Shown: piece after piece, positions 1 through 64,000 of the stretch
Layout of the letters: each line of letters opens with the position of its first letter
Position numbering within the stretch: position 1 is the first letter of the stretch
NCBI GenBank assembly: GCA_041660565.1
Contig: JBAZWC010000001.1
Location: forward strand, 366,481-430,480
DNA from: Patescibacteria group bacterium
Lineage (GTDB): Bacteria; Patescibacteriota; UBA1384; CAJBMM01
Direction of reading: 5' to 3'
Length of the DNA stretch: 64,000 bases
Made by a program: the position numbers and the translations under genes
Notes under the pieces: generated by a model
Databases searched by the model: none
What the model saw: the letters and a program-made list of their open reading frames with translations, nothing else
What the model was told of the DNA's origin: nothing

Positions 1-136
1 AAAGGAGACAATGGATGACCGAAGACGCCTAAAAAAGGATAACAAGGGATTGTAAAGGACAGCAAAGGGAGACAATGAAAGCCGTCCCATAGTTGCCCTT
101 AGGGATTCCCTAGCCATCCTAAGTATTCCTTTAATC

Positions 137-712
137 TTATTTCCCATTTTTGCCATCATTACCCTTATAATCCTTATGATATTTATCTTTCGTTGGATCG
201 TAGCCATTCTTTATTACATCTTGTAACCATTTCTCATCCTCGACAGCTTTTTTACCTTCTTCATAGCGGAGTTTGGCCAATCTTTGACTTTCTGAAATTA
301 GCCCTTGTTCCCCCACCATCACCTCAATTTTATCCATTTGATTTTTTAGCATTGTTTTTTCGCCCATGCACAGTTTGATTATTTTACTTATTTCCCCTAA
401 TGTCCCATCGCGATCCGTTACAATCCTTAACCCTCCCTTGATATCCTTTTCTAGAGCCATGCTATCCTCTAGTAATTCTAATAACGATCCGTTGGAAAAA
501 CCCAGAAATTCGTAATATTGCTTGGAATTGTTGCGCCCGTACCCTTCTGAAATGTTGCGAGTAACCGACCGTGCTGAATCTACCATGTGGCCAATGAGCC
601 GGCTGTCTTTGATGGGATGAAGGTTTGCAGCGGTAAATTGTTTTACTAATGCATATATTTCTTCACCTTGGGTGTATGTTAGCAAAGCTTTATAACCTAA
701 TGGGTTTCTCAT
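137..712 (-). CDS. Four-helix-bundle protein of the Avd / 23S rRNA intervening-sequence protein family, with a C-terminal Lys-rich extension
   Basis: NISEGYGR motif and helical pattern typical of TIGR02436/PF05635-like proteins (DGR Avd relatives). About 70 extra C-terminal residues. Confidence 0.7.
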   Translation of the reverse strand: MRNPLGYKALLTYTQGEEIYALVKQFTAANLHPIKDSRLIGHMVDSARSVTRNISEGYGRNNSKQYYEFLGFSNGSLLELLEDSMALEKDIKGGLRIVTDRDGTLGEISKIIKLCMGEKTMLKNQMDKIEVMVGEQGLISESQRLAKLRYEEGKKAVEDEKWLQDVIKNGYDPTKDKYHKDYKGNDGKNGK

Positions 713-730
713 AGGTCCCTCCAGTTTAAG

Positions 731-794
731 GATGATAAGGGATAGCTAGGGGTTACTATGGAACACAAGGCACCCTCGTTACCCCTCGCCATCC
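731..794. repeat. G-rich/C-rich imperfect palindrome (GGG...CCC hairpin family) upstream of the four-helix-bundle gene
   Basis: gatgataagggatagctaggggttac ... caccctcgttacccctcgccatcc. Same architecture as the elements at 13898, 14516 and 20226. Confidence 0.5.
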
Positions 795-859
795 ATTGAT
801 CTCCCTTGTTATCCTTCGTTGTTGCCATTTGTATTCCTTCATTTAAAATTTAAAATTAG

Positions 860-3800
860 TTATTTAATGTTCACTGTTCCTGTTCCAATATTTATGGTTC
901 CGCCGTTAATTTGGGTGCTTTTTACCGTGCCACCAAACGTCCAGTTGGTATTATTGGTGCCATCGTGGCTGGTACCATTGTTAGCCAAAATGGCACTACC
1001 ACCACTAACCGAAGCATCGGACCGCGAAACATTAACGTACGAGACGCTCTGCGTGCCGGTAACTTTGGTTAGCCAAGTACCAGATGTGGCAGAATTGCGG
1101 AAGAAAATCATCCTACCCAAACTACCCACCCAGTTGATATTGTTCCAAGTATAAGTATCGCCACTGTGGTACTGCACCCTACAACTTGGTGTGGTTATAG
1201 CATAGGTGTTGGTGGCTGTGGCGGCGGCACCAAAAATGATGCCGGGAACAAAGCCGGTGCGTTCATCGTCCGATGCATCGGTGCCAGACGGGTTAGATAG
1301 TGTTAGATTATAAAACGCGTTTGCGCCGGTCATTGTGCCGGAAAGCGTTTGCTGCCCCACCCCGTTCATATTTATTGTACCAGAGTTGGCGGTGAAAGTA
1401 CCCGAGTTGGTATAGTTACCGGAGACGGTAAGTGGGGCGGTTGATGAGGCGGTAAATAAGCCTTGGGAAGATATGTTCAAGTTTCCAAGGTTGAGGGTAC
1501 GGTCGTTTGTTTCGTTATCAAAGGTAGTAGTCCGAATATCGTCGCTCTTACCCACGTTCATGGTTGTGGCAGAAATTACGCCGGTTCCTCCGGTAGCAGC
1601 GGTAATGGTATAATTATTAGTTACTGAAGGGTTAGAGAAAGTTAAAGTGTCAAACACCCAGTTAAGCGCGCCACTGGTTGAGCCAAAATTCTTGGAGGCC
1701 ATAACCCGATTCTCTACCGTGCTCCCCGTACCCATATTAAAAGTGCCAGATCCAGAGATAGTACCGGGGACAGTGAGATCATTGTTCCCTCCAGAAACGG
1801 TGCCGTTGTTGATGAGATCAAAAGAATTGGATGCGATAGAGAGGGTGGAGTGGTTAGAAGCTCCTCCATCGAAGCTCATGGTAGTGGCTGCAGCTACGGT
1901 AACGGTGTCATCGTTTTGCTGAGGAGAAACTGTCTTGGTGGTGTTGGTATCACCCGAGGCATCCCACACTACGAAGGAATATTGGTCTCCCACCACATAC
2001 GCAGTTGGCGAGCCACCATCAATTTTAAAACTAACATTTACTCCCGCATTGGTATCAGTAAAAGTAGAACCAACGGTAGCGTTACCAACGCTTACCTCAT
2101 CACGATAGATGGCGAAGGTAGTAGCATCGGTGGCTGAGGCACGATAGGCGTAGGGACCGGCTGATAAATCGGAGGTACTAAGATCGTAGTTGAGGTCGGT
2201 GTCTTCCGTACCGGTACCATAGTAACTATGAACCGAAGCGGACTTTTCCCAAGAGTTTGAAGCATAATCATACTTGTCTGTTTCTTCGGCTTGAGGGGTC
2301 TCCGCAACAGCTGTTGGGGTGGTATACGCTCCCCAGATTTTGGTCACACCACCCGAGCCGGCATCTTTTTTAGAAATTATTCCAGAAGAATTTGCTGATG
2401 TAATCCCGTTAATTGTTGAAGTTAGTGTTGTATTATATAAGGTTAAATAATTGGATGAAGATGAAGCCCTAAAATCGTAAGTATTAGCTCCCAAACTTCC
2501 AAAGTTTCCGTTAATAATTGAATTTCCGGACGACGATAAACTAAGCTGAAATGCATATGTATTGCTGTAGAGAGATGGGGAAACGAAAATATTGTTATTA
2601 CTTGCCCCTAAATAATATAATCCGCGATATGAGTCATGTATTGTTAAGTTATTAAATATATTTTTCCCAACACTATTACCCAAATGGATTCCTTCTAATG
2701 CATAAGAGATATTAACGTTATAAAAATAGTTATTTGTAGACGTCCCTATTGATATTGGATACGAAGTATATCCAATTAGGTTTAGGTTTGATACAAATAT
2801 TCCGTTACCATTCAAACCAAGTGCTCCACGAATAATATCACTATCATAAATTTGGTTGTTGCTTGTCAAAGTTGGCGAACTAGATGTGAAAGTTGAATTT
2901 GAAACAATGTTCCCGCGACTCTGAAGACTTACAGCATGACCACTGTAAAACAAGCATTGATCGATCAAGTTATAGCCAACCCCGGTAATTATGTATATTC
3001 CTTGTTTATACGCTTGTTGAACTGTGGTCTTGACAATTCCTTTTGAGTAGGTTGCGTTATTATTTTTACCGCCACCTAAATACATGGCGTAGTTATTTTT
3101 TTTAATCCATGTGTAATTTACTGAAACTCCTTCGTTGGCATTTGCTCCATTAACAGCTCCTGTGGCAATACCGGCATAAATGCCATTTGTCCCCCTACCT
3201 AAATTACATACATCTGCATGGTTCATCACCGTTTCAGAACCAGTAGGCGCAGAATAGTATGGGGCTTTGGTGCTGTCCACTGTTGATGTGCATGCCGTAC
3301 CTGATTGGGCAGTCAAATGCGCAAACTGTTCGATCTCATAGTGATCAGTTGCTTGTAGCCCATCCGAAATATGGGCTGTGTGGCCAGTAGCAAGAGAAGT
3401 AATTGTGCCCGGATAGGGCACTACAGAAAAAGAGTCGAACGAGGAACCACAAGCAGCATCGGCATTAATTGAAGTTCTAATTAAAAAATAATCAGAAGAG
3501 GTTTCGTCATATAGGTACCTTCCGGCTTGCTGGTTGTCAGCCGTGATAAGAGTAGTTGAGTCAGAACAAACCTTGCGTCCGCTACCAGATCCCGATACTG
3601 TTTCGGTGAAGGAAGCTGAGGCGGTGGTAGTGTAGGTAAGCTCGGTGGTGGTGTTAGAGGTAATGGGGTAGATGAGGCCTTCAGCCAGTCCTGAGCTGAT
3701 GCGTAAATATTTATTGGCTTCGGAGTTTGTAGTCCACTCCGCAGAACGAGCGGTATCGGTGAGAGTGGTTTCGGTAGCTCCGGTTGAGGCTTGATCTGCA

Positions 3801-4693
3801 TAGTCCAGGGATCCGAGCATCTGTACCTTTCCCGTTGACTCGTTTTGGATGTAGGTGTCAGAGTTGGTGTTATCTGAGTTGAGCCTTAGGATGGTGTTCT
3901 TGTTGATAATAAGGTTACCCTGTCCTGCTCCAGAGGTGAAGCCAACCTCTACGAAGCAGTTGGTACAGTTAGCAGGAGAAGCGTTGTTGTTGATGTCAAT
4001 GGTAACGGTGCTTCCAGGGGCCAAACCACTCATGGTTTGCAGAGTGGCAGTGTAGCCTGAGGCATAGGCAATCTTAGTCTCGCCATTCACTTCAAGAGAG
4101 TCACCGGTACCGTTTCCAACTGTGACAGTGCCGTAGTTAATCACTAGGGTATCGGCAGCGTTAGCAGCTGAGACTATCATAGGATCTTCGATGGTCCAGG
4201 TAGGGTTGTTCCCTGATCCGGCGTCAAAGATCACCTTATAGAAGGAGCTGGTACCGTTGAGGGTTCCTGAGAGGGAGTAGGAGCCTGAGGTGGCAGTAAA
4301 CTTGACTGTACTGGTACTGGCGGTAAAGGTACCTAAGTTACTCCAGGAGCCGGTGGTGCTAATGGTGTAGCTTCCTCCATTTAAGGTGGCGCCGCTGTCT
4401 ATAGTTATTGATGTAACAGCCGCGGTGGTAACATCTACCGTGATATCTTGCGCCGCAGCAATCTGCACGCTGTCAGCGGTGGTGGGAACTCTGCCGCACG
4501 TCCAGCTGGCAGTGCTGTTCCAGCTACCGGCCCCGCCGGCTTGAGATACACAGGCAGAAGCATGCGTCGTTTTCGCACCAAAGAATAGCCAGAGAACACC
4601 AATAGTAGCGAAAACGAAAATTCTAAGCACGAAATTCGAAGCACGAAACAAATTCTTAAATTCAAAATTAAAAATACTTAAACTTTTATTCAT
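860..4693 (-). CDS. Giant secreted surface protein (1277 aa), Thr/Ser/Gly/Asn-rich with a parallel beta-helix (pectin-lyase-like) repeat region
   Basis: N-terminal signal peptide (…TIGVLWLFFGAKTTHASA). NNxI/GNxI beta-helix-like repeats around aa 560-760. Long ORF with coding periodicity. Start codon overlaps the stop of the upstream four-helix-bundle gene. Confidence 0.75.
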   Translation of the reverse strand: MNKSLSIFNFEFKNLFRASNFVLRIFVFATIGVLWLFFGAKTTHASACVSQAGGAGSWNSTASWTCGRVPTTADSVQIAAAQDITVDVTTAAVTSITIDSGATLNGGSYTISTTGSWSNLGTFTASTSTVKFTATSGSYSLSGTLNGTSSFYKVIFDAGSGNNPTWTIEDPMIVSAANAADTLVINYGTVTVGNGTGDSLEVNGETKIAYASGYTATLQTMSGLAPGSTVTIDINNNASPANCTNCFVEVGFTSGAGQGNLIINKNTILRLNSDNTNSDTYIQNESTGKVQMLGSLDYADQASTGATETTLTDTARSAEWTTNSEANKYLRISSGLAEGLIYPITSNTTTELTYTTTASASFTETVSGSGSGRKVCSDSTTLITADNQQAGRYLYDETSSDYFLIRTSINADAACGSSFDSFSVVPYPGTITSLATGHTAHISDGLQATDHYEIEQFAHLTAQSGTACTSTVDSTKAPYYSAPTGSETVMNHADVCNLGRGTNGIYAGIATGAVNGANANEGVSVNYTWIKKNNYAMYLGGGKNNNATYSKGIVKTTVQQAYKQGIYIITGVGYNLIDQCLFYSGHAVSLQSRGNIVSNSTFTSSSPTLTSNNQIYDSDIIRGALGLNGNGIFVSNLNLIGYTSYPISIGTSTNNYFYNVNISYALEGIHLGNSVGKNIFNNLTIHDSYRGLYYLGASNNNIFVSPSLYSNTYAFQLSLSSSGNSIINGNFGSLGANTYDFRASSSSNYLTLYNTTLTSTINGITSANSSGIISKKDAGSGGVTKIWGAYTTPTAVAETPQAEETDKYDYASNSWEKSASVHSYYGTGTEDTDLNYDLSTSDLSAGPYAYRASATDATTFAIYRDEVSVGNATVGSTFTDTNAGVNVSFKIDGGSPTAYVVGDQYSFVVWDASGDTNTTKTVSPQQNDDTVTVAAATTMSFDGGASNHSTLSIASNSFDLINNGTVSGGNNDLTVPGTISGSGTFNMGTGSTVENRVMASKNFGSTSGALNWVFDTLTFSNPSVTNNYTITAATGGTGVISATTMNVGKSDDIRTTTFDNETNDRTLNLGNLNISSQGLFTASSTAPLTVSGNYTNSGTFTANSGTINMNGVGQQTLSGTMTGANAFYNLTLSNPSGTDASDDERTGFVPGIIFGAAATATNTYAITTPSCRVQYHSGDTYTWNNINWVGSLGRMIFFRNSATSGTWLTKVTGTQSVSYVNVSRSDASVSGGSAILANNGTSHDGTNNTNWTFGGTVKSTQINGGTINIGTGTVNIK

Positions 4694-5064
4694 TACTTTT
4701 CCAATTTTTGAATAATTGATCCCAAAATTAACATTAGTTCTTTAGCTTCATTTTGTAGACTTGTTTTTTGTTTATCTGATTCGGAATTTTCTTCTACATA
4801 AATTAGATTTAACCAATAGCATGTTTCTTTAGCTTCTTTTCTAGAGATTTTCATTCTCATAACAAGATCTTTCTTGCTGAGTGAATCGTTAGCTTCAAGA
4901 TAGTTTGCTCCAATAGAACCAGAAGAACGAACGACTTGTTTTCCGTCCTCAATATTTGCAATTGTTTTAGGTAAATTACGGATAAACACCCTAACATCAC
5001 GGGCAAATTTAGCCGTTCTTTCTTCTAAGTCATAAATTGGGGTCGGATTTTGGTTCATTGTCAT
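4693..5064 (-). CDS. Four-helix-bundle protein (Avd / 23S rRNA IVS protein family)
   Basis: ERTAKFARDV…VVRSSGSIGANYLEA…SKKDL…KETCYWLNL is a near-textbook TIGR02436 pattern. Its TAA stop overlaps the ATG of the giant gene (TAATG, 4691-4695). Confidence 0.78.
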   Translation of the reverse strand: MTMNQNPTPIYDLEERTAKFARDVRVFIRNLPKTIANIEDGKQVVRSSGSIGANYLEANDSLSKKDLVMRMKISRKEAKETCYWLNLIYVEENSESDKQKTSLQNEAKELMLILGSIIQKLEK

Positions 5065-5078
5065 TTCTTGTTTTTAAT

Positions 5079-6155
5079 TTAAAATTTATGTGCTTTTAAT
5101 TTGTTTCGAATTTGGTGCTTCGTGCTTAGTGCTTTTCTAAACAGATGTTTTATGCCATTCCAAATACTTCGTCTAAATCTGATTATCGCAAAACAAACCA
5201 GTACTATCGCCCCCATCAACCACCACGGTAGAATCCAGATCACGCGCTCCGAATACATTGCCGGGAACCCGTTGACGGAAAAGATAGTTAGCTTGGCGGT
5301 GTAGCGGCCAAACATCAGACCGGAACCTCGCCATTTTGTGCTATACGAACCGGTGTTGTCGGGGTATAGCATTTTGCCGCTCGAACTGATCGCCGTAATA
5401 CCAACCTCATTATTCTTGTAGTTGTAAAATGTAACGTTTCCACTTGGACGAATGGCGGTGGTAGTTGGATTGGAAATGGTGGCGGACAACTTGAGCGTTG
5501 GCGTAAGCGCAACTCGACTGAGCGAGAAATTAGTGATACTTGGAGTAACAGACGCTACGGTTTGGTTTGGATTATAAACCGTTAGGCGAATGAATGCCGC
5601 GTCACCCACACCAAACTGCATCGCTCCATAATAACTACCGGGCTTAGCTGATTTTGGCACATACACAGAATAATTGACTTCGCCTTTTTGACTAGCGTTG
5701 ATAGTAATTTTGGGATTTGAAACAGTTATATAAGGAAGAGTTTCCGATTTATTAGCTTGAATAGTGTTGGTGCTATTTTCTGAAGCTAATTTTAGATCAC
5801 CGGATGCTTGGTCTGGTGCGGCGCCTGTAACAGTAGCGTTTAGATTTACCGTCGAAGTGGTTTGGTTGATAATGCGCACAACTTGATTTTGAAAGCCACC
5901 TTGTGCAAGCGAGATTTCAGCAGTAGTGGGATTTAAGAAAAGCGGCTGCGTAGATGCATGGGCTGATCCGGTTAAGATGGCGAAACCGACAAATATTCCG
6001 ATGGTAACCACCACAAAGGAACACAAGGGATCATGATGGATAATGGGGGAAGACAAAGTAGCCCTAGTTATCCTTCGGGCAGCTCTTATAATCCTTAGCC
6101 GTCCTTTGGTAAGAAGTTTAAAAATTAAAAATTGGGATTTGAGATTTATTTTCAT
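5079..6155 (-). CDS. Cell-surface protein with N-terminal signal/anchor and C-terminal transmembrane helix (DUF916/DUF3324-like architecture)
   Basis: Hydrophobic N-terminal segment, beta-rich Asn/Thr-rich ectodomain, C-terminal TM (ILPWWLMGAIVLVCFAIIRF) and basic tail. Lies between the two giant genes. Confidence 0.55.
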   Translation of the reverse strand: MKINLKSQFLIFKLLTKGRLRIIRAARRITRATLSSPIIHHDPLCSFVVVTIGIFVGFAILTGSAHASTQPLFLNPTTAEISLAQGGFQNQVVRIINQTTSTVNLNATVTGAAPDQASGDLKLASENSTNTIQANKSETLPYITVSNPKITINASQKGEVNYSVYVPKSAKPGSYYGAMQFGVGDAAFIRLTVYNPNQTVASVTPSITNFSLSRVALTPTLKLSATISNPTTTAIRPSGNVTFYNYKNNEVGITAISSSGKMLYPDNTGSYSTKWRGSGLMFGRYTAKLTIFSVNGFPAMYSERVIWILPWWLMGAIVLVCFAIIRFRRSIWNGIKHLFRKALSTKHQIRNKLKAHKF

Positions 6156-6160
6156 TTTAC

Positions 6161-9100
6161 CTAATTCAAGCTAATGTTTATCAACACAGATGGTAGGATA
6201 TTTGATGCGTTGGTTTTGACTGCGCCAAAGCAAGAGTTAACCGCACCAATTTCAGTTGAATCAACCGCGCCCGCCGTGGTGGAGGTAACAGCGCAAGTGT
6301 TACGAACAGCCCCAAAGATGGCTTTTACATAAGCTTGGCCGTTAGTCATCATTATTGCTTGGCCACTGGCCGAATTTCCAACCACAATTACTCCGGCGGC
6401 ACCGGTCATAGACGCTACGCCGGTTTGCTTGACTTGGTTGTCTGCCGAGGTATCATTAATAACTGCGCTGGCAGGCTCTGTGGCGGCTGCGGTGTTGGTA
6501 TAGACGAATGTGCCACCGATAAAGAACCTTGTATCGACTATGTTTGATACGGTGTTAATCCCCGTTGTCGCTTTGGCGATAACTACTGTTGGATAGTTAG
6601 CGTTGTACGCTGGCAAATCTACCGACTTATGCACTTCACAAGCTTGTCCGGTGGTTGAAGCGGTACCACTTGCAGTAAGGTAAACGTATTCAATAGACGA
6701 AGCATCCAACGCAAGGCTTGAATCAGAATTTACAACACAACGGGAAATCTTGGTTGGGCTGGAAATGCTGTCAGAGGTATAAACTGAGCCAGCGGCAATT
6801 TTAATATTAAGCCCAGCGTCTATGCTTGGTTTTAAGGCACTGGTGGCTGAAGTTAAATCTCCCGCTACTGTTCCAGAGTTTGGATCTACACCGACAATCG
6901 GCACACCCGGCAAGCTGTTGCCTGAGGCTATTTTACCTGTTACATCAACAGTAAACACCGATACTGAAGAGCTATTCTTTATGGATAGCAGATCACCAGT
7001 TTGATCTTGCGCTGCGCTGATTGCCAAGGCGGTATCGGCCGCATTTGCCGATCTAATTACCACCGATCCAGCGTTTACCGTACCAGCAGTTATGGTGGTT
7101 GCATTTAGCGTGGTAGTGGTAATTACCGTTGCCATGTTGTTTATCTGAGATTGTAGACTGGCGGTAGTAGTTAATAACGAATTAATCTTTGGCGTGGCGT
7201 CGGTGATAAAGGCATCGTGAGATTGCAATATTGGCAAGTAAAGTACGGCCAGTTGGTTGTATTTAACACCGGTTATCTCGCCTGCAGCATTTCTAATTAC
7301 CAAATCTGGCACGTGCTGGTCTGTTTCTTCAGCAATCAACCCAAAATCTTGTAATCCCGGGGTAGATGAATTTTGATTCCAGGTAAAGTTAACCGGCCGT
7401 AAGGATAAAATTGCACTGGAATCAATTACCTTGGTGGTGATATCGGTTTTATACTTTAGCGACGACGATTGCGGAATAATTGAGGTGCCATTTAAGACCA
7501 ATGCGGTTCCGGCTCCAGCTGCGGCCAGAGTAGCGTCTAATGTCCCTGTAATTGTGGCATTGCCGGTAACAGTTAACCCGGCTGCGGCTGTTAATTCTGT
7601 AACGTTATAAGTTACACCGGCAGTGTTAAGATTGACGATATCAGTACCGGTTCCAACTGTGATTGTCTTTCCACCGGTTGAAGTGATGGATGAGTTCTCG
7701 GCAAAAACCAGGTTGGACGCGTTACCAGACGCTCCTAATAATAACTGATTAGTACCGGTGCCTTGCAAAATCAAATTACCGCTTGAACTAGATATTATGC
7801 CATCAGTTCCATCGTGTGTTAACTGAACGTAGTCAGTATTATCCGAAGCATAAACCCGCAAGTAGTTTTGGGCGCTTGCCATATTGATGTTGGCGATTCC
7901 GGTTGACGCCTGTAAATTAACATCGCCGCCTTGCGCAATTAGCGAATATGCCGCAGCTCCGGTTGAGGCAGTGCCTGAATATGTACCGCCTGACAACGTC
8001 CCACCTGAAATTGTGGCGCCATTAATCGTACCGGCTGCGGTGATAACACCGGCTGAGGAAACTGCGAATTTTGACACACCATTCAATTGCGCATCGATAA
8101 GATTACCAGTAAATCCGGTAGCGGCGTTGACACCGATGCCAGTACCGGCAGTAGACCATCCTGTTGAAGTGGTACCGGCGGGTTCGACTAGTAGTTGAGG
8201 CTTGGTAGTGGTAGCATCGCCCCCCGAGAACCAAGTGCCCGTCAACAACGCGGCGGGAGTAGAAGCGGCACCGTTCGATTGGCTGATTAGCTGTCCGGCT
8301 GCAATCTGCAACGCATAGTTTGCCGTAGTTGCACCGGATGCGGTTAAGTAAGCGGCAACGTTAGTGCCGGAAGTTGCGTTGGTGTTTGTAACACTGGAAT
8401 AAAGTCCGTAAGCAGTGAAGGCGGTATTTGCGTTAGCCCCAGAAACGGCGATGTTAAGCGCTTTGCCTGATCCACTAGCTGTACCGGCGGTGGATGTAAC
8501 CGCCAAGTTAGCCAGATTGCCCGAAGTAAGCGAGCTTGACGAAACATCAACCAAATTTCCAGTGGTAAGAGAGTTGCCTTGAACAGACATCCCCGCAGAT
8601 GTGCCGGTTTGAGTGGTATTAGATGATGCCACCGCCAAGTTGCCGGTAATTGATTGGTTACCAACGATAGTGCTTCCGGTTGAGGTACTGGCACCAGCAG
8701 CTGAGATAGAGAATTTGGAAACGCTGTTTACTTGTAAGTCTAATAGATTTGCCGATTGTCCGGTGGCAGCGTTAACCAGTAAAGCTGTTGACGTGTTGCC
8801 GGAGTTGTTTACGACCAAACCAGTGGCTGCGGTAAGAGTAGCAACATTGTAGGTAACGGTTGCGACATTCAAATTAAATACATCAGCGCCATTTCCAACA
8901 GTAATAGTCTTACCACCTCCGTCGGCTCCACCTAGCGTTGAGCTTTCTTGGAATAACAAGTTTACCGCGGTACCGGTGCTACCTAAAATAAATTGGCTAG
9001 TGCCAGACCCGGTAAGTTGGAGCTCACCGGAGCTACTCGAAATAACTGCATTAGTACCATCATGAGTTAACTCAGCGTATTTTGTACCGGCCGAATCATA

Positions 9101-12100
9101 AACACGTAGGTAGTTTTGTACTCCGGAAGTATTAATCGCCACAATACCGGTGGTTGGTTGCAAGGCAAGGTTAGTGGCAGCTGGGGTAACGATGGTGCCA
9201 ATTGATAACACATCGCCAGCAGTGGCAGTGGATATTGTAGTACCACTCCTGGACCAATATCCTACCGATCCGGTGCTAGACGCCACTAGAGTGCCGGCAA
9301 TAGTTAAATTACCCGCAGAATCAAGTTTAAATATTGACACTCCACCAACCTGCCAATTTGCCAAGTCTGCCGCAGAACCGGCTCCGCTTCCCGGAGCATT
9401 CATGCCAAAATAAGTACCACCATTTGCAGCAGCATTTCCACCAACTATGGCGCTACCAACCTGAATTACTGACGCCGTAGATGATGCAGCCGGCACCGTG
9501 GATACAACCAACGAAGTACCAGAGACTTGATTAAACGTACCGGTTGACGCGGTCAATACTCCACCGGTGATAGTGGCGGTGCCATCGGTAAGTGTACCAC
9601 CTTGAATAGTGCCGGTGGCGGTTACGGACGCGCCCGAAACTCCACCAGTAGCGCTAAACGATGCCGCAGAAACCGCTCCAGAGAACGATCCGGTGGTACC
9701 ACCTGCGATAGATCCGGTATTAATAATTCCTGTAGAATTTAGATTCAATCCGCCAGCTGTAACTGTGACTCCACCAGCGGTAACCGCAAGACCGCCAGCA
9801 GTTATCCCAATTCCTCCACTGGTGACTGTAAGCAACCCGGTAAAGTTAGAGGTGCCGTTGACATCAAATTTGTATGCTCCAGGTGCGGCACCAACCCCAA
9901 TATTCCCACCGTCTGTGCCCAAAATAATATTGCCAGTGCTTACATCACCAAGTGTGATTGTACCGGTGCCTTTGGCATTAATGGTAAGGTTTTCATTGGC
10001 GGCAGATGAAATCGTCGAAATATCAGCTCCGGATCCTGCCGCTTTGGCGGTAATCTTAATTCCGGTTGCCGCGCTGGCCGCTGAGGAATCAACCTGTAGC
10101 GAGTAATACGTTGAAGTAGTGGACGGTGCCACTATTAACGCGGTTGCCGAAGCATCTGAAGTGATAAGTGAACCCACTTTAAGAGTAGCGTAGGTTGATG
10201 CGCCAAGCCTTGAATACAAATCAAACCTGTCTGAGGCACCGGTCCATTGCAACGCTGCATAAGTACTTTTAACCGGGCCAAGATAAAACTGAATCTGCTG
10301 GCTATCAACATTGTCGGTAGCTTGATTGGTATCAATTGTAAACGACAATGACGATGTTCCATTCACGTTTGTTGACCCAATGTTTAGATTGTCAAAATAA
10401 CCGGTGTCAAAGTGCGCGGAGGACGATCCTAAATTAATCCCTGCCCCAGTTGGCACGATACTGGAATTCGTAGCAATGTTTGACCCGGATAATGTTAGAG
10501 CGGTCGACCCACCCACACTTAAAGTGGCGCCGGTTACTGAACCAAGGGATACGATGTTACCGGCAGAATCGATGGTGGCCACGTTACTACCGTTACCTTG
10601 AACCTGAAACTTTCCCGTAGATCCAGTAGCGATGTTGACACTAAAGTTGGCATCGGTAGCGGTATTCGACAAAACAACAGTAAGATCCCTGGCATCGGAA
10701 GTGGTGATTGTATTACCGTTTTCGTATGCTGCTTGCAATGTGGCACCAGAACCTACCCCTGCGCAAGACCCAAACACCGGAGTACCTGACCCATCTGCGA
10801 CTAAACATTGCCCGGATACACCAGCCGCCGTTACGCTAACATTGCCTGTACCATTACCGTACATAACCCCTTTACTGGTAATAGTGGTTAGCCCTGTGCC
10901 GCCATGCTGAACATCAATTGCCGAGCCTTGCCAACTACCAGATGTAATTGGCGATCCGAAAGCAAAACCCGCTCCTGCGCCTGTAGCCGTAAAGGTAGTC
11001 AGCCCATTTGCCGCTACCGTGGTTGTGTAATAGTTGCTGTTATCATACTTAACTGTTAATTGTGGTGCGGTGGTTGAGGTAATAGTAACTGGCACCGAGA
11101 AATCACCGCCCGAGCTGCTACCGATAAACGCGCCTGCAATATTAACATTTCCGTCTTTATCTACCTTGAATTTAGATACTCCATTGCCTTGAAGATTGAT
11201 AAAGTCAGCTGCCGATCCGGCACCAGATGCGGGAGCATTTACACTGATATACGTACCTCCGTTGGCTGCCGCATTGCCGCCAACTAAGGCATTGCCAATT
11301 TGGATGACCGAAGATGTGGCCGATGCAGCGGGGAGAGTAGAAACCACCATTGAATTACCTGAAACTTGATTCAAATTGAGAGAAGTGGCGGTGATGGCAC
11401 CACCCGTAATTGTCGCTGTTCCATCAGTCAAAGTACCGCCCTGAACCGTACCTGTTGCGGTTACCGATGCACCGGAAATTCCACCAGTAGAAGTAAGCGA
11501 ACCGACAGTGACCGGCTTAGCAAACGTAAACGCTGCCCCCGCTCCCGCCCCATTAAATGTGGTAGCGCCATTGGCAGCAACCGAAGCGGTAAAGTAGTTT
11601 GACGCATCATATCCCACAGTCAATTGTGGAGTAGTAGTAGAAGTTACAGATATTGGAGAAGTAAACTCTCCTGAGGAAGACCCGCCTGACATGACCGTCC
11701 CCGATATGGTAAGGTTTCCACTCGAATCAACTTTAAAGATCGAAGTGCCACCAACTTGTAAATTTATCATGTCACCGACATAACCAGCCGTACTGTTGAC
11801 TCCAAGGTAAGTGCCACTGGCGTTGCCACCAGTGATTGGCGATCCAAGCTGTAGTAATGAGGCGGCATTTGAGGCAACCGGCGCGCTCGAAATTGACACG
11901 GAACCACTAGTGTTACTGTAAATGACGCTGCTTGCACCAGTGCCCGGCTCCATATTCTGCAACTTGTCCGAGTTGATAGCACTGGCAACCGTGCCCAACT
12001 GACGGCGCGGAACTAATTCCGGGTCGGTCCCAATACGAATACCGATAAATAGGTTGTTCGATGAAAAGTCGAGCGAGGATGAAAATGCGGTAGATGATCC

Positions 12101-12604
12101 CAGCAATGTGTACAAAATACCGTTTTTGGCTGCAATAGTTTTAGTTTCAGTCCATAGAGCAGTATCGGAATTGGATGGATACGGATCAGCTGTGGTGCGA
12201 TCGGTGGCGTAAATGCTGTAACGCACGGTGTAATTGCCATCGTCAATAGGAGTTCGGGTGCTAGGTTGAATAACGCGTAAAGTAAGAGGGATCTGACGTG
12301 CCGTAGCCGCTTGCACTTTTGTTGTAACAGGTAAATATGCCATGTTGGACAAAAGCATCGTCAGAATAATGGCGGCTATCCCAACAACCCCTCCGGGCGT
12401 ATGCCCTACGGGCTGGAGCCTAATCACCCTTACAGCCCTTACGACCCCCCTTGTATTTCCACCTAAGGATGAGCAAAGGATCGCAAGGGATTGGCAAAGG
12501 GAGACAAAAGAGAAACCAACGCTTACGCGACCTTCTCGATTATGAGCAGGCTCTACACGTTTTGACCAGCGTGCAGATAGGTTTATTAACTTAGGAAATC
12601 TCAA
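6161..12604 (-). CDS. Giant fibrous surface protein (2147 aa), Gly/Thr/Ser/Ala-rich, with an embedded phage tail-fibre intramolecular chaperone (peptidase S74-like) domain and intragenic repeats
   Basis: SSLKYKTDITTKVIDSSAILSLRPVNFTW…DFGLIAEETDQHVPDLVIRNAAGEITGVKYNQLAVLYLPILQ (about 7200-7470) matches the endosialidase-chaperone (S74) pattern. Two families of roughly 120-aa internal repeats. TTG start with an AGAGGGGAG Shine-Dalgarno 6 nt upstream and a TTACAT-17-TATAAT promoter. Long basic-then-hydrophobic N-terminus resembles an extended signal peptide. Confidence 0.8.
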   Translation of the reverse strand: MRFPKLINLSARWSKRVEPAHNREGRVSVGFSFVSLCQSLAILCSSLGGNTRGVVRAVRVIRLQPVGHTPGGVVGIAAIILTMLLSNMAYLPVTTKVQAATARQIPLTLRVIQPSTRTPIDDGNYTVRYSIYATDRTTADPYPSNSDTALWTETKTIAAKNGILYTLLGSSTAFSSSLDFSSNNLFIGIRIGTDPELVPRRQLGTVASAINSDKLQNMEPGTGASSVIYSNTSGSVSISSAPVASNAASLLQLGSPITGGNASGTYLGVNSTAGYVGDMINLQVGGTSIFKVDSSGNLTISGTVMSGGSSSGEFTSPISVTSTTTPQLTVGYDASNYFTASVAANGATTFNGAGAGAAFTFAKPVTVGSLTSTGGISGASVTATGTVQGGTLTDGTATITGGAITATSLNLNQVSGNSMVVSTLPAASATSSVIQIGNALVGGNAAANGGTYISVNAPASGAGSAADFINLQGNGVSKFKVDKDGNVNIAGAFIGSSSGGDFSVPVTITSTTAPQLTVKYDNSNYYTTTVAANGLTTFTATGAGAGFAFGSPITSGSWQGSAIDVQHGGTGLTTITSKGVMYGNGTGNVSVTAAGVSGQCLVADGSGTPVFGSCAGVGSGATLQAAYENGNTITTSDARDLTVVLSNTATDANFSVNIATGSTGKFQVQGNGSNVATIDSAGNIVSLGSVTGATLSVGGSTALTLSGSNIATNSSIVPTGAGINLGSSSAHFDTGYFDNLNIGSTNVNGTSSLSFTIDTNQATDNVDSQQIQFYLGPVKSTYAALQWTGASDRFDLYSRLGASTYATLKVGSLITSDASATALIVAPSTTSTYYSLQVDSSAASAATGIKITAKAAGSGADISTISSAANENLTINAKGTGTITLGDVSTGNIILGTDGGNIGVGAAPGAYKFDVNGTSNFTGLLTVTSGGIGITAGGLAVTAGGVTVTAGGLNLNSTGIINTGSIAGGTTGSFSGAVSAASFSATGGVSGASVTATGTIQGGTLTDGTATITGGVLTASTGTFNQVSGTSLVVSTVPAASSTASVIQVGSAIVGGNAAANGGTYFGMNAPGSGAGSAADLANWQVGGVSIFKLDSAGNLTIAGTLVASSTGSVGYWSRSGTTISTATAGDVLSIGTIVTPAATNLALQPTTGIVAINTSGVQNYLRVYDSAGTKYAELTHDGTNAVISSSSGELQLTGSGTSQFILGSTGTAVNLLFQESSTLGGADGGGKTITVGNGADVFNLNVATVTYNVATLTAATGLVVNNSGNTSTALLVNAATGQSANLLDLQVNSVSKFSISAAGASTSTGSTIVGNQSITGNLAVASSNTTQTGTSAGMSVQGNSLTTGNLVDVSSSSLTSGNLANLAVTSTAGTASGSGKALNIAVSGANANTAFTAYGLYSSVTNTNATSGTNVAAYLTASGATTANYALQIAAGQLISQSNGAASTPAALLTGTWFSGGDATTTKPQLLVEPAGTTSTGWSTAGTGIGVNAATGFTGNLIDAQLNGVSKFAVSSAGVITAAGTINGATISGGTLSGGTYSGTASTGAAAYSLIAQGGDVNLQASTGIANINMASAQNYLRVYASDNTDYVQLTHDGTDGIISSSSGNLILQGTGTNQLLLGASGNASNLVFAENSSITSTGGKTITVGTGTDIVNLNTAGVTYNVTELTAAAGLTVTGNATITGTLDATLAAAGAGTALVLNGTSIIPQSSSLKYKTDITTKVIDSSAILSLRPVNFTWNQNSSTPGLQDFGLIAEETDQHVPDLVIRNAAGEITGVKYNQLAVLYLPILQSHDAFITDATPKINSLLTTTASLQSQINNMATVITTTTLNATTITAGTVNAGSVVIRSANAADTALAISAAQDQTGDLLSIKNSSSVSVFTVDVTGKIASGNSLPGVPIVGVDPNSGTVAGDLTSATSALKPSIDAGLNIKIAAGSVYTSDSISSPTKISRCVVNSDSSLALDASSIEYVYLTASGTASTTGQACEVHKSVDLPAYNANYPTVVIAKATTGINTVSNIVDTRFFIGGTFVYTNTAAATEPASAVINDTSADNQVKQTGVASMTGAAGVIVVGNSASGQAIMMTNGQAYVKAIFGAVRNTCAVTSTTAGAVDSTEIGAVNSCFGAVKTNASNILPSVLINISLN

Positions 12605-12637
12605 ATGGTTCTCCCCTCTTATGAGACTTACTAGTTA

Positions 12638-12666
12638 ATTATATATAATCCAGCTAGATAATGTAA
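12638..12666 (-). promoter_or_regulatory. Sigma-70-type promoter (TTACAT-17-TATAAT) for the giant gene
   Basis: Minus-strand -35 box at 12661-12666 and -10 box at 12638-12643, about 35 nt upstream of the TTG start. Confidence 0.5.
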
Positions 12667-12861
12667 GAGCATTTTTGCGCTTAAATTGAGCACAAATATC
12701 GCGCAATAATTTGCGCAAAAGGAATGGATCGGTTTATTTGAACAAAATATAACGTTTTTGAGCCTGTCAATACCAGTTATCCACAGGTAGTCGGCAGCAC
12801 ACGGCTTAATTTGAAATTGTTTCTTGTTCTGCTATGATAAAATCACTGAACGAGAAAACAT

Positions 12862-13122
12862 ATGTTAGACATTGTCAACCCATCACAAATAAATCAACTT
12901 AATTCTCGAGTTAATCAGGTATCCTTGTCTGCATCGATATCGCTGATTATAACCTCTGCCATCCTTACGCTGGTTTTTGTCGGAGGTACTGCATTTTACG
13001 TTTACGGCAATAAATATCCCGGTAACGCTTCTGAGATAATCAATTCCAGAAACAAAAATAACACCGACGCTGGTGCTAATTTAACAAATTCAAACTACCT
13101 GGTCCCGCCAGGACCACAATAG
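12862..13122 (+). CDS. Small hypothetical membrane protein
   Basis: Single TM segment. Divergent from the giant-gene promoter region. Weak support. Confidence 0.3.
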   Translation: MLDIVNPSQINQLNSRVNQVSLSASISLIITSAILTLVFVGGTAFYVYGNKYPGNASEIINSRNKNNTDAGANLTNSNYLVPPGPQ

Positions 13123-13123
13123 T

Positions 13124-13240
13124 AAGCACTAAATTCGAAGCACCAAGCACTAAATAAATCGTAAATACAAAATTCAAAGCTTAAAATTTGGAATTTTGGA
13201 TTTGTTTCGAGTTTAGAATTTCGAGCTTAGTGCTTTTCGT
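13124..13240. repeat. Long imperfect palindrome of the AAGCAC / GTGCTT repeat family, between a plus-strand gene end and the tRNA-Val 3' end
   Basis: aagcactaaattcgaagcaccaagcacta … tttagaatttcgagcttagtgctt. Related copies at about 4615-4655, 5115-5150, 53375-53410 and 59283-59320. Confidence 0.5.
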
Positions 13241-13242
13241 CT

Positions 13243-13319
13243 TGGTGGAACCGAGTGGACTCGAACCACTGACCCCCACAATGTCAATGTGATGCTCTAA
13301 CCAACTGAGCTACGGCTCC
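13243..13319 (-). tRNA. tRNA-Val (anticodon GAC), CCA encoded
   Basis: Reverse complement GGAGCCGTAGCTCAGTTGGTTAGAGCATCACATTGACATTGTGGGGGTCAGTGGTTCGAGTCCACTCGGTTCCACCA. Cloverleaf with GTTCGAGTC T-loop and anticodon loop TTGACAT. Confidence 0.85.
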
Positions 13320-13405
13320 ATTATTACGATTATAACATAAAAACGCATAAGTTGAAACATGTGGCTCCAGAGCCACCCCTACACCCCTAACCACCCAAAC
13401 TTACC

Positions 13406-13891
13406 CTAACGTACTACCACTTTTCCCGTCTGAGCGGGATTGTAGCGATTATAGTACCCAAAAGTGCCAGTCTTACTAAAACTAACATCTGCACTGCTTC
13501 CCACAGTAATAATGCCAATATTCAATGGCAGATAATCTGTGTTAGTAGGATTAGGATTACTAGATAAGTTTAGTTCGTTACTACTACTATTCACAAAATG
13601 AACAGTCTGGTTTTTACTTACGCTGATTGTCGCCGGCGAGAATCCGTCTTTACTAAAAGTAACTTGGTTTTCATAAACTATCGTACTTGCGGAGGGCGAT
13701 GGGCTCGAAGCCGAACTAGGACTATTTGTACTAATTGAGCTCGGATTTGGCGAGCTAGTAACCCGATCAAACGTATTAGGAGTCGGTGAAGGCATTGGTA
13801 CCGGGTTTTTATTTAAATTACTGTAAGCTAACCACAATCCCGCAATGATTATGACTAAGTAAATTAGTAAATTTAGATTCTTATTTTTCAT
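13406..13891 (-). CDS. Secreted or membrane-anchored protein with Ser/Pro-rich linker and cupredoxin-like beta domain (no Cu ligands evident)
   Basis: N-terminal hydrophobic anchor, S/P-rich linker, C-terminal beta-rich domain ending GKVVVR. Confidence 0.45.
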   Translation of the reverse strand: MKNKNLNLLIYLVIIIAGLWLAYSNLNKNPVPMPSPTPNTFDRVTSSPNPSSISTNSPSSASSPSPSASTIVYENQVTFSKDGFSPATISVSKNQTVHFVNSSSNELNLSSNPNPTNTDYLPLNIGIITVGSSADVSFSKTGTFGYYNRYNPAQTGKVVVR

Positions 13892-13897
13892 AATTTA

Positions 13898-13985
13898 GGA
13901 CTGTTAGGGTTGTTAGGGAAGTTAGGGCAGTTGGGAAAACCATTAACACCCCCAACCACCCCTAACACCCCTAATTCCCCTTATA
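13898..13985. repeat. TTAGGG-repeat / CCCTAA-repeat imperfect palindrome (G4-capable on both strands) downstream of a four-helix-bundle gene
   Basis: ctgttagggttgttagggaagttagggcagttggg-aaaaccattaacaccc-ccaaccacccctaacacccctaattcccc. Confidence 0.6.
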
Positions 13986-14507
13986 CTTTTGGTTTTTCCT
14001 TTCATTAAACAGTTTTTCACTGTAGCCACCTTCGTTTTTGAATTTTTCTTCCAGACTTGTAATTTGTTTACCCAACAGAAATGTAGTCTGGTTTATAAAT
14101 GTTATCAGCATATTTGCGGCAATTTTAGGGTCACTGGGAAGATCGGGAGTATTAAGGTGACCTAGGTCTACCCAAACTGCCCTAAACTCCCTAAATCCCC
14201 TTACAATTTCATGGTCTTTCCCCAACAGTTCTAGGTTCCTTTGGCGTAAAAAATCTTGATAATCTAACAACAGTTCTTCCTGTGACGCTTTGGCAACCCC
14301 AGTTAGTTTGATATACATTTTCAGTGATTTTTCCACAGAGCCCTCGGCAATGTTTTGTCTGCCACTTCGAGCAGCTTGAATCATTTGCTCTACTAATCTA
14401 CCATATTCTTTACCAGCCAAAAATTTCTGGCAAAAAATTACCGTTAAATCGTATACAATTGTTGCCATTTTAAATGAAGCTAAATTTTTGTAGCCTGATT
14501 GGGGCAT
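13971..14507 (-). CDS. Four-helix-bundle protein (Avd / 23S rRNA IVS protein family) with C-terminal extension
   Basis: …AARSGRQNIAEGSVEKS…EELLLDYQDFLRQRNLELLGKD. Conserved core of about 110 aa. The C-terminal roughly 65 aa overlaps a copy of the GGG/CCC repeat (14140-14200) and may be a read-through. Confidence 0.7.
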   Translation of the reverse strand: MPQSGYKNLASFKMATIVYDLTVIFCQKFLAGKEYGRLVEQMIQAARSGRQNIAEGSVEKSLKMYIKLTGVAKASQEELLLDYQDFLRQRNLELLGKDHEIVRGFREFRAVWVDLGHLNTPDLPSDPKIAANMLITFINQTTFLLGKQITSLEEKFKNEGGYSEKLFNERKNQKYKGN

Positions 14508-14515
14508 TTGGTCCT

Positions 14516-14592
14516 TTTAGGGTAGTTTGGGACGTTAGGGTTGTTGGGAGAATAACCACCCCTAACACCCCTTACCGCTCTAACAACCCTTA
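14516..14592. repeat. TTAGGG/CCCTAA imperfect palindrome upstream of the four-helix-bundle gene
   Basis: tttagggtagtttgggacgttagggttgttggg-agaataacc-acccctaacaccccttaccgctctaacaacccttac. Confidence 0.6.
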
Positions 14593-17220
14593 CGTAACTT
14601 TAAACCTAATTTGCTCTTTCACCAAATCAACCTTAATTGTTCCACCAGTATTTATTTCTCCGCGGACAATCATCTGTGAGATTGGATTAAGTAGCTGGTT
14701 CTCAATTACCCTTTTTAGCGGCCGAGCACCGTAACGACTATCATAACCGATTTTGGCTAAGTGATCTTTGACCTGTTTGGACACCACTAAATTAATATGC
14801 TGTTTATTAAGACGTATTAGTACTAAATTGAGCTGAATATCGACAATTTTGACCAGTTGCTCGGGTTTTAACGGATTAAAGATTATTACGTCATCTAATC
14901 GGTTCAAAAATTCAGGCTTAAAATGTTCTTTAAGTACCTCATCAATTTTTTCTTCCAGCTTCACCTCTTCTTCGGCCTCTGCGCTATCACCAGACACAAA
15001 CCCGAGTCGCTTAATGCCACTTTCAGAAGCGTATTGTTGCATAATGTCCGATCCCAAGTTACTGGTTAAGATAATTACGCAATTCTTAAAATCTACATTA
15101 CGACCCTTGGCGTCAGTCAATCTGCCGTCATCCAAAATCTGCAACAAGATACTGAATACATCGGGATGCGCTTTTTCGATTTCATCAAGCAGCACCACAC
15201 TATACGGCCGGCGACGGATCATCTCGGTTAACTGCCCACCTTCTTCGTACCCCACATACCCTGGTGGCGAACCAACCATACGTGAAACAGCGTGTTTCTC
15301 CATATATTCGGACATATCAAGGCGCACCAATGCCGATTCGTCATTAAACAGTGCTTCGGCCAGTGCCTTAACCAGCTCGGTTTTCCCCACGCCGGTTGGC
15401 CCCAAAAAGATGAATGATGCAATCGGGCGCTTCTCTTCACTTAACCCAGCTCGCGAGCGTCTGATAGCATTTGCCACTGTTGTGATGGCCTCTTCTTGAC
15501 CTACCACCCTGTGCGCTAAAATTGACTCCAAATCGTTAAGTTTAGCAAGCTCTCCGGACAACATTTTGGTCACCGGCACGCCGGTCCACCGCGCCACTAC
15601 CGCTGCAATATCGTCCTCGGTTACCTTTTCTTTGAGCATTTTGGCACTTTTTGGTAGCTGTTCTAGCCGAACGTTCTCTTTTTGAATTTCTTTTTCCAAT
15701 TTGGGAATTTCGCCATAACGCAGACGCGCCACTTCCTCCAAATTGGCTTCGCGCTCGGCAGTGTCGGCGTTCGATTTTAGCACTTCAAGCATTTTGGATT
15801 TTTGTCGCACACTGGTGATAATAGACTTTTCTAACTGCCACTCGGCTTCCAAGGTTGATGACTTTTCTTTTAGCTCCGACAGCTCTTTTTGCAACTTTTC
15901 TAAACGATCTTTATTTGAAGCGTCATCATCATTTCGAATCGCTTCACGCTCAATTTCCAGTTGCATCACTTTGCGTTTAAGATGATCTAGCTCGGCCGGC
16001 ATCGAATCTACCTCCATGCGCAATGCCGATGTGGCCTCGTCAATCAAATCGATCGCTTTGTCTGGCAAAAATCGATCGGTAATGTAGCGGGCAGACAGTT
16101 CGACTGCTGCCACCAAGGCTGCGTCAGTAATATGCGTGCCATGATGCACTTCGTACTTTTCTTTCACACCTCGCATAATAGCGATGGCGTCTTCGATACT
16201 TGGCTCAGACACGTAAACCGGTTGAAATCGTCTGGCCAATGCTTGATCTTTTTCGATGTATTGTTGATATTCTTTCAGCGTGGTTGCCCCGATGGCGTGC
16301 AAAGTGCCTCGTGCTAGCGCCGGTTTAAGCAAATTGCTAGCGTCCATTGATCCTTCGGCCGCGCCGGCGCCAACCAAAGTGTGCAGCTCATCGATAAATA
16401 GAATAAATTTACCCTGCACCTCATCAATCGCTTTTAACACCGCTTTCAAACGTTCTTCAAAATCACCTCGGTGCTTAGCCCCGGCTAACATTGAGCCTAA
16501 ATCAAGCGACATTACTTGCCTGTCTTTAAGCGTTTCGGGCACATCACCGGAGACAATGCGGGTTGCCAACCCTTCCGCAATCGCTGTTTTACCCACACCC
16601 GGCTCACCAATTAAAACCGGATTATTTTTGGTCCGACGCGTGAGCACCTGCATCACCCGACGCACCTCTTCATCCCGGCCAATAACCGGATCAAGTTTGT
16701 TGTTTCGCGCCATATCACATAGGTTGATGGCGTATTTCTCTAAGGCTTGATATTTTTGCTCCGGGTCGGTTGATGTAACTCGCTCGGTGCCCCGAATAGT
16801 CGAGAGCGTTTGCAACATTAATTCGCGATTAATACCAAGTTTAGATAGAATTTGTTTTGCTTCAGACGATACCTCTAACATTGCCAATAGCAGGTGTTCA
16901 ATTGAAACATATTCATCGGTTAAGGTACGTGCCTCTTTTTCGGCTTGATTAAGCACGCGCACCAACGTTGGCGAGATCATAATTGAATTGGCCGCGCTTA
17001 GTTTAGGTAAATGCTCAAGCTGAGTTAATAAATCATCCCGAATCACGTCAAAATCTTTATTTACCGATTGAATTAGAGGGCGCATTAGATCTTCGCCAAC
17101 TTCTAAACTGGCGTAAAACAAATGCAGTGGTTCAATTTGGCTATGATGCAATTCACGCGCCAACTCTTCGGCGCGGGTTAAAACCGCCGCAGTTTTACTG
17201 GTAAATTTATTCGGATCCAT
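14590..17220 (-). CDS. clpB: ATP-dependent chaperone ClpB (AAA+ disaggregase, two nucleotide-binding domains)
   Basis: Clp N domain, Walker A motifs GEPGVGKT and GPTGVGKT, coiled-coil middle domain, 876 aa. Confidence 0.95.
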
Positions 17221-17286
17221 ATTTTCCTCCCCATCCTATCGTAGCATAATCACAATGGCGTCCGTAAAGTAGGCGATCGACAAAAC

Positions 17287-17652
17287 TTACTTACGTATTC
17301 TTACTTCAAGCAAATTATGGTCTAAATTGATATTAATATCATCTACGGTGATGCCTGGAACCTCTGCCTCAATAATTACTTCTCTTTTAGTTTGATAAAC
17401 ATCAACAGCAATGTTTTTAGGCAGCTCGGGGATATCTTCTTCAATGATAAAGAGCTGTTCAATTGGCGCCTCAAAGAATCTTGAGATGGCGATGGCCACC
17501 GGTACCGATGGTACACATCGCCCGGATTCAAGCGAGATAATCGATTGTCGAGATATCCCAACCGCCTCAGCCAACGCCTCTTGCGTTAGCTCATGCAATT
17601 TGCGCATATCTCTAATGCGATTTTTAATTATCGTAATTTCTTCTTGGCTCAT
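17287..17652 (-). CDS. HTH-XRE DNA-binding domain fused to a truncated alpha-crystallin (Hsp20) domain; putative heat-shock regulator
   Basis: N-terminal LTQEALAEAVGISRQSIISLESG (XRE HTH). C-terminal VDVYQTKREVIIEAEVPGITVDDININLDHNLLEVRIRK matches the first beta-strands of the Hsp20 ACD. Immediately upstream of clpB. Confidence 0.75.
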   Translation of the reverse strand: MSQEEITIIKNRIRDMRKLHELTQEALAEAVGISRQSIISLESGRCVPSVPVAIAISRFFEAPIEQLFIIEEDIPELPKNIAVDVYQTKREVIIEAEVPGITVDDININLDHNLLEVRIRK

Positions 17653-17670
17653 TTTATTTCTTTTAGTAAC

Positions 17671-17790
17671 ATTGTAAAGTATGCTTTACATTTTTGTCAA
17701 TACGTTTTGCTTTATGTTTCTTGTTCGAGCGAATGCGAGAACTACCCAATTTTCCCTATACATCACGGAGTTCTCGTTGCACTCGAACAA
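17671..17790 (-). promoter_or_regulatory. Promoter (TTGACA-18-TACAAT) plus a 23-bp-arm imperfect palindrome (operator or terminator) upstream of the HTH-ACD/clpB unit
   Basis: Minus-strand -35 at 17695-17700 and -10 at 17671-17676. Palindrome arms cttgttcgagcgaatgcgagaac (17720-17742) and gagttctcgttgcactcgaacaa (17768-17790). Confidence 0.5.
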
Positions 17791-17806
17791 AAACGAGATT
17801 CTAATT

Positions 17807-18553
17807 CTATTCCCTATCTTCCATTTTCCATTCTCTGCCAATAGGACAAATATCCACAAACTCGCACCACTTGCACGTCATCCCCGGGCTGGCCGATAGT
17901 TGTTTGTCAGCTTGAATACGAGAAACAGTATTTACGATTTCTGATTCCATCGCCGTAATATCAGCCTGATCCGGCGAGAAAGCAAAGCGATCATTTTGTT
18001 CTAAATACCAGTAGCTTACTTCTGCCGGAATTTGATCCATCGCCCGCGATACCAAAACCGCGTAAGTTAGAAGCTGCGATTTATCCACATATTCCGGATT
18101 GTAGCGACTGGTTTTATAGTCAATCAGATGCAGCCCTTTATTCTCGTCCAGATCAATTCGATCGATTCGGCCGCTCAATAAAATGTCATCGGTAATTTCG
18201 GATTGAATGTGATGCTCAAAAAAAGTTGGGGTGTTTTTGGATTGATCTTTTATCGCCACCTTAACCATTTCAATCGCACGCTGACCAAAGTTGGCTTCTT
18301 CATCACGAGATTTAAATCCGTTACGATTATTACGCCAATCTTGACGCAAAATGTCAACAGATTTTTTTATCGATATTTTTTGATAATTCGGATCAGAAAA
18401 GATAGTTTTCAATGCCCCATGCACATGCTGACCCATCGTAAATTCGGGTTTGGCTTTGGCAAATTTGTCACGCAGATTTTCCACATAGATAAACTTATAC
18501 CGCCGAGGGCACATGATGTAGTTTTTTAATTTATCATAGCTAGCTCGAAACAT
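17807..18553 (-). CDS. PD-(D/E)XK nuclease, Cas4-like / RecB-family exonuclease with a 4-Cys cluster (stand-alone, no CRISPR)
   Basis: IDRIDLDENKGLHLIDYKTSR (D…D/ExK motif). One N-terminal Cys (YIMCPRRY) plus C-terminal CKWCEFVDIC, the Cas4-type Fe-S arrangement. 11 nt downstream of xseB. Confidence 0.7.
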   Translation of the reverse strand: MFRASYDKLKNYIMCPRRYKFIYVENLRDKFAKAKPEFTMGQHVHGALKTIFSDPNYQKISIKKSVDILRQDWRNNRNGFKSRDEEANFGQRAIEMVKVAIKDQSKNTPTFFEHHIQSEITDDILLSGRIDRIDLDENKGLHLIDYKTSRYNPEYVDKSQLLTYAVLVSRAMDQIPAEVSYWYLEQNDRFAFSPDQADITAMESEIVNTVSRIQADKQLSASPGMTCKWCEFVDICPIGREWKMEDRE

Positions 18554-18564
18554 AGCACGCGCGC

Positions 18565-18801
18565 TTATTCTTCCCGATCTGAAATGTTTACATCCAGCAC
18601 CTTAAGCTCGTTTTCTACCTTCGATAGCTGTTTACGCAAACTTTTAAGCAACTCCATACCGGTCTTAAATTGACCGATCGATTTTTCCAAATCCATATTC
18701 CCCTGATCCAATTTATCTACAATTTCTTGCAGTTGTGCATATTCTTCCTCAAAACTTTTCATAATATCCCTTTCTTTACTCATGTGATTACTTTTTGTCA
18801 T
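18565..18801 (-). CDS. xseB: Exodeoxyribonuclease VII small subunit
   Basis: 78-aa helical protein, EEEYAQLQEIVDKLDQGNMDLEKSIGQFKTGMELLKSLRKQL is the XseB pattern. Confidence 0.8.
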   Translation of the reverse strand: MTKSNHMSKERDIMKSFEEEYAQLQEIVDKLDQGNMDLEKSIGQFKTGMELLKSLRKQLSKVENELKVLDVNISDREE

Positions 18802-18980
18802 TTCGACCCTGCGAGAATGTCGATTCGAGCTTGTTGGCCTCCGCTCGTAAAGCTACGGCTTGGAGAGAGAAATCTGAGAAAGAATCCCTTCAAGTCTTTT
18901 CAGGAGATTTCTCCCTCCGGGCTTACGCCCTAAGAGGGCAGGAAGCCACCCTCGACTTGAATGTCGAGGAGTCGAAATGA
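18796..18980. mobile_element. MITE-like structured element (about 185 nt) with 13-bp terminal inverted repeats TTGTCATTTCGAC/GTCGAAATGACAA, inserted between xseA and xseB
   Basis: Nested inverted repeats. Partial copies at 63021-63140 (left end) and 59205-59285 (right end). The ccctccgggcgta.gccctacgggctggagcc module also occurs at 12395-12430. Confidence 0.6.
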
Positions 18981-18992
18981 CAATTAATGGCA

Positions 18993-20174
18993 CTACTCAT
19001 TACTCACCACTTTGCTCTCCACCCTTCCATCCACAAACACCGATGTTATTTGATCTCCGGTTTTGACACTTTTGGCGGATGTTAGCACCTTGTCCCCAAT
19101 TTTGGTGATTGAATATCCTCGCTTCAAAACCTGCAGCGGATCCAAGCCTGACAATCGCACCGACATCAACCCAATTTTTTGATTCGCAGTCTGAATTTGC
19201 TGTTTGACTGCGTTCGACAATCGATGTTCTAAATCGTCCACCCGTCTTAACGGCATCACCAAACTACGATGCAAGCGATGTAATTGTTGGTCTAGCAGGC
19301 GTCCCCAATTTACTAAATTACGCTTGACTGCCGATTGCAAGTTGTTTTCAATCGAGTTAAGTTTTAGACCAAATTCATCGTAATCAATTACCGCAATCTC
19401 GGCTGCATTGGTAGGAGTAGCGGCTCGACGGTCTGCGACCATGTCGATTAAGGTAACATCTGGCTCGTGACCAACTCCGGTAATAATGGGAATTTTGCTG
19501 GCAAAAACCGCGCGCGCCACCGGCTCCGAGTTAAACGCCTGCAGATCTTCAAGCGACCCGCCTCCACGCGCCACAATAATTACGTCTACCGGATAGTTGG
19601 CGTTAAAATATTGCACCGCGTTTACAATGTCGGTAACCGCATTTTGACCTTGTACCGCCACCGGTAATAAGTTAATTTTTAGCCCACCTGCCCGATTGCT
19701 TAAAATTCGCATAATGTCTTGTAGAGCATCGCCATCTTTAGAGGTAATTAGTCCTAATTTGATCGGGAATAACGGTAGTGGTTGTTTCCATTTATCTAAA
19801 AACAGACCCTCTTTGTCTAACTTTTGTTTTAGCTGTTCAAACGCTTTTAGTAAATCACCTTCTCCCACTAATTCCAAGCTTTTGACGGTAAGTGAAAATC
19901 GGCCGCTTTTGGTCACAATTTTGGGTTGAGCTACTATTTTTACCTTCATCCCGTCTTCCAGAGCAAACGGCAGTGCAAACAACATCATAAAACAGCTGAG
20001 CATAGACTGATCATCTTTTATGTTAAAATACACGAATTTACTTTGGCTGATATTGAATCCGGACACCTCCCCTACCACAGTCAAAGTAAGCGGGTTTAAG
20101 ATATCGTTAAGCAGATCCGCGGCTTCGGTAACCGAGAAAGTTTGTTCTTGAATTATTTCGGGATAATTTGTCAT
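18993..20174 (-). CDS. xseA: Exodeoxyribonuclease VII large subunit
   Basis: OB-fold N-terminus. VARGGGSLEDLQAFNSEPVARAVFASKIPIITGVGHEPDVTLIDMVADRRAATPTNAAE is the conserved XseA catalytic core. Confidence 0.9.
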   Translation of the reverse strand: MTNYPEIIQEQTFSVTEAADLLNDILNPLTLTVVGEVSGFNISQSKFVYFNIKDDQSMLSCFMMLFALPFALEDGMKVKIVAQPKIVTKSGRFSLTVKSLELVGEGDLLKAFEQLKQKLDKEGLFLDKWKQPLPLFPIKLGLITSKDGDALQDIMRILSNRAGGLKINLLPVAVQGQNAVTDIVNAVQYFNANYPVDVIIVARGGGSLEDLQAFNSEPVARAVFASKIPIITGVGHEPDVTLIDMVADRRAATPTNAAEIAVIDYDEFGLKLNSIENNLQSAVKRNLVNWGRLLDQQLHRLHRSLVMPLRRVDDLEHRLSNAVKQQIQTANQKIGLMSVRLSGLDPLQVLKRGYSITKIGDKVLTSAKSVKTGDQITSVFVDGRVESKVVSNE

Positions 20175-20225
20175 CGCAAAGGTTAGTTTAACAGCTTTGA
20201 TTAATACTACGCAAGGATTGGATCA

Positions 20226-20307
20226 GTTGGGGAAATTAGGGAAGTTCGGGTTGTTGGGAGAGCCAATGGCCTACCAACCGCCCTAATACCCCCTAATCCC
20301 CCTAACC
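20226..20307. repeat. TTAGGG/CCCTAA-type imperfect palindrome (same family as 13898 and 14516)
   Basis: gttggggaaattagggaagttcgggttgttggg-agagccaatggcc-taccaaccgccctaataccccctaatccccctaacc. Confidence 0.6.
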
Positions 20308-20399
20308 GACTCTTCAGCATTTTCTAAGGCTTTCCCCATACTGTTAACTTGTAACCAAAACCGTCGGTAATAGTGTAGAATAGAAATGAGGGGAAAATA

Positions 20400-20969
20400 A
20401 TGGAATTAGATAAACTGGATGACAAAGCATTGGTTGCCCTAGCCCAAGAACAACATCAAGGTGCGCAACAGTTGCTTTATCGCCGATACTTTCAGCCGAT
20501 ATACGGCTATCTTGCTTCGCAACTTAGAAACACTCATAACGCAGAAGACTTGGCTCAGGAAACCTTTGTTCGTGCTTTTCAGGGATTGCATAACTATCGC
20601 GGTGAGGCAAGCTTCAAAAACTGGCTTTATAAGATTGCCAAAAATCAGCTTGCCGATTATTATCGTGATCAGCATTCCGGCGTAGTCGAGCTAGATGACG
20701 CCGCACCGCCAAGACAATTACAAAAGAATATGCTCGACGAAACCGACACCGAAGCAGCTGACAAACAAACAATGCGCCGCTTAAACAAAATGTTTTTCTA
20801 CCTACCGGCAAAATACAAAAAGGTGCTGGTGTTAAGATTTCTTAAGGGATTCTCTTTAAAAGAAACGGCTTCTGAAATGAATCTAAGCTTAGCCAATACT
20901 AAAGTAATTCAACATCGCGCCATGAAACTAGCCCGAACTAAGACGGAATTTGTCTATGAAGAAAATTAA
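20400..20969 (+). CDS. ECF-type RNA polymerase sigma-70 family factor
   Basis: Region 2 (DLAQETFVRAFQGLHNYRGEASFKNWLYKIAKNQ) and region 4 (VLVLRFLKGFSLKETASEMNLSLANTKVIQHRAMKLAR). Confidence 0.85.
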   Translation: MELDKLDDKALVALAQEQHQGAQQLLYRRYFQPIYGYLASQLRNTHNAEDLAQETFVRAFQGLHNYRGEASFKNWLYKIAKNQLADYYRDQHSGVVELDDAAPPRQLQKNMLDETDTEAADKQTMRRLNKMFFYLPAKYKKVLVLRFLKGFSLKETASEMNLSLANTKVIQHRAMKLARTKTEFVYEEN

Positions 20970-21207
20970 GTCCAAATTTACTTGCAATTCAAAATCCGTG
21001 CGCAAGATAGAGCGGTCTGTCTTAAAATTGGCCGGACACCCATCGGTTCGAAACGCCGGATTAGATTTTTATATCACCGAGCGTCAAATATTACTTCTAA
21101 TTATCTTATCCACGCTGATAATTCTATCGGTTAGCTTTGGTATTCTAACGCCATCCAGAGCGGCTGCCCCAGAATTTAGCGGAACCAATGATATCGTAAC
21201 ACGATAA
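20950..21207 (+). CDS. Possible membrane-anchored anti-sigma factor
   Basis: Overlaps the 3' end of the sigma gene by 20 nt. Single TM helix. No recognisable motif, so weak. Confidence 0.35.
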   Translation: MSMKKIKSKFTCNSKSVRKIERSVLKLAGHPSVRNAGLDFYITERQILLLIILSTLIILSVSFGILTPSRAAAPEFSGTNDIVTR

Positions 21208-21228
21208 ATATTCTCAATTTATCGTATT

Positions 21229-22119
21229 TTACCTGCCATTTAAAATGGGGGTTGCGGTTGGAGTATGCGTGACTGTAGGAGTTGGAGTGGATGTATGAGT
21301 AACCGTCGGAGTTGGGGTTTTTGTTGGGGAAGTAGCTGCCACCGGGTTAATAACTGCTTTGAAGGCCTTGATATCACCTAACGCCGCCACAGCATCGGCT
21401 CTAAACGCTTTTAAATCTGCAGTAACTGCGGCAATAGCGGTGGCAGAGGTACTAGTAGATTTAATATCAATTTTAGCCAAGTCGGTTTTTGCCAGATTTA
21501 AATTCGTATTTGCGTCAGCTACCTGTTTCTGATAATCAACTAACGTGGCGGATAAAGCGGTGGTATCAGTACCCGCAGCTTTCTGTGTAGCTATGGTGTT
21601 TTGCAGCCGAACGGTCATGGCATTGAGTAAGGCGTAAGTATTTTGTGCTCGATCAACCGCCGCCGATAAATGTAACTGAGGCATTCGCACCAAATATATA
21701 TGATAATTATCGTAAATGCTTAGTACGTTTGTTTTGGTGGTGGCCAAATCGGTCCCAGCATCAATTTGGCTTTTAAGAGTTGTTAAAGTATTAATATCAG
21801 TCTGCGCAATTTGTCTAAGCTCTGTTGATTGAGCTGCGCTTAATCCGGTTAAGTCTTTGTTTATATATCCGTTTAAAGTTGCAATGCGTTGATCAATCAG
21901 TTTATCGCCCAGAGTCTGTAATTTAGCTAATTTGTTAGCTGTATTTGCAGATTTGTACGCAGCCAGTGCCTGATCGGCCGTTGCGGACGAGGTAGCAGCC
22001 GGGGATGAAGAAGCAGTAGAGGTTGATGGTGAAAAAGTTGACGTTGTTCGCGCCGCTGTAGCGGAGGCGGTACCGATAGTCAAAATGTTTAGTAATAACA
22101 GTAAAAATATTTTTTTCAT
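21229..22119 (-). CDS. Secreted alpha-helical Ala/Thr-rich protein with C-terminal PTxT repeats
   Basis: Signal peptide MKKIFLLLLLNILTIGTASA. Coiled-coil-like composition. TPTPTVTHT repeats. Confidence 0.55.
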   Translation of the reverse strand: MKKIFLLLLLNILTIGTASATAARTTSTFSPSTSTASSSPAATSSATADQALAAYKSANTANKLAKLQTLGDKLIDQRIATLNGYINKDLTGLSAAQSTELRQIAQTDINTLTTLKSQIDAGTDLATTKTNVLSIYDNYHIYLVRMPQLHLSAAVDRAQNTYALLNAMTVRLQNTIATQKAAGTDTTALSATLVDYQKQVADANTNLNLAKTDLAKIDIKSTSTSATAIAAVTADLKAFRADAVAALGDIKAFKAVINPVAATSPTKTPTPTVTHTSTPTPTVTHTPTATPILNGR

Positions 22120-22128
22120 TCTTGCCTC

Positions 22129-22482
22129 TTATAAACTTGGCTGATTTTCGGATGGCTGCGTTCCGGCAGCTGAAATCGAGCTATCCATTGTAGTAATGCT
22201 ATTTGTTACAGATGTTGAGGCACTATCCAAATCTGTAGCAGTTACGGGTGCAGTGGAAACTGGCGTAGCGACAGCCGGAGATGCAGTTGAAGAAGCTGAA
22301 GAAGTTGAAGAAGTTGTGCTCGCAGATACGCTCGGCGCTGCAACAGGTGAATTAACTGAAATATTCGCAGATTCGCTGTTATTTTGATTGGTTAAATAAT
22401 ACGCGATAAAACCCGACCCCGCTACAATAATTAACCCCAGTACCCACCACAAAATGGCATGGCTTTTATGTTGTTCAGGCAT
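22129..22482 (-). CDS. Small membrane-anchored Ser/Thr-rich protein
   Basis: N-terminal TM (ILWWVLGLIIVAGSGFIAYYL) followed by S/T-rich low-complexity tail. Confidence 0.45.
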   Translation of the reverse strand: MPEQHKSHAILWWVLGLIIVAGSGFIAYYLTNQNNSESANISVNSPVAAPSVSASTTSSTSSASSTASPAVATPVSTAPVTATDLDSASTSVTNSITTMDSSISAAGTQPSENQPSL

Positions 22483-22647
22483 TTTTCTCCTTTGGCTTGT
22501 AACTTAATTCTATTTAAAAACACCCCTCTTGTCCATCCTCTCTCCGAGTCTATCGGCTCGTAGAGTCGGAGACCATCCCCTATCATCTATCATCTGAAAT
22601 GTTGACAACCGCCGAAACAAGTATAAATTAGAACCAAAGGTACTAAT

Positions 22648-23211
22648 TTGAATAATAAAGAAAAAATCCTACAATTTGCGGCTAGCGAGATGTCCAGATT
22701 GGGCTTTAATGCAGTATCAATGGATATGATTGTTGAAAAAACCGGCATTGCCAAAAGCAATGCTTATTATCACTATCAAAATAAAGAGGATTTAGGGATA
22801 GACGTCCTAAATTTTTGGGCAGGAATTTGGCGCGAATTTTGTGAAGTTACCATCAGCAACAAATCGCTTGAATTCGATATGAAATTTGAGCAGTTTTTTG
22901 ACCGGATAATTTTATACCAAACCAAAGCCCACTTTCCCGGCCCCCCGTTACTACAAATTGCCGGAGAAATGCAAAATGCACGCGCCAAAGAGATTTATCA
23001 AGAAACGTACCGATTTTACTATACGTCTTGTGCGAATTTTATCCTATTAGGGCAGCAAAAAGGTGTGATTAAACGTAATCTGAATGCTGAATTAGCCTCT
23101 AGTTTACTATTAAACGAGATTGGTGGGGCATTAATGGAATCGCGAATTTCGCAAAATGCCGCTCCAATTATTAAAGCTAAGCATATTATTAAGTCACTCA
23201 TTTACGCATAA
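22648..23211 (+). CDS. TetR/AcrR-family transcriptional regulator
   Basis: N-terminal HTH (FNAVSMDMIVEKTGIAKSNAYYHYQNKEDL). Promoter-like TTGACA about 22594 upstream. Confidence 0.85.
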   Translation: MNNKEKILQFAASEMSRLGFNAVSMDMIVEKTGIAKSNAYYHYQNKEDLGIDVLNFWAGIWREFCEVTISNKSLEFDMKFEQFFDRIILYQTKAHFPGPPLLQIAGEMQNARAKEIYQETYRFYYTSCANFILLGQQKGVIKRNLNAELASSLLLNEIGGALMESRISQNAAPIIKAKHIIKSLIYA

Positions 23212-23248
23212 ATATAGCCCGCCACCCTTTCGGGGCAGCGGGCCGTGT

Positions 23249-24103
23249 TCAGGTCTTGTGGTGATCCAGCCATCCGGCAACCTTGGCGAACATCTGGTAA
23301 ACCGGCAGCGCCAGATCTTCAATACGGTTGAGCATAGCGGCGTACTCGTCTTCGGTTGGAGCACGCGATCTGGCGGGATCATCGTCACTCAGTGGCATAG
23401 TTGAGGCGGCATACCATGCTTCCAGCAATGCGTTGTACCGACGGTCAACAGCCACCGCTTGCGACAGTTCCTGAGCAATATCGCAACCGCGATGCTGTTT
23501 TGCCAACTCGATCACGAATTGCCGAGAGTCATCAGGCATCTCCACGCCCTGATACTCCAATACCTTGCGCGTGAGATGCACCGGCCCCTCGACAATCTTC
23601 TGTAGCCATTCCAACCGGTCAGCACCAACGCGTGGCTTAAGCAGTCGTGAGCCGAAGATGTGCAATTTGTGCACGAGGTAGTTCCCCAAATCAGCCCTTG
23701 CCGTCGTCCCTGTCAGATTTAGGTACCGAAGGGGCGACTGGATGTGTTTGAGCAGACCGTCCGCTTGCTCTGCTCGGCGTAGGTGTTGGCAGAGTCCGTA
23801 TCCGATGGTGTGATAATGTCCACGAGCCAAGCTGAACGGGACTATGTAGATATTCAGCGGGACGTGATTCCCAGCTGCTTGGGCGATCATTCTTTTGCTC
23901 GTCTCGACCATCTCCGCGTAACAATCGTCCCGGCAGATGACCACAAACTCCACATCGCTTCGTCTGTTGATGCCGGCGGCGCGTTTTGGAAGCGTTGACC
24001 CAAACTGAATTGCCGCCACCGGCCGCATCTTGGTAATGGCGATTTTTGCGGTTCGAGCCACTGCCCGAATCTCTTCGGTAGTTGGTACCCGATGATGAAT
24101 CAA
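23249..24103 (-). CDS. Pol-beta-superfamily nucleotidyltransferase-domain protein (Lnu/ANT-like size), high-GC island gene
   Basis: FGSTLPKRAAGINRRSDVEFVV is the GS-x(n)-DxE nucleotidyltransferase motif. About 59% GC versus about 43% in flanking housekeeping genes. Confidence 0.5.
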   Translation of the reverse strand: MIHHRVPTTEEIRAVARTAKIAITKMRPVAAIQFGSTLPKRAAGINRRSDVEFVVICRDDCYAEMVETSKRMIAQAAGNHVPLNIYIVPFSLARGHYHTIGYGLCQHLRRAEQADGLLKHIQSPLRYLNLTGTTARADLGNYLVHKLHIFGSRLLKPRVGADRLEWLQKIVEGPVHLTRKVLEYQGVEMPDDSRQFVIELAKQHRGCDIAQELSQAVAVDRRYNALLEAWYAASTMPLSDDDPARSRAPTEDEYAAMLNRIEDLALPVYQMFAKVAGWLDHHKT

Positions 24104-24254
24104 GTCGTTCCACGAAAATATCTGTCCCTTTAGGGCACCTCCCCCGAGAAGTTTTGGTAAGGTTCTACCTGTTGACGCCTAAGCGTAGGACTTTTTAGCA
24201 CAAATGTCAACCCCGTTAGAAGCGAATCCACCCTTGCCTCTAACGGGGTCAATC

Positions 24255-24345
24255 ACCTTGTCATTCCGGGCTCGATTGTTCCGCTAGGGACTAACGATTC
24301 CGACCGCAAGGTAGCGAGGAGTATCCGGAATCTATGTAAAAGAAT
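24255..24345. repeat. Palindromic GTCATTCCGG…TCCGGAATCTATG repeat element (near-identical copy at 48655-48745)
   Basis: About 88% identity over about 90 nt with 48655-48745. Related units at 48600-48650, 49672-49745, 53399-53495 and 55748-55940. Confidence 0.65.
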
Positions 24346-24437
24346 AGTCAAAACCGTGCTTATTTGGGACCTGTCCCCTATTAAATATAAAAGACGCTCC
24401 GAGGTTGCCCTCGGAGCGGTGTATTCCAGATAAGTCG

Positions 24438-25511
24438 CTATGCCACAGCAACCGGTGGAATGTTGAAGTTGAGCTCGGCAACCCTAAGGTCGCTGGCTGC
24501 ATCCTCGGGAGCGGTCACGTTGATGTAGATTCCGGTGCCCAATTCGAACCCGGCGGCGATTGTCAGGCGGGGCATGATCGTCAGATGCCAATGGAAGTCG
24601 CACTCACGATCCTGGTTCACCGGAGCCGTGTGCAGCATGAAGTTGTACGGTGGATCGTTGAGGCTGGCGCCGATGCACCGCAGTATGTATTGGCAGATGC
24701 TCGCAAACGCGTTGATGGTGCCACGTTCCATCGCTGCGAACGAAGGCATATGCCTCCGCGGCATAATCCATGTCTCGTACGGGTACTTGGCCGCAAACGG
24801 GCAGAAGGCGACAAACTCTGGGTTCTGCGCCACGATGCGCTCGCCTAATTGCTCTTCCTGCTTCAGCATGTCGCAGTAGATGCAGCGATCATGGAAATCG
24901 TAGTACCGCGCAGCACCCGCAATCTTCAACATCACATTCGCCGGCACAATCGGCGTAGCGACCAATTGACAGTGCGAATGGGGTTGCGACGCTCCTCCGA
25001 TTCTCCCCTTGTTCTTGAACAATAGGATGTACTGGAAACGCTTGTCCTGTGTCAGATCAAGAACGCGATCGCGATAGGCCCAGAACACCTCCTGAGCTTG
25101 AAGGCCGGTGACGGTCGCAATAGACCGATTGTGATCGACGCTCTCGATGATGACCTCGTGTGCTCCAATGCCATTCATCTGGTCATACATCCCATAACCC
25201 GTTCTGTCCAACTCGCCCTCGATGGCCAGCGCAGGGAACTTGTTAGGCACCACGCGCGCCCACCAGCCAGGCTTGTTTGGGGCCGAGTCGGCGGAACGGT
25301 AGGCCAACACTTCCGGCGGCGTCATGTACTCATTGCCGGGGCAAAACGGGCATGCATCTTCGTGCTCCCGAAGCGGCGGTTCCGCCACGATCTTGAATTC
25401 GTCCGTCCGCTTACTGCGGCCGGTAGCTACAATGACCCACTCACGGGTCACCGGGTCTTTCCGCAATTGCGGATGCGCCGTGACTTTTGGCATTGTAACA
25501 TCCTCCCCCAT
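24438..25511 (-). CDS. galT: Galactose-1-phosphate uridylyltransferase family (HIT-like, class I GalT) protein
   Basis: Zn-binding CPFCPGNE and catalytic PHSHCQ (HxHxQ) motifs. High GC. Confidence 0.75.
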   Translation of the reverse strand: MGEDVTMPKVTAHPQLRKDPVTREWVIVATGRSKRTDEFKIVAEPPLREHEDACPFCPGNEYMTPPEVLAYRSADSAPNKPGWWARVVPNKFPALAIEGELDRTGYGMYDQMNGIGAHEVIIESVDHNRSIATVTGLQAQEVFWAYRDRVLDLTQDKRFQYILLFKNKGRIGGASQPHSHCQLVATPIVPANVMLKIAGAARYYDFHDRCIYCDMLKQEEQLGERIVAQNPEFVAFCPFAAKYPYETWIMPRRHMPSFAAMERGTINAFASICQYILRCIGASLNDPPYNFMLHTAPVNQDRECDFHWHLTIMPRLTIAAGFELGTGIYINVTAPEDAASDLRVAELNFNIPPVAVA

Positions 25512-25587
25512 GAGTTGTGTGGTACTCGGATGCCCCTACTGTATCTGTAAACAGCAAAATAAGCAATAAGAAAAACGGCCGGCCCCG

Positions 25588-25854
25588 CTAGGGAGCCGAC
25601 CGTGGTCGAGTCTCGAAGATCGCATGGCATAACACGACTAAGCCCATTACAACCTTCAACGCCAGGATCAACACTACGATCGTGATCAGGTCACAGTACG
25701 GGCTGGCCTTTCTGGCGATGTCCACGGCGCTCGTGATACCACATGTGACCACGAAGACCGTGTAGAACACCCATAGACTCGAATTCCTAGTCTTGGGGTG
25801 TATCAACGAGAAGGCAAGGAACGCAAGCGCCATCCACGTAAGCCAGAGCATCAT
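25588..25854 (-). CDS. Small multi-TM membrane protein, tandem paralogue 5 of 5
   Basis: Probable start MMLWLTWMALAF… Follows the previous paralogue closely. High GC. Confidence 0.45.
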   Translation of the reverse strand: MMLWLTWMALAFLAFSLIHPKTRNSSLWVFYTVFVVTCGITSAVDIARKASPYCDLITIVVLILALKVVMGLVVLCHAIFETRPRSAP

Positions 25855-25858
25855 CGCT

Positions 25859-26122
25859 TCACCCCTCCGTCTCGTCGCTTCTGACAAACAACGTCAGATG
25901 CACCGCAACAAATGCGGCGATCAGTAGAACGATGTACATCCATACTTCCTCGAACACTGTCTTCGTAACCCACGTCATCACCACCGACCCCGTAACAGCC
26001 AGAGCGATTGTGGCAACGCACAACACTACCCGCACCTTCCGACGAAGACGAACTACGCCTTGAGCAAGCACAAAGACCAAAACGACCATCGCCCCGACGA
26101 TCCACCACCACGCTACCAACAT
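25859..26122 (-). CDS. Small multi-TM membrane protein, tandem paralogue 4 of 5
   Basis: Probable start MLVAWWWIVGAMVV… (the track ORF extends further upstream). Start is within a few nt of the stop of the gene upstream. Confidence 0.45.
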   Translation of the reverse strand: MLVAWWWIVGAMVVLVFVLAQGVVRLRRKVRVVLCVATIALAVTGSVVMTWVTKTVFEEVWMYIVLLIAAFVAVHLTLFVRSDETEG

Positions 26123-26126
26123 CGCC

Positions 26127-26405
26127 CTAACCCTCCTTGGACGCGAGTTGCCCCCGCCCCCAGCGCGTCGTGAACTCGTACACCTCAACCAGACCGATCG
26201 CGGATACAACCAGCACGACGCACACGCCCGGACTGGTGAACTGGGACGCCACCATTACCACCGTCAGTATAATCCACTTGGTATAGTAGACGTTCATCTC
26301 CGGGGATTGCGGATCAACCTCGATGCTGGACAGATAGCGCTGGTCGTTGGCGATGATTAGCCCCAGCACTGCCAGTGATACTGCCCATATCACCCACGTT
26401 AGCAT
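26127..26405 (-). CDS. Small multi-TM membrane protein, tandem paralogue 3 of 5
   Basis: Probable start MLTWVIWAVSLAVLG…, closely following the upstream stop. Confidence 0.45.
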   Translation of the reverse strand: MLTWVIWAVSLAVLGLIIANDQRYLSSIEVDPQSPEMNVYYTKWIILTVVMVASQFTSPGVCVVLVVSAIGLVEVYEFTTRWGRGQLASKEG

Positions 26406-26749
26406 CTTTTCGCCCCTCCATTGGTCTTGTTCCGCCTGGCGGATTTCAGACCCCAGATCAGAAGCAGCCACGTAGTCGGATTATCGGCAAGGGGTTGCTC
26501 TTGGTTGACTTGGTCAAGCAGGTCATAGATTGCGATGGCTACCAACAGCGCTTCCATCGCGCAGATGGCTGCCAAAGCCACATATCCCCAACCCGCGTAA
26601 GCCCAGCGATGCGTAACCCCTATCATGCATGCCAGCCAACCAACGCCCATAATAATGCGATCGCACACTTTAACACGCTCCGGGTACGCGATCGCGAAGA
26701 TTACCACCGCTACCATAGCCAGCAGTACTACCGCTTGCCACCCGATCAT
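26399..26749 (-). CDS. Small multi-TM membrane protein, tandem paralogue 2 of 5
   Basis: Probable start MIGWQAVVLLAMVAVV… The longer track ORF 26399-26896 overlaps the upstream gene. Confidence 0.45.
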   Translation of the reverse strand: MIGWQAVVLLAMVAVVIFAIAYPERVKVCDRIIMGVGWLACMIGVTHRWAYAGWGYVALAAICAMEALLVAIAIYDLLDQVNQEQPLADNPTTWLLLIWGLKSARRNKTNGGAKRC

Positions 26750-27027
26750 GACAATCTCTCCCTCTCTGCTCGAAAGACAACCAGAAAACACCAGATGAGC
26801 AGACCCGACGCCACCGACGCCATCAAGCGGGCACACAACCACCATCTCCCGGCAAACGTCGAGGTTGGAAATGCGACGATCATCGCCAGCATCCAACCCA
26901 CCAAAACCAGCAGACGACCATCCTTGATCGTCCTAAGATCGTGACAAAACGTCAGCGGAAAACCGCTGATCAAACAGACCGCCGAAAGGACCATGGCGGC
27001 CATTACTGCCCAATGTATTATGTCCAT
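26746..27027 (-). CDS. Small multi-TM membrane protein, tandem paralogue 1 of 5
   Basis: Probable start MDIIHWAVMAAMVLSAV… The longer track ORF would run through the tmRNA promoter. Confidence 0.45.
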   Translation of the reverse strand: MDIIHWAVMAAMVLSAVCLISGFPLTFCHDLRTIKDGRLLVLVGWMLAMIVAFPTSTFAGRWWLCARLMASVASGLLIWCFLVVFRAERERLS

Positions 27028-27055
27028 TTGTTCAGGTCCTCCCCCGGGTTCGTTA

Positions 27056-27084
27056 TTGACAATGTACACCATATTTGGTACAAT
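27056..27084 (+). promoter_or_regulatory. Consensus sigma-70 promoter TTGACA-17-TACAAT for ssrA, with TGTACA dyads
   Basis: -35 at 27056-27061 and -10 at 27079-27084, about 40 nt before the tmRNA 5' end. aaTGTACAcc…caaTGTACAt repeats. Confidence 0.6.
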
Positions 27085-27122
27085 GTACATAGCTAGAACA
27101 TTAAAAATTTGCAAAAAATCAT

Positions 27123-27514
27123 GGGGCTGTATTAGATTCGACAGGCCGTCCACATTCACCCTTGCATAACGAGACGCTCACTCACTCGTAAAACGCGAGC
27201 AAAAAACAATAACTGCCAACAGTTTTGTTAGCAAAGTCAAAGGTGCTTTTGCATCTATGTCCTTTGCGCCAGCTTTCGCCTAAAACCGAAAGCCGTTTGC
27301 TTTCTTCTTCGTTGATGAAGAAAGGCCAAGCGTCATATTATCAACGCGCCAAAGTGTAGATTCATTCTGTAAACTTTGAAAGATACTGAATGTGCTGGGA
27401 TAACTAACTTGGAGTGCTCATTATGTTAGACCAAAAGAAATTTGAACACCTAATTATGTAGAAAAGATGAATGTACCGGTTTGGACAGGAGTGCAACTCT
27501 CCTCAGCTCCACCA
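27123..27514 (+). ncRNA. ssrA: tmRNA (SsrA), one-piece. tRNA-like ends GGGGCUG…UCCACCA. Predicted tag ORF ANSFVSKVKGAFASMSFAPAFA*
   Basis: 5' ggggctgtattagattcgacagg and 3' ggacaggagtgcaactctcctcagctccacca closely parallel E. coli ssrA. Resume codon GCC follows aataact, and the frame ends gct ttc gcc taa. Confidence 0.85.
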
Positions 27515-27597
27515 CGCTAAGCGTGGTAATCGGGACGCTCAGCGTCCCACCAAATGTATGGAATTATTCCATTTTTAATGTTACGACGCTAAGCGTC
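27510..27597. repeat. Three short hairpins of the NNCGC-TNA-GCGNN family directly after the tmRNA 3' end
   Basis: ccacgcTAAgcgtgg, gggacgcTCAgcgtccc and gacgcTAAgcgtc. The same hairpin family occurs at 55882-55917 and 59017-59052. Confidence 0.55.
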
Positions 27598-27604
27598 GCA
27601 AACT

Positions 27605-27952
27605 TTGAAAAACGTTTGGATTAGTACTCTTAGCAACAAAAATGAACCAGAAATGGTTCTTTTTTGTTATAATAATATTATGTATTATGTTTATATTTTA
27701 TTAAGTGATAAAGATGACATGCTGTATTTTGGTAGTACACCAAATTTACAGGAAAGAATCGCAAAACATGACGCTGGATTTGTTAAAGCAACGCAAAACA
27801 GGCGACCACTTAAATTATTATACTACGAGGCATATTCATCAAAAATTGATGCGCTAAAAAGAGAGAAGTATTTTAAGGGAGGGAAAGGCCATAACGACCT
27901 AAAAGTGCAATTTGAGAATACCTTGCTAAAAAATAATTATATATTTCTCTAA
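27605..27952 (+). CDS. GIY-YIG nuclease-domain protein (UPF0213-like small endonuclease)
   Basis: YYVYILLSDKDDMLYFGSTPNLQERIAKHDAG…REKYFKGGKG. The track start is TTG. A more likely start is ATG at 27653 or 27680 (possibly leaderless after a TATAAT at 27667). Confidence 0.75.
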   Translation: MKNVWISTLSNKNEPEMVLFCYNNIMYYVYILLSDKDDMLYFGSTPNLQERIAKHDAGFVKATQNRRPLKLLYYEAYSSKIDALKREKYFKGGKGHNDLKVQFENTLLKNNYIFL

Positions 27953-28065
27953 ACATTTGTAGAATTCCGTCGCAGACATTTTTGATACCAACATGAAAGT
28001 GTTGGTGTTTTTTGTTACAAAAAAACCTACTCATTCAAGTAGGATGTAATCGCCAGAAAATAGAA

Positions 28066-28094
28066 GCGGGAGGCAGCCAATTGGCTGCCTCCCG
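28066..28094. terminator. Perfect GC-rich palindromic hairpin (gcgggaggcagcc-aatt-ggctgcctcccgt) downstream of the secreted paralogue gene
   Basis: 13-bp perfect stem. Same hairpin family at 29031-29059 and 29990-30018. Confidence 0.55.
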
Positions 28095-28123
28095 TGTGAG
28101 ACAGGTGTTGCCGGCGCCGTGGG

Positions 28124-28753
28124 CTAGTCGTGGCCTTGCGGGCAGGCCCGGACATAGTCACCGGCGAATACGCCCGTCACCTGTGTCCCGTAGTTGTACT
28201 GGTTGTCGCGGCAGTTGGAGACCCCGACGTAGTATACGCGGTAGGACGCCGGGTAAATGATGCGCCACGTCCACATCTGCCCGTTGAAGTAGAACTCCTG
28301 GTGTGTCGGAATGATCGCCGAGTTGTTGGCCCACGTTAGCCTGGAGTTGAAGTAGTGTGGCGCATCGGTATCATATTCGTGCGTGCTATTCCAGTACCAA
28401 TCGTACGCCATGGCATGCGTGGCCCACGTCAACTCCTCATGCCACAGCTGGTTACCAACAGCGTCGTACGTGCCATTGGTGCCGCCGTACACCGACTGCC
28501 AAGTGGTCGTGGCGTTGGCGTCGGTGTAGAAGACCCACCTCGGGTGGATGGCGAAGGTCGCGTTGGCATTACCATTGGTGTATGGTTGACCCATCCACTC
28601 GAAGACGAAGAAGACCTCATCTGTCGTGTAGTTGTACGCGCACTCCCAGTCAACCTCGATGTTCGAGTTGTTGAGGTACCCAGGGGTCGCCTGAGCCATC
28701 GTCGGGAAGAGCATGACGGCCAGCGCCGCCAGCAGAACGAGATGCTTACGCAA
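28124..28753 (-). CDS. Secreted W/Y/N/T-rich protein, paralogue A1 (about 209 aa), high-GC island
   Basis: Signal peptide MRKHLVLLAALAVMLFPTMAQA. TTG start preceded by GGAG. C-terminus …CPQGHD. About 60% identical to 29092-29724. Confidence 0.65.
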   Translation of the reverse strand: MRKHLVLLAALAVMLFPTMAQATPGYLNNSNIEVDWECAYNYTTDEVFFVFEWMGQPYTNGNANATFAIHPRWVFYTDANATTTWQSVYGGTNGTYDAVGNQLWHEELTWATHAMAYDWYWNSTHEYDTDAPHYFNSRLTWANNSAIIPTHQEFYFNGQMWTWRIIYPASYRVYYVGVSNCRDNQYNYGTQVTGVFAGDYVRACPQGHD

Positions 28754-28990
28754 TTTCTTCTCCTAGCCCACAAACCGCGGGGGCGGGGTCGGTACTGCAT
28801 GATGGGTACGACAATCATCGTACGGCATACGGCACCCGACTTGGCTAGTCTTACATCACGTCGATAGGCGCATTCCCCCTTGATTCCGACCGAACCAAAA
28901 CCACTACCGGTCTTTTGGAAACCACATCTGTGTGGAATCCACCAGATAAGTAAGTTGTTCAGGTTCGGTGCTGTAATACACACAAAAGGT

Positions 28991-29059
28991 ATAATAACAC
29001 ATCCATATTATTTATGTCAATATATTATAAGCGGGAGGCAGCCCGAAGGCCGCCTCCCG
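28991..29059 (-). promoter_or_regulatory. Terminator hairpin followed by TTGACA-18-TATTAT promoter, a repeated module upstream of each secreted paralogue
   Basis: Hairpin gcgggaggcagcccgaaggccgcctcccgt (29031-29059). Minus-strand -35 at 29015-29020. Module repeated at 29950-30018. Confidence 0.5.
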
Positions 29060-29091
29060 TGTGAGACAGATGTTGCCGGCGCCGTACCGGA

Positions 29092-29724
29092 CTAGTCGTG
29101 GCCCTGCGGGCACGGCCTGAGCTTATCTTCCGAGAAGAAGCTGAAGGGGTCCCCCCAGTTTCGGTTGTTATCGCAACACTTGGTGTCAACGTGGTACGCC
29201 ACGCGGTAAGTCGCGGGGTAAATGGCGTCGTAGTGATACATGTAAGGCGGAATGCCATCCCACACGAGCACGTAATGCCTAGGGATAACCGCCGAGTTGA
29301 GCGCCCAGGTCAGGTGCGAGTTGAAGTAGTGAGTCGTACCGTCGTAGCTGGCGTTCGATGTATCCCATTCCCACCCGTAGGTCATGGCGTGAGTAGCCCA
29401 GGTTATGGACTGTTGCCACAGTATGTTGCCAACTGCGTCGTAAACACCTCCGGAGCCGTACACTTCGTTCCACGGGATAGTGCCGGCGGAATCGGTGTAG
29501 AAGATGTAACACGGGTGAATGGTGAAGTCGGCCTCGGCTGACCCATTGCTTGTCGGCATTCCGCTCCACACGATGTTGTACGAGACGATATCAGTGGTGT
29601 TGTTGTAGGCCACATCCCACTGAATCGTGATGTCGTCAACGGATACGTATCCCGGTGTTGCCGATACGGGGAGCTGGGCAAACATGACGACCAGGGCCGC
29701 CAGCAAAACGAGATGCTTACGCAA
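29092..29724 (-). CDS. Secreted W/Y/N/T-rich protein, paralogue A2 (about 210 aa)
   Basis: Signal peptide, TTG start, C-terminus …RPCPQGHD. Shares a roughly 290-nt conserved upstream leader with A1. Confidence 0.65.
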   Translation of the reverse strand: MRKHLVLLAALVVMFAQLPVSATPGYVSVDDITIQWDVAYNNTTDIVSYNIVWSGMPTSNGSAEADFTIHPCYIFYTDSAGTIPWNEVYGSGGVYDAVGNILWQQSITWATHAMTYGWEWDTSNASYDGTTHYFNSHLTWALNSAVIPRHYVLVWDGIPPYMYHYDAIYPATYRVAYHVDTKCCDNNRNWGDPFSFFSEDKLRPCPQGHD

Positions 29725-30045
29725 TTTCTTCTCCTAGCCCTCAAACCACGGGGGCGGGGTCGGTACTGCACCGAGTGTACGGCATACAGCGCCCGACTTG
29801 GCTAGTCTTACGGCTTCACGACAATAGGCATTTCCCCCTTGATTCCGACCGGACCAAAACCACTACCGGTCTTTTGGAAACCACTCCTGTGTGGAATCCA
29901 CTAGATAAGTAAGTTGTTCAGGTTCGGTGCTGTAATACACACAAAAAGTATAATAACACATCCATATTATTTATGTCAATATATTATAAGCGGGAGGCAG
30001 CCCGAAGGCCGCCTCCCGTGTGAGACAGATGTTGCCGGTTGGCCC

Positions 30046-30546
30046 TTAGGGGGCAATCCATGCAGTCGTCGCGGACGTGGCGGTAGCACCGTCACCCTTC
30101 ACGTACACCTTCAGGGTGACGAGTATGTACTTGTACGGCCACGGGACGTAGTAGGTGATGTCCCTATACGATTGGAAGCTCGGCCGACCCTCGTCGTAAT
30201 CGGCGTAGTCCTGCCAGATGATGTTGCCGTTCTCGAAGGCCTGCGCTCCGGCCGTCTGACCGGAGGCAGAGCAGCTCCCCTTGAGGTCGCAGGTGATGCC
30301 TCCAGAAGTACCTATCCACAACCCGCTCTGCCACGCGTAGACAACAGAGTATGTCGCCGTGGCGTAGCTGTCGTTCTCGTCGTGCCCGACGCCCTTGAGA
30401 TATCCGGAACCGACCGTGAACGTCCCGGTACCGGTGGTGCTGGTGATGACCGGGGTGGTCTGGGTCATCACCCAATCAGCCATCGAGGAGACGGACAGCG
30501 ACATCAGCGCGCAGATCGCAACGAACAGCATGGTTAGACGCTTCAT
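30046..30546 (-). CDS. Secreted Gly/Thr/Tyr-rich protein, paralogue B1 (start at MKRLTMLFVAICALMSL…)
   Basis: Signal peptide. Shared motifs GNDENDSYATATY, WQDYADYD and WPYKYxLVTLKVYVKG with 30805-31308. Confidence 0.6.
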   Translation of the reverse strand: MKRLTMLFVAICALMSLSVSSMADWVMTQTTPVITSTTGTGTFTVGSGYLKGVGHDENDSYATATYSVVYAWQSGLWIGTSGGITCDLKGSCSASGQTAGAQAFENGNIIWQDYADYDEGRPSFQSYRDITYYVPWPYKYILVTLKVYVKGDGATATSATTAWIAP

Positions 30547-30804
30547 TGCTTGGCTCCTGTGTGGTTTGATACAACTGAGCGGGGTCGTTTTGTCTCTGCT
30601 GGGGGCATACGACCACAATGTACGTCACCTGGCTTGGCTGGACTAATATCGATTAGCCATCACCTCCTTTAGGAGTTGCGCAAGCCCGACTCCTTTTTGA
30701 TTGCGATACGACTGAACTTGTCGAACCGCCAGCATATCAACAGTTGGCGACTTGCGCGGGCTACAGGGTACCCACATTATGTGGTTATCGGCTTATGCGC
30801 CAAC

Positions 30805-31308
30805 TCAGTACGTTAACGCTGCGGCGTATGCGGTAGTGCCAGTGCCCTTCACGTACACCTTCAGGGTGACGAGCACGTACTTGTACGGCCACATGACGTA
30901 GTAGCCGTAGTTTTCCGCCGAGTCGTAGGACGTCGGCCCGTCGTCGTAATCGGCGTAGTCCTGCCAAACAATGTTGCCGTTCTGGAAGACCTGCGACCCC
31001 GCCGTCTGTCCAGCCGATGAGGATTGCCCACTGACTATACCCCTGATTCCCCCATTGAAGCCTAACGGTAAACCAGGGCCAACCCACGAGTAGACGACAG
31101 CGTACGTCGCCGTGGCGTAGCTGTCATTCTCATCATTGCCGGTGCCCGATAGTGAGTTGACGCCAGCCACGAAAGTGCCGGTCCCGGTAATCGAGTTGAT
31201 GGTAACAGGACCCTCGAACATCACCCAACCGGCAGGGACAGCCATGGAGGCGACGGACAGCGACATCAGTGCGCAGAAAGCGACGAGCAGCACAGTGAGA
31301 CGCTTCAT
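30805..31308 (-). CDS. Secreted Gly/Thr/Tyr-rich protein, paralogue B2
   Basis: MKRLTVLLVAFCALMSLSVASMA signal. Paralogous to 30046-30546. Confidence 0.6.
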   Translation of the reverse strand: MKRLTVLLVAFCALMSLSVASMAVPAGWVMFEGPVTINSITGTGTFVAGVNSLSGTGNDENDSYATATYAVVYSWVGPGLPLGFNGGIRGIVSGQSSSAGQTAGSQVFQNGNIVWQDYADYDDGPTSYDSAENYGYYVMWPYKYVLVTLKVYVKGTGTTAYAAALTY

Positions 31309-31520
31309 TGCTTGGCTCCTTTTTGATTGCGATACGACTGAGCGTTACGACCGTAAAACACCTGGGTACGCAACAGGATCTTCGAGACCAGCTGTATTCC
31401 CCTTGCGATTCCTGTCAGTAATGGACTAAGTAGGTTGTTCAGGTTCAGCGCTGTAAAACACAATCAATATATTAACACATCCATATTATTCGTGTCAACA
31501 TCCGATGCAACAATAAGTAT

Positions 31521-31549
31521 TTGACATTTGAAAAAATTTATGTTAATAT
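31521..31549 (+). promoter_or_regulatory. Sigma-70 promoter TTGACA-17-TAATAT for the DEAD-box helicase gene
   Basis: -35 at 31521-31526, -10 at 31544-31549. Confidence 0.55.
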
Positions 31550-31640
31550 TAAAATAATGTGATTTTGAATATCGGGTATGTTGGTAGATGTCTCGTTGTT
31601 CAGCGCAAGAGATATAAACCAAACAGAAAGGTATTCATAA

Positions 31641-32849
31641 ATGAATAGCTCTATTTCCTCAGGAACAAAACCGTCTTATAACCGATTTTCGGGCGGAAAC
31701 CGTCGGACTAATTTTAGTGCCAGACCACGTTTTCGGGGTACCTACATTAGCCCGGAAAAATTTATCAATAAAGCAATTGTGCAAGCCGAACAACCGGCTT
31801 ATCAGCCACAAAATCGTTTTCGTGATTTTCATTTTGTAGGGACGTTGCAACGAAATATCGAACAACATGGCTATGTTACCCCCACTCCAATTCAAGACCA
31901 AGCCATTGCCCCAATTTTAGCCGGTCAAGATTTACTAGGCTTAGCCAACACCGGCACCGGTAAAACAGCTGCATTTTTATTGCCAATTATTCAATTAATT
32001 CACGCTGATCCAAATTTAGGCACCGCTTTAATTATTGTGCCAACTCGCGAGCTAGCGCTGCAAATTGACATGGAATTTAGAGCATTCATTCGTGATATGC
32101 GTTTATATTCGGCAGTTTGCGTGGGCGGTGCCAACATTTTTCGTCAGATTTCCACTCTTAGACGCAAACCACATGTCATTATCGGTACCCCGGGGCGGCT
32201 AAAGGATTTGGCTGACCGCGGAGATTTAAACTTATCTACCACCAGAATTTTAGTACTTGATGAAGCTGACAGAATGTTAGATATGGGCTTTAGTAAAGAT
32301 ATCAATGTTTTGGTAGATATGATCCCCCAAAATCGCCAAACATTGTGCTTTAGTGCAACGATTACTGAAACAGTTAAAGGGTTAGTGGATAAATTACTCA
32401 AAGAACATCAAACCATCTCGGTCTGCGCACCGGTAGCCAGCTCTCACATCGATCAAGATGTGGTGCGATACAACTCACCGGAACATCGTCTGGATTTGTT
32501 AATTCAAATGCTAACCAAAGCCGAGTACGAAAAAGTGTTGATTTTTGGCGAAACCAAACGCGGCGTGCAAAAATTATCCGAAAAACTGATGCAATCTGGC
32601 ATCACCGCCGAAGCCATTCATGGCAACAAATCGCAACCGCAGCGACAGCGCGCCTTGCAAGCGTTTCGTGATAACAACGTTAAAGCGTTGGTGGCTACCG
32701 ATGTAGCTGCCCGCGGATTAGATATTTCCGATATTTCGCATGTAATTAACTACGATCAGCCAAATACGTTTGACGACTACGTTCATCGCATTGGCCGCAC
32801 CGGTCGTGCCGGCAAAACCGGCAAAGCTCTCACCTTCGTCCAAGGATAG
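31641..32849 (+). CDS. DEAD-box ATP-dependent RNA helicase
   Basis: Q-motif, ANTGTGKTAAF (Walker A), DEAD, SAT and HRIGRTGRAG motifs. Confidence 0.92.
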   Translation: MNSSISSGTKPSYNRFSGGNRRTNFSARPRFRGTYISPEKFINKAIVQAEQPAYQPQNRFRDFHFVGTLQRNIEQHGYVTPTPIQDQAIAPILAGQDLLGLANTGTGKTAAFLLPIIQLIHADPNLGTALIIVPTRELALQIDMEFRAFIRDMRLYSAVCVGGANIFRQISTLRRKPHVIIGTPGRLKDLADRGDLNLSTTRILVLDEADRMLDMGFSKDINVLVDMIPQNRQTLCFSATITETVKGLVDKLLKEHQTISVCAPVASSHIDQDVVRYNSPEHRLDLLIQMLTKAEYEKVLIFGETKRGVQKLSEKLMQSGITAEAIHGNKSQPQRQRALQAFRDNNVKALVATDVAARGLDISDISHVINYDQPNTFDDYVHRIGRTGRAGKTGKALTFVQG

Positions 32850-32925
32850 GAGACTGTTCTCAACGTCCCCTGCCTTGGTTTTGGGATGGGTTTAGTGTAT
32901 AAAGATACCGAGGGGGAAGACAGCG

Positions 32926-33453
32926 ATGGAATACTACGTTGGTGTGCCTCTGCCCCAACCGCTCGACTACTACATCCACGTGGTTAGACGCACGTGGGGG
33001 TGCCGAAACAAAAGCGACCCGCATTTGACCTTGATGGTGCCGCGGAGTCTGTTACCAAACCGGACTGAGCGTGAGCTAACCACAGCGCTGGCCGGAATTG
33101 CTGCTCAGCCACTGGTATTTGAGGTTTCGATTAACGGTTTTGGGGTGTTTGAGGAAATCGGCAACCTTCATCTGGTTGTGGATCGTAGCGACCAGTTGGT
33201 GGCTTGCTGCAAGGCCATCGATCATGCGGTTGAGGGGATTTTGGCACCTTCGGCGTCTAAGTACGCCCATATCCCCAGCCCACACATCACCGTACTAGAC
33301 AGGCTACCACAAAAAGACCTTGCTTTGGCATTGGCACAGCTTGGCCCGTACAAGTTTGGGCCAACCCACCTTCAATGCAGCACACTCCACCTATTCAAAG
33401 ATGGCAACTCGACCATCGGCTGGCAGATAGCCCAGACCATCAGACTCAGCTAA
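32926..33453 (+). CDS. 2H phosphoesterase (LigT/ThpR-like RNA 2',3'-cyclic phosphodiesterase), high GC
   Basis: Two H-x-T-x motifs (PHLTLMVP and PHITVLD) about 85 aa apart. Confidence 0.65.
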   Translation: MEYYVGVPLPQPLDYYIHVVRRTWGCRNKSDPHLTLMVPRSLLPNRTERELTTALAGIAAQPLVFEVSINGFGVFEEIGNLHLVVDRSDQLVACCKAIDHAVEGILAPSASKYAHIPSPHITVLDRLPQKDLALALAQLGPYKFGPTHLQCSTLHLFKDGNSTIGWQIAQTIRLS

Positions 33454-33534
33454 ACCCGCCCGGTTAACGCCGCGGCGGGTTCAACTTATATAAAAAAGAG
33501 GGCGGCCGCGACATGCGCGAACGCCCTACTCCCC

Positions 33535-34257
33535 CTAGAACTTGACCTCGAGTGATGTGGTGATGGTGTCATTGATGCACCCGGAAGAGCTACCGACGCT
33601 CTTCTGCAGTGCAATCTCGGGCACCAACGTCACCTTGCCCGCGGCAATCGGCCGCTTGATGATCAGCCGAAGGTGGCTGACCAGCTCGGGCTGGGCGCCA
33701 AACGCGCCATCGTTCCCCCCGGCGGACAACTCCAGATTGCATCCCTTGATGGAGCTTTTGACTCCCACCCGCCAGAACATCCCGCCCTCCAGGATGTTGG
33801 GGCTGTCGGGTACGCAGCTGTCGACCGAGATAAACGGTCGCACCAGCCCGCGATTCGCCGTTAGAGACGTGGTCAGGTCGTGCACGTCACCCCGCCAGTG
33901 CCCCACCGGCATTAGGTCGAAGAAGCAATATTCGACATTGACATTGGCCTGTCCGCGCCAGATGTTGCTGGCATAGCCGACGCCGTAGTCGATTTCCGAC
34001 GCCCAGTCTCGGTTCCAGCCCGACCGGGTGGGGACGCATCCCCACACATAGGCGTAGAACGGGCCCTTGGCGGCGGTGGCCATCCCCTGCACCACCGGCT
34101 TGTTGTAGATGACGTTCCCGGTCACACTGCCGGTGTACTGGCTGCGCCACTTGATCATGTACGACATCTGCTGGGCATCGGACGTGCGGGCCAAGCCCAG
34201 AGACATCAGAATGACTACGACCATCGCCCTGCAATGCATTGCCGTCTCCTTATGCAA
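33535..34257 (-). CDS. Secreted protein with outer-membrane beta-barrel-like features (MipA/OmpV-like composition, C-terminal Phe), high GC
   Basis: Signal peptide. Alternating aromatic/hydrophilic beta-strand pattern. Terminal …SLEVKF. Start probably at the internal MHCRAMVVVILMSLGLA. Confidence 0.45.
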   Translation of the reverse strand: MHKETAMHCRAMVVVILMSLGLARTSDAQQMSYMIKWRSQYTGSVTGNVIYNKPVVQGMATAAKGPFYAYVWGCVPTRSGWNRDWASEIDYGVGYASNIWRGQANVNVEYCFFDLMPVGHWRGDVHDLTTSLTANRGLVRPFISVDSCVPDSPNILEGGMFWRVGVKSSIKGCNLELSAGGNDGAFGAQPELVSHLRLIIKRPIAAGKVTLVPEIALQKSVGSSSGCINDTITTSLEVKF

Positions 34258-34376
34258 TCGCTGTAGATATCTGACTTGTCGTTAGCATTTTATAATACTT
34301 GAGCTTGTTTGTCAATATCATTGCTCTAAATACTCTAATCTATTACAATAAACTGACTAATAACTTTGGAGCGGCA

Positions 34377-34964
34377 ATGCCAAGAGATACGGCGCATTTT
34401 CAAAACAGAGAGCCCAAACTGGAATCATACCTAAGATACCGGCGGTTTTTGTGCGTATCGAAACACATTAAACCAAACAGCAAAGTGTTAGATTTAGGTT
34501 GCGGTTTTGATGCCTATTTTCTAAATCGCGTTGCAGATAAGTTGCATACCGGTATCGGCATTGATTTAACCGAATCAAAACAAGCTAACCCACACATTAC
34601 GGTAATAGCGCACGATGTAAACAAAGAATTGCCACTTGAGGATGATTTTTTTGACGCGGTAGTCTCTATGGCTAATATGGAGCATTTGGATAATCGGGTG
34701 CAAACGCTTAAAGAGGCTCACCGAGTGCTGGCACCAAACGGGATGCTGCTCATCACCACCCCATCCACCAAAGCCAAACCGGTTTTAGAGTTCTTGTCTG
34801 GTGGCTTAAGACTAATTAGTACCGAAGAAATTGAAGATCATAAATTTTATTACGATCCGCCAATGTTACGCAATGATTTGATTGAGGCAGGATTTGTTGA
34901 TTCAAATATTTACATCCAACCGTTTCAGCTGAACTTTAATCTTTTTGCCAAATCGATAAAATAA
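34377..34964 (+). CDS. Class I SAM-dependent methyltransferase
   Basis: Motif I VLDLGCGFDAYF. ATG at 34377 with a GGAG 7 nt upstream. The track start at 34299 is a TTG. Confidence 0.7.
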   Translation: MPRDTAHFQNREPKLESYLRYRRFLCVSKHIKPNSKVLDLGCGFDAYFLNRVADKLHTGIGIDLTESKQANPHITVIAHDVNKELPLEDDFFDAVVSMANMEHLDNRVQTLKEAHRVLAPNGMLLITTPSTKAKPVLEFLSGGLRLISTEEIEDHKFYYDPPMLRNDLIEAGFVDSNIYIQPFQLNFNLFAKSIK

Positions 34965-34969
34965 GGTAA

Positions 34970-36367
34970 TTATTCGTATCTAAGTGCTTCTACCGGATTA
35001 AGCCTAGCAGCGCGAATGGCGGGGATTAACCCAGACATCATCCCAAGCAGTGTAGTAAAGATAATTACCGCTATCACCAACCACCACGGGAACTCACCCA
35101 AATGCTCTAACGGCAAGCTACCTAGGCTGGCGCCGTATTTGGTAAATAGCAGTTTGGCAATTTTGACCAAACCGTAACTGATGATAATTCCAAAAACACC
35201 GCCAAAAAATCCAAGCAGTGCGGCCTCAAAAGTAAATAAATGCCTAATAGTGGCCCTGGTGGCGCCACAAGCTCGCATCATCCCAATTTCCTTGGTGCGT
35301 TCATACGTGGCCATAATCATGGTGTTGATAATACCAATAGTGGCCACGAATAACGAGATACCGCCAATTACAGCCAACACGATACTAATCAGTAGTAAAA
35401 TTTGATTGATCTGATCTAGCATTGTTTGGGCGGTGGTGGCCCCATACCCCAATTTTTTTACGCTCTCGGCCACCGTACCAATGTTCTTAGTGTCATCAAC
35501 CTTTAATAGAATTGACCCGTAGCCTTGTTGCAAAAAATTGTCGGTTTTCGTTAACTGCATAGTTGAACCACACTCGCTGTCTTTATCGCACTTTGGAAAT
35601 TCCCACTGCACGTTTGTCATTAAATGTCTGGCCCAAGACAAAGTGACATAGCTCTGGCCGTCGTCAATAGCGCCGCTACCAGTAATGCCAACTATTTCGA
35701 CCGGAATTTCAATGGATGGCTGATTTTCCCACCATGATTTATCGGCATTCATTGGAGGCCGTGGCGGTGGAGATCCCCAATCCGGGGCCGAGTTACCCCC
35801 GTTTTGAAATGTTAGGATAACATTTTTACCAACAAGATCATTAGGATGGCTGGTGTAACCCATATCTTGGACAAACCGATTACCGACCAAAATTTTGTCG
35901 GTATCGGTGGCCACCAGTTTTCGCCCAAACGCTGTACTGATATTAAAAACCGCGCTGTCCGGATCAAAACCAACAATACTGGCCCAAGTTTTTTTGTCTT
36001 GCCCTTCTAGTTTCATTGTTTTTACCCCAATACCATTTACTACCCCGGTTGCCGCAATTACATGATCAAGCCGACGTGCCTGGGCCAAGGTAGTATCATC
36101 CATATTCTTACCCTCAGACGGATCACCGTTTGAACCAATTAGACTACTTGAATTCACTGAGTTAGGATCTTTCACCACTGTCACCAAATCAAACGCACCC
36201 AGTTGCTTGAACTGATCGGTTAAGGATTGTTTGATACTAATAATGACCGACGCCATTAAAATTAATGAAAGCGAGCCAACCATAATGGCAATGATGGTTA
36301 AAATTGTTCGAGCTTTGGATCGGGTTAAATTCTTAAACGCCAATTTGACATAATCAGAAAATCTCAT
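34970..36367 (-). CDS. ABC transporter permease, FtsX/MacB-like (4 TM with large periplasmic domain)
   Basis: N-terminal TM, extracytoplasmic domain, C-terminal FtsX-type 3-TM bundle. Confidence 0.85.
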   Translation of the reverse strand: MRFSDYVKLAFKNLTRSKARTILTIIAIMVGSLSLILMASVIISIKQSLTDQFKQLGAFDLVTVVKDPNSVNSSSLIGSNGDPSEGKNMDDTTLAQARRLDHVIAATGVVNGIGVKTMKLEGQDKKTWASIVGFDPDSAVFNISTAFGRKLVATDTDKILVGNRFVQDMGYTSHPNDLVGKNVILTFQNGGNSAPDWGSPPPRPPMNADKSWWENQPSIEIPVEIVGITGSGAIDDGQSYVTLSWARHLMTNVQWEFPKCDKDSECGSTMQLTKTDNFLQQGYGSILLKVDDTKNIGTVAESVKKLGYGATTAQTMLDQINQILLLISIVLAVIGGISLFVATIGIINTMIMATYERTKEIGMMRACGATRATIRHLFTFEAALLGFFGGVFGIIISYGLVKIAKLLFTKYGASLGSLPLEHLGEFPWWLVIAVIIFTTLLGMMSGLIPAIRAARLNPVEALRYE

Positions 36368-37047
36368 CGCACCCCCTTCAGTCGGCCATCACGAATTGTG
36401 ACTATTTGCCGCGCTTGCCGTGCCACACTTTCGTCGTGAGTGATAACCACTAATGTGATGCCGGATTTTTTGTTTAAATCTTTTAACAGTTCAACAATTT
36501 CTATTCCTTTGCGAGTATCCAAATTTCCAGTCGGCTCATCGGCAATTATTATTTCGGGATTGTTGGCCAAGGCTCTAGCAATGCTAACCCGTTGACGTTG
36601 ACCGCCGGATAGCTGATTTGGGCGATGATTTACGCGATCTTCTAGCCCTACCGCGTGTAAACACTCAAGCGCTCGTTTCTTGCGATCCCTGGCAGAGATG
36701 TGAGCAAAAACCATTGGAATCATCACGTTTTCCAAAGCAGTGTACATTGGCTGTAAATTAAAAGTTTGGAAGATAAAACCAATGCGTTTGTTTCGATAAT
36801 TCGATAAATCCAAATCGGATACATGGGCAATGTTTTGCCCATCAACTAACACCTCGCCCTCATCCGGAATATCCAACCCGCCAATAATATTGGCCAAGGT
36901 TGACTTGCCAGATCCCGACGGGCCAACAATGGCAATAAAATCGCCCTTGTCCACGGTAAAGTTAACGTGATCAAGCGCGTATATTTTTTCGTTTCCCAGT
37001 TCGTAAACTTTGGAAACATTTTTTAGTACTATCATTTTCCCCTCCAA
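36364..37047 (-). CDS. ABC transporter ATP-binding protein (MacB/LolD-type)
   Basis: GPSGSGKSTL, LSGGQRQRVSIARAL and IIADEPTGNLD motifs. Overlaps the permease gene by 4 nt. Confidence 0.92.
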   Translation of the reverse strand: MEGKMIVLKNVSKVYELGNEKIYALDHVNFTVDKGDFIAIVGPSGSGKSTLANIIGGLDIPDEGEVLVDGQNIAHVSDLDLSNYRNKRIGFIFQTFNLQPMYTALENVMIPMVFAHISARDRKKRALECLHAVGLEDRVNHRPNQLSGGQRQRVSIARALANNPEIIIADEPTGNLDTRKGIEIVELLKDLNKKSGITLVVITHDESVARQARQIVTIRDGRLKGVR

Positions 37048-37060
37048 TTCTGGTATTTGA

Positions 37061-37708
37061 CTACAAAGCCGAGAACGGTAAGACCGAAATTAAAGTATTA
37101 TCATAATACATCTTGAGCTCGTACTTTCCGGTGGTTAAACTTTCCGGCTCGCAGCTGGTATTTCCACCAGTTAGTGTGGAGTGAACCGCCGTTACTTTAT
37201 CTACCACATTGGTTTTGGTGGCTAAACTATAAATTGCCATGGCAATATGGCCACTTTCAATTGTTCGCCTGGCGGTCATGTTAACGCAAAACTGATCTGT
37301 CGTAAAATTAAAAGTGGTTGTTTTGGTGGTGTTATTTGGGCCAACTTGTTCTCCAACTGCTAATTTTGATAAATATGATGAAGACAAATATTGATTAAAC
37401 ATATCTAAGTTAGGTTGCTCCGATAGCACCACCGGCGTTGCAGTAGGACTAGGACTACTAGACGAGGAAGACGTTGTAGTGGTTGAATTATTACTCAAAA
37501 ACCACCACACTCCACCACCGAAAATCACTAATAATAAAACCACAATCACAATCCACAAAATGGCGTTACTTTTCTTTGGTTGTTCTTCCAAAATACCCTC
37601 CTTGTTGCTTCCCTTTAATGGTACCATCAACAATATTGCCGAGCAACATCGCAACTGGATTATTTTTGCGATTGAGTAGTGTTGCCACTGCAGGTGGATG
37701 GGGACCAA
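37061..37708 (-). CDS. Hypothetical membrane-anchored Ser-rich secreted protein
   Basis: TM (ILWIVIVVLLLVIFGGGVWWFL), Ser/Thr linker, beta-rich C-terminal domain. Start uncertain. Confidence 0.4.
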   Translation of the reverse strand: MVPIHLQWQHYSIAKIIQLRCCSAILLMVPLKGSNKEGILEEQPKKSNAILWIVIVVLLLVIFGGGVWWFLSNNSTTTTSSSSSSPSPTATPVVLSEQPNLDMFNQYLSSSYLSKLAVGEQVGPNNTTKTTTFNFTTDQFCVNMTARRTIESGHIAMAIYSLATKTNVVDKVTAVHSTLTGGNTSCEPESLTTGKYELKMYYDNTLISVLPFSAL

Positions 37709-38478
37709 AAACCAAGTTGTTTTGATTTTGCATCGCTCTGAGCAGATTTGAATTGAGATTGATATTTATATTTTTGACTAAAATAAGTGTATTCGTGCGC
37801 GTAGCCGTTTGCAATCATCCATTCATTGTAAAGCGTGCCATCAGGTAAAAAGACGTACCTAAGCAACCGATCATACTTATCCCAATCGCCTTCTATCGGA
37901 TCATATTCCAGCCTGACAGTTTGGTGTGATAGCAACTCTTTGCCTTTATCCGAAGCCTCGCGCCCAAAACATTGCACCGGCTTGCGTGGGTCTAGCACCT
38001 CTGGCGTATCCATCCCAATCAACCGCACCGAAATTTTACTGCCGTTTACATCAATCACAACCGTGTCGCCATCCACTACCTGATCGATTTTGGTTGATGT
38101 CTGCTCGGACAATATTTTAACAATCAGTTGTTTTGAGGCGGTGTTACGATTATTTTGCGGATAAAGTAAGCGATAACTGGCTAAATCGCCAATTTTATTC
38201 AGATATTTTTCGGATACAAAAGTAACTGCCCCTACACCGATAATTACGATGAGCACCGAGATCCAAGCCCGCTTAAAATGCTTGAACAATGACCATGCCA
38301 ACATAAAAATGATCGTTAAACAAAGCAGATATTGGACCACAATATCGGCTTGGGTTGTTGGATATGCGGCGGCGATAATTACTAACGCCCAGCAAATTAG
38401 TTTGATCAGCTTAATAAACTGGCTATCGCCACGCTTAAACCAAAGCATTCGAACTAGATTAGAAATATTATTTTTCAT
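37660..38478 (-). CDS. Membrane-anchored thermonuclease (staphylococcal-nuclease/SNase-fold) protein
   Basis: Two N-terminal TM helices then DGDTVVIDVNGSKISVRLIGMDTPE…YDRLLRYVF…ANGYA (SNase catalytic pattern). Confidence 0.8.
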   Translation of the reverse strand: MKNNISNLVRMLWFKRGDSQFIKLIKLICWALVIIAAAYPTTQADIVVQYLLCLTIIFMLAWSLFKHFKRAWISVLIVIIGVGAVTFVSEKYLNKIGDLASYRLLYPQNNRNTASKQLIVKILSEQTSTKIDQVVDGDTVVIDVNGSKISVRLIGMDTPEVLDPRKPVQCFGREASDKGKELLSHQTVRLEYDPIEGDWDKYDRLLRYVFLPDGTLYNEWMIANGYAHEYTYFSQKYKYQSQFKSAQSDAKSKQLGFWSPSTCSGNTTQSQK

Positions 38479-38526
38479 TCGCTCTAATAATACTTTAATC
38501 CTTTATCGTTTTTTGACAAATAATTA

Positions 38527-38556
38527 GGGCGGGCACGGCATTCGCCACACCCGCCC
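38527..38556 (-). terminator. GC hairpin GGGCGGG…CCCGCCC within a 43-nt sequence identical to 39513-39556
   Basis: acaaataattagggcgggcacggcattcgccacacccgccca duplicated 3' of both alpha-CTD-like genes. Confidence 0.55.
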
Positions 38557-38567
38557 ACCGCGAGGAA

Positions 38568-39395
38568 CTATCGGAACTTCTGGGGCACGTTCTCGGCGTC
38601 CGCTAGCCGATAACCGTTCTCGCCCAACCTCTGTACCACCTCGCTGTAATCGCTCCGGTTGAAGCCACGAATCGTTGATAACGCGGCCGGGGTGCACGCA
38701 GCCAGCTGCAGAATGGTTAGAATACCCGACTTCTGTAGCAAGCCACAGGTACGAGCAGGAAAGCCGAGCTCGATGATCCGCCTGATAGTGTCGAGACGCT
38801 CGCTCTTGCGGTGTACTTGATCGTCAACGCCGTCGATCTCCCACACTAGCCTACGGGCATCGTGACCCGCCTTACCGAGCAGCCGAGACAGCCGACTCAC
38901 CCGCCCGTGAAGATTGGCGTTCACATCCATGACGCTTTTTGTCCGAGCAGAGAAGCCAACCACCTCCTCGGCCACCCGACCGTCCATGAACAGCGAGATG
39001 GCGGTAGTTGACGCCACTCTTCCCAATTGCTGGGCCAGAGCGGTGCGCAATAACAGGTCGGCGCGCATGGCAGAAAATGCCCGCTCATCCTGCAACACCA
39101 GCTTCGCCCGATCTTGTCCTCTCTCGCTGGTCAACCAGTCCCAGAAGAAGCGATAAAAGCTCTGATCGATCTCTGTCCGGCGCAAGAGAATGTCAAAGCT
39201 GACCGCTTTGTGTTCACGCTCGTGGTAGAACGTCCGCGCATCCTTGACCGTTGCCGACGCGATGATGGCGTCCATCAGAAGATCGTAGTTTGGCCAGCAA
39301 TGCGACAACCAGAACTGCTTCGCCTCGGGCAGCACATCCGGAATCAGCTCCCACAACCGCTTCAGGTTGTTAAACGTATTTCTTTGCCCCGCCAT
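38568..39395 (-). CDS. Hypothetical protein with C-terminal RNA-polymerase alpha-subunit CTD-like (HhH) domain, high GC
   Basis: C-terminal ARTCGLLQKSGILTILQLAACTPAALSTIRGFNRSDYSEVVQRLGENGYRL resembles alpha-CTD (…SVRSxNCLKxxGIxTVGDLVxxSExELLKIPNFGKKSxxEIxxxL). GAGGAGGG Shine-Dalgarno. Confidence 0.6.
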   Translation of the reverse strand: MAGQRNTFNNLKRLWELIPDVLPEAKQFWLSHCWPNYDLLMDAIIASATVKDARTFYHEREHKAVSFDILLRRTEIDQSFYRFFWDWLTSERGQDRAKLVLQDERAFSAMRADLLLRTALAQQLGRVASTTAISLFMDGRVAEEVVGFSARTKSVMDVNANLHGRVSRLSRLLGKAGHDARRLVWEIDGVDDQVHRKSERLDTIRRIIELGFPARTCGLLQKSGILTILQLAACTPAALSTIRGFNRSDYSEVVQRLGENGYRLADAENVPQKFR

Positions 39396-39471
39396 CGCTC
39401 GCCCTCCTCAGGGTCTCGTGTTATTCATGTTCGAGACGCAAAGAACAATGCTGCGCCAACGTAATGCGCTG

Positions 39472-39500
39472 ATTATATCATTATCGTTATGTATCGTCAA
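39472..39500 (-). promoter_or_regulatory. Consensus promoter TTGACG-17-TATAAT for 38568-39395
   Basis: Minus-strand -35 at 39495-39500, -10 at 39472-39477. Confidence 0.55.
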
Positions 39501-39525
39501 TATTTGTTTTATTTACAAATAATTA

Positions 39526-39555
39526 GGGCGGGCACGGCATTCGCCACACCCGCCC
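39526..39555 (-). terminator. GC hairpin terminator, identical copy of 38527-38556
   Basis: Identical 43-nt block. Confidence 0.55.
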
Positions 39556-39568
39556 ACTTGCGGGAAGA

Positions 39569-39985
39569 CTACCAGAAATCCTTTGGCAACACATCGGCTT
39601 CGGCCAACTTAACGCCGAGAATCTCCAACTTCTGCAGAACCTCGTAGTAGCCTTTTTTCCCGAAGTTGCGAACAGATGCCAGCTCGGACGGAGTCAACTC
39701 AACCAAGTCAGCAACGGTTAATATGTTAGCCCTCGCGAGTGACTTAAAAGGCCTGACCGAGAGACCAAGATCCCCAATCCATATATGGAGAATCGCTTGA
39801 GGAGTCTGAGCATCCGTGTCAGCGGCACCGCCCGCTAGAAATCGCTCCAGATCCCTTCCCTTCAGCTTTTCCTTGAAAAGGCTGACCAGCCGAAGGTTCT
39901 GCACCCTCAGCCGGCGATTCTCCTCTAGAACAGCTTGGCACTGCTCAAAGGAGACCAGCCCCTCCGAAGACTCTGTATCCACCAT
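39569..39985 (-). CDS. Small protein (138 aa) with C-terminal RNA-polymerase alpha-CTD-like domain, high GC
   Basis: LSVRPFKSLARANILTVADLVELTPSELASVRNFGKKGYYEVLQKLEILGVKL is alpha-CTD-like. C-terminal tail LAEADVLPKDFW parallels LADAENVPQKFR of its neighbour. Confidence 0.6.
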   Translation of the reverse strand: MVDTESSEGLVSFEQCQAVLEENRRLRVQNLRLVSLFKEKLKGRDLERFLAGGAADTDAQTPQAILHIWIGDLGLSVRPFKSLARANILTVADLVELTPSELASVRNFGKKGYYEVLQKLEILGVKLAEADVLPKDFW

Positions 39986-40036
39986 CGTCTAACCCTCCTT
40001 AGGGGGTATATTGTCGTGTACAAATCCAATACACAA

Positions 40037-40065
40037 ATTCTAACATTATTTTTATTCATTGTCAA
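40037..40065 (-). promoter_or_regulatory. Consensus promoter TTGACA-17-TAGAAT for 39569-39985
   Basis: Minus-strand -35 at 40060-40065, -10 at 40037-40042. AAGGAGGG Shine-Dalgarno before the ATG. Confidence 0.55.
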
Positions 40066-40194
40066 TGTTTTTTGACAAATATATTTTTCAGCTATAATTA
40101 ATTTATGGATCAGTTAGTTGGTTGATCGGTTACTTTGATTATCACCCACAATATCCCATCATAAATATGAATAGATTTTTTATTATCGGGAGGA

Positions 40195-41403
40195 ATGATG
40201 AGGAACGTAAAAACAAAAGGAATTTTACCAATCTTTATCGCGCTCATTGTGGTTGGGGCGCTTGGGCTAAGCGCCGCCGGGTATGAGGGCGTTACTTACT
40301 ACCAATCCAAAAAACTGGTTGAAGCAGGTGATAAATTAATGAATGATGGGCTGTATGCCGAAGCGCTGGCAAAATATGAAATGGCGGGCAATAAATTTAA
40401 ACCGGGCAAAAGCAAAATTGACTCCAAAATTTCAAATGCTCGTGAACTGTTGACTCAAGATGATACATATAAGCAAGGCACAGCCAGTTATAACAAGCAG
40501 GAGTGGCAAAAATGTTTAGATTATTTCAAGCTTGTAACCGATAAATATCCGCAATACAAGGCGGCTCAGGTACGTTATTCCGAATGTCAGAAAAAACTGG
40601 CAGATGCGCAAACCGCAGCCGCAAGCTCGACAGCACAGCCCAGCCCAACTCCAACATCAACTCCTTCAACTACAAGAAAACGAAGTACCAGTAGTCCTTC
40701 AGCCAGTTCTAGCTCATCCTCCGGAGAATCTACTACTTCATCAAATAACAACTCTTCCAGTTCATCCAGCTCATCAAATGAAGTAGCTTCCAGTTCCCCA
40801 AGTAGCCAAACCCAAACAAGACCGGTCTTATATCTACCTTACTCCGGAACCAGCCCGGACAGACTATCTCCAATGGGCGAAACGGTTTTTCACCCCAAAC
40901 CACAAAATCCTACCGGACATCATGGCATTGATTTTATCTGGTTAGATACTCCGGGAAATGTTGGCATTATCGCCTCAATGGACGGGGTGGTTACGGCCAT
41001 AAACGCCAACACATCCCATGCTGGCGCGTGGGATGTGCTAACCAGGAGCGGAACATATGGCGTTGATTATACCGAAATGGGTAGCATAAGAAGCGGACTA
41101 AAGGTTGGTGATTCAGTTAAGGTTGGTGATTCAGTTGGTTATGCATACCACGATGCAAACAACGTTGACCAGCCAAATTACAAAATGATCCACTGGCAAT
41201 TCGGCAACCAATCAGAAGACCCGGCAAACCATCCCGGCGTCACAACTTGCCTTTGTCCTTTATCATATTTTGCTAGCAGCGCCTTATCAGCAATTAACAC
41301 TCTTTGGGCAAACAGCGACTGGAGCGGGACCGAAGTAAATGGTGAACCGGTGGATTTGAAGGCAAACTCTCCATATATCTGTAGCGGTAGTTACGCGCAA
41401 TAA
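40195..41403 (+). CDS. Secreted membrane-anchored protein with Ser-rich linker and degenerate M23/LytM peptidase-like domain
   Basis: N-terminal TM. HHGIDFIWLD…GNVGIIASMDGVV…GDSVKVGDSVGY resembles an M23 core, but the terminal HxH motif is replaced by HWQF. Confidence 0.55.
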   Translation: MMRNVKTKGILPIFIALIVVGALGLSAAGYEGVTYYQSKKLVEAGDKLMNDGLYAEALAKYEMAGNKFKPGKSKIDSKISNARELLTQDDTYKQGTASYNKQEWQKCLDYFKLVTDKYPQYKAAQVRYSECQKKLADAQTAAASSTAQPSPTPTSTPSTTRKRSTSSPSASSSSSSGESTTSSNNNSSSSSSSSNEVASSSPSSQTQTRPVLYLPYSGTSPDRLSPMGETVFHPKPQNPTGHHGIDFIWLDTPGNVGIIASMDGVVTAINANTSHAGAWDVLTRSGTYGVDYTEMGSIRSGLKVGDSVKVGDSVGYAYHDANNVDQPNYKMIHWQFGNQSEDPANHPGVTTCLCPLSYFASSALSAINTLWANSDWSGTEVNGEPVDLKANSPYICSGSYAQ

Positions 41404-41413
41404 TGATTTTACG

Positions 41414-42259
41414 ATGGATAAAACGCTGGAGGAAAATACGAACGATCAAAATCAAAACAAAAAACCGATTTGGCGATATCTTAGATGGGTTTTACTAGCT
41501 TTTGCAATACTGGTCGTTGGCGTTTTGATTTTTCTGTATTGCTACTATTACATCTGGATGAAAATGAGTACTACTATGGTTACTAACGCCGAAAACGCGC
41601 TTGCCAACGGCATTAGTATAAATGATGAGCGAGACGATTTTGTGATAATGAGCTCGAACAAAGAAGAACTAAACGCCGAAGACAATCCTTCACCGTATCG
41701 GCTGGATTATTTTGACATAAAATCGGTATCGGTAGGTGCAGATGATCAATATCTTTATATCAAGACGACATTTTTTGGTACAATTCCAAAAACCAGCCAA
41801 AAAGTAAACGGTGATAATATTGTCGCCATTGCAGCCAAAGCCGAGATTACCGACGACCAGGGTAAGGAATATCTAGGCATGGCAGCAGATTTTGGTTACG
41901 TTGCGATTATTGGCATTCCGGCGTTAAACACCTACTATTCTTACGGCGCCACCGGCATTGAATGGCCAGAGAATGCGCGCTACACCCATCAAGACAGAGA
42001 CAGTAAGGTCTATGGGGGAGGTGGCACTGATTATATTATGGGAGCATACCCGCTTAACAAAATGGGCCTAGAAATGGGGCAAACAATCAACATTCGCTTC
42101 CCAATGGAAGTCAGAAGCCATAAATTTACCCACGCAGCCGTGGATGTGCTAGCCGGATCAGGTAAATCACCGGGAATAGTAACGTGGAAATTAGGCTCGA
42201 ATCAGTACACCATCAATAATAATACTGATAACTCAGCTCAATCTAACGACAAAAAATGA
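41414..42259 (+). CDS. Hypothetical membrane-anchored protein
   Basis: Single N-terminal TM, beta-rich ectodomain. No recognisable motif. Confidence 0.45.
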   Translation: MDKTLEENTNDQNQNKKPIWRYLRWVLLAFAILVVGVLIFLYCYYYIWMKMSTTMVTNAENALANGISINDERDDFVIMSSNKEELNAEDNPSPYRLDYFDIKSVSVGADDQYLYIKTTFFGTIPKTSQKVNGDNIVAIAAKAEITDDQGKEYLGMAADFGYVAIIGIPALNTYYSYGATGIEWPENARYTHQDRDSKVYGGGGTDYIMGAYPLNKMGLEMGQTINIRFPMEVRSHKFTHAAVDVLAGSGKSPGIVTWKLGSNQYTINNNTDNSAQSNDKK

Positions 42260-42275
42260 TGAGTTAAGGAGAGAA

Positions 42276-42896
42276 ATGAACAAAATTGATCTAAAAAAGA
42301 ATTTGAAGGATTTATACAATCCTAAAACCAACGTAATTGCCGAAGTTTTGGTGCCAAAAATGAACTTTTTAATGGTAGATGGTAAGGGTGATCCAAATAC
42401 ATCAAAGGAATTTGTAAATGCCATAGAAGCGTTGTACCCGGTGGCATATACGATAAAATTTGATATCAAAAAAAATCTAGGCAAAGATTATGGGGTAATG
42501 CCACTTGAAGGGCTGTGGTGGTCAAGTGATCTGAGTGATTTTGCCACCGGTAAAAAAGATAACTGGTTCTGGACGTTAATGATAATGCAACCCGAATTTG
42601 TAACCAAAGACCTGTTTGAAAAAGCGCTAGAGAGCGTAAAAGCCAAAAAGCACCCAGCATTCATTGATAAAGTGCGCTTTGAATCGTTTGAAGAGGGCAA
42701 ATCGGCACAGCTGATGCACATTGGCCCGTTTGCCGCCGAAGGGCCAAATATCCAAAAAATCCACGACTATATAAAAGAAGCAGGTGGAAAGTTTGATGGC
42801 ATGAAGCAGAAACATCATGAAATCTACCTGTCGGATATGCGTAAAACCGCACCAGACAAGCTCAAAACCATCCTCCGCCAAGCTTTTGTGAAATAG
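42276..42896 (+). CDS. GyrI-like small-molecule-binding domain protein
   Basis: …GVMPLEGLWWSSD…WFWTLMIMQPEFV…HHEIYLSDMRKTAPDKLKTILRQ is the conserved pattern of the GyrI-like/AraC-effector-binding family. Confidence 0.65.
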   Translation: MNKIDLKKNLKDLYNPKTNVIAEVLVPKMNFLMVDGKGDPNTSKEFVNAIEALYPVAYTIKFDIKKNLGKDYGVMPLEGLWWSSDLSDFATGKKDNWFWTLMIMQPEFVTKDLFEKALESVKAKKHPAFIDKVRFESFEEGKSAQLMHIGPFAAEGPNIQKIHDYIKEAGGKFDGMKQKHHEIYLSDMRKTAPDKLKTILRQAFVK

Positions 42897-42960
42897 TTTA
42901 GGGGACAGATCCTGATTTTAGCCATTCGGGATCCAATGCAAATACTGGTATAATACGATT

Positions 42961-43314
42961 ATGTTAAGCAAATTTGCGTCAAAATTTACTTGGTCGTCGC
43001 TGATATTGTCAGTCTATTGGGTTTTGTTGTCGGTCATTATGGATGATCGCGCACAAAATATTTATCAGAACATACCAACAAGTCCGCCGATATTAAAATA
43101 CGCAATTGATGCAATATTATTATTATTTCTCATCGCAATCCCCATTATCTTTGTATATACAATGATTGTTTATATCAAAATTGCGATGCAAGCTAATTCT
43201 TTAATAAAGCAAATCCCAACCACAATAAATGAAAAGGGGGTCACTGTAGCTCTCCCTCTTATCTTCGATTTAATATTCCTTCTGCTACCACTTTATTTAC
43301 TTTCACATCGGTGA
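42961..43314 (+). CDS. Small hypothetical membrane protein within a duplicated-flank insertion
   Basis: 3 TM helices. Flanked by a 45-nt direct repeat (42852-42896 and 43347-43394). Confidence 0.4.
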   Translation: MLSKFASKFTWSSLILSVYWVLLSVIMDDRAQNIYQNIPTSPPILKYAIDAILLLFLIAIPIIFVYTMIVYIKIAMQANSLIKQIPTTINEKGVTVALPLIFDLIFLLLPLYLLSHR

Positions 43315-43346
43315 TAATTGAGTGCTACTCGGTTTAATGAAAGTGC

Positions 43347-43394
43347 CGCGCCGGACAAGCTCAAAACCATCCTCCGCCAAGCTTTTGTGAAATA
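43347..43394. repeat. Direct repeat of the last 45 nt of gene 42276-42896 (…gacaagctcaaaaccatcctccgccaagcttttgtgaaatag)
   Basis: Near-exact duplicate of 42852-42896 including the stop codon. Confidence 0.7.
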
Positions 43395-43414
43395 GCGGTA
43401 ATTATCTTCTCTTA

Positions 43415-43777
43415 TTATTTGACCAAGTTGTAGTCCACAGCAGCTCGGACTAGCTCTTTTAGCTCGGATTCTTTGATTTTATCACCTTCAAAATAGTCAA
43501 TCGTGCGCCACTTATTTCCATCAAGACCGTTGTTAAAAAGATGGTGTGGGTCAGGAAGATGGGCGCCTTGGTGAAATGTCATTTTAACTTTATCCTTGAA
43601 CGCGTTGGCAATGCAGACTATGCCACGTTTAGACCAAACCGGCGTGCCCATCCACTTCCATTCTTCAATTATTTCGGGATCCGCTCCTAATATAATTCTA
43701 CGAATATTTGCAAGAGTTTCCCCGCGCCACCCGTCGGTTTCTGATATCAGATTATCAATTTGTTCTTTTGGTGTCAT
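43415..43777 (-). CDS. DUF1801 (YdhG-like) domain protein
   Basis: …WKWMGTPVWSKRGIVCIANAFKDKVKMTFHQG… is the pattern of the YdhG/DUF1801 family. Confidence 0.55.
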   Translation of the reverse strand: MTPKEQIDNLISETDGWRGETLANIRRIILGADPEIIEEWKWMGTPVWSKRGIVCIANAFKDKVKMTFHQGAHLPDPHHLFNNGLDGNKWRTIDYFEGDKIKESELKELVRAAVDYNLVK

Positions 43778-44021
43778 TTTCTCTCCAGTTAGATGGAGAC
43801 GTAATTAGTTACAAATATAACAAGACCATTTGCACTACACGGGAAAACCACATATAATTTAACCAATTCGGAATATACTCCTGTCCTGCTCTTGGGGTAC
43901 ATTAAAAGGAGTCCGATTACAAAAATCAAGAGCCCTAAGCTATCTCTTATTCGCTCCAACTCCGCCAGCTGGCGGATGGCGGACGGATCGGTCGAATTGA
44001 TAGTCGTCAAAAATCAATGTT

Positions 44022-44240
44022 TTGGAGAATAAAATGGACAAAACAGAATCGCAAAAATTTGCGCGAGACGTCGAAGAAAATGTGCTGAAAAGCGTTCAGG
44101 AAGATAAATTTCCGTTGTGGCGCAGATCGCACTGGGATGAATGGGGCTCACCGGTTGGTTTAGGCCTAAGCTGGGCGCTGTTTATTATCCCGTTAGGATT
44201 GTTCCTGTACTTTCTGCACTTGGCCGGACTGATTAAATAA
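44022..44240 (+). CDS. Small hypothetical membrane protein
   Basis: 72 aa, one C-terminal TM. Weak support. Confidence 0.3.
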   Translation: MENKMDKTESQKFARDVEENVLKSVQEDKFPLWRRSHWDEWGSPVGLGLSWALFIIPLGLFLYFLHLAGLIK

Positions 44241-44663
44241 GTCCCGGGCGAGTCAACTAAAAAATCAGCTGCAACAGGCTGATTTTTTAGAAAAATAAAA
44301 TAATAAGTTATTTTTGAAAAAGTTTAGGCGCTTCGCGGTGAATTGCGAAACGCCTTAGGCTGTACCGCTGTGTTCACTAACCCTCGTTAGTTTCAGTACC
44401 TTTGGCAGGAATCCACTCGCCGTTGGTATCGATACGGCACGGAAGAATCACAACAGGCGGCACCGGCAAACGCCCCGCGGAGTCAGCTGAAGACGACGCC
44501 CCTCCAACACCAAGCAGGTGTCTGCGAGATTCTTCACATTGGGCCAAATACCTCACATTGTACATGATCCCGTTTCCCCCTATATTACCACTTTAGCAAA
44601 ATTCACTTTGATTGCCCATAAATTAAAAAGCCAGCTATTGTGGCTTTTCTCAAAACTTATTAT

Positions 44664-44738
44664 TGGCTCCCCGGGTCAGATTCGAACTGACGACCAACTC
44701 GTTAACAGCGAGCTGCGCTACCGCTGCGCTACCGGGGA
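44664..44738 (-). tRNA. tRNA-Asn (anticodon GTT), CCA encoded, with a hairpin+T-run terminator just downstream (about 44620-44650)
   Basis: Reverse complement TCCCCGGTAGCGCAGCGGTAGCGCAGCTCGCTGTTAACGAGTTGGTCGTCAGTTCGAATCTGACCCGGGGAGCCA. Confidence 0.85.
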
Positions 44739-44808
44739 ATAAATGATTTTCTATCCACATAATAGCATTTTTGCCGCTATCTCGCAACATGCCAGACGTG
44801 ACTATCAA

Positions 44809-45267
44809 TCAGCTGCAGCCCAGTATGATTTTGATTTTATTTATATACACTCGCTCCCAATACCACATAGAAAACCAACCAAATAATGGCTTTGCGAAAA
44901 TACGCAAAATGATATTGGCTTTTGAAAGATCATAATTATAAGAATAATTAATTCTGGTGCCGTTTTCGACATCTTCCATTAAAAACTCTTCGTGCCCGGT
45001 GGCTTTGAATACAGGGTTAATGTTGTCCGAGATATATCCTTTTCCCGGAACAAGTGTTGTTTTCATAGTTACCGAAATTGGAGGAGTACCAAAAGATTTT
45101 GCTTCTGCGTGAATAAGTAAGTTGTTGCCATCTTTGCTGACAATTTTCACCGAATGTGCAACCTGCGGAAAATTCTTTGGCAAATTTTCAAAATCAGTCA
45201 CTATTTTATAAATAGATTCTCTGGGAGCTTTTATTATCCAACTGTTTTTGAGGTGAATTTTTGTCAT
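44809..45267 (-). CDS. SRPBCC (START/Bet-v1/polyketide-cyclase-like) domain protein
   Basis: 152 aa with typical beta-alpha-beta grip composition. Low-to-moderate support. Confidence 0.5.
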   Translation of the reverse strand: MTKIHLKNSWIIKAPRESIYKIVTDFENLPKNFPQVAHSVKIVSKDGNNLLIHAEAKSFGTPPISVTMKTTLVPGKGYISDNINPVFKATGHEEFLMEDVENGTRINYSYNYDLSKANIILRIFAKPLFGWFSMWYWERVYINKIKIILGCS

Positions 45268-45377
45268 TTGTTTTTATTATAATTTAAAATTAACCAGGTT
45301 GTAATGCCACGGAAAACTATCAAAAACGAACTCGGATAAAATATCAAACGTATATTCGTACAAAAAATTTGTTTTTA

Positions 45378-45405
45378 TTGACATATTTGAACAATACGCT
45401 ATAAT
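45378..45405 (+). promoter_or_regulatory. Consensus promoter TTGACA-16-TATAAT
   Basis: -35 at 45378-45383, -10 at 45400-45405, before a GGGAG Shine-Dalgarno and the ATG at 45439. Confidence 0.55.
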
Positions 45406-45438
45406 ATTATCTATCACAGCTCTTCACGGGAGTTTTCC

Positions 45439-45795
45439 ATGATGGTCATGAAGCAGGTGCCTGAGGACAGGCAGCGGGTCCAATATTGGAGCCGGTCACT
45501 TCTTGTCCTTGGGTCGTATGTGCTGATAGGGTGGGCGTGGAGTTGGTGGGTTGCCATTGCAGCGCTGCTCATCATGTCAGTTGCGGTGGAAGGGCAGCTC
45601 AAGAATGTGAATGGCGTGGCGGTTCGGCGAACAATGGCTGAGATGATGGCGTCAAGAAGCCGATATGTCGGTGGCCTGATCGTGGCTCTCGTCGCAGGCG
45701 TTGCTTCGATAGCCACTGGGCACATCGCGATTGGGGCTCTGTGGCTCATCATCGTCGCCTGCGCCCACTTTCCCGTACCATGCTTTCGCACGTGA
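45439..45795 (+). CDS. Small high-GC integral membrane protein (cassette 1)
   Basis: 3-4 TM helices. Chosen over the antisense ORF 45414-45791 on the basis of promoter, Shine-Dalgarno and terminator orientation. Confidence 0.5.
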   Translation: MMVMKQVPEDRQRVQYWSRSLLVLGSYVLIGWAWSWWVAIAALLIMSVAVEGQLKNVNGVAVRRTMAEMMASRSRYVGGLIVALVAGVASIATGHIAIGALWLIIVACAHFPVPCFRT

Positions 45796-45802
45796 TGCCA
45801 AC

Positions 45803-45850
45803 TAGGGCGTTTCCGCAGAACATCGCGGAGGCGCCCTAACTTTTTATTTT
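45803..45850 (+). terminator. Rho-independent terminator (tagggcg…cgcccta + T-run). 36-nt core identical to 46428-46463
   Basis: gggcgtttccgcagaacatcgcggaggcgccctaac followed by tttttatttt. Confidence 0.7.
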
Positions 45851-45870
45851 GAATTTGACGAAATTCACTA

Positions 45871-45899
45871 TTGACTATTACGCAACAGTATGATATAAT
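45871..45899 (+). promoter_or_regulatory. Consensus promoter TTGACT-17-TATAAT
   Basis: -35 at 45871-45876, -10 at 45894-45899. AGGAGG Shine-Dalgarno before the ATG at 46006. Confidence 0.55.
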
Positions 45900-46005
45900 A
45901 CTGTTGTTTTGTAATTTAATAACATATTTATAAGCACAGCGTTGTGTATATCCGTTTGGGTGTGCAGATCGCTGTGTTTATCTACATGGTAAATAGGAGG
46001 AAACC

Positions 46006-46416
46006 ATGGCACGCAGACCAACTCTCGACGAGTTGCGCCAGTTGGCAACTTGGGGGGACATCAGCCACGTGGTTGACCGCTGGTATCGCGGACACCAAGT
46101 ACCTCCCGAAGTGATGGAGGCGGTGCAGGTGGGGTACTACGCGATGGCGCGGAACTGGCTCAAGTCGATGCTGCCGGCAAAGATGTATCGTCGCATCACA
46201 CCGGGCGAACAATACCCGGCCTACCAGTCAGTCGAGACCCGGAACGGACGAGTCCAGATCGGGTCGTACTCGCTGGGACAGCGGCTGACCGCAGCGCGGC
46301 GCTGGGCCACCAAGGCCAAGTTGCCGCTGGAAAAGATCGCGGCAGATTACGGCCTGACTCACTTGCTCGCGGTAACACCCGAGCCTGAGCCAGATCCGAT
46401 CCCGCGCGGCTCATAG
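46006..46416 (+). CDS. Hypothetical high-GC protein (cassette 2)
   Basis: 136 aa with Pro/Glu-rich C-terminus. Strong Shine-Dalgarno and promoter. No recognisable motif. Confidence 0.5.
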   Translation: MARRPTLDELRQLATWGDISHVVDRWYRGHQVPPEVMEAVQVGYYAMARNWLKSMLPAKMYRRITPGEQYPAYQSVETRNGRVQIGSYSLGQRLTAARRWATKAKLPLEKIAADYGLTHLLAVTPEPEPDPIPRGS

Positions 46417-46427
46417 CATTCCATCGC

Positions 46428-46470
46428 AGGGCGTTTCCGCAGAACATCGCGGAGGCGCCCTAACTTTTAT
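46428..46470 (+). terminator. Rho-independent terminator, duplicate of 45803-45850
   Basis: Identical 36-nt hairpin core followed by a T-run. Confidence 0.7.
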
Positions 46471-46554
46471 CTGATTAAAAAAATAAGACCATCAACGGTC
46501 TTTTTTTAGTAACTACCTTATGTCATAAAACTATCACAAAAATAAAGGAGGAAT

Positions 46555-46890
46555 ATGGCGAATATCGTCAATAAATCATTCACAGAGTCAAACGAAAATG
46601 TGACACCGGAAAAAACCAGGGTTGAAACGGCAACGTTAATTGATCACGAATTTCAACGCGTTACCGCTGAACCAGGTTGGCAATGGTCAAAACATTCAAA
46701 ACCGGTGGTTGGCGGCAAAAGCTGCCAAAAACATCATTTGCTCTATATTATTTCAGGTAGAATTGCATCAAGAATGTCCGATGGAGATGAGGTAGAGTTT
46801 GGCCCGGGTGAAATTGGGATTATCCCTCCCGGCCATGATGGCTGGACAGTTGGAGACGAACCGGCAGTCTGGCTCGAAATCCCCCACTAA
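46555..46890 (+). CDS. Cupin-domain protein (host-like GC)
   Basis: …HHLLYIISGRIASRMSDGDEVEFGPGEIGIIPPGHDGWTV… (cupin 2 beta-barrel motifs). AAAGGAGGAA Shine-Dalgarno. Confidence 0.6.
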   Translation: MANIVNKSFTESNENVTPEKTRVETATLIDHEFQRVTAEPGWQWSKHSKPVVGGKSCQKHHLLYIISGRIASRMSDGDEVEFGPGEIGIIPPGHDGWTVGDEPAVWLEIPH

Positions 46891-46953
46891 TTATTAAAAG
46901 AATAGGCCCCGACGCATTGCGCGCCGGGGCCTTTGGGCTGGGTATGGGCTGGA

Positions 46954-48513
46954 TTAGCTGGCGGACTTCTGCTCCACCTCGGTCAACGCGATCACCTGTA
47001 GCAGCCGCCCGAGGAGCAACTCCATCTTGGGATCGTTCGGAGCCTTTCGAGTCTCCGACGCGATCTTGAGCAGATCAGTGGTGGCCAACTTAAGTGCTTC
47101 CAAGTCGCCGGCGTTTGATGCCTGGGCCACCTTGTCAACACCCGCGAGCCTGTCCTGTTCAATCTGCGCATACTCGGCAACTGCCTCGCCATAGACGCGG
47201 GCATAGCCGAGCGTACACAGCATTCGCGACAGCCCCTCGCCAGCGGTGATCGGATGCTGCCCGAGCAGCGCCAGCACATTCACGGGCTCAGAAACCGGGG
47301 TCGGTTCGGGCTCAACCGGTGCCGGTGTGTCCGGCATCGGTTCGGGCTGCGGCGGCAGGTCGGGCTGGGTCTTCGTGGTTAGCGCCGCAATCTCTGCCTT
47401 TGCCTTTTCCGACAGTCGGCAGTGATACCGAATGTGGGACAACGCCTCGGTCTTCTCCAGCAGTCCGTTCTGGATCGCAACCCGAAGGAAACTGCCGGTA
47501 GCTCCATCCGACAGTCCAAGCTGTCCGGAAACAACCTTCCCGGCGTCGCCCGCTTGGGTACCGTCCGCGTGAGTAGCCTTCTTCGCGATCTCTTCGAGAA
47601 CGAGCAGCATCCAGCCGTACTCGTCGGTGCCCTGGACGAAGTACTTGCTGACGATGCCCTTGTTCGGCCTTGCCGGGGTAGGCGATGCGGGTAACTCGGG
47701 AACTGCCGGTGGCGGGACTAACACCTTCCCTTCATCGGTCAGCTTGTAGCCGATGACCGCTGGTGGCATCCCCTCAGCCACGGCTTCAAGCAGCTTGGCA
47801 TCCGCCAACATCGACAGCGCCGTCTCGGCATCGAGATACGACAAGGACTGGAACTCAGTCCGAACCCCCTCTGTGCAGGCCTGGGTCGCAAGAAATGCCC
47901 CGTTGCTGCACATACTCGAGATGTACCCCAGAATCCGAACCACGTGGCCATCGGTGGAGTCGATCAGCCCGTGGAACCACACCCTGTCGAACTCCGCCTT
48001 AGCATTCCTCCTCACTTCCTCATCCTCCTTGGCAGCAAGTAGCTGCCTGACAGCTTCACGCCTTTCGACGATCATCTCCTCGTGGTGACTGGCGCGCTTC
48101 TGGTCTTCGGCCAGAAACATCTCGTTGGCGCACTCACACGCCATGAGCAGAACGCGGTCAATGTGATTCTTGTCCAATGCGCAGCAGCTGGCCGGGAAAT
48201 CGACCCACCACTGCATGCACGTGTCTGTGCCTCCAGGCTGGAACATCAACTTGAACCGCTTGTTCTTATCGAGCCCCTTACCGACAATCTTCACTCCTCG
48301 ATCTGCCCTAGACCCCTGCTTCTTCCTGCAGAAACTGGCGTCGATCGTCAGATCGGCATCACCAAACGGGTCTGCGCAAACCGGTGCCACAATTGCAGCA
48401 AAGCTCTCCAGAAGTTTCTGGATTACTTGAGGCACCTGGTCTTCACCGGGCAAACCGGCGCCACGATGGCTGGAGTTACGCACAACCCGTGCGCAAATCT
48501 GTGGTACGGCCAT
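46954..48513 (-). CDS. Hypothetical 519-aa high-GC protein (Cys-rich N-terminal region, Pro-rich linker), possibly of plasmid or phage origin
   Basis: Long ORF with TTGACT-17-TATAAA promoter and GAGGGGG Shine-Dalgarno upstream (48514-48590). No recognisable motif. Confidence 0.55.
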   Translation of the reverse strand: MAVPQICARVVRNSSHRGAGLPGEDQVPQVIQKLLESFAAIVAPVCADPFGDADLTIDASFCRKKQGSRADRGVKIVGKGLDKNKRFKLMFQPGGTDTCMQWWVDFPASCCALDKNHIDRVLLMACECANEMFLAEDQKRASHHEEMIVERREAVRQLLAAKEDEEVRRNAKAEFDRVWFHGLIDSTDGHVVRILGYISSMCSNGAFLATQACTEGVRTEFQSLSYLDAETALSMLADAKLLEAVAEGMPPAVIGYKLTDEGKVLVPPPAVPELPASPTPARPNKGIVSKYFVQGTDEYGWMLLVLEEIAKKATHADGTQAGDAGKVVSGQLGLSDGATGSFLRVAIQNGLLEKTEALSHIRYHCRLSEKAKAEIAALTTKTQPDLPPQPEPMPDTPAPVEPEPTPVSEPVNVLALLGQHPITAGEGLSRMLCTLGYARVYGEAVAEYAQIEQDRLAGVDKVAQASNAGDLEALKLATTDLLKIASETRKAPNDPKMELLLGRLLQVIALTEVEQKSAS

Positions 48514-48654
48514 TAGTTATCCCCCTCTCTCGGTTATTCAAGATCTTAGTGAATACTTTATATCATATTTTTATATCAAAGTCAATAGAAAACCGTGAGT
48601 GACTGTCATTCCGGTCCGCCAGCTGGCGGATGACCCAGAACCCATGCTTTCTTG

Positions 48655-48745
48655 GTGTCATTCCGGGCTTGATTGTTCTGCTAAGAACTAACGACTCCAG
48701 CCGCAAGGCAGTGAGGAGTATCCGGAATCTATGTAAAAGATTATT
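48655..48745. repeat. GTCATTCCGG…TCCGGAATCTATG palindromic element (copy of 24255-24345)
   Basis: About 88% identity to 24255-24345. Adjacent partial unit at 48600-48650 shares ccgccagctggcggatg with 43946-43966. Confidence 0.65.
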
Positions 48746-48868
48746 AAGGATATCTAGAGATCTCGCAATGGATTCCATTTCCCATTCTCTATCTACCATC
48801 CTCCAACAAAGAAAGACGCCCGGCGGTCTCGCCGCAAGGCGTCTAGTTATGACGACGATGGTTCGTCA

Positions 48869-49078
48869 TCACTTAGTTCCGTAGATCCCCGGAAACGGGG
48901 TCATAACACGGTCCTGGGGGCGGTTCAGCCTCATGATGCGTACGTCCGCCGATTCTGCCCGACCAATCGCCTGACGTCTCTCCTCATCGGTATTTGCGGC
49001 CTCTAGATCGGCTATCAGCTTCCCACCCGCCTCCGTCCCGTAGGCGCCAATAGTCCACCGTTTTTGCTCCTCAGTCAT
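48869..49078 (-). CDS. Hypothetical small protein (high-GC mini-operon, gene 3)
   Basis: Start overlaps the stop of 49075-49356 (ATGA-type overlap). Confidence 0.35.
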   Translation of the reverse strand: MTEEQKRWTIGAYGTEAGGKLIADLEAANTDEERRQAIGRAESADVRIMRLNRPQDRVMTPFPGIYGTK

Positions 49079-49356
49079 GCCACTACCTCCTTTTCGAGAT
49101 TCATGTCATCCCGCTCCAGACGTTTCCGGACAAAGCCCCGGATGCTGCGCGGTCCGTAGTACCCTCGGTCATCCTCGTCCTTGACGAATGGACAGACAAA
49201 CAGTTCGTCCATCGTCGACGGACAGGTAACCAACTCAAACTCTAGCCCCGGGACTTTCTTCATTTCGCTCATCGCCTCGTCGTTATCCGCTCCATCAGTT
49301 ATGACAAAGAGCGAAACCCCTAGTTTTTGGTCGCTCATTGCTGCATTACCTCCCAT
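49075..49356 (-). CDS. Hypothetical small protein with vWA-like LFVITDGADNDE segment (possible fragment)
   Basis: 93 aa. Motif resembles the vWA TDG loop. Possibly a gene remnant. Confidence 0.35.
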   Translation of the reverse strand: MGGNAAMSDQKLGVSLFVITDGADNDEAMSEMKKVPGLEFELVTCPSTMDELFVCPFVKDEDDRGYYGPRSIRGFVRKRLERDDMNLEKEVVA

Positions 49357-49367
49357 TCGGTGATCGA

Positions 49368-49568
49368 CTAGTCCAACGAGTCAAACCGAGCATCCTCCCA
49401 CGACATCCGACGAGCCTCGGCCAGCAAGTCTAGCTGCCGGTCAATCCTTGCACCCAACTCGTCCCTCGCGGCCACGATACGTTTCGTCGGACGCGGAAGT
49501 AGAACCGGCCCGCCACCTTGAACCAGCCGGTCCAGGAAAATGCGGGTTGATGATGGCTTTGTCTTCAT
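49368..49568 (-). CDS. Hypothetical small protein (start at MKTKPSS…; the track ORF extends into a repeat element)
   Basis: 66 aa. The upstream extension is encoded by the palindromic repeat at 49672-49745. Confidence 0.35.
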   Translation of the reverse strand: MKTKPSSTRIFLDRLVQGGGPVLLPRPTKRIVAARDELGARIDRQLDLLAEARRMSWEDARFDSLD

Positions 49569-49671
49569 TACGTCTCTCCCAATGAACCGAGATATTATCA
49601 ATGTTATGTGAAGGTTCAGCTTTGTTATCAGCTTTAGATTACAGCGACATTTGCCTTGACGCAATAGTCTC

Positions 49672-49745
49672 TTTGTCATTCCCGTGAAGACGGGAATCCA
49701 GACTATGAAAATATTTTCCACATAGATTCCGGATCAAGTCCGGAA
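49672..49745. repeat. Palindromic GTCATTCC…GGAATGAC element containing an inverted TCCGGAATCTATG module
   Basis: gtcattcccgtgaagacgggaatc … catagattccggatcaagtccggaatgaca. Confidence 0.55.
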
Positions 49746-49761
49746 TGACATGGCCGAGTGA

Positions 49762-49789
49762 TTGACATTTTAGAATTGTAGAGTATAAT
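49762..49789 (+). promoter_or_regulatory. Consensus promoter TTGACA-16-TATAAT
   Basis: -35 at 49762-49767, -10 at 49784-49789. GGGAGGTG Shine-Dalgarno before the ATG at 49834. Confidence 0.55.
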
Positions 49790-49833
49790 TTGGACTAGTC
49801 GCTACATTCTTCACTGAGGGAGGTGAGACAGGG

Positions 49834-50202
49834 ATGTTGTATGTCTGGATTGGAGACATCGCTCCAGACGTTGATAGCGAATACGTCCGCCGACTGGAGC
49901 TGGAAGTGGAGACGACAATCGGTCATGCCGTTCACCCCAGACCAGTCAAGTGTTGGGCAGCAAGGGCATTTCGCTGCTCCGATGAGCCACAGCAGACACC
50001 TTCGGTCATGACGATCCATGTCATCTCGGCAGGACCGATCCCGGCAACAGACGTGGATCGACTCCAGCAGCTACTTCATGAGATCGCGCTCAGGTTCATC
50101 ACGGATTGCAATTCAGGACAACATGGGTTAGCAGTTATGGTAGTAGGCTACTCCCGCGACCCGCTGTCCTACCAGTACCTAACGACTGACGACACGCCCT
50201 GA
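49834..50202 (+). CDS. Hypothetical high-GC protein (cassette)
   Basis: 122 aa, strong Shine-Dalgarno, followed by a terminator. No recognisable motif. Confidence 0.45.
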   Translation: MLYVWIGDIAPDVDSEYVRRLELEVETTIGHAVHPRPVKCWAARAFRCSDEPQQTPSVMTIHVISAGPIPATDVDRLQQLLHEIALRFITDCNSGQHGLAVMVVGYSRDPLSYQYLTTDDTP

Positions 50203-50211
50203 TCAGCTCAA

Positions 50212-50252
50212 AACCGCCTACTGCAACCCCGCAGCGGGCGGTGATTTTTTTG
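50212..50252 (+). terminator. Rho-independent terminator (aaaccgcc…ggcggt + TTTTTTT)
   Basis: Hairpin with inner ctgcaaccccgcag, then a T7 run. Could serve both 49834-50202 (+) and rpoD (-). Confidence 0.6.
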
Positions 50253-50359
50253 TACGACAAGGGTGGGCGGACACATAGGTCCGCCCCTACGTTGCTAGAT
50301 TAATCATTGTGATTTCGAAATTTATTTCAAATTTCAAATTGTAAATTTCAAATTCGTTA

Positions 50360-51490
50360 CTATCTCAAATAGTCCTTAAGACGATCGGATTGTTCGTTTT
50401 TCTTCAGTTTTTGTAGTGATTTTGCTTCAATTTGGCGAATACGTTCACGCGTTACCCCAAACTCTTGCCCTACTTCTTCCAGCGTGTGCGCTTTACCATC
50501 TTCGTTTAGCCCAAATCGCATTCGTAGAATTTTTTGCTCGCGCGCAGCTAGTGTGTCCAAAAATTCATCCACATGCCCACGCAATAGCTGGTAGATGGCT
50601 GATTCTTCCGGGCTTAGGCTTTCTTTGTCTTCCAAAAAATCGCCCAGCTTTGAGTCTTCTTCTTCACCAACCGGCGATTCCAGCGAGACCGTTTCTTGGC
50701 TAATCTTTAAAATATGCTCAACTTTATCTACTTCTAGGCCCATTTCGGCTGCAATTTCTTCCGGCAACGGTTCGCGCCCTAAATCTTGCACTAGCTGACG
50801 CTGTACCCGAATTAATTTGTTGATCGTTTCAATCATATGCACCGGGATACGGATGGTGCGAGCTTGGTCGGCGATGGCACGGGTAATGGCTTGGCGAATC
50901 CACCAAGTAGCGTAAGTGGAAAACTTGTAACCTTTTTTGTAGTCAAATTTCTCTACCGCGCGCATTAAACCGGTGTTGCCCTCTTGAATTAGATCGAGTA
51001 GCTGCAAACCACGGCCAATGTATTTTTTCGCGATTGCCACCACCAAACGCAAGTTGGCCTCGGATAACCGTTTTTTAGATAGCTCATCACCTCTAGACAT
51101 TGCTTTGGCTAGCTGAACTTCTTCGGTTGGAGTTAATAGTGGGATGCGTCCGATTTCACGTAAATACATTCGCACCGAATCATCGGAAATGTCACGCAGA
51201 TCGATTGAATCAAAATCGTCATCTTCTTCTAGTGATTTGATTTGTTCCGGAGAAACCAAGCGCGCCAAAATTCCACCGGCGGCGGTGTCTTTGACTTCGA
51301 TGCCACGGCGATAAAAATAATCGAATAGTGCGTCTAGCTGCGGAATATCATCTTCAATGTTCGGAAATGCTTGTAACATTTCTTGAGTTGTCACAAAGCC
51401 ATGAGTTCGGCCTTTGCGAATTAGAGCAACCAGCTGGTCTTGAAAATCCAACGGCTCTTCGGTTTTTAATTTTACTACGCGTTTTGTCAT
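50360..51490 (-). CDS. rpoD: RNA polymerase primary sigma factor (short RpoD/SigA, 376 aa)
   Basis: Regions 1.2, 2 (…[29 protein letters not shown]), 3 and 4 ([24 protein letters not shown]). Classic dnaG-rpoD arrangement. Confidence 0.95.
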
Positions 51491-51539
51491 ATTTGCATTA
51501 AAGACGAATTACGAATTCAAAATTCGAAACTTTTTTAAA

Positions 51540-51595
51540 ATTAGATGCTTCGCATCGAAATCACTCGCAGAATGCTCGCGATTATCAAATCCGTC
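51540..51595. repeat. 55-nt element (gatgcTTCGgcatc-like hairpin plus tcgcga core) in the dnaG-rpoD spacer. Second copy at 59139-59195
   Basis: ttagatgcttcgcatcgaaatcactcgcagaatgctcgcgattatcaaat versus 59139 ttagatgcttcgcatcgaaatcactcgcaatttgctcgcgattatcaaat. Confidence 0.6.
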
Positions 51596-53332
51596 TTACC
51601 TCTCATTACTAACTATAATATCATTTTCAATCGATTTTAGCAATGCCTGAGCTTTCTTTTTATCCCCACTCTTGAGCGCTGTGGCAATTGCCTGTGTATT
51701 TTGTTGAATTCGGCCTTCGCGTTCCCGATCACCAAACCGCGCCAACCGATCTGAAATTTCAATGATAATTGATGGCTGATCCATTTGTTCGTGACTACGC
51801 AGCTGTTCCATCATCAGCTGATTTAGGCGATTTTTCCATGCCGGCGGCAATTCCTTATATATGTCATCTACCTTTTGATTATTTTTTTTAGCTTTACTAA
51901 TGGCATCGAATACTTTTTGCAGCGAACTGTTATCAAAAATTATCTCCGGCAAAACAATTAACAGATCAAAATACGCCAACATCACACCAATTAACTGCTC
52001 TTCTTGCCCATCGGGTTTAACGGCTTGAGGCTTGATAGCAGTTTCCGAGTTAGGGCGAGAAGCTTGCTGATCATTTAATAACACCGCTTCACTTACTCCC
52101 AGTTTTCCCGCTAATCGATGCAAATATTCTTCTTTCTCCAACCCGTTTTGCACCGCCGCAATTAATGGTGACAACTTGGCCACAATCGCCTTTTTACCTA
52201 CTCCGGTTAAATTGGCGTTGCCACCAAAAGCTTGATTAAGGAAAAAATCAAAACAGGGCAATGCCGCATCAACCGCCCCCTTCCAGTCTGCTAAATTATG
52301 ACGAATACATTCATCCGGGTCTTTACCGTACGGTATAGTGACGGCGTAAGGATTCAAATCTACCTCCCACGCCATAATGGCCGCGGAATACAACGTTTTT
52401 TGCCCCGCCGCATCTGCGTCAAAAGCAAAGTAAATTTGATTGGTGTAGCGTTTCAGTAATTTTAGATGATCGCGGGTAAGAGCGGTGCCAGAGGTGGCGA
52501 TGGTGTTAGCAAACCCAAATTGGTGTGAGGTAATTACATCCATTTGTCCTTCAACTACAATCACTTTGTCTTCGGATCGGATAGTTTTACGCGCCAAGCT
52601 GATCCCATAAAGTGCTTCACTTTTACGAAACGCCGGCGATTCCGAGGTATTAAGGTACTTTGCCACGTCATTTTGATCCTGCAGAATACGGCCGGTAAAA
52701 CCAATTATTTGACCACTGGCATCGTCTATCGGGAACATAATGCGACCACGAAAGCGATCGTAAAAGTTGTTTGAACCGGTTTTTTTGACGCTCAAGCCGG
52801 ATTTGACCGCCCACTCTAAATCAATCCCTTTTTTAGTCAGCATTGCTTCAATATTATGCCAACCGTCCGGGGCATAGCCAATCTTAAAAGCTTCAATCAT
52901 TTCTGTTGATATGCCACGTTTTTCCAAATACTGACGCGCCAAATTAGCCACGGGCGATTTTAATAAAATTTGATGATAAAAATTCGATGCAACTATTAGC
53001 ACTTCCAATATCTTACTTTTTTCAGAGCGTTCTTGATTTTCTTTATCGGACATCGGTGAAATTTCGATGCCTACACGCGCCGCCAGTTTAGACAAAGCTT
53101 CTACAAACGATAATCCATCGATTTTTTGTACAAACGAAATAACATCTCCACCCTCATTACAACCGAAACAGTGCCAAGATTGACGCTCGGCGCTTACCGA
53201 AAATGACGGTGTTTTTTCACTATGAAACGGGCATAAACCTTTGTAGGTTATACCACTTTTTTTAAGCGTTAGATATTCGCCAATAATTTCGACAATATCT
53301 AGCTTAGATTTAATCTCATCTACATCGGCCAT
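51596..53332 (-). CDS. dnaG: DNA primase
   Basis: Zn-ribbon CPFHSEKTPSFSV…HCFGC and a TOPRIM domain (EGQMDVIT…DADAAGQKT). Confidence 0.95.
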   Translation of the reverse strand: MADVDEIKSKLDIVEIIGEYLTLKKSGITYKGLCPFHSEKTPSFSVSAERQSWHCFGCNEGGDVISFVQKIDGLSFVEALSKLAARVGIEISPMSDKENQERSEKSKILEVLIVASNFYHQILLKSPVANLARQYLEKRGISTEMIEAFKIGYAPDGWHNIEAMLTKKGIDLEWAVKSGLSVKKTGSNNFYDRFRGRIMFPIDDASGQIIGFTGRILQDQNDVAKYLNTSESPAFRKSEALYGISLARKTIRSEDKVIVVEGQMDVITSHQFGFANTIATSGTALTRDHLKLLKRYTNQIYFAFDADAAGQKTLYSAAIMAWEVDLNPYAVTIPYGKDPDECIRHNLADWKGAVDAALPCFDFFLNQAFGGNANLTGVGKKAIVAKLSPLIAAVQNGLEKEEYLHRLAGKLGVSEAVLLNDQQASRPNSETAIKPQAVKPDGQEEQLIGVMLAYFDLLIVLPEIIFDNSSLQKVFDAISKAKKNNQKVDDIYKELPPAWKNRLNQLMMEQLRSHEQMDQPSIIIEISDRLARFGDREREGRIQQNTQAIATALKSGDKKKAQALLKSIENDIIVSNER

Positions 53333-53398
53333 AGCAACCTTGTTTTGTGCCTAAAGCATAGCACAAAACAAATAAATTCTAAATTCTAAGCACCAAAT

Positions 53399-53495
53399 TC
53401 TAAAAATGTCATTCCGGATTTAATCCGGAATCTATATAAAAAATCTTTTATAGTCTGGATCCCGGGTCGAGCCCGGGATGACAGCTCGGGATACT
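53399..53495. repeat. Compound palindromic repeat (gtcattccgga-ttta-atccggaatc and atcccgggtcgagcccgggat-gacagctcgggata) related to 55748-55940
   Basis: Shared …tctggatcc…gggatgacagctcg.gata… module with 55850-55945. Confidence 0.55.
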
Positions 53496-53504
53496 AATCT
53501 CAAT

Positions 53505-55727
53505 TTACAAGCTATTATGCTTGTGTAATATGGCGGTAATAAACAGTTTAATTGCTTGGCGGCGCCAAATTGATACTCCGGCAAGAATCAGCAGAATTGT
53601 GCCAGACCCAGCTCCAACCGCCAATTTCATATCATCATTCTTTTTCTGTTCGTCGGTTGATGTTTCTAGCACCGGTGGAGATATTTTTGGCGTCGGAGTA
53701 GCGGTGGGAGCAACGGCGATATACGTTAATTTAAGCGTAGCGATAGTTTTACTATCCACCTGAACCGTAGCGGTGCGATCTCCCACTTCTGTTGATGAGA
53801 TTTCGGTAAACCACTCCGGACCAACCATCACGGTTTTGCCAACCGTAGTCTGACCACCACCCATCAAAATTGCCGGCGTACGATCGGTTAAGAACTTGTC
53901 GCTGGCATCTTTTATGCCCACCACAATACGATAAACCGATGTCCCATCGGCGGGAATGTTCGTTCCATCTAACCTGACGTATGTTTTTGTTTGGTCAAAT
54001 GGCGTTTTCGGCACCGCGGTTGCGGTAGATTTTTTCTTGGTTGAGGTAGAAGTAGATGTAGATGTAGAAGTGCTGCTTGCCCCTTGGCTGGTTGACGCGG
54101 CGGGAGTATCGGTACAACTTACCCCGGCAGCGTACGCTGGCGACTCACCAAAAGTTCTGGACGCGCCGCATAGTGTAGCGGTATCGCTTCCCGATGCCTT
54201 CCAGTAAGCAATGGTCGAACTATATTGATATGCGTACAGGTCTGAGCTACCGGTAATTGCAATTAATTCATCCACCGTACCATTGGCGCTGGCCGATCCA
54301 CCCTGACGGTCGATTACAAATGAGTTGAACGAGATAGGAAAATCAATATTACCATTCCCGCCCCAGCTAACCCATGCCGTGTCGGTACCAATACTAAACT
54401 GCTTGTAACTCCAACCCGAAGCAATACTGCCCAAATCTGTTTGAAACGTCTCACCATCTTTATCTTTAAATCTAAATTTCCATACGTTTTTAGTATCGTC
54501 ACCGTTAAACCAAGCAGCCAGCGCTGTTGGAGTTCCAGCAATTGGCATATTTCGCTCCGCCACTGCGTACGCAGAATCGGCGGTAAAATTGTATGATATC
54601 TTCATACCACTACCCGTGTATCCACCGGATGACGATAGCGATGTCGAACCGTTTGAGGTGCCATCGGTTTTCCAAGCCGAGCTCACCGCGTCAAAATTAT
54701 CCAATGTGGTTTTTGACTGAGGCGATAATTTAGTTCCGGTTCCCAAACCCGAAACATTAGAGATAACTTCTTTGACTTTTTCGAACGATTCTTTGTTAGA
54801 AAAACCAGATGTCAGCAAGCCGTAGCTATCGCCCTCATCATACAAACGATAAATAAACATCTTCTCTACCTTAGAAACGCTCTTTGCCATCAGCAACGTT
54901 CTGGCCAGCCAATTAGCTTGGCCACTGGTACCTTCCGCAGAAGATTGGTAGCCAATTTCAGTGATCCAGATATCTTTACCGCCACCATTTTTGTTAATGT
55001 TTCCTACCACCCGGTCTAGTTCACCCACCAAATCACCCCCGCCAAAGTTCACTTTTTCCGGATTGCCGGAGTGATAAACGTGCAAACCAATATCATCAAA
55101 CGCAGCCCAGCCTCCGGCAGTTTTAATTCCATCCCAAAAATTTGTAGCCTCAATACGAGAGGTTAACCCTGAACAAATAATCTTTGCCGATGGATTTATC
55201 CCTTTGATAATCGGATTAGCTTCATTTAAATACGTGGTGTAGTCGGCAGCTGAAAGATAGTTGTCGGCTTCATTCATAATTTCCCACGCCGCAACACCAC
55301 TGCCAAAATGTGAAACCACCAAATTAACGTAAGCTGTCCACGTTTCGTGTGAGGTACCGGCGCCCGGGTAGGTCAGTAACCCTAAGATTTTTAGACCAGA
55401 CGCACTCGATTTAGCATAAGCGGCGTCGTAAGGGGTAAAATCCATATTGGCAGAATAGGTGTATTCGTGGCGAATCCAGCCGAAACCGGCTTCGGTTACT
55501 TTACTGTTTGCGGTTGATTTGGCAGCATCACCTTGAAGAGACGACACCGCGTCGTTTACTCCAAATTCAGAAGACAGACCGGCGGCGTGAGAAGTGGTAA
55601 TTGGTGCTAGTTCGGTATAGTTGATATCGGTTAACGGCATTGCATTAAATGAAATAATTAAAGCAACCAAGGTACCTTTAATTAAGCCAACCGCAACACT
55701 TGCCCCGTATCGATGTTTCTTTGTCAT
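53505..55727 (-). CDS. Secreted glycoside hydrolase family 5-like enzyme with C-terminal beta-rich domain, Ser/Thr linker and C-terminal TM anchor
   Basis: WEIMNEADNY (NE acid/base) and IWITEIGYQ (TE nucleophile) GH5 motifs. Signal/anchor at the start MTKKHRYGASVAVGLIKGTLVALIISF. C-terminal TM TILLILAGVSIW. The track ORF extends upstream into a repeat. Confidence 0.75.
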   Translation of the reverse strand: MTKKHRYGASVAVGLIKGTLVALIISFNAMPLTDINYTELAPITTSHAAGLSSEFGVNDAVSSLQGDAAKSTANSKVTEAGFGWIRHEYTYSANMDFTPYDAAYAKSSASGLKILGLLTYPGAGTSHETWTAYVNLVVSHFGSGVAAWEIMNEADNYLSAADYTTYLNEANPIIKGINPSAKIICSGLTSRIEATNFWDGIKTAGGWAAFDDIGLHVYHSGNPEKVNFGGGDLVGELDRVVGNINKNGGGKDIWITEIGYQSSAEGTSGQANWLARTLLMAKSVSKVEKMFIYRLYDEGDSYGLLTSGFSNKESFEKVKEVISNVSGLGTGTKLSPQSKTTLDNFDAVSSAWKTDGTSNGSTSLSSSGGYTGSGMKISYNFTADSAYAVAERNMPIAGTPTALAAWFNGDDTKNVWKFRFKDKDGETFQTDLGSIASGWSYKQFSIGTDTAWVSWGGNGNIDFPISFNSFVIDRQGGSASANGTVDELIAITGSSDLYAYQYSSTIAYWKASGSDTATLCGASRTFGESPAYAAGVSCTDTPAASTSQGASSTSTSTSTSTSTKKKSTATAVPKTPFDQTKTYVRLDGTNIPADGTSVYRIVVGIKDASDKFLTDRTPAILMGGGQTTVGKTVMVGPEWFTEISSTEVGDRTATVQVDSKTIATLKLTYIAVAPTATPTPKISPPVLETSTDEQKKNDDMKLAVGAGSGTILLILAGVSIWRRQAIKLFITAILHKHNSL

Positions 55728-55747
55728 AATACTATTGTAACAGAGAC

Positions 55748-55940
55748 AATTTAAATTGTCATTCCCGCCCCGAGGCAATGCTCGGGGTAAACTTCGGCGG
55801 GAATCTGGTGCCAACCATCCCGAACTTGCTTCGGGGCAGCCTAAAACTAAGATTCTTTTCTGGATCCCCGAATAGAATGTCGGGACGCTAAGCGTTCCTT
55901 TGCCCCGCTCAGCGGGGCGGGGATGACAGCTCGTGATATT
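55748..55940. repeat. Compound palindromic repeat block (gtcattcccgcc…ggcgggaatc, gggacgcTAAgcgttcc, ccccgcTCAgcgggg, gggatgacagctcg)
   Basis: Multiple nested hairpins shared with 53399-53495, 27510-27597 and 59017-59052. Confidence 0.55.
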
Positions 55941-55943
55941 TAT

Positions 55944-56600
55944 CTAATCTTTAATCTCAAACTTATCGCGGTGATGGATAGTGCTATCACCTTCTGAAAC
56001 CAAATAAAACATCGAAAACGATGCCGGTACATTTGGCTCGTTGACGATGTCGTTAAAAGCGGTAATTAAATCGATATGCGATAAATAGATTCGATTATAG
56101 TCTTGTTCGTCTTTGCCTACCGGAGAATCATCTCTGTTAACTCCGCCTAAACGCACCGCCGTCACCTGTAAATTGTGATATCGAGCGTAATATTTTCCCA
56201 GTTCTTCAAGATAAACTTTAGTGGCACCATATAAACTGGTTGGCATGGTGTGATCGGACGCCGAAATAACTCCTTCGTGCCCACGATACTCGCGCACGTG
56301 AACCGATGATGCTAAAACAACGTGTTTAATATTGTATCGAACCGCCACCTCTAGCACGTTTAGCGCCATTACAATGTTATCCGGGTCAAATTGGCCTTCG
56401 CTGTAAATGTCGCTGTCTTTCCATGCCAAATGAACCAGACAGTCAGTGTCCTTAGGCACGCACTGCGACAGCAATTCTAAATTGGTCATATCACACTGCA
56501 AACGGGTTAGCGGAGTTACGTCGTGAAAGTTGGCTAATCCGTCAACAAGCACACTTCCAACTACTCCGGTTGCTCCGGTGATGACTATATTTTTAGACAT
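55944..56600 (-). CDS. NAD(P)-dependent epimerase/dehydratase-family (extended SDR) protein
   Basis: ITGATGVVGSVL Rossmann motif. YGATK catalytic YxxxK. Confidence 0.75.
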   Translation of the reverse strand: MSKNIVITGATGVVGSVLVDGLANFHDVTPLTRLQCDMTNLELLSQCVPKDTDCLVHLAWKDSDIYSEGQFDPDNIVMALNVLEVAVRYNIKHVVLASSVHVREYRGHEGVISASDHTMPTSLYGATKVYLEELGKYYARYHNLQVTAVRLGGVNRDDSPVGKDEQDYNRIYLSHIDLITAFNDIVNEPNVPASFSMFYLVSEGDSTIHHRDKFEIKD

Positions 56601-56729
56601 TTAGATCTCCAATATCCTTTATAGTGTACCACATTTTGAGGATGTAGGATAGGGGGAAAGAATCAGGGCGGCGGAAATTCTTGCACCCTCGGGGAGAAAT
56701 ACGTTCACACCTGTGATTTCAACTCAGTT

Positions 56730-57962
56730 TTATTGTTCGTTTTGATATAAATCATCCAAATATTTTAAATTTTCAGGGAGATTTTTTAATAACGATAGCG
56801 GCAAATCCATTTCCCGTTCCTCATCGATCGCTGATTTTATTGAATCGACGCCAGGCCCGTGATCTTGTTCGACCCGCTGAACAACCCGCTTTAAGGGAAA
56901 ATGACTAAAATGCAAGCTACCCAACTCAATCGCCGCCCTCAAAAGATAATATCTATTATTCGGTTCGTTAAGATCAGGATTATCACGGCTTTTCCAGTCA
57001 AAACAACCTTTAATAAATTGTTTCTGCAAATCTGGGTTTGCCCACACCTTTCCGAAATACTGTTGAATGTCTCGTATCAAACCTAGAATTGGATAGTGTG
57101 TCGCGGATGCAGCTTCGAAATCAATCATCAGGTCAGGTTCTTGACCATCTTGGCTGTTGGCCCGAAAAAAGATGTTTTGAATGCCGGCGTCATTGTGAAC
57201 AAAATACTCATCATCTTGTTTTGGGAAGTGTTCAATTAATAGGTCTATTAGTTGCGGGAGTCGGGAAAACTCTCGAGCCAACTCGGCAACGTCAACCGAG
57301 TCACCGACGACTTGTTGCAGATTCTCAACTATCCCGGGATAATCGATAAATGACCGCCTTTGGTCAATCCCGTTTTTGAGTGACTCCGGGGAATCAACCA
57401 TCTGGCTCCACCCCTCAGCGCCTCTGTGCAAAAATCGAGTCGCGTCCTCATCCGACGGCAATTTGGCAAAACCATGGGACATTAGAGTTTGCGCAGATCG
57501 CGAACCATATTTTTGAGCTTCTTCATCACTCAAACCCGAAATATCCTCGTAGCTAACAAATGCACTGCCATCTTCAGATGATAATTTATCAAAAACTACC
57601 ATCCCGTGCTCCGAATCAATTTCAGAATACGGCAGAGAGACACCTGTGGTGTCGAAACCTAGATCTTGGGCTAGCAATGTGTTTGACACTTCCCGGGCTA
57701 GCTGGAGTTTGTGATTCGGCTCTTTCGCAATTTTCCCAAAGCATTGTTTGGTAAAAAAATAGGCGTATCGATCACCTTTAATGAACCCCTCTAAGTTAGT
57801 AAATTTGATTTCTTCTGGGCTAATCTGCAGCTTTTCCGCCACCGACAGGTGAATTTTTTGCTCTGGCTCTGATAGCATCGATTCTTCGTGGCCTATTGAT
57901 TCACTCAGCATGATGTAACCTTTTCCAGCCACGCAACCATCTTTCGAACATTTTCTGCTCAT
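56730..57962 (-). CDS. Phosphotransferase (APH/choline-kinase-like protein-kinase fold) family protein
   Basis: FVHNDAGIQNIFF (HxDxxxxN catalytic loop) and LMIDFEAAS (DFE/DxD metal-binding motif). Confidence 0.6.
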   Translation of the reverse strand: MSRKCSKDGCVAGKGYIMLSESIGHEESMLSEPEQKIHLSVAEKLQISPEEIKFTNLEGFIKGDRYAYFFTKQCFGKIAKEPNHKLQLAREVSNTLLAQDLGFDTTGVSLPYSEIDSEHGMVVFDKLSSEDGSAFVSYEDISGLSDEEAQKYGSRSAQTLMSHGFAKLPSDEDATRFLHRGAEGWSQMVDSPESLKNGIDQRRSFIDYPGIVENLQQVVGDSVDVAELAREFSRLPQLIDLLIEHFPKQDDEYFVHNDAGIQNIFFRANSQDGQEPDLMIDFEAASATHYPILGLIRDIQQYFGKVWANPDLQKQFIKGCFDWKSRDNPDLNEPNNRYYLLRAAIELGSLHFSHFPLKRVVQRVEQDHGPGVDSIKSAIDEEREMDLPLSLLKNLPENLKYLDDLYQNEQ

Positions 57963-58228
57963 TCAAACTATTTTCCGCTGGCGGTTCTACACCCTTTTCG
58001 ACCAAACGGGGATATACTTCTGTCCGATATTGAATAATGGTTGGCTCTTGAATGTTCATAAAATAATTATGAGTTCTATTTTCTGATAATTCAAGCAGCC
58101 CCTCTTGCACCCCCGAGGTGAAACATGTTCACGCCTATGATCTTGACAAAAAATAAACGTACAAATAACTACATGGCAAATATAAAGAATCAGGGCGGCG
58201 GAAAAATCTCCGTCGCCCTCGGCTTGTA

Positions 58229-58444
58229 TTACGCCGCCTTAGCGCGAAACTTCAGGGAACCCCGAAGCCACATGGCGGCCTCGATAGCCCTCATCGCCTG
58301 CGACTCGTTGAAGATGAACTCGACACGTTGCTCGCGGCACTCCGAACACCTGACCTGCCTAATGACCGCCTTGCCGTCTTCTTCGGTGGCAACGTATCCG
58401 CTCGGTAGAATCTTGTTCAGCGCCTCAATCAAATCCACCTGCAT
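58229..58444 (-). CDS. Hypothetical small high-GC protein
   Basis: 71 aa ORF with coding-like composition between repeat copies. Weak. Confidence 0.3.
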   Translation of the reverse strand: MQVDLIEALNKILPSGYVATEEDGKAVIRQVRCSECREQRVEFIFNESQAMRAIEAAMWLRGSLKFRAKAA

Positions 58445-58502
58445 CGCGCGTCTCCCTTGCGACCAGTTTGTAGCTATAATATATCAGTTTTGTGATCAGT
58501 CG

Positions 58503-58943
58503 TCAAACCTTTTTAAGGCTGGTTACTTGCCGTTGTTCTTTGGCGATGTCGCGTTTTTTGATTAGTTCGCGCTTATCATATTTTTTACGCCCCCGCCCAA
58601 CACCAATGTCTATTTTGGCTTTACCACGCTTAAAGTATAGATATAAAGGAATAAGGGCATATCCTTTTTGTTCTACCAGTCCAATTAGTCGGTTGATTTC
58701 GGATTTATGTAATAACAATTTCCGGGTGCGCGTGGGATTCTCCAAACCATTTAGCGATAAATTCATATTAATTAACCAAACTTCTCCACGCAAAACTCTA
58801 GCGTATGCCGCAGAAATATCAGCGCGCTTGGCACGAATAGATTTAATTTCACCCCCGGTTAACGCAATCCCCGCTTCAAAATGCTCGGTGATTTCGTAAT
58901 CAAACAATCCGCGCTTATTTTTGGCAATGGTGTTTTCGGTCAT
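58503..58943 (-). CDS. smpB: SsrA-binding protein SmpB
   Basis: …NKRGLFDYEITEHFEAGIALTGGEIKSIR…LLLHKSEINRL…KGKAKIDIGVGRGRKKYDKR is the canonical SmpB pattern. Confidence 0.9.
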   Translation of the reverse strand: MTENTIAKNKRGLFDYEITEHFEAGIALTGGEIKSIRAKRADISAAYARVLRGEVWLINMNLSLNGLENPTRTRKLLLHKSEINRLIGLVEQKGYALIPLYLYFKRGKAKIDIGVGRGRKKYDKRELIKKRDIAKEQRQVTSLKKV

Positions 58944-59138
58944 GATCTTACTATAAAATTTTTAAGCTCAAATGTCTAATATTCCTCCTCATCCGCCCTC
59001 CGGGCACCCCGCTAAGCGGGGTTGAGGGACGCTTAGCGTCCCACCTTCTCCTCTAGAGGAGAAGGGAGCTTCCAATTAAGCCAATCAATCCAATCAGACC
59101 AATTGTGATCAGAGAAAAAATCCTTTCCATCATTAAAA

Positions 59139-59195
59139 ATTAGATGCTTCGCATCGAAATCACTCGCAATTTGCTCGCGATTATCAAATTTCAAA
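59139..59195. repeat. Second copy of the 55-nt dnaG-rpoD spacer element, upstream of the P-type ATPase gene
   Basis: 50/55 identical to 51540-51595. Confidence 0.6.
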
Positions 59196-59204
59196 ATCTT
59201 ATAT

Positions 59205-59285
59205 TACATTTCTCCCTCCGGGCGTAGCCTACGGGCGGAGCCAACAGCTCGACAAGGCTCGTAGGGTCGAAATGACAGCTCAGAA
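59205..59285. repeat. Right-end fragment of the TTGTCATTTCGAC MITE-like element (…ccctccgggcgtagcctacgggcggagcc…gggtcgaaatgacag)
   Basis: Shares the TIR and the internal ccctccgggcgta…ctacggg module with 18796-18980 and 63021-63140. Confidence 0.5.
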
Positions 59286-59347
59286 AGTTTCGTGCTTAGA
59301 ATTTAGTGCTTAGTGCTTTTTCATTTTAGTTGCTAAAATGAAATGGT

Positions 59348-61840
59348 ATGGATGCTATTAATTTTAATTCAAAACAAACCGCGCTTTTAAACCGTCTTTA
59401 CTCATCACCAAACGGGCTAACCGCGGATGCTGTAAGACGTCGTCAAGCAAAATACGGCCCAAACAGCGTCGTCACCCAAACTCGCCGTACCCTCTTAATC
59501 AGTTTTTTGGAAAAATTTACCAATCCGTTAATCATCTTGCTACTATTCGCCTCATTTTTCTCGATGCTAACCGGTTCAATGTTAGATTTTGTAATGATAT
59601 TGATTATGATTTTGATCAGCGTGTCATTAGACGTCTATCTTGAACATCGCAGTGAGAAAGCGGCGGAGCGATTAAAACGACAAGTTGAGGTCAAAACCGA
59701 TGTAATGCGCAACGGGATGCTAACCGAAATCCCCTCAAAAGAGATCACGGTGGGAGATTTGATTTCTGTTGAGAGCGGTAGCGTTATCCCGGCCGATGTT
59801 AAAATTATCTCAATTAAAGATTTGCACATTGATGAATCAACGTTAACCGGCGAGTCGTTTCCACAAGAAAAAACCATGGGTCAGCTTGCGTACATGGGCA
59901 CATTGGTGGTAAATGGCGAAGGCTTTGCGGTGGTAGAAACCATCGGCAAAGATACTCGATACGGCAAAATCGCCACCGATCTGGCCAATGCCAGCCCCGA
60001 AACCAATTTTGAACGCGGTATTCGGCAATTCGGCTATTTGGTAATGAAAATTGCCATTTGCTTGGTGCTGGTGGTCTTCTTGATCAACAGTTTTAGCGGA
60101 CATCAGCTGATCGATTCTTTTCTTTTTGCCCTTGCTTTGGCTATTGGCATCACCCCGGAACTTTTGCCGATGATTATGACCGTAAACCTAGCCGAAGGGG
60201 CGCTAAAAATGTCTAGAAAAGGGGTGATTGTCAAACATTTGCCTTCGATTCATAACCTAGGCAGTATGAATATGTTGTGTACCGATAAAACCGGCACGCT
60301 GACGGAAAATAAAATCATCTTAGAAAAATACGAGAATTTTGACTTCAAAACCGACCGTAAAGTGTTGCAATTCGCTCATGCTAACTGCACTCATCAATCA
60401 AACATCCGCGGGCCACTGGAAGAAGCGATATTAAAACATCATGAGGTCAGAGACGCGTGGCAAAAAATTGATGAGATTCCGTTTGATTTTGTGCGCAAAC
60501 GCTTATCGGTGGTACTGAAAAAAGATGGCAAAACAATACTAATATGCAAAGGTGCATTAGAAGAAATGTTGCCTGAGCTTGATTTTTACGAACACGATGG
60601 AGTGGTTAAACCACTTACCACGCGTAGTAGGCAAAAAATTTCTGACCGCCTGTCTGAGCTAAGCAAAGATGGTTTTAGGGTATTGGCGGTGTCGTATCGC
60701 GAATTAAAAGCTAAAAATCAGCACGCTACTTATTCAAAAACCGATGAAAAAGATTTGATTTTCTTAGGACTTACCGCATTTCAAGATCCACCCAAGCAAT
60801 CAGCAAAAAGATCGCTTAAACAATTAGCCGCATCAGGTATCGGACTCAAAATATTAACCGGAGACAACCCCGAAGTTACAATGAAGGTATGTAAAGATCT
60901 GGATTTGGCCGTTTCCGGGGTTTGTATTGGAGACGATCTACTTCACTTATCTGAAGAAAAGCTGGTGGAAAAAATAAAAGCTAACACCATTTTTGCCAAG
61001 CTTACGCCGGATCAAAAAAAATTAGTCATTAGCACCTTACAGCGCAGCGGGATGGTGGTTGGTTACCTTGGAGACGGTGTGAACGACGCTTCGTCGCTCA
61101 AACAAGCCGATGTCGGGATATCTGTTGAAAACGCCACCGATGTAGCCAAGGAGTCCGCTGATCTCATTTTAATGCACAAATCACTAGAAGTACTGCTTGA
61201 AGGCGTAAAAGACGGACGCAAAGTGTTCATCAACACCACCAAATACATCTTTATGAACTTTGGCTCCAATTTTGGCAACATGATTTCAATGAGTGTGGCA
61301 TCATTCTTCCTCCCATTTATCCCCATGCTGCCAATTCAAATCATTTTAAACAACCTAATCTACGACGTCTCCCAGTTAAGCTTACCCACCGACAATGTAG
61401 ATAATTCGGAAACAGCCAAACCATTAAAGTGGGATATAAATCAAATTAAACGATTTATTTTTATTTTTGGCCCGGTCAGTTCAATTTTTGATATTCTTAC
61501 ATTTGTTGGCCTGCTGTATATTTTTCATTCCAGCGTAGGATCGTTTAGATCCGGATGGTTTATTGAGTCGCTTGCCACTCAAGCAATGGTAATGATTGTA
61601 CTTAGAACTAAGATTATACCGTTCTTTAAGAGCAAGCCGTCAATTTGGGTTAAGGTATCTGCTTCGGCAATCGTTATGTTTGCCATTATTATCAGTCAGA
61701 GCCCACTGGGGAAAATGTTCGAATTTAACGTCTTGCCAATTGGGTTTTGGCTATTTATGATTGTAGTGCTTGTCTTAAACGTGTTTGTTAATGAATTTGC
61801 CAAACACTGGTTTTATTCACGCGAATCACGGTTAGCTTAA
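59348..61840 (+). CDS. P-type cation-transporting ATPase (MgtA/Ca2+-type, 10 TM)
   Basis: N-terminal cation-ATPase domain. CTDKTGTLT phosphorylation motif. TGDNPEV and GDGVNDASSLKQADVGIS hinge motif. Confidence 0.9.
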   Translation: MDAINFNSKQTALLNRLYSSPNGLTADAVRRRQAKYGPNSVVTQTRRTLLISFLEKFTNPLIILLLFASFFSMLTGSMLDFVMILIMILISVSLDVYLEHRSEKAAERLKRQVEVKTDVMRNGMLTEIPSKEITVGDLISVESGSVIPADVKIISIKDLHIDESTLTGESFPQEKTMGQLAYMGTLVVNGEGFAVVETIGKDTRYGKIATDLANASPETNFERGIRQFGYLVMKIAICLVLVVFLINSFSGHQLIDSFLFALALAIGITPELLPMIMTVNLAEGALKMSRKGVIVKHLPSIHNLGSMNMLCTDKTGTLTENKIILEKYENFDFKTDRKVLQFAHANCTHQSNIRGPLEEAILKHHEVRDAWQKIDEIPFDFVRKRLSVVLKKDGKTILICKGALEEMLPELDFYEHDGVVKPLTTRSRQKISDRLSELSKDGFRVLAVSYRELKAKNQHATYSKTDEKDLIFLGLTAFQDPPKQSAKRSLKQLAASGIGLKILTGDNPEVTMKVCKDLDLAVSGVCIGDDLLHLSEEKLVEKIKANTIFAKLTPDQKKLVISTLQRSGMVVGYLGDGVNDASSLKQADVGISVENATDVAKESADLILMHKSLEVLLEGVKDGRKVFINTTKYIFMNFGSNFGNMISMSVASFFLPFIPMLPIQIILNNLIYDVSQLSLPTDNVDNSETAKPLKWDINQIKRFIFIFGPVSSIFDILTFVGLLYIFHSSVGSFRSGWFIESLATQAMVMIVLRTKIIPFFKSKPSIWVKVSASAIVMFAIIISQSPLGKMFEFNVLPIGFWLFMIVVLVLNVFVNEFAKHWFYSRESRLA

Positions 61841-61891
61841 ATTTAATATCATTATTCTAATTTAGGTTTATGATTAACATTAGAGGGGAAA

Positions 61892-62971
61892 ATGCTCGAA
61901 CGCAAAAGTGAATTAGTACTGAGTCCTAAAGATCTAAAACCATCAGACGAGCGATTAAAAGTAATCGGAGTTTTTAACCCCGGGGTTACTCGCTACAATC
62001 AAAAAGTAATTATGCTTGCTAGAGTGGCCGAGGCAGTAAAAAACGTTGAGCGAAATCAGACTTGCTCGCCCCGAATGGTGTTTAGCGAGCTCTCCAAAGT
62101 CAATCTAGAGGTAGATTGTTTTAGAACTGACGATGAAAACCATGACCCGCGAAAGGTAGCTTCAGACAATGGGCTGGTAAGGCTAAACTTTATTTCAAGG
62201 CTTGCATTAATTGAGTTAAACCAAAGCGGACAAGAAATAATTAAGGTTTCTTCGCCATCCGCGCTACAGCCCATAAATGAGTATGAGGAATACGGTGTAG
62301 AAGACCCACGCATCTCAAAAATTGATGATACGTTTTATATCACCTACGTTTCAGTCTCAAAAAAATGCGGCATTTGCACCTCGTTAATGTCTACCAAAGA
62401 TTTCGTCGATTTTAAGCGGTTAGGCATAATTTTTGATTTAGAAACCAAAGACGTAGTGCTGTTCCCTGAGCAAATTGACGGTAAATTCGCCGCGTACACT
62501 CGGCCATCCAGCCATACTCGGCTGCATCATTCTAATTTGCTATTGGCATATTCTACCGATCTAATTCATTGGGGAGAATATCAGCACGTGCTAACCAGTC
62601 CAGAGGTGGGATTTGATTCGAATAAACTTGGCCCAGGATGTCCACCGCTTAAAACCAAGCACGGTTGGCTTAATATCTATCATGGAGTAGAAAAAGTAGA
62701 TGATTCAGACTCAATTGGAGTGTATTCCGCCGGCGCCTTTTTGTCAGACCTAGACGACCCGTCGAAAGTGATTGCCAGAACAAAATCGGCCATTATGGCA
62801 CCGTTTGAATCGTTTGAAACCACCGGATTTGCCCCATACGTCGTGTTTCCTACCGGCGTAATTCAAGACCACTTAAACCCTGACATTTTACAAATTTTTT
62901 ACGGTGCCGCAGACACAGTAGTCGGCCGGGCGACAATCTCCCTAGCAGATGTAATTAACGCGATGGAATAA
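61892..62971 (+). CDS. Glycoside hydrolase family 130-like (beta-mannoside phosphorylase/glycosidase, DUF377) protein
   Basis: …VIGVFNPGVTRYNQKVIMLARVAE…EDPRISKIDDTFYITYV… five-bladed beta-propeller GH130 pattern. Confidence 0.75.
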   Translation: MLERKSELVLSPKDLKPSDERLKVIGVFNPGVTRYNQKVIMLARVAEAVKNVERNQTCSPRMVFSELSKVNLEVDCFRTDDENHDPRKVASDNGLVRLNFISRLALIELNQSGQEIIKVSSPSALQPINEYEEYGVEDPRISKIDDTFYITYVSVSKKCGICTSLMSTKDFVDFKRLGIIFDLETKDVVLFPEQIDGKFAAYTRPSSHTRLHHSNLLLAYSTDLIHWGEYQHVLTSPEVGFDSNKLGPGCPPLKTKHGWLNIYHGVEKVDDSDSIGVYSAGAFLSDLDDPSKVIARTKSAIMAPFESFETTGFAPYVVFPTGVIQDHLNPDILQIFYGAADTVVGRATISLADVINAME

Positions 62972-63020
62972 ATCAGATGACAGAGGACGGAAGACGGAAA
63001 ACTGAGAGTGTCATATTATT

Positions 63021-63140
63021 CTGTCATTTCGACTCTGCGAGAATGTCGATTCGAGCGTGTTGGCCTCCGGCTCGTAGACCCTCCGGGCGTAAGTCCTACG
63101 GGCTGGAGCCTACGGCTCGGAGAGAGAAATCTTAAAAAAG
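63021..63140. repeat. Left-end partial copy of the TTGTCATTTCGAC MITE-like element
   Basis: ctgtcatttcgactctgcgagaatgtcgattcgagcgtgttggcctccggctcgta… is about 85% identical to 18796-18850. Confidence 0.55.
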
Positions 63141-63221
63141 AATCCCATCCCGTAATTAAAAATTTCAAATTTCAAATTATCGCAATTGTACTGTCAACCC
63201 AGAATGTGATTAAATAGAAGT

Positions 63222-63773
63222 ATGCACACCGTTACCCATCAAATCAAAAATAAGGTTATGGCTTTAAAGGCCGATGGCGGCACCAAAGCCGGAATTTTGC
63301 GTATCTACCAACACACCGGCCAATTTAGATCGGTAGAAGATCTACGTGATCTGACCGAGCAAGAACAAGATTGGTTTCGATTAGGTTTTGAACATTACTT
63401 AGACGATCAAAATCACGTTGTGCGCATCCTACATTCACCTAGGCATTTTGGTAAAACAATTTTTTATTTATCGCTAATTTATTTTGTTACGCTAATCACC
63501 TGGATGAGTTTACTTATTAAGTACACCACCAGCCATTCGCATTCCATTGATTGGTCTATGGTGTGGAACTGGGTGGTTTTGGCGGCGGTGCTTAATCTTT
63601 GTCTGACGTTCTATGGTATCTATTTGGAGATGCGGTCCCTTAGACAACAAATCACTGCCAGCCAACGCATTGTGGCTGCGGTAGCAATTATTGCCCTAAT
63701 TGTCGCCATTTTAGGAAATGTTCTCTCACCACTGTCCAGTTCGGCTAGTACCCTTGCCCCATTTATTAAGTAA
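63222..63773 (+). CDS. Hypothetical integral membrane protein
   Basis: 183 aa with a soluble N-terminal part and 3-4 C-terminal TM helices. Confidence 0.45.
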   Translation: MHTVTHQIKNKVMALKADGGTKAGILRIYQHTGQFRSVEDLRDLTEQEQDWFRLGFEHYLDDQNHVVRILHSPRHFGKTIFYLSLIYFVTLITWMSLLIKYTTSHSHSIDWSMVWNWVVLAAVLNLCLTFYGIYLEMRSLRQQITASQRIVAAVAIIALIVAILGNVLSPLSSSASTLAPFIK

Positions 63774-64000
63774 ATTTGCTTCTATTCAATTTTTTGATAT
63801 CATTGTAATGTCAAAAAACCCGCTAGAGTGAACTAGTTGTTTTCAGTTTATTATCAGGCAAAATCAGTGTAATTAGGTAGGCAGCCAAAACGGAAGGTGG
63901 ATTGTTATTAATCTAGAATATAAATTTAGAGCGAGCTTGGCAGTTTGGATTGCGGCATTTTTAATCATCACACCGCTTCACAGCGCGCACGCATATATTG

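What the first reader, a model, noticed from the sequence alone, without database searches (positions are those of the whole stretch)
7200..7470. Phage tail-fibre intramolecular-chaperone (peptidase S74-like) domain embedded about 350 aa before the C-terminus of the 2147-aa protein
Residues about 1713-1800 (SSLKYKTDITTKVIDSSAILSLRPVNFTW…DFGLIAEETDQHVPDLVIRNAAGEITGVKYNQLAVLYLPILQ) match the endosialidase-chaperone/S74 signature. That includes an S-x4-K dyad-like spacing and the GxIAQE-like core. In phage tail spikes this domain is C-terminal and self-cleaves after assisting trimerisation. Here it is internal and followed by a further roughly 350-aa beta-rich region. That suggests a processed, trimeric, fibre-like cell-surface appendage of possible phage ancestry, perhaps used for host or prey attachment.
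Basis: partly seen in the sequence, partly recalled or inferred. Interest (0 to 1): 0.7.

Follow-up and report, generated by a model that had tools for sequence, protein, structure and literature searches.

The report
Self-cleaving phage-type domain inside bacterial fibre
A 2147-residue surface-fibre protein of an ultrasmall (Patescibacteria/Saccharibacteria-like) bacterium carries a genuine phage-type self-cleaving "assembly chaperone" domain in an unusual place: in front of a second phage-like trimer-type end domain rather than at the very end, so the protein is probably cut in two after it assembles.

Summary
Residues 1714-1796 of the ORF at 6161-12604 (-) match Pfam PF13884 just above its gathering score. 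They keep every invariant position of the family (Ser1714, Lys1719, GLIAEE). With 43 relatives, residues 1691-1848 fold at pLDDT 91 into strands plus a long terminal helix. A family profile hits the solved chaperone domains of S16 gp37, a T5-like L-shaped fibre and, weakly, MyRF.

The gene is cellular, not prophage. NCBI names it 'tail fiber domain-containing protein [Patescibacteria group bacterium]'. It has an N-terminal signal/anchor, and it shares gene order with a Saccharibacteria MAG whose counterpart lacks the domain.

In 88 of 88 viral copies the domain is terminal. Among the window domain's closest relatives in metagenome proteins, about 18% are internal, and those keep Ser/Lys.

Most likely the domain trimerises the chains and cuts between Ser1713 and Ser1714. 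Cleavage, trimer state and host attachment are untested. This is a new variant of a known kind, of moderate interest.

The parts
6161..12604 (-). Giant ORF of 2147 aa starting at TTG (stop codon at 6161-6163). It encodes an exported fibre protein.
   Evidence: ORF list and translation. The N-terminus aligns with the N-termini of homologues P0010 and P0012. The identical 2147-aa product is on record in a Logan assembly, and a 2065-aa version is NCBI MFA6082137.1.
12611..12667 (-). Likely expression signals. A promoter-like site (CTTACA, 18 nt, TATAAT) lies at 12667-12638. A Shine-Dalgarno sequence GAGGGGAG lies at 12618-12611, 6 nt before the TTG.
   Evidence: Sequence read and consensus scan. 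Consensus matches only; function was not tested.
12323..12409 (-). Hydrophobic segment, residues 66-94, followed by VQA|ATA. This is a signal peptide or an N-terminal membrane anchor.
   Evidence: Kyte-Doolittle scan. All family members have an N-terminal hydrophobic segment, and none has a C-terminal membrane segment.
11930..12322 (-). Conserved N-terminal 'base' domain, residues 95-225.
   Evidence: Local jackhmmer search. The domain is shared by fibres that end in the C-terminal unit (P0010, P0012, P0014-16, P0020) and by 18 fibres that end in a terminal S74 domain.
7538..11929 (-). Gly/Ala/Ser/Thr-rich shaft, residues 226-1689, with internal repeats. Module A is at 224-370, 418-558 and 1019-1112. 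Module B is at 1081-1265 and 1502-1679.
   Evidence: BLAST of 120-aa chunks against the whole protein.
7466..7534 (-). Short beta stalk that travels with the S74 module, residues 1691-1713 (AGAGTALVLNGTSIIPQSS). The scissile bond is predicted after Ser1713.
   Evidence: The same G-x-G-T-A-L...SS segment precedes the Ser in other S74 proteins (sequences). AF2 predicts two strands here. Position 1713 is Ser, Thr or Ala in 124 of 137 relatives.
7217..7465 (-). S74 intramolecular-chaperone core, residues 1714-1796. Ser1714 is at 7463-7465, Lys1719 at 7448-7450 and GLIAEE at 7325-7342.
   Evidence: Pfam hit. Column conservation. Family profiles hit 6f45 at E 4.2e-10, 8jov at 9.2e-06, 8hqz at 4.1e-05 and MyRF 7dc3 at 0.017. 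AF2 mean pLDDT is 91.3.
7070..7261 (-). Long C-terminal helix of the S74 module, residues 1782-1845. It contains a heptad pattern at I1807, L1810, T1814, L1817, I1821, M1824 and I1828, which suggests a trimerising coiled coil.
   Evidence: AF2 helix at model residues 92-155. Heptad positions read. The role of this helix in MyRF and T5 pb1 is described in PMC8326128 and PMC4690869. The trimer state is inferred.
6164..7069 (-). Conserved C-terminal unit, residues about 1846-2147. It comprises a short fibre module, the SLPGVPIVGVDPNSG motif (starts at 1897), DTRFF (starts at 2024) and four invariant Cys (1956, 1989, 2104, 2125). Its core has a beta-tulip fold.
5079..6155 (-). Next gene, 5 bp downstream: a 358-aa protein with an N-terminal signal and a C-terminal membrane segment, and a weak WxLIP_PGBD match. 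It is probably co-transcribed.
   Evidence: A similar 343-aa WxLIP-like gene sits near the homologous giant gene in L001.
860..5064 (-). Two more tightly packed genes on the same strand: a 123-aa 23S_rRNA_IVP four-helix protein (4693-5064) and a 1277-aa secreted beta-rich protein (860-4693) with a weak G8 match.

Best explanation
The ORF encodes an exported fibre of a Saccharibacteria-like Patescibacterium, tethered or secreted through its N-terminus. Residues 1691-1845 are a complete S74-type intramolecular chaperone/auto-processing module. It consists of a short beta stalk, the Ser1714-Lys1719 pair, a small alpha/beta core and a terminal helix with heptad periodicity.

The module lies between the last shaft repeat and a roughly 300-residue end unit. 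That unit caps about 20 related giant fibres that have no S74 domain. The protein therefore looks like a recombinant carrying two alternative C-terminal end modules in tandem.

Proposed mechanism:
1. After export, three chains associate at their C-terminal ends through the S74 coiled coil and the beta-tulip end unit.
2. This sets the register for folding of the upstream three-chain shaft.
3. Once the trimer is formed, Ser1714, activated by Lys1719, cuts the Ser1713-Ser1714 bond.
4. The result is a shaft ending at residue 1713, plus a separate 434-residue trimeric fragment made of the chaperone and the end unit. That fragment is shed or stays loosely bound.

Shown here: the domain identity, the conserved catalytic residues, the internal position, the cellular context, the fold of the end unit and the modular distribution. 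Inferred: the trimer state, the cleavage, the fate of the fragments and any role in attachment.
For: Domain identity:
- Pfam PF13884 match above its gathering score.
- All invariant columns are kept.
- Family profiles hit solved chaperone domains: 6f45 at E 4.2e-10, 8jov at 9.2e-06, 8hqz at 4.1e-05 and MyRF 7dc3 at 0.017.
- AF2 gives pLDDT 91.3, with strands plus a long terminal helix and a heptad pattern.

Cleavage chemistry and site, by analogy:
- MyRF is cut at P586|S587, and S587A or K592A abolishes cleavage. These residues are equivalent to S911 and K916 of endoNF (PMC8326128).
- T5 pb1 is cut at T1263|S1264, with Lys1269 as partner (PMC4690869).
- Internal S74 copies in other proteins keep Ser and Lys wherever those columns are aligned, in 23 of the 28 other internal copies.

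Cellular, exported protein:
- N-terminal hydrophobic segment.
- Neighbours include ClpB, exonuclease VII, a sigma factor and tmRNA.
- No PHROG match to any tail-fibre family (one marginal hit to an unknown-function family).
- The gene order ClpB, cupredoxin, giant gene is shared with Saccharibacteria MAG locus L002, whose giant protein P0010 lacks S74.

End unit:
- It is conserved at the C-terminus of 14 or more giant proteins, none of which has S74.

Modularity: the N-terminal base domain is shared by fibres that end in S74 and fibres that end in the end unit.
Against: - No experiment or trimer model was possible.
- In a monomer AF2 run with a shallow alignment, the S74 part had pLDDT below 50.
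- In endoNF and T5 pb1, cleavage is proposed to depend on an Arg from the preceding triple beta-helix acting as a folding sensor. No equivalent residue could be identified here.
- If the end unit is the functional tip of this fibre family, cutting it off looks wasteful.
- The Pfam score is only 1.7 bits above the threshold.
Confidence: 0.6

Rival explanations
1. The S74 module is kept only as an internal trimerisation and register node and does not cut. The fibre stays in one piece, with the conserved end unit as its distal functional tip.
For: - The end unit is the conserved terminus of the family and would otherwise be lost.
- The sequence continues after the S74 helix as a further fibre module, as it does in P0082.
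- The folding-sensor Arg described for T5 pb1 and endoNF was not identified here.
Against: - Ser1714 and Lys1719, which matter only for catalysis, are kept here. They are also kept in all 23 other internal copies where those columns are aligned.
- MyRF cleaves without contacts to its stalk.
Confidence: 0.2
2. The S74 domain acts as a release device, like the self-cleaving domains in front of C-terminal cargo in polymorphic toxins, or like MyRF. Its purpose would be to free the 434-residue C-terminal trimer as a diffusible or transferable factor, or to let the cell let go of a bound partner.
For: - Other internal S74 proteins carry varied C-terminal domains after the module, including Ig-like and PKD domains and coiled coils.
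- All 88 viral copies are terminal, whereas about 18% of the window domain's closest relatives in metagenome proteins are internal. Internal placement is therefore a non-viral habit that may serve a different purpose.
- MyRF sets a precedent for release by an internal ICA domain.
Against: - The end unit has no enzyme or toxin signature in Pfam or NCBIfam, and no immunity-like partner is evident.
- Its fold is that of structural trimer-forming phage proteins.
- The same unit sits on relatives that have no cleavage module.
Confidence: 0.12
3. It is a phage or prophage tail-fibre gene, or a recent phage-derived insertion, rather than a cellular surface protein.
For: - The S74 module and the beta-tulip fold are both typical of phage particles.
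- NCBI names the protein 'tail fiber domain-containing protein'.
Against: - No phage gene was found among the ORFs scanned across roughly the first 42 kb of the window.
- There is no PHROG match to any tail-fibre family (one marginal hit to an unknown-function family).
- An N-terminal signal/anchor is present.
- Gene order is shared with a related cellular genome.
- There is no GC anomaly across the module.
- Proteins with the same N-terminal base domain lie on chromosome-sized contigs of several phyla.
Confidence: 0.04
4. The match is a chance or compositional hit in a low-complexity Gly/Ser/Thr-rich protein.
For: - The Pfam score is marginal (23.7 against 22 bits).
- A single-sequence search of PDB found nothing.
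Against: - There are thousands of significant relatives.
- All invariant residues are kept.
- A family profile hits solved domains at E 4.2e-10.
- AF2 gives a confident model.
Confidence: 0.01

Closest known systems
C-terminal intramolecular chaperone domains of phage tailspikes and tail fibres (Pfam PF13884 / MEROPS S74): K1F endosialidase, T5 pb1, S16 gp37 (6f45)
   Same: - The sequence family is the same.
- The Ser-x4-Lys pair sits at the N-terminal edge and the G-L-I-A-E-E core is present.
- The domain ends in a helix with heptad periodicity.
- It is preceded by a beta-structured shaft.
   Different: - In phages the domain is the last thing in the protein: 88 of 88 viral copies have at most 80 residues after the core. 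Here 351 residues follow.
- The host protein is a cellular, signal-bearing fibre.
- No phage genes are nearby.
MYRF (myelin regulatory factor) ICA domain
   Same: - Both are internal S74/ICA domains whose trimerisation-dependent self-cleavage splits a membrane-tethered protein into two parts.
- The C-terminal coiled coil drives trimerisation (PMC8326128).
   Different: - MYRF has a transmembrane helix after the domain and releases its N-terminal part.
- Here the only hydrophobic anchor is N-terminal, so the C-terminal part would be released.
- Sequence similarity to MyRF is weak (E 0.017 for the family profile).
Bacterial 'tail fiber domain-containing' / 'Peptidase S74 domain-containing' proteins with the same N-terminal base domain (for example Zixibacteria MBU8934171.1, WOR-1 OGC12372.1, Marinilabiliaceae MEE4115884.1)
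   Same: - They share a signal peptide, the homologous N-terminal base domain, a shaft and an S74 domain.
- They lie on chromosomal contigs.
   Different: - Those proteins are 443-966 aa long and end with the S74 domain.
- The window protein is 2147 aa long and continues into the conserved end unit.
- In the paper searches run here, no paper linked S74 domains to cellular Patescibacteria/CPR fibre proteins.
Giant Saccharibacteria/Patescibacteria fibres that end in the same C-terminal unit (P0010, P0012, P0014-P0021; loci L001-L006)
   Same: - The N-terminal base domain, the shaft modules and the end unit (34-50% identity) are shared.
- P0010 is the positional counterpart: ClpB, cupredoxin, giant gene.
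   Different: None of them has an S74 domain. The window protein is the only one among 1.84 billion representatives that combines both.
Beta-tulip trimers: phage capsid decoration/cement proteins (HFTV1, Pam3, TW1, lambda gpD), the phi29 gp8.5 base, and the phi29 gp12 C-terminal auto-chaperone (3gqh; Pfam Peptidase_G2)
   Different: - There is no detectable sequence similarity, and no PF11962 match.
- The unit is about 300 residues long and has extra beta structure and four conserved Cys.
- Capsid binding is irrelevant here.
- Any auto-chaperone or self-cleaving activity of the unit is pure inference.

Membership tests
Peptidase S74 / intramolecular chaperone auto-processing (ICA/IMC) domain | Significant match to the family model (Pfam PF13884 at or above its gathering score) | tested here: met
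   23.7 bits against a cut-off of 22, E 5.8e-05, model positions 1-57 of 58. The margin is narrow, but 4123 relatives in the exhaustive search support the match.
Peptidase S74 / intramolecular chaperone auto-processing (ICA/IMC) domain | Catalytic Ser and Lys five residues apart at the N-terminal edge of the domain | tested here: met
   Ser1714 and Lys1719 are present. These columns are 144/144 Ser and 146/146 Lys in relatives. They align with the SDRRIK motif of 6f45. The roles of these residues are taken from PMC8326128 and PMC4690869.
Peptidase S74 / intramolecular chaperone auto-processing (ICA/IMC) domain | Conserved core, including the G-[LF]-I-A-[EQ]-E motif and the aromatic and Pro positions | tested here: met
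   G1755, L1756, I1757, A1758, E1759, E1760, L1735, P1737, F1740 and Y1782 all carry the majority residue of their column.
Peptidase S74 / intramolecular chaperone auto-processing (ICA/IMC) domain | Alpha/beta body followed by a C-terminal helix that forms a trimeric coiled coil | tested here: inconclusive
   The AF2 monomer (pLDDT 91.3) shows helix 39-43, strands 48-51 and 62-65, helix 68-74, strands 79-81 and 87-90, then helix 92-155. A heptad pattern runs from I1807 to I1828.
Peptidase S74 / intramolecular chaperone auto-processing (ICA/IMC) domain | Autoproteolysis just N-terminal to the Ser after trimer formation | not testable with these tools
   This needs protein expression with S1714A and K1719A controls, or proteomics.
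Phage tail fibre / tailspike (structural virion protein) | Encoded within a phage or prophage structural module | tested here: not met
   Neighbours are cellular genes. There is no PHROG match to any tail-fibre family (one marginal hit to an unknown-function family). Gene order is shared with a Saccharibacteria MAG.
Phage tail fibre / tailspike (structural virion protein) | S74 domain at the extreme C-terminus | tested here: not met
   351 residues follow the core here, against at most 80 in all 88 viral copies.
MYRF-type membrane-bound factor | Internal ICA domain followed by a transmembrane helix, so that the N-terminal part is released | tested here: not met
   The ICA domain is internal, but there is no hydrophobic segment after it. 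The only such segments lie at residues 27-47 and 66-94.
phi29 gp12-type auto-chaperone (Pfam PF11962 Peptidase_G2) for the C-terminal unit | Sequence match to the family model | tested here: not met
   The Pfam scan at E<=1 returned only PF13884.
phi29 gp12-type auto-chaperone (Pfam PF11962 Peptidase_G2) for the C-terminal unit | Fold similarity to the gp12 C-terminal fragment | tested here: met
Beta-tulip decoration-protein fold for the C-terminal unit | Structural match to solved decoration or cement proteins | tested here: met

The most novel reading that the evidence does not exclude
A bacterium uses an internal S74 domain as a programmed break point, a mirror image of MYRF. The fibre would assemble as a trimer on the cell surface and then cut itself. 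That would shed a 434-residue trimeric beta-tulip 'head', either as a soluble or transferable factor or as a way to detach from a bound host cell. Tandem or internal S74 units, such as the three in P0022, would then mark a wider, unstudied class of self-severing bacterial surface fibres.
Probability: 0.15. Interest if true: 0.7.

Novelty: new variant of a known kind. Interest (0 to 1): 0.45.

Why it matters
Cultivated Patescibacteria live attached to other microbes, and so far mainly type IV pili have been tied to that attachment (abstracts listed). This locus shows that a Saccharibacteria-like genome also encodes giant exported fibres built from phage-style parts: an S74 self-cleaving chaperone and a beta-tulip end unit.

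These parts are swapped between fibres that share one N-terminal base domain. If the internal S74 domain cuts, it would be a bacterial counterpart of the MYRF mechanism, and a simple, testable example of self-processing in a surface appendage of an uncultured lineage.

Practically, the result gives a precise site to test (Ser1713|Ser1714, with S1714A and K1719A controls). It also corrects the start codon.

Tried and rejected
- A single-sequence phmmer search of residues 1672-2147 against PDB found nothing. Profiles were needed.
- NCBIfam gave no useful hit for the giant protein or its two neighbours.
- PHROGs gave no tail-fibre hit.
- An exact look-up of the window's ClpB protein found no record.
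- Two self-BLAST attempts to find internal repeats returned nothing. Cutting the protein into chunks worked.
- The word-indexed homology search was swamped by low-complexity candidates and found only 8 and then 3 proteins. The exhaustive representative search was the informative one.
- The first AF2 run (residues 1691-2147, 36 sequences) left the S74 part below pLDDT 50. A deeper S74-only alignment fixed this, but no fold search was left to use on that model.
- The afdb50 fold library was unavailable.
- Alignment A5 was too divergent for a pattern scan of viral contigs, so A1 was used instead.
- A chance match and a prophage origin were both rejected (see the rival explanations).
- A compositional sign of recent foreign insertion was sought and not found: GC is 0.42-0.47 across the module, like its flanks.
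- The polymorphic-toxin paper (PMC3482391) does not mention S74 or the endosialidase chaperone.
- The text-term search of the Saccharibacteria genetics preprint (PMC10187176) for 'fiber', 'adhesin', 'trimer' and related words found no mention of fibre proteins.
Full report
**1. What is at the coordinates**

Window 7200-7470 on the minus strand encodes residues 1712-1802 of one very long ORF, 6161-12604, 2147 codons from a TTG.

The TTG is very likely the real start:
- A Shine-Dalgarno sequence GAGGGGAG lies 6 nt upstream, and a promoter-like site (CTTACA, 18 nt, TATAAT) lies further up.
- The first residues (RFPKLINLSARWSKR) align with the N-termini of homologues P0012 and P0010.
- A Logan assembly records the same 2147-residue product. 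The NCBI record MFA6082137.1 starts at Met83.

**2.

Pfam PF13884 (Peptidase_S74, 'chaperone of endosialidase') matches residues 1714-1769 over model positions 1-57 of 58. The E-value is 5.8e-05 and the score 23.7 bits, against a gathering score of 22. The margin is small, but other evidence is strong.

- An exhaustive HMMER search of 1.84 billion cluster representatives with residues 1701-2147 gave 4123 hits at E<=1e-3, with S74-only relatives down to about 1e-16.
- In a local alignment of about 150 of these domains, the window keeps every invariant column: Ser1714 (144/144), Lys1719 (146/146), Gly1755 (154/154), Ala1758, Glu1759, Leu1735, Pro1737, Phe1740 and Tyr1782. Position 1713, just before the catalytic Ser, is Ser, the commonest residue there.
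- Profiles built from the window and its relatives hit solved chaperone domains. These are Salmonella phage S16 gp37 (6f45, E 4.2e-10), 8jov (9.2e-06), a T5-like L-shaped fibre (8hqz, 4.1e-05) and, weakly, MyRF (7dc3, 0.017). The SSLKYK motif aligns with the SDRRIK motif of 6f45.
- With a 43-sequence alignment, AlphaFold2 predicts residues 1691-1848 at mean pLDDT 91.3. The model has two short strands before the Ser, then helix, strand, strand, helix, strand, strand, then a long terminal helix.
- That helix carries a heptad pattern: I1807, L1810, T1814, L1817, I1821, M1824, I1828.

According to the MyRF and T5 pb1 structure papers, the Ser-Lys pair is the catalytic centre. The cut falls just before the Ser (P586|S587 in MyRF, T1263|S1264 in pb1), and the terminal coiled coil drives trimerisation (PMC8326128; PMC4690869). 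By analogy, the predicted cut here is between Ser1713 and Ser1714.

**3. Context: a cellular gene of a Patescibacterium**

NCBI names the protein 'MAG: tail fiber domain-containing protein [Patescibacteria group bacterium]', on a 516-kb contig.

The window carries ordinary cellular genes:
- ClpB, exonuclease VII, an ECF-type sigma factor and a PD-(D/E)XK nuclease.
- tmRNA and two tRNAs.
- A DEAD-box helicase, an ABC transporter and others.

It also carries three 23S_rRNA_IVP four-helix genes. The giant protein and its neighbours have no PHROG match to any tail-fibre family.

The gene order ClpB, cupredoxin-like gene, giant gene is shared with a Candidatus Saccharibacteria MAG (locus L002). ClpB is 65% identical there and the cupredoxin 53%. 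The giant protein at that position, P0010, has no S74 domain.

GC content across the S74 module (0.42-0.47) matches its flanks.

The giant gene is followed after 5 bp by a 358-residue protein with a signal and a C-terminal membrane segment and a weak WxLIP_PGBD match. After that come a small IVP gene and a 1277-residue secreted beta-rich protein. A WxLIP-like gene also lies near the homologous giant gene in L001.

**4. Anatomy of the protein**

- Residues 66-94 are hydrophobic and end in VQA|ATA. A weaker hydrophobic stretch lies at 27-47. No hydrophobic segment occurs later in the protein.
- Residues 95-225 form a conserved 'base' domain.
- Residues 226-1689 are a Gly/Ala/Ser/Thr-rich shaft with repeats. 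Module A is at 224-370, 418-558 and 1019-1112. Module B is at 1081-1265 and 1502-1679.
- The S74 module, with its own roughly 20-residue stalk (AGAGTALVLNGTSIIPQSS), follows copy 2 of module B. A similar stalk precedes the Ser in other S74 proteins. After copy 1 of module B, by contrast, the shaft simply continues.
- Residues about 1846-2147 form a conserved end unit.

**5. The 'further 350 residues'**

The end unit recurs at 34-50% identity at the extreme C-terminus of 14 other giant proteins (890-3748 aa) in the representative library. It also recurs in five genome loci, four from Candidatus Saccharibacteria MAGs and one from a Patescibacterium. None of these proteins has an S74 domain. The window protein is the only one in the library that combines the two.

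The unit has strongly conserved motifs (SLPGVPIVGVDPNSG starts at 1897, DTRFF starts at 2024) and four invariant Cys. Those four are among only eight Cys in the whole protein.

Foldseek against PDB and BFVD agrees. From general knowledge, these beta-tulip proteins are homotrimers; I did not check this here.

The outputs do not say which residues of the unit form the beta-tulip.

**6. Modularity**

The N-terminal base domain is shared by three groups:
- fibres that end in the end unit (P0010, P0012, P0014-16, P0020);
- 18 shorter fibres (443-966 aa) that end in a terminal S74 domain;
- three proteins with an internal S74 domain (the window protein, P0035 and P0075).

Named members of the terminal-S74 group lie on large contigs of Zixibacteria, WOR-1 and Marinilabiliaceae. 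Their records call them 'tail fiber domain-containing' or 'Peptidase S74 domain-containing' proteins.

So S74 and the end unit behave as alternative C-terminal ends on one kind of exported fibre, and the window protein carries both in tandem. This distribution, together with the fold match to the phi29 gp12 fragment, suggests that the end unit may also be an assembly or trimerisation module. That is inference only.

**7. How unusual is an internal S74 domain?**

In 80 IMG/VR loci, all 88 complete S74 cores in closed ORFs have at most 80 residues after them.

Among the closest relatives in the metagenome library, 117 of 152 domains are terminal, 27 have more than 150 residues after the core, and 15 have more than 250. 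The tails vary: Ig-like and PKD domains, coiled coils and unknown regions. One Chthoniobacterales protein (P0022) has three S74 units in tandem. Of the 28 other internal copies, 23 keep Ser and Lys. In the other five those columns are unaligned, and four of the five are short P0076 repeats that also diverge from the family core.

One caveat applies. The two samples were chosen differently, one by pattern scan and one by HMMER ranking with a query that included the tail.

Internal placement is thus rare or absent in viral contigs but recurrent elsewhere. MYRF is the studied precedent.

**8. Most likely mechanism (confidence about 0.6)**

1. After export, three chains associate at their C-terminal ends through the S74 coiled coil and the end unit.
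2. This sets the register for the upstream shaft.
3. Ser1714, activated by Lys1719, then cuts the Ser1713-Ser1714 bond.
4. The cut leaves a shaft tethered by, or secreted through, its N-terminus and ending at residue 1713, plus a 434-residue trimeric fragment.

Domain identity is shown (confidence about 0.95). Export is indicated by the sequence. Trimer state, cleavage and the fate of the fragments are inferred.

Rival explanations:
- A non-cutting register node (0.2).
- A release device for the C-terminal fragment (0.12).
- A prophage gene (0.04).
- A chance match (0.01).

**9. Verdict**

Automated annotation already recognises the domain. S74-bearing cellular fibres are widespread in sequence databases, and internal ICA domains are known from MYRF, so this is not a new kind of system.

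What is new is the combination. A Saccharibacteria-like exported giant fibre has an S74 module inserted ahead of a conserved, phage-like beta-tulip end unit. This combination is unique in the library searched, and the positional counterpart in a related genome lacks the insertion.

In the paper searches run here, no paper linked S74 domains to cellular Patescibacteria/CPR fibre proteins.

Interest is moderate, at 0.45.

Noticed in passing
window 12356-12604 (-): The NCBI gene call (MFA6082137.1, 2065 aa) starts at Met83. This cuts off the N-terminal region and part of the hydrophobic signal/anchor. The TTG at 12604 has a strong Shine-Dalgarno sequence, and its product aligns with the N-termini of homologues, so the deposited start is probably wrong.
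   Followed up: yes
window 5079-6155 (-); L001 1742-2773: A gene for a 340-360-aa protein with a signal and a C-terminal membrane segment, plus a weak WxLIP_PGBD match, lies next to the giant fibre gene in the window and in a homologous locus. The two proteins are 21% identical over 329 aa. It may be a conserved surface partner.
   Followed up: partly
window 137-712, 4693-5064, 13971-14507 (all -): Three genes for 23S_rRNA_IVP-type four-helix-bundle proteins are interspersed around the fibre operon. One also follows the homologous giant gene in L001.
   Followed up: no
window 28124-28753 and 29092-29724 (-); 30046-30618 and 30805-31308 (-): Two pairs of paralogous small secreted proteins (starting MRKHLVLLAAL... 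and MKRLT.LFVA.CALMSLSV...) have no Pfam match. They lie in a GC-rich stretch (0.52-0.55) where long antisense ORFs overlap them.
   Followed up: no
window 27605-27952 (+), next to tmRNA at 27123-27514: A 115-aa ORF just after the tmRNA gene has a sequence reminiscent of GIY-YIG nucleases (YYVYILLSDKDDMLYFGSTPNLQERIAKH). This was judged by eye only, and no family search was run.
   Followed up: no
protein P0022 (HEY2713247.1, Chthoniobacterales MAG, 1014 aa): This protein has three tandem units, each made of head repeats, an S74 domain and a coiled coil. The two internal S74 copies keep Ser and Lys, and the third was detected but not inspected. It looks like a polyprotein that could cut itself into three fibres.
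   Followed up: partly
protein P0082 (Logan, 1138 aa): This is the closest internal-S74 relative of the window module. It starts with a phage-integrase SAM-like domain, then a membrane segment, then a fibre with an internal S74 domain and about 460 more residues. This is an odd cytoplasmic head on an exported fibre.
   Followed up: no
proteins P0017, P0018, P0019, P0021 and P0012: Other fibres with the same end unit carry very different shaft inserts. Some have repeats that look propeller-like by eye, and P0012 has a NosD/Beta_helix domain. The end unit and the base domain are therefore the constant parts and the middle is freely exchanged.
   Followed up: partly
window 7884-8198 (+) and 9609-10106 (+): ORFs of 104-165 aa lie antisense inside the giant gene. 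They have 'homologues' antisense to the giant genes of L001 and L002. They are most simply explained as by-products of the conserved, compositionally biased sense strand, not as genes.
   Followed up: partly

Follow-up and report, generated by a model that had tools for sequence, protein, structure and literature searches.

Three genes of the PF05635 four-helix-bundle family, and not two as in the original prediction, are present in the analysed window (a 64,000-nt stretch of a Patescibacteria MAG), and a distinct type of periodic palindrome brackets each of them. We assign a probability of about 0.6 to the reading that these palindromes are the arms of very small cassettes (~0.5–0.75 kb) built like the ORF-carrying intervening sequences (IVSs) of 23S rRNA. 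The cassettes, which carry four-helix-bundle genes of the rRNA-intervening-sequence type, are probably selfish. Elements of this build but with different repeat units are found in many bacterial phyla. In the window, the units are GTTAGGGNN / NNCCCTAAC for gene #1 (13971–14507), TAAGGGA for gene #2 (137–712), and AAGCACN together with CGAAACAAAT for gene #3 (4693–5064). In addition, copies of two types lack an ORF (20222–20310 and 13115–13245).

Few small proteins of unknown function are as widespread as the PF05635 proteins, which are known as the ORFs of rRNA IVSs, as homologues of Avd and as frequent insertions in CRISPR-cas and type I restriction operons, and they may be related to the HEPN superfamily. 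The origin and possible mobility of IVSs have been debated since the early 1990s. Searches with the repeat units, and with PF05635 combined with palindromes or mobility, found no earlier description of such cassettes outside rRNA genes in the searchable literature. If the cassette reading holds, the PF05635 gene family would become a definable genetic element, since the gene is normally packed between periodic palindromic arms, appears to relocate jointly with them and has ORF-less twins. This suggests that rRNA IVSs may be one insertion niche within a much larger class.

The locus of gene #1 has the order clpB / c5 / gene #1 / c3 / cupredoxin-like gene / c2. Its elements and the related solo copy are as follows:

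13971–14507, minus strand: PF05635 gene #1, four helix bundle suffix domain protein, 178 aa (TIGR04258, TIGR02436, AF2 model).
13896–13987, minus strand: palindrome c3, in the gap that separates the 4HB-suffix gene from the cupredoxin-like gene, with four G units, a loop and four C units.
14510–14592, minus strand: palindrome c5, between clpB and gene #1 (sequence, fold, identity to other copies).
13360–13412, minus strand: half element c2, with the G-unit array only in the sense of the genes, units GTTAGGGTA AGTTTGGGT GGTTAGGGG TGTAGGGGT.
14124–14206, minus strand: internal array c4, an in-frame repeat copy in the helix 3–helix 4 linker, VRGFREFRAVWVDLGHLNTPDLPSDP, 68% identical to c3.
20222–20310, no strand: solo palindrome c6, GTTAGGG/CCCTAAC type, between the divergently oriented xseA and ECF sigma-factor genes, with no adjacent PF05635 gene.

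Gene #1 scored 52.1 bits against TIGR04258 (cut-off 40) and 32.1 bits against TIGR02436 (cut-off 24), and its Pfam PF05635 score of 29.5 bits was under the 33.8 cut-off. The protein consists of helices 1–3, an array-coded linker, helix 4 and a fifth helix. The AF2 model (pLDDT 91.5) gave 2GSC and 2RLD as top PDB matches, with a TM of 0.91 (normalised to the target) and rmsd of 1.8 for 2GSC. A profile search also matched 2GSC. The sequence match is of the Xcc0516 type, and the model places gene #1 among the up-down four-helix bundles of Xcc0516 / BT_0352 type. Residues R47, S48, N52, E55 and G56 are invariant among 28 sequences, gene #2 included, and the R-S-x3-N-I-x-E-G motif is reported as conserved in the family (PMC3936711).

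Palindromes c3, c5 and c6 are made of 3–4 units of 9 nt (NNGTTAGGG), a short loop and 3–4 inverted units (CCCTAACNN). Their mutual identity is 70–75% over ~80 nt, a score reached by 0 of 500 shuffles. Of the six TTAGGG/CCCTAA copies proposed originally, these three (13898–13985, 14516–14592 and 20226–20307) were confirmed as true palindromes, while the others had to be corrected. The copy at 13373–13410, thought to be a full palindrome, is the C-tract half only: it corresponds to c2, which has no G half matching its C half and no hairpin of its own (fold z +0.85). The one at 14140–14200 is a repeat of the same type but coding, inside ORF 13971–14507. At 731–794, two tracts per side were found in place of three or four, and the units belong to a sister type, TAAGGGA/TCCCTTA. 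Counting the G/C-tract pattern within the window gave 3 strict palindromes versus 0.03 expected from first-order Markov simulations, which is above chance. The proposed folding was confirmed in part. The folds of c3 (−41.7 kcal/mol, z −3.3) and c6 (−48.1 / −41.3 kcal/mol, z −4.8) clearly beat shuffled sequences, but c5 was weaker (z −1.3 on the minus strand and −2.05 on the plus strand), and c4 folded little better than shuffles (z −1.5).

The palindromes are tightly joined to the genes. The TAG stop of gene #1 falls within the second unit of c3, the first unit of c5 (TAAGGG) holds the clpB stop and its last unit runs into AAGGA before the gene #1 ATG, and the first unit of c2 holds the TAG stop of the cupredoxin-like gene. 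The flanks of gene #1 are two complete hairpins and not one gene-spanning stem; with a complete palindrome on each side, c3 and c5, or c0 and c1 at gene #2, could also pair across the gene. An empty site at the orthologous position was not found for the gene #1 locus because the cupredoxin-like neighbour has no close homologues, the best one being not above 36% identity.

Genes #2 and #3 and their related palindromes are the following:

137–712, minus strand: PF05635 gene #2, four-helix-bundle protein, 191 aa, with a C-terminal extension into c0 (Pfam 40.7 bits, cut-off 33.8; TIGR02436 39 bits, cut-off 24).
28–190, minus strand: palindrome c0, 3' of gene #2, with TAAGGGA / TCCCTTA units (sequence, fold, 9-nt register).
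725–812, minus strand: palindrome c1, TAAGGGA sister type, MFE −34.8, resembling c0 and 12420–12505.
12420–12505, no strand: solo palindrome, TAAGGGC/GCCCTTA type with the C-tract half first, MFE −34.9, similar to c1.
4693–5064, minus strand: PF05635 gene #3, plain four-helix-bundle protein, 123 aa (Pfam 49.3 bits, cut-off 33.8).
4600–4690, minus strand: right (downstream) arm of the gene #3 cassette, AATTTGTTTCGTGCTTCGAATTTCGTGCTTAGAATTTTC, by predicted pairing with the upstream arm and alignment with two homologous loci (L173 and L170).
5075–5150, minus strand: left (upstream) arm of the gene #3 cassette, GAAAAGCACTAAGCACGAAGCACCAAATTCGAAACAAATT, 7-nt AAGCACN units, by predicted pairing and identity to the solo hairpin.
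13115–13245, no strand: twin of the gene #3 cassette without an ORF, AT-rich and palindromic with arms of 56 nt, beside tRNA-Val (repeat search, arm alignment).
59280–59320, no strand: half copy, AAGCAC-type arm TTTCGTGCTTAGAATTTAGTGCTTAGTGCTTTTTC, 5' of a P-type ATPase gene, by sequence.

The palindromes at ~28–190 and 12420–12505, gene #3 with its arms and the twin at 13115–13245 had been missed originally. In the sense of gene #2, the G-tract half of c0 (~186–95) overlaps the last codons and the C-tract half follows at ~85–30; c0 folds at −36.9 kcal/mol (30–170) as a segmented stem, with lag-9 matches at 140–186. Palindrome c1 lies in the interval from the stop codon of a 1277-aa gene, at 860, to the gene #2 start at 712. 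Gene #3 was found with a newly built profile and then confirmed with Pfam. It lies between two large surface-protein genes, one on each side, and its homologues, 60–71% identical, are named from several phyla. No Shine-Dalgarno-like purine run was visible before its ATG by inspection of the sequence. The left arm of the twin aligns with the upstream flank of gene #3 (46 of 59 positions identical) and the right arm with the downstream flank (48 of 61), which amounts to 78–79% identity, each score being reached by 0 of 500 shuffles. The link of such palindromes to PF05635 genes was upheld in that all three window genes have arms. The copy at 20226–20307 lies between xseA and the ECF sigma-factor gene and not beside a PF05635 gene.

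The comparison was extended to ~180 loci from other genomes, where arms and ORF occur together in unrelated contexts. In the gene #3 subfamily, loci from three unrelated contexts can be aligned in a single block of arms and ORF that stops at the outer arm ends, so the two parts are inherited jointly. Over five loci, the consensus gene-spanning stem of this subfamily comprises 24 pairs; most of them do not vary and only 2 have compensatory changes, and covariation therefore does not prove the structure. Arm complementarity was measured by an ungapped window, which replaced whole-flank RNAduplex energies; the latter were dropped as driven by composition (own −54.6 versus control −60.6 kcal/mol). 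Complementary arms were found at all 10 plain PF05635 genes examined, and for 8 of these the score was reached by at most 2 of 200 shuffles. The IVS-like arrangement that had been proposed, an ORF between complementary stems, is therefore present at the three window genes and at these ten. In one locus (L079), the order is murC-[arm-ORF-arm]-murB-[solo hairpin, same units]-hpf, the ORF-less copy at 1501–1600 having the units of its cassette. One homologue of gene #1 (L084) lies between one G half and one C half, and another, 73% identical (L086), has complete palindromes on both sides.

For the suffix subfamily, lag-9 arrays were ~10-fold enriched at the borders of 80 4HB-suffix genes of a genome collection, and other lags were not. 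At 164 suffix loci, arrays occur in 17–26% of flanks versus 0.2–0.8% of distant blocks, and type-matched arrays are 30–100-fold enriched at the gene borders, which upholds the association with four-helix-bundle genes put forward at the outset. A detectable flank array is present in only about one third of the suffix loci. Gene-spanning complementarity is enriched but confined to a minority of loci (3.7% versus 0.15% at 17 or more of 20 positions). Insertions were seen inside operons (hsdS-hsdR, cas3-cas4), with median gaps of 43 and 26 nt, and the upstream neighbours are co-directional in 83% versus a baseline of 72%. In the homologous elements, the units lack G tracts, for example TAGGACCTA, GATCGGAC, CTTAAGT, AATTGGCC, AAGCACN, CAAAGGTTN and TCAGC, and only periodicity and self-complementarity are common to all of them.

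In the suffix subfamily, the linker between helices 3 and 4 is itself a translated 9-nt repeat array of the type found in the flanks. The flank-array type equals the linker type in 13 of 13 loci for type A, 15 of 16 for type B, 5 of 7 for type C and 3 of 4 for type D. Codon choice in the linkers is strongly biased, with TAT:TAC at 105:5 versus 98:76 elsewhere (p = 3e-14) and AGG for 28 of 33 Arg codons in type-A linkers versus 19 of 112 elsewhere (p = 1e-12). The DNA of c4-type linkers is near-invariant across four loci. In gene #1, 14128–14200 encodes the conserved peptide VRxFREFRxxW..NTPxLPxxP, and c4 sits in the loop between helices 3 and 4 of the AF2 model. Array c4 is thus constrained at the nucleotide level, and the in-frame array, with its fixed codon choice, clearly exemplifies selection for nucleotide sequence within a coding region. 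RNA processing offers no obvious explanation for the conservation of this internal array, which counts against the cassette reading.

According to the proposed model, a cassette would consist of a PF05635 ORF between complementary arms, inserted between ordinary chromosomal genes and not in rRNA. Each arm would be a short tandem array of 7- or 9-nt units with the reverse complements in the opposite arm, and the arms are predicted to fold as segmented stems of ~7 bp helices with 2-nt mismatches between them. Arms and ORF would be inherited and relocated jointly, and palindromes with the same units and no ORF would be the empty or non-autonomous form. The suffix subfamily would carry a further copy of the array in frame, in the helix 3–helix 4 loop, kept at the nucleotide level. 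Since the cassettes are tightly packed and mostly run in the direction of their neighbours inside host operons, the arms most likely act at the RNA level. Stability of sense and antisense hairpins showed no asymmetry (75 versus 66, p = 0.97), so that RNA-level and DNA-level roles are not separable by this measure. By likeness to rRNA IVSs, the stems may be cut by a double-strand-specific RNase (RNase III), which would release the cassette from the transcript of its host and render the insertion harmless, and the cassettes would rely on read-through transcription. Movement, as far as the sequence comparison suggests it, would probably proceed via recombination between arms and ORF-less palindromes. 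Recent movement is not indicated, the window copies being diverged (70–79% identity). Neither a gene for a recombinase, transposase or RNase III nor a target-site duplication was seen in the window, and no such duplication was recognised at the arm ends.

The closest known systems are the 23S rRNA IVSs of Leptospira and Coxiella burnetii and the insertions in CPR rRNA genes, which share with the cassettes PF05635/S23p as the only cargo. The Coxiella IVS consists of an S23p ORF with 28-bp terminal inverted repeats and is cut by RNase III (PMC4990558), and PF05635 ORFs also lie within insertions in CPR 16S and 23S rRNA genes (10.1101/2024.02.27.582315). A selfish or mobile nature has long been suspected for such elements (PMC4990558, 10.1101/2024.02.27.582315). 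ORF-less versions exist in both groups, and complementary borders that could form a stem enclosing the ORF, as in the IVSs, were found for gene #3 and the ten plain genes. The differences lie in the location, since IVSs sit in a 23S or 16S rRNA helix, whereas the cassettes lie between protein-coding or tRNA genes in the window and inside operons elsewhere. The cassette arms are built from 7- or 9-nt units in tandem, some genes are flanked by two complete hairpins and not by a single gene-spanning stem, and one subfamily has an array in frame inside the gene. In addition, RNase III cutting is known for IVSs and is here only presumed. With Rfam 15, only tRNA and tmRNA passed the gathering threshold in the window, and no rRNA gene was found. 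The palindromes themselves gave nothing at gathering or permissive thresholds, with sub-threshold hits to generic miRNA-precursor hairpins only.

Other systems resemble the cassettes in part. Rickettsia palindromic elements (RPEs) are palindromic repeats inserted in frame into protein-coding genes, and, like them, the c4-type array is a translated palindromic element in a loop between secondary-structure elements whose peptide varies among lineages while the DNA element is kept. In contrast to RPEs as described, it is confined to a single site in a single protein family, is old, shows conservation across phyla and matches the arrays flanking the same gene. As in MITE and REP systems, short ORF-less palindromes have arms in common with a longer element of the same genome that carries an ORF, but this ORF encodes no recognisable transposase, no target-site duplication was identified, and the copies in the window are few and diverged. 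Avd, the accessory protein of DGRs, has a homologous pentameric four-helix-bundle fold (PMC10053308) and acts on structured nucleic acid, which is a likeness to the protein of the cassettes. However, neither the neighbours nor the larger window ORFs scanned include a reverse transcriptase, and gene #1 matches the Xcc0516 type. PADLOC gave no match. TIGR-Tas arrays, as that system is generally described, were set aside since the arrays here have no spacers. The phage collection gave no match and the plasmid collection one Prevotella record, so the cassettes have no link to classical mobile elements.

Several other explanations were weighed against the cassette reading. The palindromes could be recombination sites for a recombinase encoded elsewhere (integron/attC-like or REP/RAYT-like), with the PF05635 genes, and perhaps the cupredoxin-like ORFan, as ordinary cargo, which we consider unlikely. 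Consecutive small genes are indeed each parted by an imperfect palindrome from clpB to c2, the cupredoxin-like gene has no homologue above 36% identity, and ORF-less copies are present. Integron attC sites have the core sequences GTTRRRY / RYYYAAC, which GTTAGGG / CCCTAAC resembles, and a small promoter-less ORF followed by an imperfect 60–90-nt palindrome with GTTAGG-like and CCTAAC-like motifs recalls an integron cassette. Nevertheless, the order GTTAGGG...CCCTAAC within the palindrome is the reverse of the RYYYAAC...GTTRRRY of attC, the seventh base is G and not a pyrimidine, and the units are repeated 3–6 times. The unit type differs from one PF05635 subfamily to the next, even in a single genome, and the cargo is always PF05635, the cupredoxin-like case excepted. 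No integrase or transposase was found among the ~35 larger window ORFs, and an attC site was rejected on the reversed motif order together with the lack of an integrase among the ORFs scanned in the window. It is even less probable that the palindromes are ordinary species-specific intergenic hairpins (REP-like, RNA stabilisers or terminators) lying near four-helix-bundle genes by chance, even though many other intergenic hairpins of the window are equally or more stable and the solo copies adjoin unrelated genes. Four of the seven non-coding GGG/CCC-type copies fill the four gaps flanking two PF05635 genes, for which P is estimated at ~1e-3 given roughly 55–60 intergenic gaps. An array of the same kind is also found within a coding sequence, where codon choice is fixed, and the lag-9 enrichment, codon bias, agreement of flank and linker array types, enrichment of type-matched arrays at the 164 loci and complementary arms at ten of ten genes contradict chance placement. 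No T tract follows the stems, and no palindrome in 12300–14800 has a site like an intrinsic (Rho-independent) terminator. The least credible explanation is a G-quadruplex / i-motif switch on opposite strands regulating the neighbouring genes. Canonical (G3N1-7)3G3 motifs are over-represented in the window, with 4 and 3 per strand versus 0.17 and 0.66 expected from first-order Markov simulations, and are found in c3, c4, c5 and c6. This four-tract motif is, however, absent from two of the three cassette types of the window and not conserved as such in homologous arrays, and in other lineages G tracts are missing from the homologous elements at the corresponding three positions. Each G half also lies beside its own complement, so that a hairpin or duplex competes with the quadruplex. 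Since most repeat types lack G tracts, the G4/i-motif capacity, originally taken as the relevant property, is incidental.

Compatible with the cassette reading, though doubtful, is that the periodic arrays are candidate recognition sites of the cassette's own protein. Members of the family form pentameric rings, as for Xcc0516 (2GSC; PMC4990558), which the modelled fold of gene #1 matches. By analogy with TRAP- or MraZ-type recognition, 3–6 tandem 7–9-nt units could wrap around such a ring with one unit per subunit, and by binding the arrays 5' of, inside and 3' of its gene the protein would regulate its own expression or mark the element. The unit type tracks the protein subfamily and is the same in linker and flanks, the three paralogues of the window have three different unit types, conservation of the gene #3 subfamily arms extends to their sequence and is not only structural, and the internal array is constrained at the nucleotide level. 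Own flank arrays are also closer to the own linker than same-type arrays elsewhere (type B, p = 0.01; type C, p = 0.004), but this locus-specific concordance was not significant for type A (n = 7), and type concordance is equally expected from plain joint descent of arms and ORF. As a tentative extension of the cassette reading, PF05635 genes with periodic palindromic arms may form an unrecognised, phylum-spanning class of minimal selfish elements. In such a class, the ring-shaped protein would recognise its own 7- or 9-nt units, one per subunit, and drive or guide processing or relocation; ORF-less palindromes would be non-autonomous derivatives or landing sites, rRNA IVSs would represent one particular case, and the suffix subfamily would have a third binding site in its in-frame array.

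The arrays also supply stop codons and spurious N-termini, by which gene callers are misled. The solo palindrome at 12420–12505 falls within the listed N-terminus of a 2147-aa ORF. Since this N-terminus looks like translated repeat, the palindrome is probably 5' of the true start codon, which would lie downstream of it.

Three PF05635-type genes, all on the minus strand, were found in the window, which has 46% G+C and contains tRNA-Val, tRNA-Asn and tmRNA genes; no rRNA gene was found in its 64 kb. They are paralogues with about 23% mutual identity (here genes 1 to 3) and, since they are bracketed by differing unit types, each has its own type of arm, that is, tandem 7- or 9-nt units with inverted units at the other end. 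The product of gene 1 is annotated as 'four helix bundle suffix domain-containing protein' in public collections, and every gene around it is on the minus strand:

14590-17220, minus, clpB
13971-14507, minus, gene 1, PF05635-type protein of 178 aa
13406-13891, minus, cupredoxin-like gene (PF13473), 161 aa
13243-13319, minus, tRNA-Val

Gene 2 (137-712), a PF05635 member at 40.7 bits, is flanked by palindromes on both sides, at 725-812 upstream and 28-190 downstream. Gene 3 (4693-5064, 123 aa; Pfam 49.3 bits, custom profile search) was absent from the original prediction. Its arms are AT-rich, unlike the GGG/CCC type, with GAAAAGCACTAAGCACGAAGCACCAAATTCGAAACAAATT upstream and approximately the reverse complement downstream, and a predicted pairing of the two spans the gene. 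The largest inverted repeat of the window (13115-13245, beside tRNA-Val) is identical to these flanks at 46/59 positions in its left arm (upstream flank) and 48/61 in its right arm (downstream flank), and on this alignment is the twin of the gene 3 cassette without the ORF. A half copy of the same arm type is present at 59280-59320. ORF-less copies were found for two of the three arm types.

The GGG/CCC palindromes had been listed at six positions, of which 13898-13985, 14516-14592 and 20226-20307 stood and the other three needed correction. In a 9-nt register, the three consist of 3-4 NNGTTAGGG units, a short loop and an equal number of inverted CCCTAACNN units, with a mutual identity of 70-75% over about 80 nt, a score reached by 0/500 shuffles. 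The copies at 13898-13985 and 20226-20307 fold with −36 to −48 kcal/mol (z −3.3 to −4.8), and the fold of 14516-14592 is weaker (z −1.3 to −2.1). Canonical G4 motifs number 4 on one strand of the window and 3 on the other, vs 0.17 and 0.66 in simulated sequence, and strict G-tract/C-tract palindromes number 3 vs 0.03. As for the corrected copies, 13373-13410 is one half only, without a fold of its own; 731-794 is weaker, with the TAAGGGA/TCCCTTA units of a sister type that also occurs, previously unlisted, at about 28-190 and 12420-12505; and 14128-14200 lies inside the gene 1 ORF. In addition, the neighbour of 20226-20307 codes for an ECF sigma factor and not for a four-helix-bundle protein. 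Other intergenic hairpins, equally or more stable, were seen at 45881-45980, 44211-44310, 28061-28160 and 46861-46960, and a further G4 motif at 46926-46948.

Query residues 101-127, which join the four-helix part to the 'suffix', are a translated 9-nt array. The AlphaFold2 model of gene 1 (pLDDT 91.5) has helices at 10-29, 33-58, 62-89, 127-158 and 164-177, with a linker at 90-126, and its closest structure is Xcc0516 (2GSC; TM 0.91 normalised to the target). Since this match covers all four bundle helices, the 'suffix' includes helix 4 and the array is, on the model, inserted in frame into the helix 3-4 loop. In the coding array at 14128-14200, the G tracts therefore correspond to AGG-G codon junctions and the C tracts to proline codons, with a codon choice that keeps the repeat unit. 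Across the 'suffix' genes, the linker array types are lineage-specific:

Type A, Patescibacteria: TTTAGGGNN ... CCCNAANNN, peptide FRxFRxxW..NTPxLPxxP
Type B: TAGGNCCTA units, peptide (N/D)RSYxTY(K/R)TY
Type C: GTCNGAC or GATCNGAC units, peptide SDxSDxSD
Type D: CTTAAGT units
Type E: AATTGGCC units
Array-less linkers: e.g. Chitinophagaceae and Ignavibacteriota MAGs

Tyrosine codons in type B linkers are TAT:TAC 105:5, vs 98:76 in the remainder of the same genes (p = 3e-14), and AGG makes up 28/33 of the arginine codons in type A linkers vs 19/112 elsewhere (p = 1e-12). Linker DNA is near-invariant over four type A loci, with synonymous differences common outside it. Judged by codon usage and alignment, the internal array is under constraint as a nucleotide sequence. 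No description of an in-frame array in 'suffix' genes, or of PF05635 genes outside rRNA with periodic palindromic arms, was found in the full-text literature, subscription-only papers and database family notes lying outside this search.

Flanks were studied in 164 loci of the 'suffix' subfamily, that of gene 1, from genome and metagenome collections and exact-protein look-ups. Among the 80 loci from the genome collection, 9-nt-periodic arrays had a density of 0.98/kb up to 150 nt from the gene borders vs 0.10/kb elsewhere, about 10 times more, while periods of 7, 8, 10, 11 and 12 nt showed no border enrichment. The flank array type is that of the gene's own linker in 13/13 (A), 15/16 (B), 5/7 (C) and 3/4 (D) cases, and type-matched k-mer-dense arrays occupy 17-26% of flanks vs 0.2-0.8% of distant 200-nt blocks, at least one flank array being detectable in only about 1/3 of the loci. 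Own flanks are closer to the own linker than same-type flanks of other loci for types B (p = 0.01) and C (p = 0.004); for type A this resemblance was not significant. Three close relatives of gene 1 are arranged as follows:

L086, 73% identical to gene 1: full G/C palindrome on each side; follows a 1715-aa gene
L082: full palindrome upstream, C half downstream; adjoins recF-dnaN-dnaA
L084: G half upstream, C half downstream, which places the gene within the loop of one hairpin; adjoins recF-dnaN-dnaA

At other loci of this subfamily the gene separates hsdS from hsdR in a type I restriction system (L007 8750-11757), separates cas3 from cas4 in a CRISPR-cas operon (L011 4236-9619; cas4 context also in L015, L019, L022 and L025) or has tRNA genes as neighbours (L003-L006, L016). 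PF05635 ORFs are also present in cas loci.

Arms and ORF behave as one unit in the gene 3 subfamily, whose homologues (60-71% identity) come from MAGs named from several phyla, many such labels being unreliable. In each of seven further loci compared, the gene is co-directional between unrelated host genes: after pgk, after a T2SS-F gene, in dnaX-obg, in ftsX-pyrG, within an mnh/mbh antiporter operon, within a type II secretion cluster and between giant surface-protein genes. When the window and two of these loci were aligned, similarity spanned from the outer left-arm end through the ORF to the outer right-arm end and was absent outside. Complementary arms were found in 10/10 plain PF05635 genes examined, eight of them matched by at most 2/200 shuffles. 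RNAalifold with five loci of the subfamily gave a gene-spanning consensus stem of 24 pairs; since most pairs are invariant, covariation gives no proof of this stem. The L079 locus runs murC, arm (CAAAGGTTN)x4, PF05635 ORF, arm (NAACCTTTG)x4, murB, solo hairpin, hpf, and the solo hairpin consists of the cassette's two arrays around a 14-nt loop. L058 is built alike with 7-nt units (NNTCAGC / GCTGANN), so the arm period is 7 or 9 and not invariably 9. The left arm in the window (5065-5085) and in L173, L179, L181, L177 and L182 ends in CGAAACAAAT(T/A)nnA immediately 5' of the ATG, with no Shine-Dalgarno-like purine run visible there; a poor SD sequence has been reported for the Coxiella S23p ORF.

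All array types share short tandem units, self-complementarity (a G half and a C half, or palindromic units) and a position at PF05635 gene borders or in the helix 3-4 loop. G tracts are confined to type A and the sister type, so the G4/i-motif capacity noted originally is a by-product of one unit sequence. Intrinsic terminators were ruled out, as no T tract follows the palindromes, and no Rfam family matched them.

The proposed IVS-like arrangement agrees with the cassette build, a PF05635 ORF between complementary arms as in ORF-carrying rRNA IVSs. The Coxiella IVS has an S23p (PF05635) ORF and a 28-bp stem at its borders, and is excised by RNase III; IVSs without an ORF are known too, and the same paper cites an old idea that the element is mobile and that its ORF promotes this mobility (PMC4990558). 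In CPR bacteria, insertions in 16S and 23S genes likewise carry PF05635 ORFs (10.1101/2024.02.27.582315). The cassettes would belong with the IVS-type elements, and there is a real chance that they define a broader element class; functional statements throughout are based on sequence comparison and 64 kb of the host genome.

Cassettes are located within operons, tightly spaced from their neighbours (median gaps 43 and 26 nt), and 83% of upstream neighbours are co-directional vs a 72% baseline (p = 0.018), which points to dependence on read-through transcription and favours a role of the arms at the RNA level. They would form stems cleaved by a double-strand-specific RNase, and the presumed cut would separate the cassette from the host transcript. 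Comparison of sense and antisense hairpins gave no signal. Conservation of the arms at the sequence level and the nucleotide-constrained internal array are left unexplained by RNA processing alone; both would fit a pentameric PF05635 protein that recognises its own repeat units, and the two models can both hold. Regarding movement, no recombinase, transposase or reverse transcriptase was found among about 35 larger window ORFs scanned, and since copies are only 70-79% identical to one another, no recent movement is indicated. The arm-ORF-arm and palindrome-ORF-palindrome arrangements seen would result if arms recombined with ORF-less palindromes.

Stop codons of three consecutive genes fall within the first or second repeat unit: TAA of clpB (14590-14592) and TAG of gene 1 (13971-13973) inside TAAGGG / TTAGGG units, and TAG of the cupredoxin-like gene (13406-13408) inside a GTTAGGG unit. 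The gene 1 homologues in L086 and L084 end within a unit as well. The listed N-terminus (12358-12604, about 80 residues, ...NTRGVVRAVRVIRL...) of the 2147-aa ORF at 6161-12604 is the translated palindrome 12420-12505, and the real start codon is probably downstream; gene callers will mis-annotate such starts. The cupredoxin-like gene, flanked by the palindrome 13896-13987 and the half element 13360-13412, has no homologue above 36% identity among 5.8 billion proteins and could represent another type of cargo, or else an ORFan caught between arrays.

Solo periodic palindromes occur several per 20 kb in L016 (7309-7361, 8832-8868 and 12414-12464, AAGTAACCT units, a type unlike the linker of that locus), and likewise in L064 (15758-15810 and 18930-18999, GATCGGACG units) and L040 (2069-2235, CACAGATTA units). 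Behind apparent orthologues of about 305 aa in two related genomes, differing palindromic array types take the same position (AATTGACCT units in L003 5311-5400, TTAGGG/CCCTAA units in L005 4990-5090). Arrays with a 9-nt period immediately upstream of mraZ (L031 7304-7355, TAGGACCAA units; L070 10476-10552, AGGGAAANN units) could be MraZ operator repeats and not cassette arms, which would make MraZ another ring-forming protein with periodic sites.

A 9-nt periodic stretch at 22273-22325 (GAAGAAGCT GAAGAAGTT GAAGAAGTT), within a 117-aa ORF without a Pfam match, encodes a three-residue repeat and has no relation to the palindromes. A 50-nt direct repeat (38509-38558 and 39508-39557; 96% identity, spacing 999 nt) has the look of a tandem duplication in place, both copies ending in a GC-rich hairpin (GGGCGGGCACGG..CCCGCCC) and one lying 3' of each of two neighbouring paralogues with the RNA polymerase alpha C-terminal domain (38568-39395 and 39569-39985). 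The tmRNA gene, at 27123-27514, encodes the tag peptide ANSFVSKVKGAFASMSFAPAFA.

Follow-up and report, generated by a model that had tools for sequence, protein, structure and literature searches.

A truncated HTH-Hsp20 fusion gene upstream of clpB and a predicted chaperone regulon of its full-length relatives in Patescibacteria

The window, by which is meant the whole 64,000-nt stretch of Patescibacteria DNA that was analysed, contains a short gene for a 121-aa protein that sits directly ahead of clpB (Table 1). A sequence-only reading of this DNA had described an XRE-type helix-turn-helix (HTH) protein with a fragment of an alpha-crystallin domain (ACD) at its C-terminus, encoded upstream of clpB in the same orientation. 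These elements of the description are borne out: the open reading frame exists with its HTH, profile searches agree that the C-terminus (the peptide quoted in that reading is residues 83-119) is an ACD fragment, and clpB follows on the same strand after a gap of 66 nt. The clpB product scores 1233.6 bits with TIGR03346, against a cut-off of 1232.1, and carries the Pfam set expected of ClpB, namely Clp_N, two AAA modules and the D2-small domain. No other ACD, dnaK, groES or hsp20 is found in the 64-kb window. The same gene recurs, identical, in a contig of an independent Logan assembly, and the sequence of L001 is contained in the window without a single difference.

Table 1. Coordinates of the features discussed in the text, numbered from the first letter of the window
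Feature	Position	Strand	Basis
clpB, 876 aa	14590..17220	-	ORF list, Pfam, NCBIfam, synteny
Regulator-clpB spacer, 66 nt	17221..17286	-	repeat, promoter and folding searches
HTH + ACD-remnant gene (121 aa)	17287..17652, stop codon included	-	ORF list, Pfam, NCBIfam
ACD remnant, residues about 80-121, beta2-beta5 only	17290..17415	-	NCBIfam, hhalign, ACD-only HMM, AlphaFold2
XRE/CylR2-type HTH domain, residues about 8-70	17443..17631	-	Pfam HTH_3, PDB, Foldseek, alignment
-10 hexamer TACAAT, formed by operator right arm	17671..17676	-	promoter match
Predicted operator, perfect 7+7 palindrome TGTAAAG-tatg-CTTTACA, in promoter spacer and overlapping -10 box	17673..17690	.	repeat and motif search
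-35 hexamer TTGACA	17695..17700	-	promoter match, conserved in relatives
Long imperfect hairpin, between PD-(D/E)XK nuclease gene stop (17807) and -35 box	17718..17793	-	repeat search, RNA folding

The N-terminal half of the protein is an HTH domain of the XRE/CylR2 type. Pfam assigns residues 13-66 to HTH_3 (E 2.8e-12, 46.9 bits against a cut-off of 23), and searches of the PDB with the HTH returned 9k3w (1.7e-10), the 65-aa PbsX-family protein DR_2454, as well as CylR2 (3.9e-5). In Foldseek the HTH model superposes on 1utx and 9k3w with a target-normalised TM score (TMt) of 0.90-0.91 and an rmsd of 0.7 A. CylR2 and DR_2454 are of the same HTH subfamily as the window protein, built from five helices and a two-stranded sheet, with the recognition helix VSRQTI; in the AlphaFold2 model of the window protein, strands 9-11 and 68-70 likewise form a two-stranded sheet that closes a five-helix HTH, and its recognition helix, VSRQ(S/T)I, is invariant in the family alignment.

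The C-terminal half is a small part of an Hsp20 protein. Residues 69-118 match positions 33-80 of the 147 positions in the NCBIfam model Hsp18_Clos (E 5.2e-6), and further NCBIfam matches are Hsp20 (5.2e-5) and Hsp14 (1.3e-4). With only about 40% of the ACD present, the sHSP models of this collection reach no more than 22-27 bits, their cut-offs being 100-195, and Pfam HSP20 (PF00011) has no match to the 121-aa protein at E<=1. When the last 49 aa are compared by hhalign with a profile of 30 full-length fusions, they match with 97.1% probability (E 6.2e-11) and line up exactly with ACD strands one to four; with an HMM built from the ACD alone, the E-value is 9.2e-10. AlphaFold2 (pLDDT 89) places strands at 83-87, 92-96, 106-111 and 114-119 behind a CylR2-like HTH, a model whose input alignment consists of full-length homologues, so that the remnant strands are inherited from them and are no independent evidence of folding. 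A complete Hsp20 beta-sandwich runs from beta2 to beta9, and of these strands the window protein has just beta2-beta5. Its orthologs possess an sHSP N-terminal region, beta6-beta9 and an IXI tail at the C-terminus, all of which it lacks, and no ACD remnant lies 3' of the stop codon in any frame of the 66-nt spacer. Only the window protein itself was found in this form by a word-index homolog search of 5.8 billion protein clusters, and no close relative of it exists.

Seen against its wider family, the truncated protein becomes easier to place. An exhaustive HMMER search found many proteins of 190-260 aa that match both halves of the 121-aa query (across the family, HTH + complete Hsp20 fusions span 190-290 aa), and the best 120 profile matches mostly carry PF01381 together with PF00011, P0011 (148 aa) being without PF00011. 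The source annotations for these fusions are only "Hsp20 family protein", "Spore protein SP21" or "putative transcriptional regulator". No NCBIfam model specific for the HTH-Hsp20 fusion was found, and a full-text literature search found no description of HTH-Hsp20 fusions or of the TGTAAAG-N4-CTTTACA motif discussed below. The ultra-small Patescibacteria (CPR) hold a large and apparently undescribed family of HTH + sHSP fusions, which are common among them. Compared with solved structures, the family profile matches sHSPs at 1e-25 and CylR2/9k3w at 1e-18 to 1e-23, and in the AlphaFold2 model of ortholog P0167 the HTH is joined by an N-terminal region of low confidence and by seven strands of the ACD. 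The full-length fusions match Hsp16.5, Hsp16.9, SpHsp16.0 and IbpA/B over the N-terminal region, ACD and tail (E down to 1e-25), whereas the canonical sHSPs lack the N-terminal HTH of the fusion family. Degeneration is found elsewhere in the family: P0083 and P0133 are degenerate members too, and the regulator at locus L134 is a second, independently degenerate variant of 135 aa with the operator present.

The full-length orthologs of the window protein are fusions of 225-230 aa at four loci (L010, L011, L012 and L059). Two of these (L011 and L012, with fusions of 225-227 aa) have the order PD-(D/E)XK nuclease gene, fusion and clpB as in the window, L012 sharing xseA-xseB as well, and the other two resemble them in gene context. 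ClpB identity among the window and these syntenic loci is 61-69%. The 121-aa gene is thus a degenerate ortholog of HTH + complete Hsp20 fusions and not a stand-alone oddity. The sequence-only reading had taken the fusion to a truncated ACD as the functional architecture; the truncation is present in the window, but it is a derived state rather than a designed one. The two halves of the protein have fared differently. Within the HTH, the window protein is 63-71% identical to proteins of other loci (including P0002, P0181 and P0167), as against 56-68% among the others. Over ACD strands beta2-beta5, by contrast, it is only 31-36% identical to the full-length proteins, which are 60-76% identical among themselves, and divergence of the window remnant has run at about double the rate of this segment in its full-length orthologs.

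The regulator gene has a match to a sigma-70-type promoter (TTGACA-18-TACAAT, 11/12 positions with an 18-nt spacer), and within it lies a palindrome, TGTAAAG-N4-CTTTACA, that is present just once in the 64-kb window, with no mismatches. At each of the 11 independent family loci examined, the same palindrome, with 0-1 mismatch, immediately precedes the family gene, and the flanks of these loci hold no other site of equal quality. The palindrome's architecture within the promoter also recurs at 14 GTDB loci with a fusion, among the matches listed in the genome scan described below. The earlier reading had drawn attention to a longer palindrome, which is real and lies just upstream of the -35 box, but it is imperfect and is not the conserved element, and the 18-bp palindrome had been missed. 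The true operator is, as predicted from this pattern of conservation, the 18-bp palindrome and not the long hairpin.

The arms of the long hairpin lie at about 17718-17743 and 17769-17793 and include a 12-nt segment of 92% and an 8-nt segment of 100% complementarity, with one indel. As RNA it folds with a dG of -31.5 kcal/mol (z -4.95), and 0 of 200 shuffled sequences fold as well. A role for it as operator was rejected on the finding of different hairpins at the same position in orthologous loci. It is not a dispersed repeat either, given that the arms recur in the window no more than expected by chance, and Rfam has no match to it. The hairpin probably serves the upstream PD-(D/E)XK nuclease gene as a terminator or insulator.

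How far does this operator extend beyond the fusion genes? A total of 185,579 species-representative genomes were scanned for the exact pattern TTGACA-N3-4-TGTAAAG-N4-CTTTACA, which gave at least 120 matches; an exact match including the -35 box was demanded, and the counts that follow are a sample and not a census. Among the matches listed, the first gene downstream in Patescibacteria is a fusion at no fewer than 14 loci, dnaK at no fewer than 13, groES at no fewer than 11 and grpE-dnaK at one or more. Pfam confirmed HSP70, Cpn10 and GrpE in reference downstream proteins, and in at least 4 MAGs the site occurs at a fusion gene and also at dnaK or groES. No CIRCE element was found near the window locus at up to 4 mismatches, nor any HAIR or CtsR box, for which matches with 3 mismatches occur only elsewhere or inside coding sequence. 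The distribution of the predicted operator indicates a heat-shock regulon in Patescibacteria that would be independent of CIRCE, HAIR and CtsR boxes. The sequence-only reading had suggested a circuit of this kind for clpB, and the suggestion survives at the level of the family; clpB, on the other hand, has no operator of its own.

Indeed, the place of clpB in this scheme is a matter of position. The regulator gene is followed by clpB at 7 loci (the window, L010, L011, L012, L059, L114 and L134), the gap at L134 being 6 nt, and no operator for clpB itself was found at any of them. The expectation that the gene would be conserved beside a chaperone gene therefore holds in part: the adjacency is kept in its own sub-clade, at these 7 loci, but is missing in most of the wider fusion family. 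Nor is there a conserved element before clpB, as the six regulator-clpB spacers (66-296 nt) are unrelated in sequence. In the window the spacer holds an 11-nt copy of the operator left half (17264-17274) and no terminator-like site, its structure being weak (-9.8 kcal/mol). With no operator of its own and with unconserved spacers, clpB could come under control of the regulator only via co-transcription, and clpB is probably co-transcribed with the regulator gene. It is by its position downstream of the regulator, at 7 loci, that clpB enters the regulon, and in no other way. That said, the lack of spacer conservation, together with TATAAT-like boxes in the spacers of L010 and L012, suggests that clpB may have a promoter of its own and be largely independent of the regulator.

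Taken together, these observations lead us to a reading that we think has somewhat the better chance of being right: the window gene belongs, in degenerate form, to an as yet unnamed family of heat-shock repressors that join a CylR2-type HTH to a complete sHSP, and it still represses the HTH'-clpB operon. From sequence comparison we infer DNA binding by the HTH, repression, co-transcription of clpB and the mechanism of induction, as follows. A dimer of the HTH would bind the 18-bp palindrome. This lies inside sigma-70-type promoters, between the TTGACA -35 and a -10 derived from the right arm of the palindrome, and since the palindrome is built into the promoter, binding of a repressor should occlude RNA polymerase. 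In Patescibacteria the same promoter/operator is predicted to drive the fusion gene itself, dnaK, grpE-dnaK and groES, and with such a set of targets the HTH-sHSP fusions are most likely the heat-shock repressor of Patescibacteria. As for the signal, the sHSP half may be captured by unfolded proteins, or heat may remodel its oligomer, and either event would pull the repressor off the DNA. At the window locus, where the DNA-binding half persists along with the promoter and an operator free of mismatches, the protein would most likely still repress its own promoter and hence the HTH'-clpB operon. The client-binding region, beta6-beta9 and the oligomerisation tail are lost and the remnant is drifting, so that the window protein is probably a repressor stripped of its chaperone and sensor function, and not a purpose-built thermosensor. 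On an extended version of this reading, for which we judge the chances to be evenly balanced, the fusions of Saccharibacteria, Berkelbacteria, WS2 and others would be master repressors, chaperone and repressor in one, titrated by unfolded proteins from the dnaK, grpE, groESL and their own promoters, and the window gene would be a "sensor-less" allele acting on HTH'-clpB.

The sequence-only reading had instead cast the ACD fragment in the role of sensor. Half a beta-sandwich would unfold with temperature, or bind unfolded proteins, turning the HTH off and inducing clpB, and the truncated protein would be a regulator dedicated to thermosensing. In favour of this, the open reading frame, promoter and operator have all survived, the remnant can still be recognised as an ACD, and it has been retained in spite of HTH-only relatives of 62-70 aa, which show that the HTH can stand alone. 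Moreover, the degenerate variant at L134 also lies directly before clpB, and short forms may be tolerated or even favoured in that place. The N-terminal region of sHSPs is the client-binding region, however, and the remnant lacks it along with beta6-beta9, the IXI tail and the elements for dimers and oligomers. The roughly twofold faster evolution of the remnant, with the drop in identity noted above, fits relaxed constraint, this form of the protein is represented by a single sequence among the protein clusters searched, and clpB is without an operator. A sensing fragment is weakened by these findings to the point where we regard it as unlikely.

If relaxed constraint extended to the whole gene, the window would hold a decaying pseudogene, its sHSP half deleted and the rest functionless, with clpB on its own promoter. 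Two separate losses would accord with such decay, one having removed the N-terminal region of about 40 aa and the other the ACD's C-terminal half, as would the fast divergence of the remnant and, on our reading of the sequence, an extended -10-like TGTGATTAT in the spacer before clpB. Yet the HTH is as conserved as it is between functional orthologs, with all of the family-invariant residues kept, and the open frame, -35, -10 and perfect operator have outlasted the time it took the remnant to reach its present low identity. We give this possibility little credence.

Much the same low standing is accorded to the idea that another factor binds the palindrome, the fusions being mere sHSP members of the regulon whose HTH serves, for example, to tether the chaperone to DNA. 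Chaperone genes would be expected to share a regulator, whichever protein that might be. Outside Patescibacteria, though, the operons with the same operator share only an HTH of 62-109 aa, of the same subfamily and with the same VSRQ(S/T)I helix. Every fusion gene examined also has the site in its own promoter, as is usual for XRE repressors that regulate themselves.

That the gene encodes an XRE repressor of phage or toxin-antitoxin type, beside clpB by chance, is highly improbable: its top NCBIfam HTH matches are RstR, HipB-like and PezA antitoxin models, all under their cut-offs, but no toxin or phage genes lie nearby, the housekeeping synteny is kept across genomes that have diverged to the ClpB identities given above, and a phage origin was rejected when 2.9 million viral contigs gave 2 matches to the promoter/operator, neither with an HTH or ACD downstream.

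The proposed HTH-sHSP repressor family has parallels in several known systems. CylR2, whose membrane partner is CylR1, is the cytolysin repressor of Enterococcus faecalis. In many phyla, operons of a membrane protein and a small HTH carry the TGTAAAG-N4-CTTTACA operator and resemble the CylR1/CylR2 pair. As a small dimer, CylR2 represses by binding to an inverted repeat within a promoter, and it depends on a separate partner protein for its signal (PMC3709268). In the fusion family, by contrast, the partner module is an sHSP in cis (in the window, its remnant), and the targets are chaperone genes in place of a bacteriocin operon.

The logic and targets are closer to those of HrcA/CIRCE and HspR/HAIR, which keep dnaK and groESL under negative control from a palindromic operator within sigma-70 promoters and receive feedback from how much chaperone is available. 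The proteins (winged-helix HrcA, MerR-type HspR) and their operators are nonetheless unrelated to those described here, and in these systems a chaperone (GroEL or DnaK) acts as co-repressor while remaining a separate protein, whereas in the fusion family the sHSP is covalently part of the repressor. E. coli IbpA, an sHSP without a DNA-binding domain, acts on its own mRNA after transcription to repress its synthesis, and aggregates titrate it. The likeness lies in the use of an sHSP as the aggregation sensor of its own loop, but the fusions would act at promoters and also on dnaK and groES. RheA, the Streptomyces hsp18 repressor, and CtsR are intrinsic thermosensor repressors that control sHSP or clp genes; they resemble the sensing-fragment proposal and have no sequence relationship to the window protein, for which the present analysis gives no evidence of intrinsic thermosensing. 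ClgR (PDB 3f51), which controls clp genes in Actinobacteria through an XRE HTH, matches weakly in structure (Foldseek rank 33, E 4e-3) and differs in being an activator with a different operator and no ACD, regulated by proteolysis.

We know of no description of chaperone regulation in candidate-phyla-radiation bacteria, and the literature searched holds none. The locus yields a candidate regulator, a predicted 18-bp operator embedded in the promoter, and a regulon that would comprise the regulator, dnaK, grpE, groES and, by operon linkage, clpB. The truncated window allele and the degenerate L134 allele are natural separation-of-function variants within this family. More broadly, a CylR2-type HTH with what is predicted to be one conserved DNA specificity appears to have been re-used with different inputs, membrane proteins in many phyla and an sHSP in Patescibacteria. 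If the proposed mechanism is true, these fusions would be the first heat-shock repressor with its chaperone sensor fused in cis, and a minimal version of the titration logic of HrcA-GroEL, HspR-DnaK and sigma32-DnaK that fits genomes of less than 1 Mb.

By its alignments, the 121-aa regulator upstream of clpB is a cut-down, degenerate member of a large family in which a helix-turn-helix (HTH) is fused to a small heat-shock protein (sHSP). The sequence-only reading had proposed an XRE-type HTH joined to a truncated alpha-crystallin domain (ACD), and both parts are borne out. Pfam HTH_3 matches residues 13-66 (E 2.8e-12, 46.9 bits against a cut-off of 23), and the nearest solved structures are DR_2454 (9k3w, a 65-aa PbsX-family protein, E 1.7e-10) and the cytolysin repressor CylR2 (1utx, E 3.9e-5). 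The C-terminal 40-50 residues are matched by three NCBIfam sHSP models (Hsp18_Clos, 5.2e-6; archaeal Hsp20, 5.2e-5; Hsp14, 1.3e-4); all three alignments fall at the start of the ACD, and since the regulator retains less than half of that domain, the scores stay far under the family cut-offs; no match of the regulator to Pfam HSP20 was reported. The profile check suggested earlier for the C-terminus came out in favor of homology, with the last 49 aa aligning by hhalign to a profile of 30 full-length relatives over strands beta2-beta5 (97.1% probability, E 6.2e-11). An AlphaFold2 model (pLDDT 89) consists of a CylR2-like HTH and four strands, and its top Foldseek matches are 9k3w and CylR2 (target-normalised TM, TMt, 0.90; rmsd 0.7 A). 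The losses are directly visible: the alignment to the family ends after beta5 (LLEVRIRK versus VLTIKGER), the sHSP N-terminal region of about 40 aa is absent, and no ACD-like coding sequence was found in the 66 nt past the stop codon or elsewhere in the window.

A word-index homolog search with the regulator returned only the regulator itself; an exhaustive HMMER search found many proteins of 190-260 aa that match both of its halves. Their architecture is an XRE HTH, a linker and a complete sHSP, and PF01381 and PF00011 occur together in most of the 120 clusters listed by a profile search. Sources call the Patescibacteria proteins only 'Hsp20 family protein' and those of candidate division WS2 'Spore protein SP21'; the one other name in use is 'putative transcriptional regulator', and NCBIfam has no fusion-specific model. 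The family profile aligns with solved sHSPs at E values down to 1e-25, spanning the N-terminal region, ACD and C-terminal tail, and with CylR2 and 9k3w at 1e-18 to 1e-23. In the AlphaFold2 model of P0167, a full-length ortholog, the HTH is followed by an N-terminal region of low confidence that contains one helix, then by seven ACD strands and a tail. Further degenerate variants, independent of the window's, are P0083 (135 aa, with an internal ACD deletion) and P0133 (126 aa).

The order PD-(D/E)XK nuclease, regulator, clpB is common to the window and loci L011 and L012, where the fusions are 227 and 225 aa long; xseA-xseB lie upstream in L012 as in the window. Fusions of 230 aa are followed by clpB in L010 and in L059, an 'uncultured Candidatus Saccharibacteria' MAG whose ClpB is 65% identical to the window's (61-69% overall across the compared loci). 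On this evidence the window most likely derives from a Saccharibacterium or something closely related. Identity over ACD strands beta2-beta5 is 31-36% between the window and the others, versus 60-76% among the others. This comparison and that of the HTH point to normal constraint on the DNA-binding half and an ACD remnant that evolved about twice as fast, a combination that argues against both a recent accident and a dead gene, and for a repressor that shed its chaperone half. The earlier model, in which the ACD fragment itself is the sensor, is unlikely, and still less probable is a pseudogene, given that HTH identity is 63-71% between the window and the others against 56-68% among the others.

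Features of the window, in order of position
Feature	Position	Strand	Basis or remark
1277-aa ORF	860-4693	-	
2147-aa ORF	6161-12604	-	Gly/Ser/Thr/Ala repeats abundant
tRNA gene	13246-13319	-	
178-aa ORF	13971-14507	-	adjoins clpB end; '23S rRNA-intervening sequence protein' PF05635, 29.5 bits (cut-off 33.8)
clpB	14590..17220	-	TIGR03346, 1233.6 bits; 66 nt past regulator
11-nt copy of operator's left half	17264-17274		pre-clpB spacer; GTAAAGTAGGC versus GTAAAGTATGC
Regulator ORF, 121 aa	17287..17652	-	ORF call
Promoter TTGACA-18 nt-TACAAT	17700..17671	-	promoter scan, 11/12 match
Predicted operator, perfect palindrome TGTAAAG-tatg-CTTTACA	17673-17690		within promoter; inverted-repeat and pattern search
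Long inverted repeat	~17718-17793		between stop codon of upstream nuclease gene and -35 box; dG -31.5 kcal/mol, z -4.95
High-GC stretches	24000-34000, 46000-50000		GC 0.52-0.58 versus ~0.43 elsewhere
Short overlapping ORFs	24-31 kb	both	numerous
tmRNA gene	27123-27514	+	137 bits
tRNA gene	44667-44738	-	

Elsewhere in the window, which contains no rRNA, the high-GC stretches may be of foreign origin or have an unusual coding content, and the product of the 2147-aa ORF resembles a surface or fibre protein of the sort seen in CPR genomes.

The right arm of the predicted operator supplies the -10 box of the regulator promoter, and TGTAAAG-N4-CTTTACA occurs only once in the window. The same palindrome-in-promoter arrangement, with 0-1 mismatch, stands directly upstream of every family member with DNA fetched (the window, L002, L004, L006, L008, L010, L011, L012, L013, L134 and L135); among them are WS2 and distant Patescibacteria, with proteins sharing just 26-40% identity with the regulator. 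No second operator of equal quality was found in the flanks of the examined family loci. Such an arrangement is the signature of a putative autoregulated repressor. The ATG lies about 7-8 nt beyond the -10 box in most fusion loci (8 nt past the operator in L008, L011, L012, L013, L022, L030, L051, L055, L068, L070 and L114), so the regulator mRNA there is probably leaderless; the window's start codon is at 18 nt instead, without a Shine-Dalgarno sequence.

The longer palindrome to which the sequence-only reading drew attention is real and lies upstream of the -35 box, but it was rejected as an operator: the hairpin is not conserved, and orthologous loci hold different ones there, including a canonical terminator. 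It has no U tract, and would most simply serve the upstream nuclease gene as terminator or insulator.

The pattern TTGACA-N3-4-TGTAAAG-N4-CTTTACA was sought in 185,579 species, one genome each; with 20 specified bases, only a handful of chance matches is expected by our own estimate, and at least 120 matching stretches were found. HMMs and phmmer served to classify the first gene that follows in the direction of the promoter, using reference proteins confirmed by Pfam (HSP70, Cpn10, GrpE, ParB). In Patescibacteria (Saccharibacteria, Berkelbacteria and unclassified), this gene, among the matches listed, is the HTH-ACD fusion at 14 loci, dnaK at 13 (counting two unclassified 'bacterium' MAGs, L057 and L103), groES at 11, and grpE-dnaK and a 66-aa HTH alone at one each. 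The target set in this group is the fusion gene, dnaK, grpE and groES, and at least four MAGs (CAZIYE01, JAPLVH01, CAYPDD01, CAZOJE01) have the pattern at a fusion gene as well as at a chaperone gene. Also among the matches listed, about 19 loci in non-CPR phyla and one Parcubacterium have an HTH of the same subfamily (62-109 aa), either behind a small polytopic membrane protein or alone, and about 50 loci in the Streptococcus mitis/oralis group have parB.

The promoter-embedded palindrome is conserved with the HTH subfamily, and the recognition helix VSRQ(S/T)I is common to all these operator-associated HTHs in alignment. Together, the scan and the shared subfamily indicate that the operator specificity belongs to this subfamily, whose member in Patescibacteria is the sHSP fusion, with classical heat-shock genes as predicted targets. 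That some other factor binds the operator is improbable, its conservation following the HTH subfamily across phyla. A phage or toxin-antitoxin origin is highly improbable: 2 of 2.9 million viral contigs match, neither with an HTH or ACD downstream. The suggestion of a CIRCE/HAIR-independent circuit fares well, as no CIRCE, HAIR or CtsR box was found near the window locus and the family's own palindrome stands at dnaK and groES in Patescibacteria.

In the two-gene loci (L015, L025, L027, L031, L037, L041, L053, L075, L087, L088, L094, L101, L104, L107, L115, L132) the membrane protein has 130-190 aa and no Pfam hit. The pairing, present in many non-CPR phyla, resembles CylR1/CylR2 (PMC3709268) and is a widespread CylR1/CylR2-like module with one conserved predicted DNA specificity. 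In Streptococcus mitis/oralis/pseudopneumoniae, an exact TTGACA-N4-TGTAAAG-N4-CTTTACA lies 29 nt upstream of parB (L016, 7216-7243, minus strand; L021; L024; some 50 further), which encodes a 252-aa protein with Pfam ParB_N and HTH_ParB; these look like one inherited site.

The tie to clpB, which follows the regulator in the same orientation as first described, is local. Linkage holds in 7 loci of one Saccharibacteria-centred sub-clade but is absent from most of the wider family. No operator stands directly before clpB in any locus, and in the genome scan clpB occurs only behind a fusion gene (L059 and L114, among the matches listed). The regulator-clpB spacers (n=6) measure 66-296 nt and are unrelated in sequence; those of L010 and L012 contain TATAAT-like boxes, and the window's has weak structure and no terminator-like site. 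The operator copy in this last spacer is a half-site only and could be a chance match. In L134 (3584-6225), the gene for P0083 carries the operator and ends 6 nt before the gene of a 733-aa ClpB without the N-terminal Clp_N domain, evidently an operon. Since clpB has no operator of its own and sits behind the regulator, it is most plausibly joined to the regulon through co-transcription, and the proposed control of clpB is plausible by that route, though not through a site of its own.

We consider it fairly probable that the family comprises heat-shock repressors and that the window protein is an autorepressor without its chaperone half, modulating clpB. The HTH would sit on the palindrome as a dimer, the way CylR2 reportedly binds an inverted repeat, and would block RNA polymerase. 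In full-length fusions the sHSP half would be the input, capture of unfolded clients or a heat-induced change of oligomer freeing the repressor from DNA; the truncated protein would still autorepress, and so modulate clpB. HrcA-GroEL, HspR-DnaK and self-regulating IbpA are chaperone-feedback regulators, and the proposed sHSP input matches their logic. Database names for the fusions are generic only, and the literature searched, with most subscription journals outside it, held no description of HTH-Hsp20 fusions, this operator or CPR heat-shock regulation. Heat-shock repressors under chaperone feedback, with a palindromic operator as their site, are a known kind of system; what appears to be new is a repressor that carries the chaperone fused in cis, together with its operator and phyletic home.
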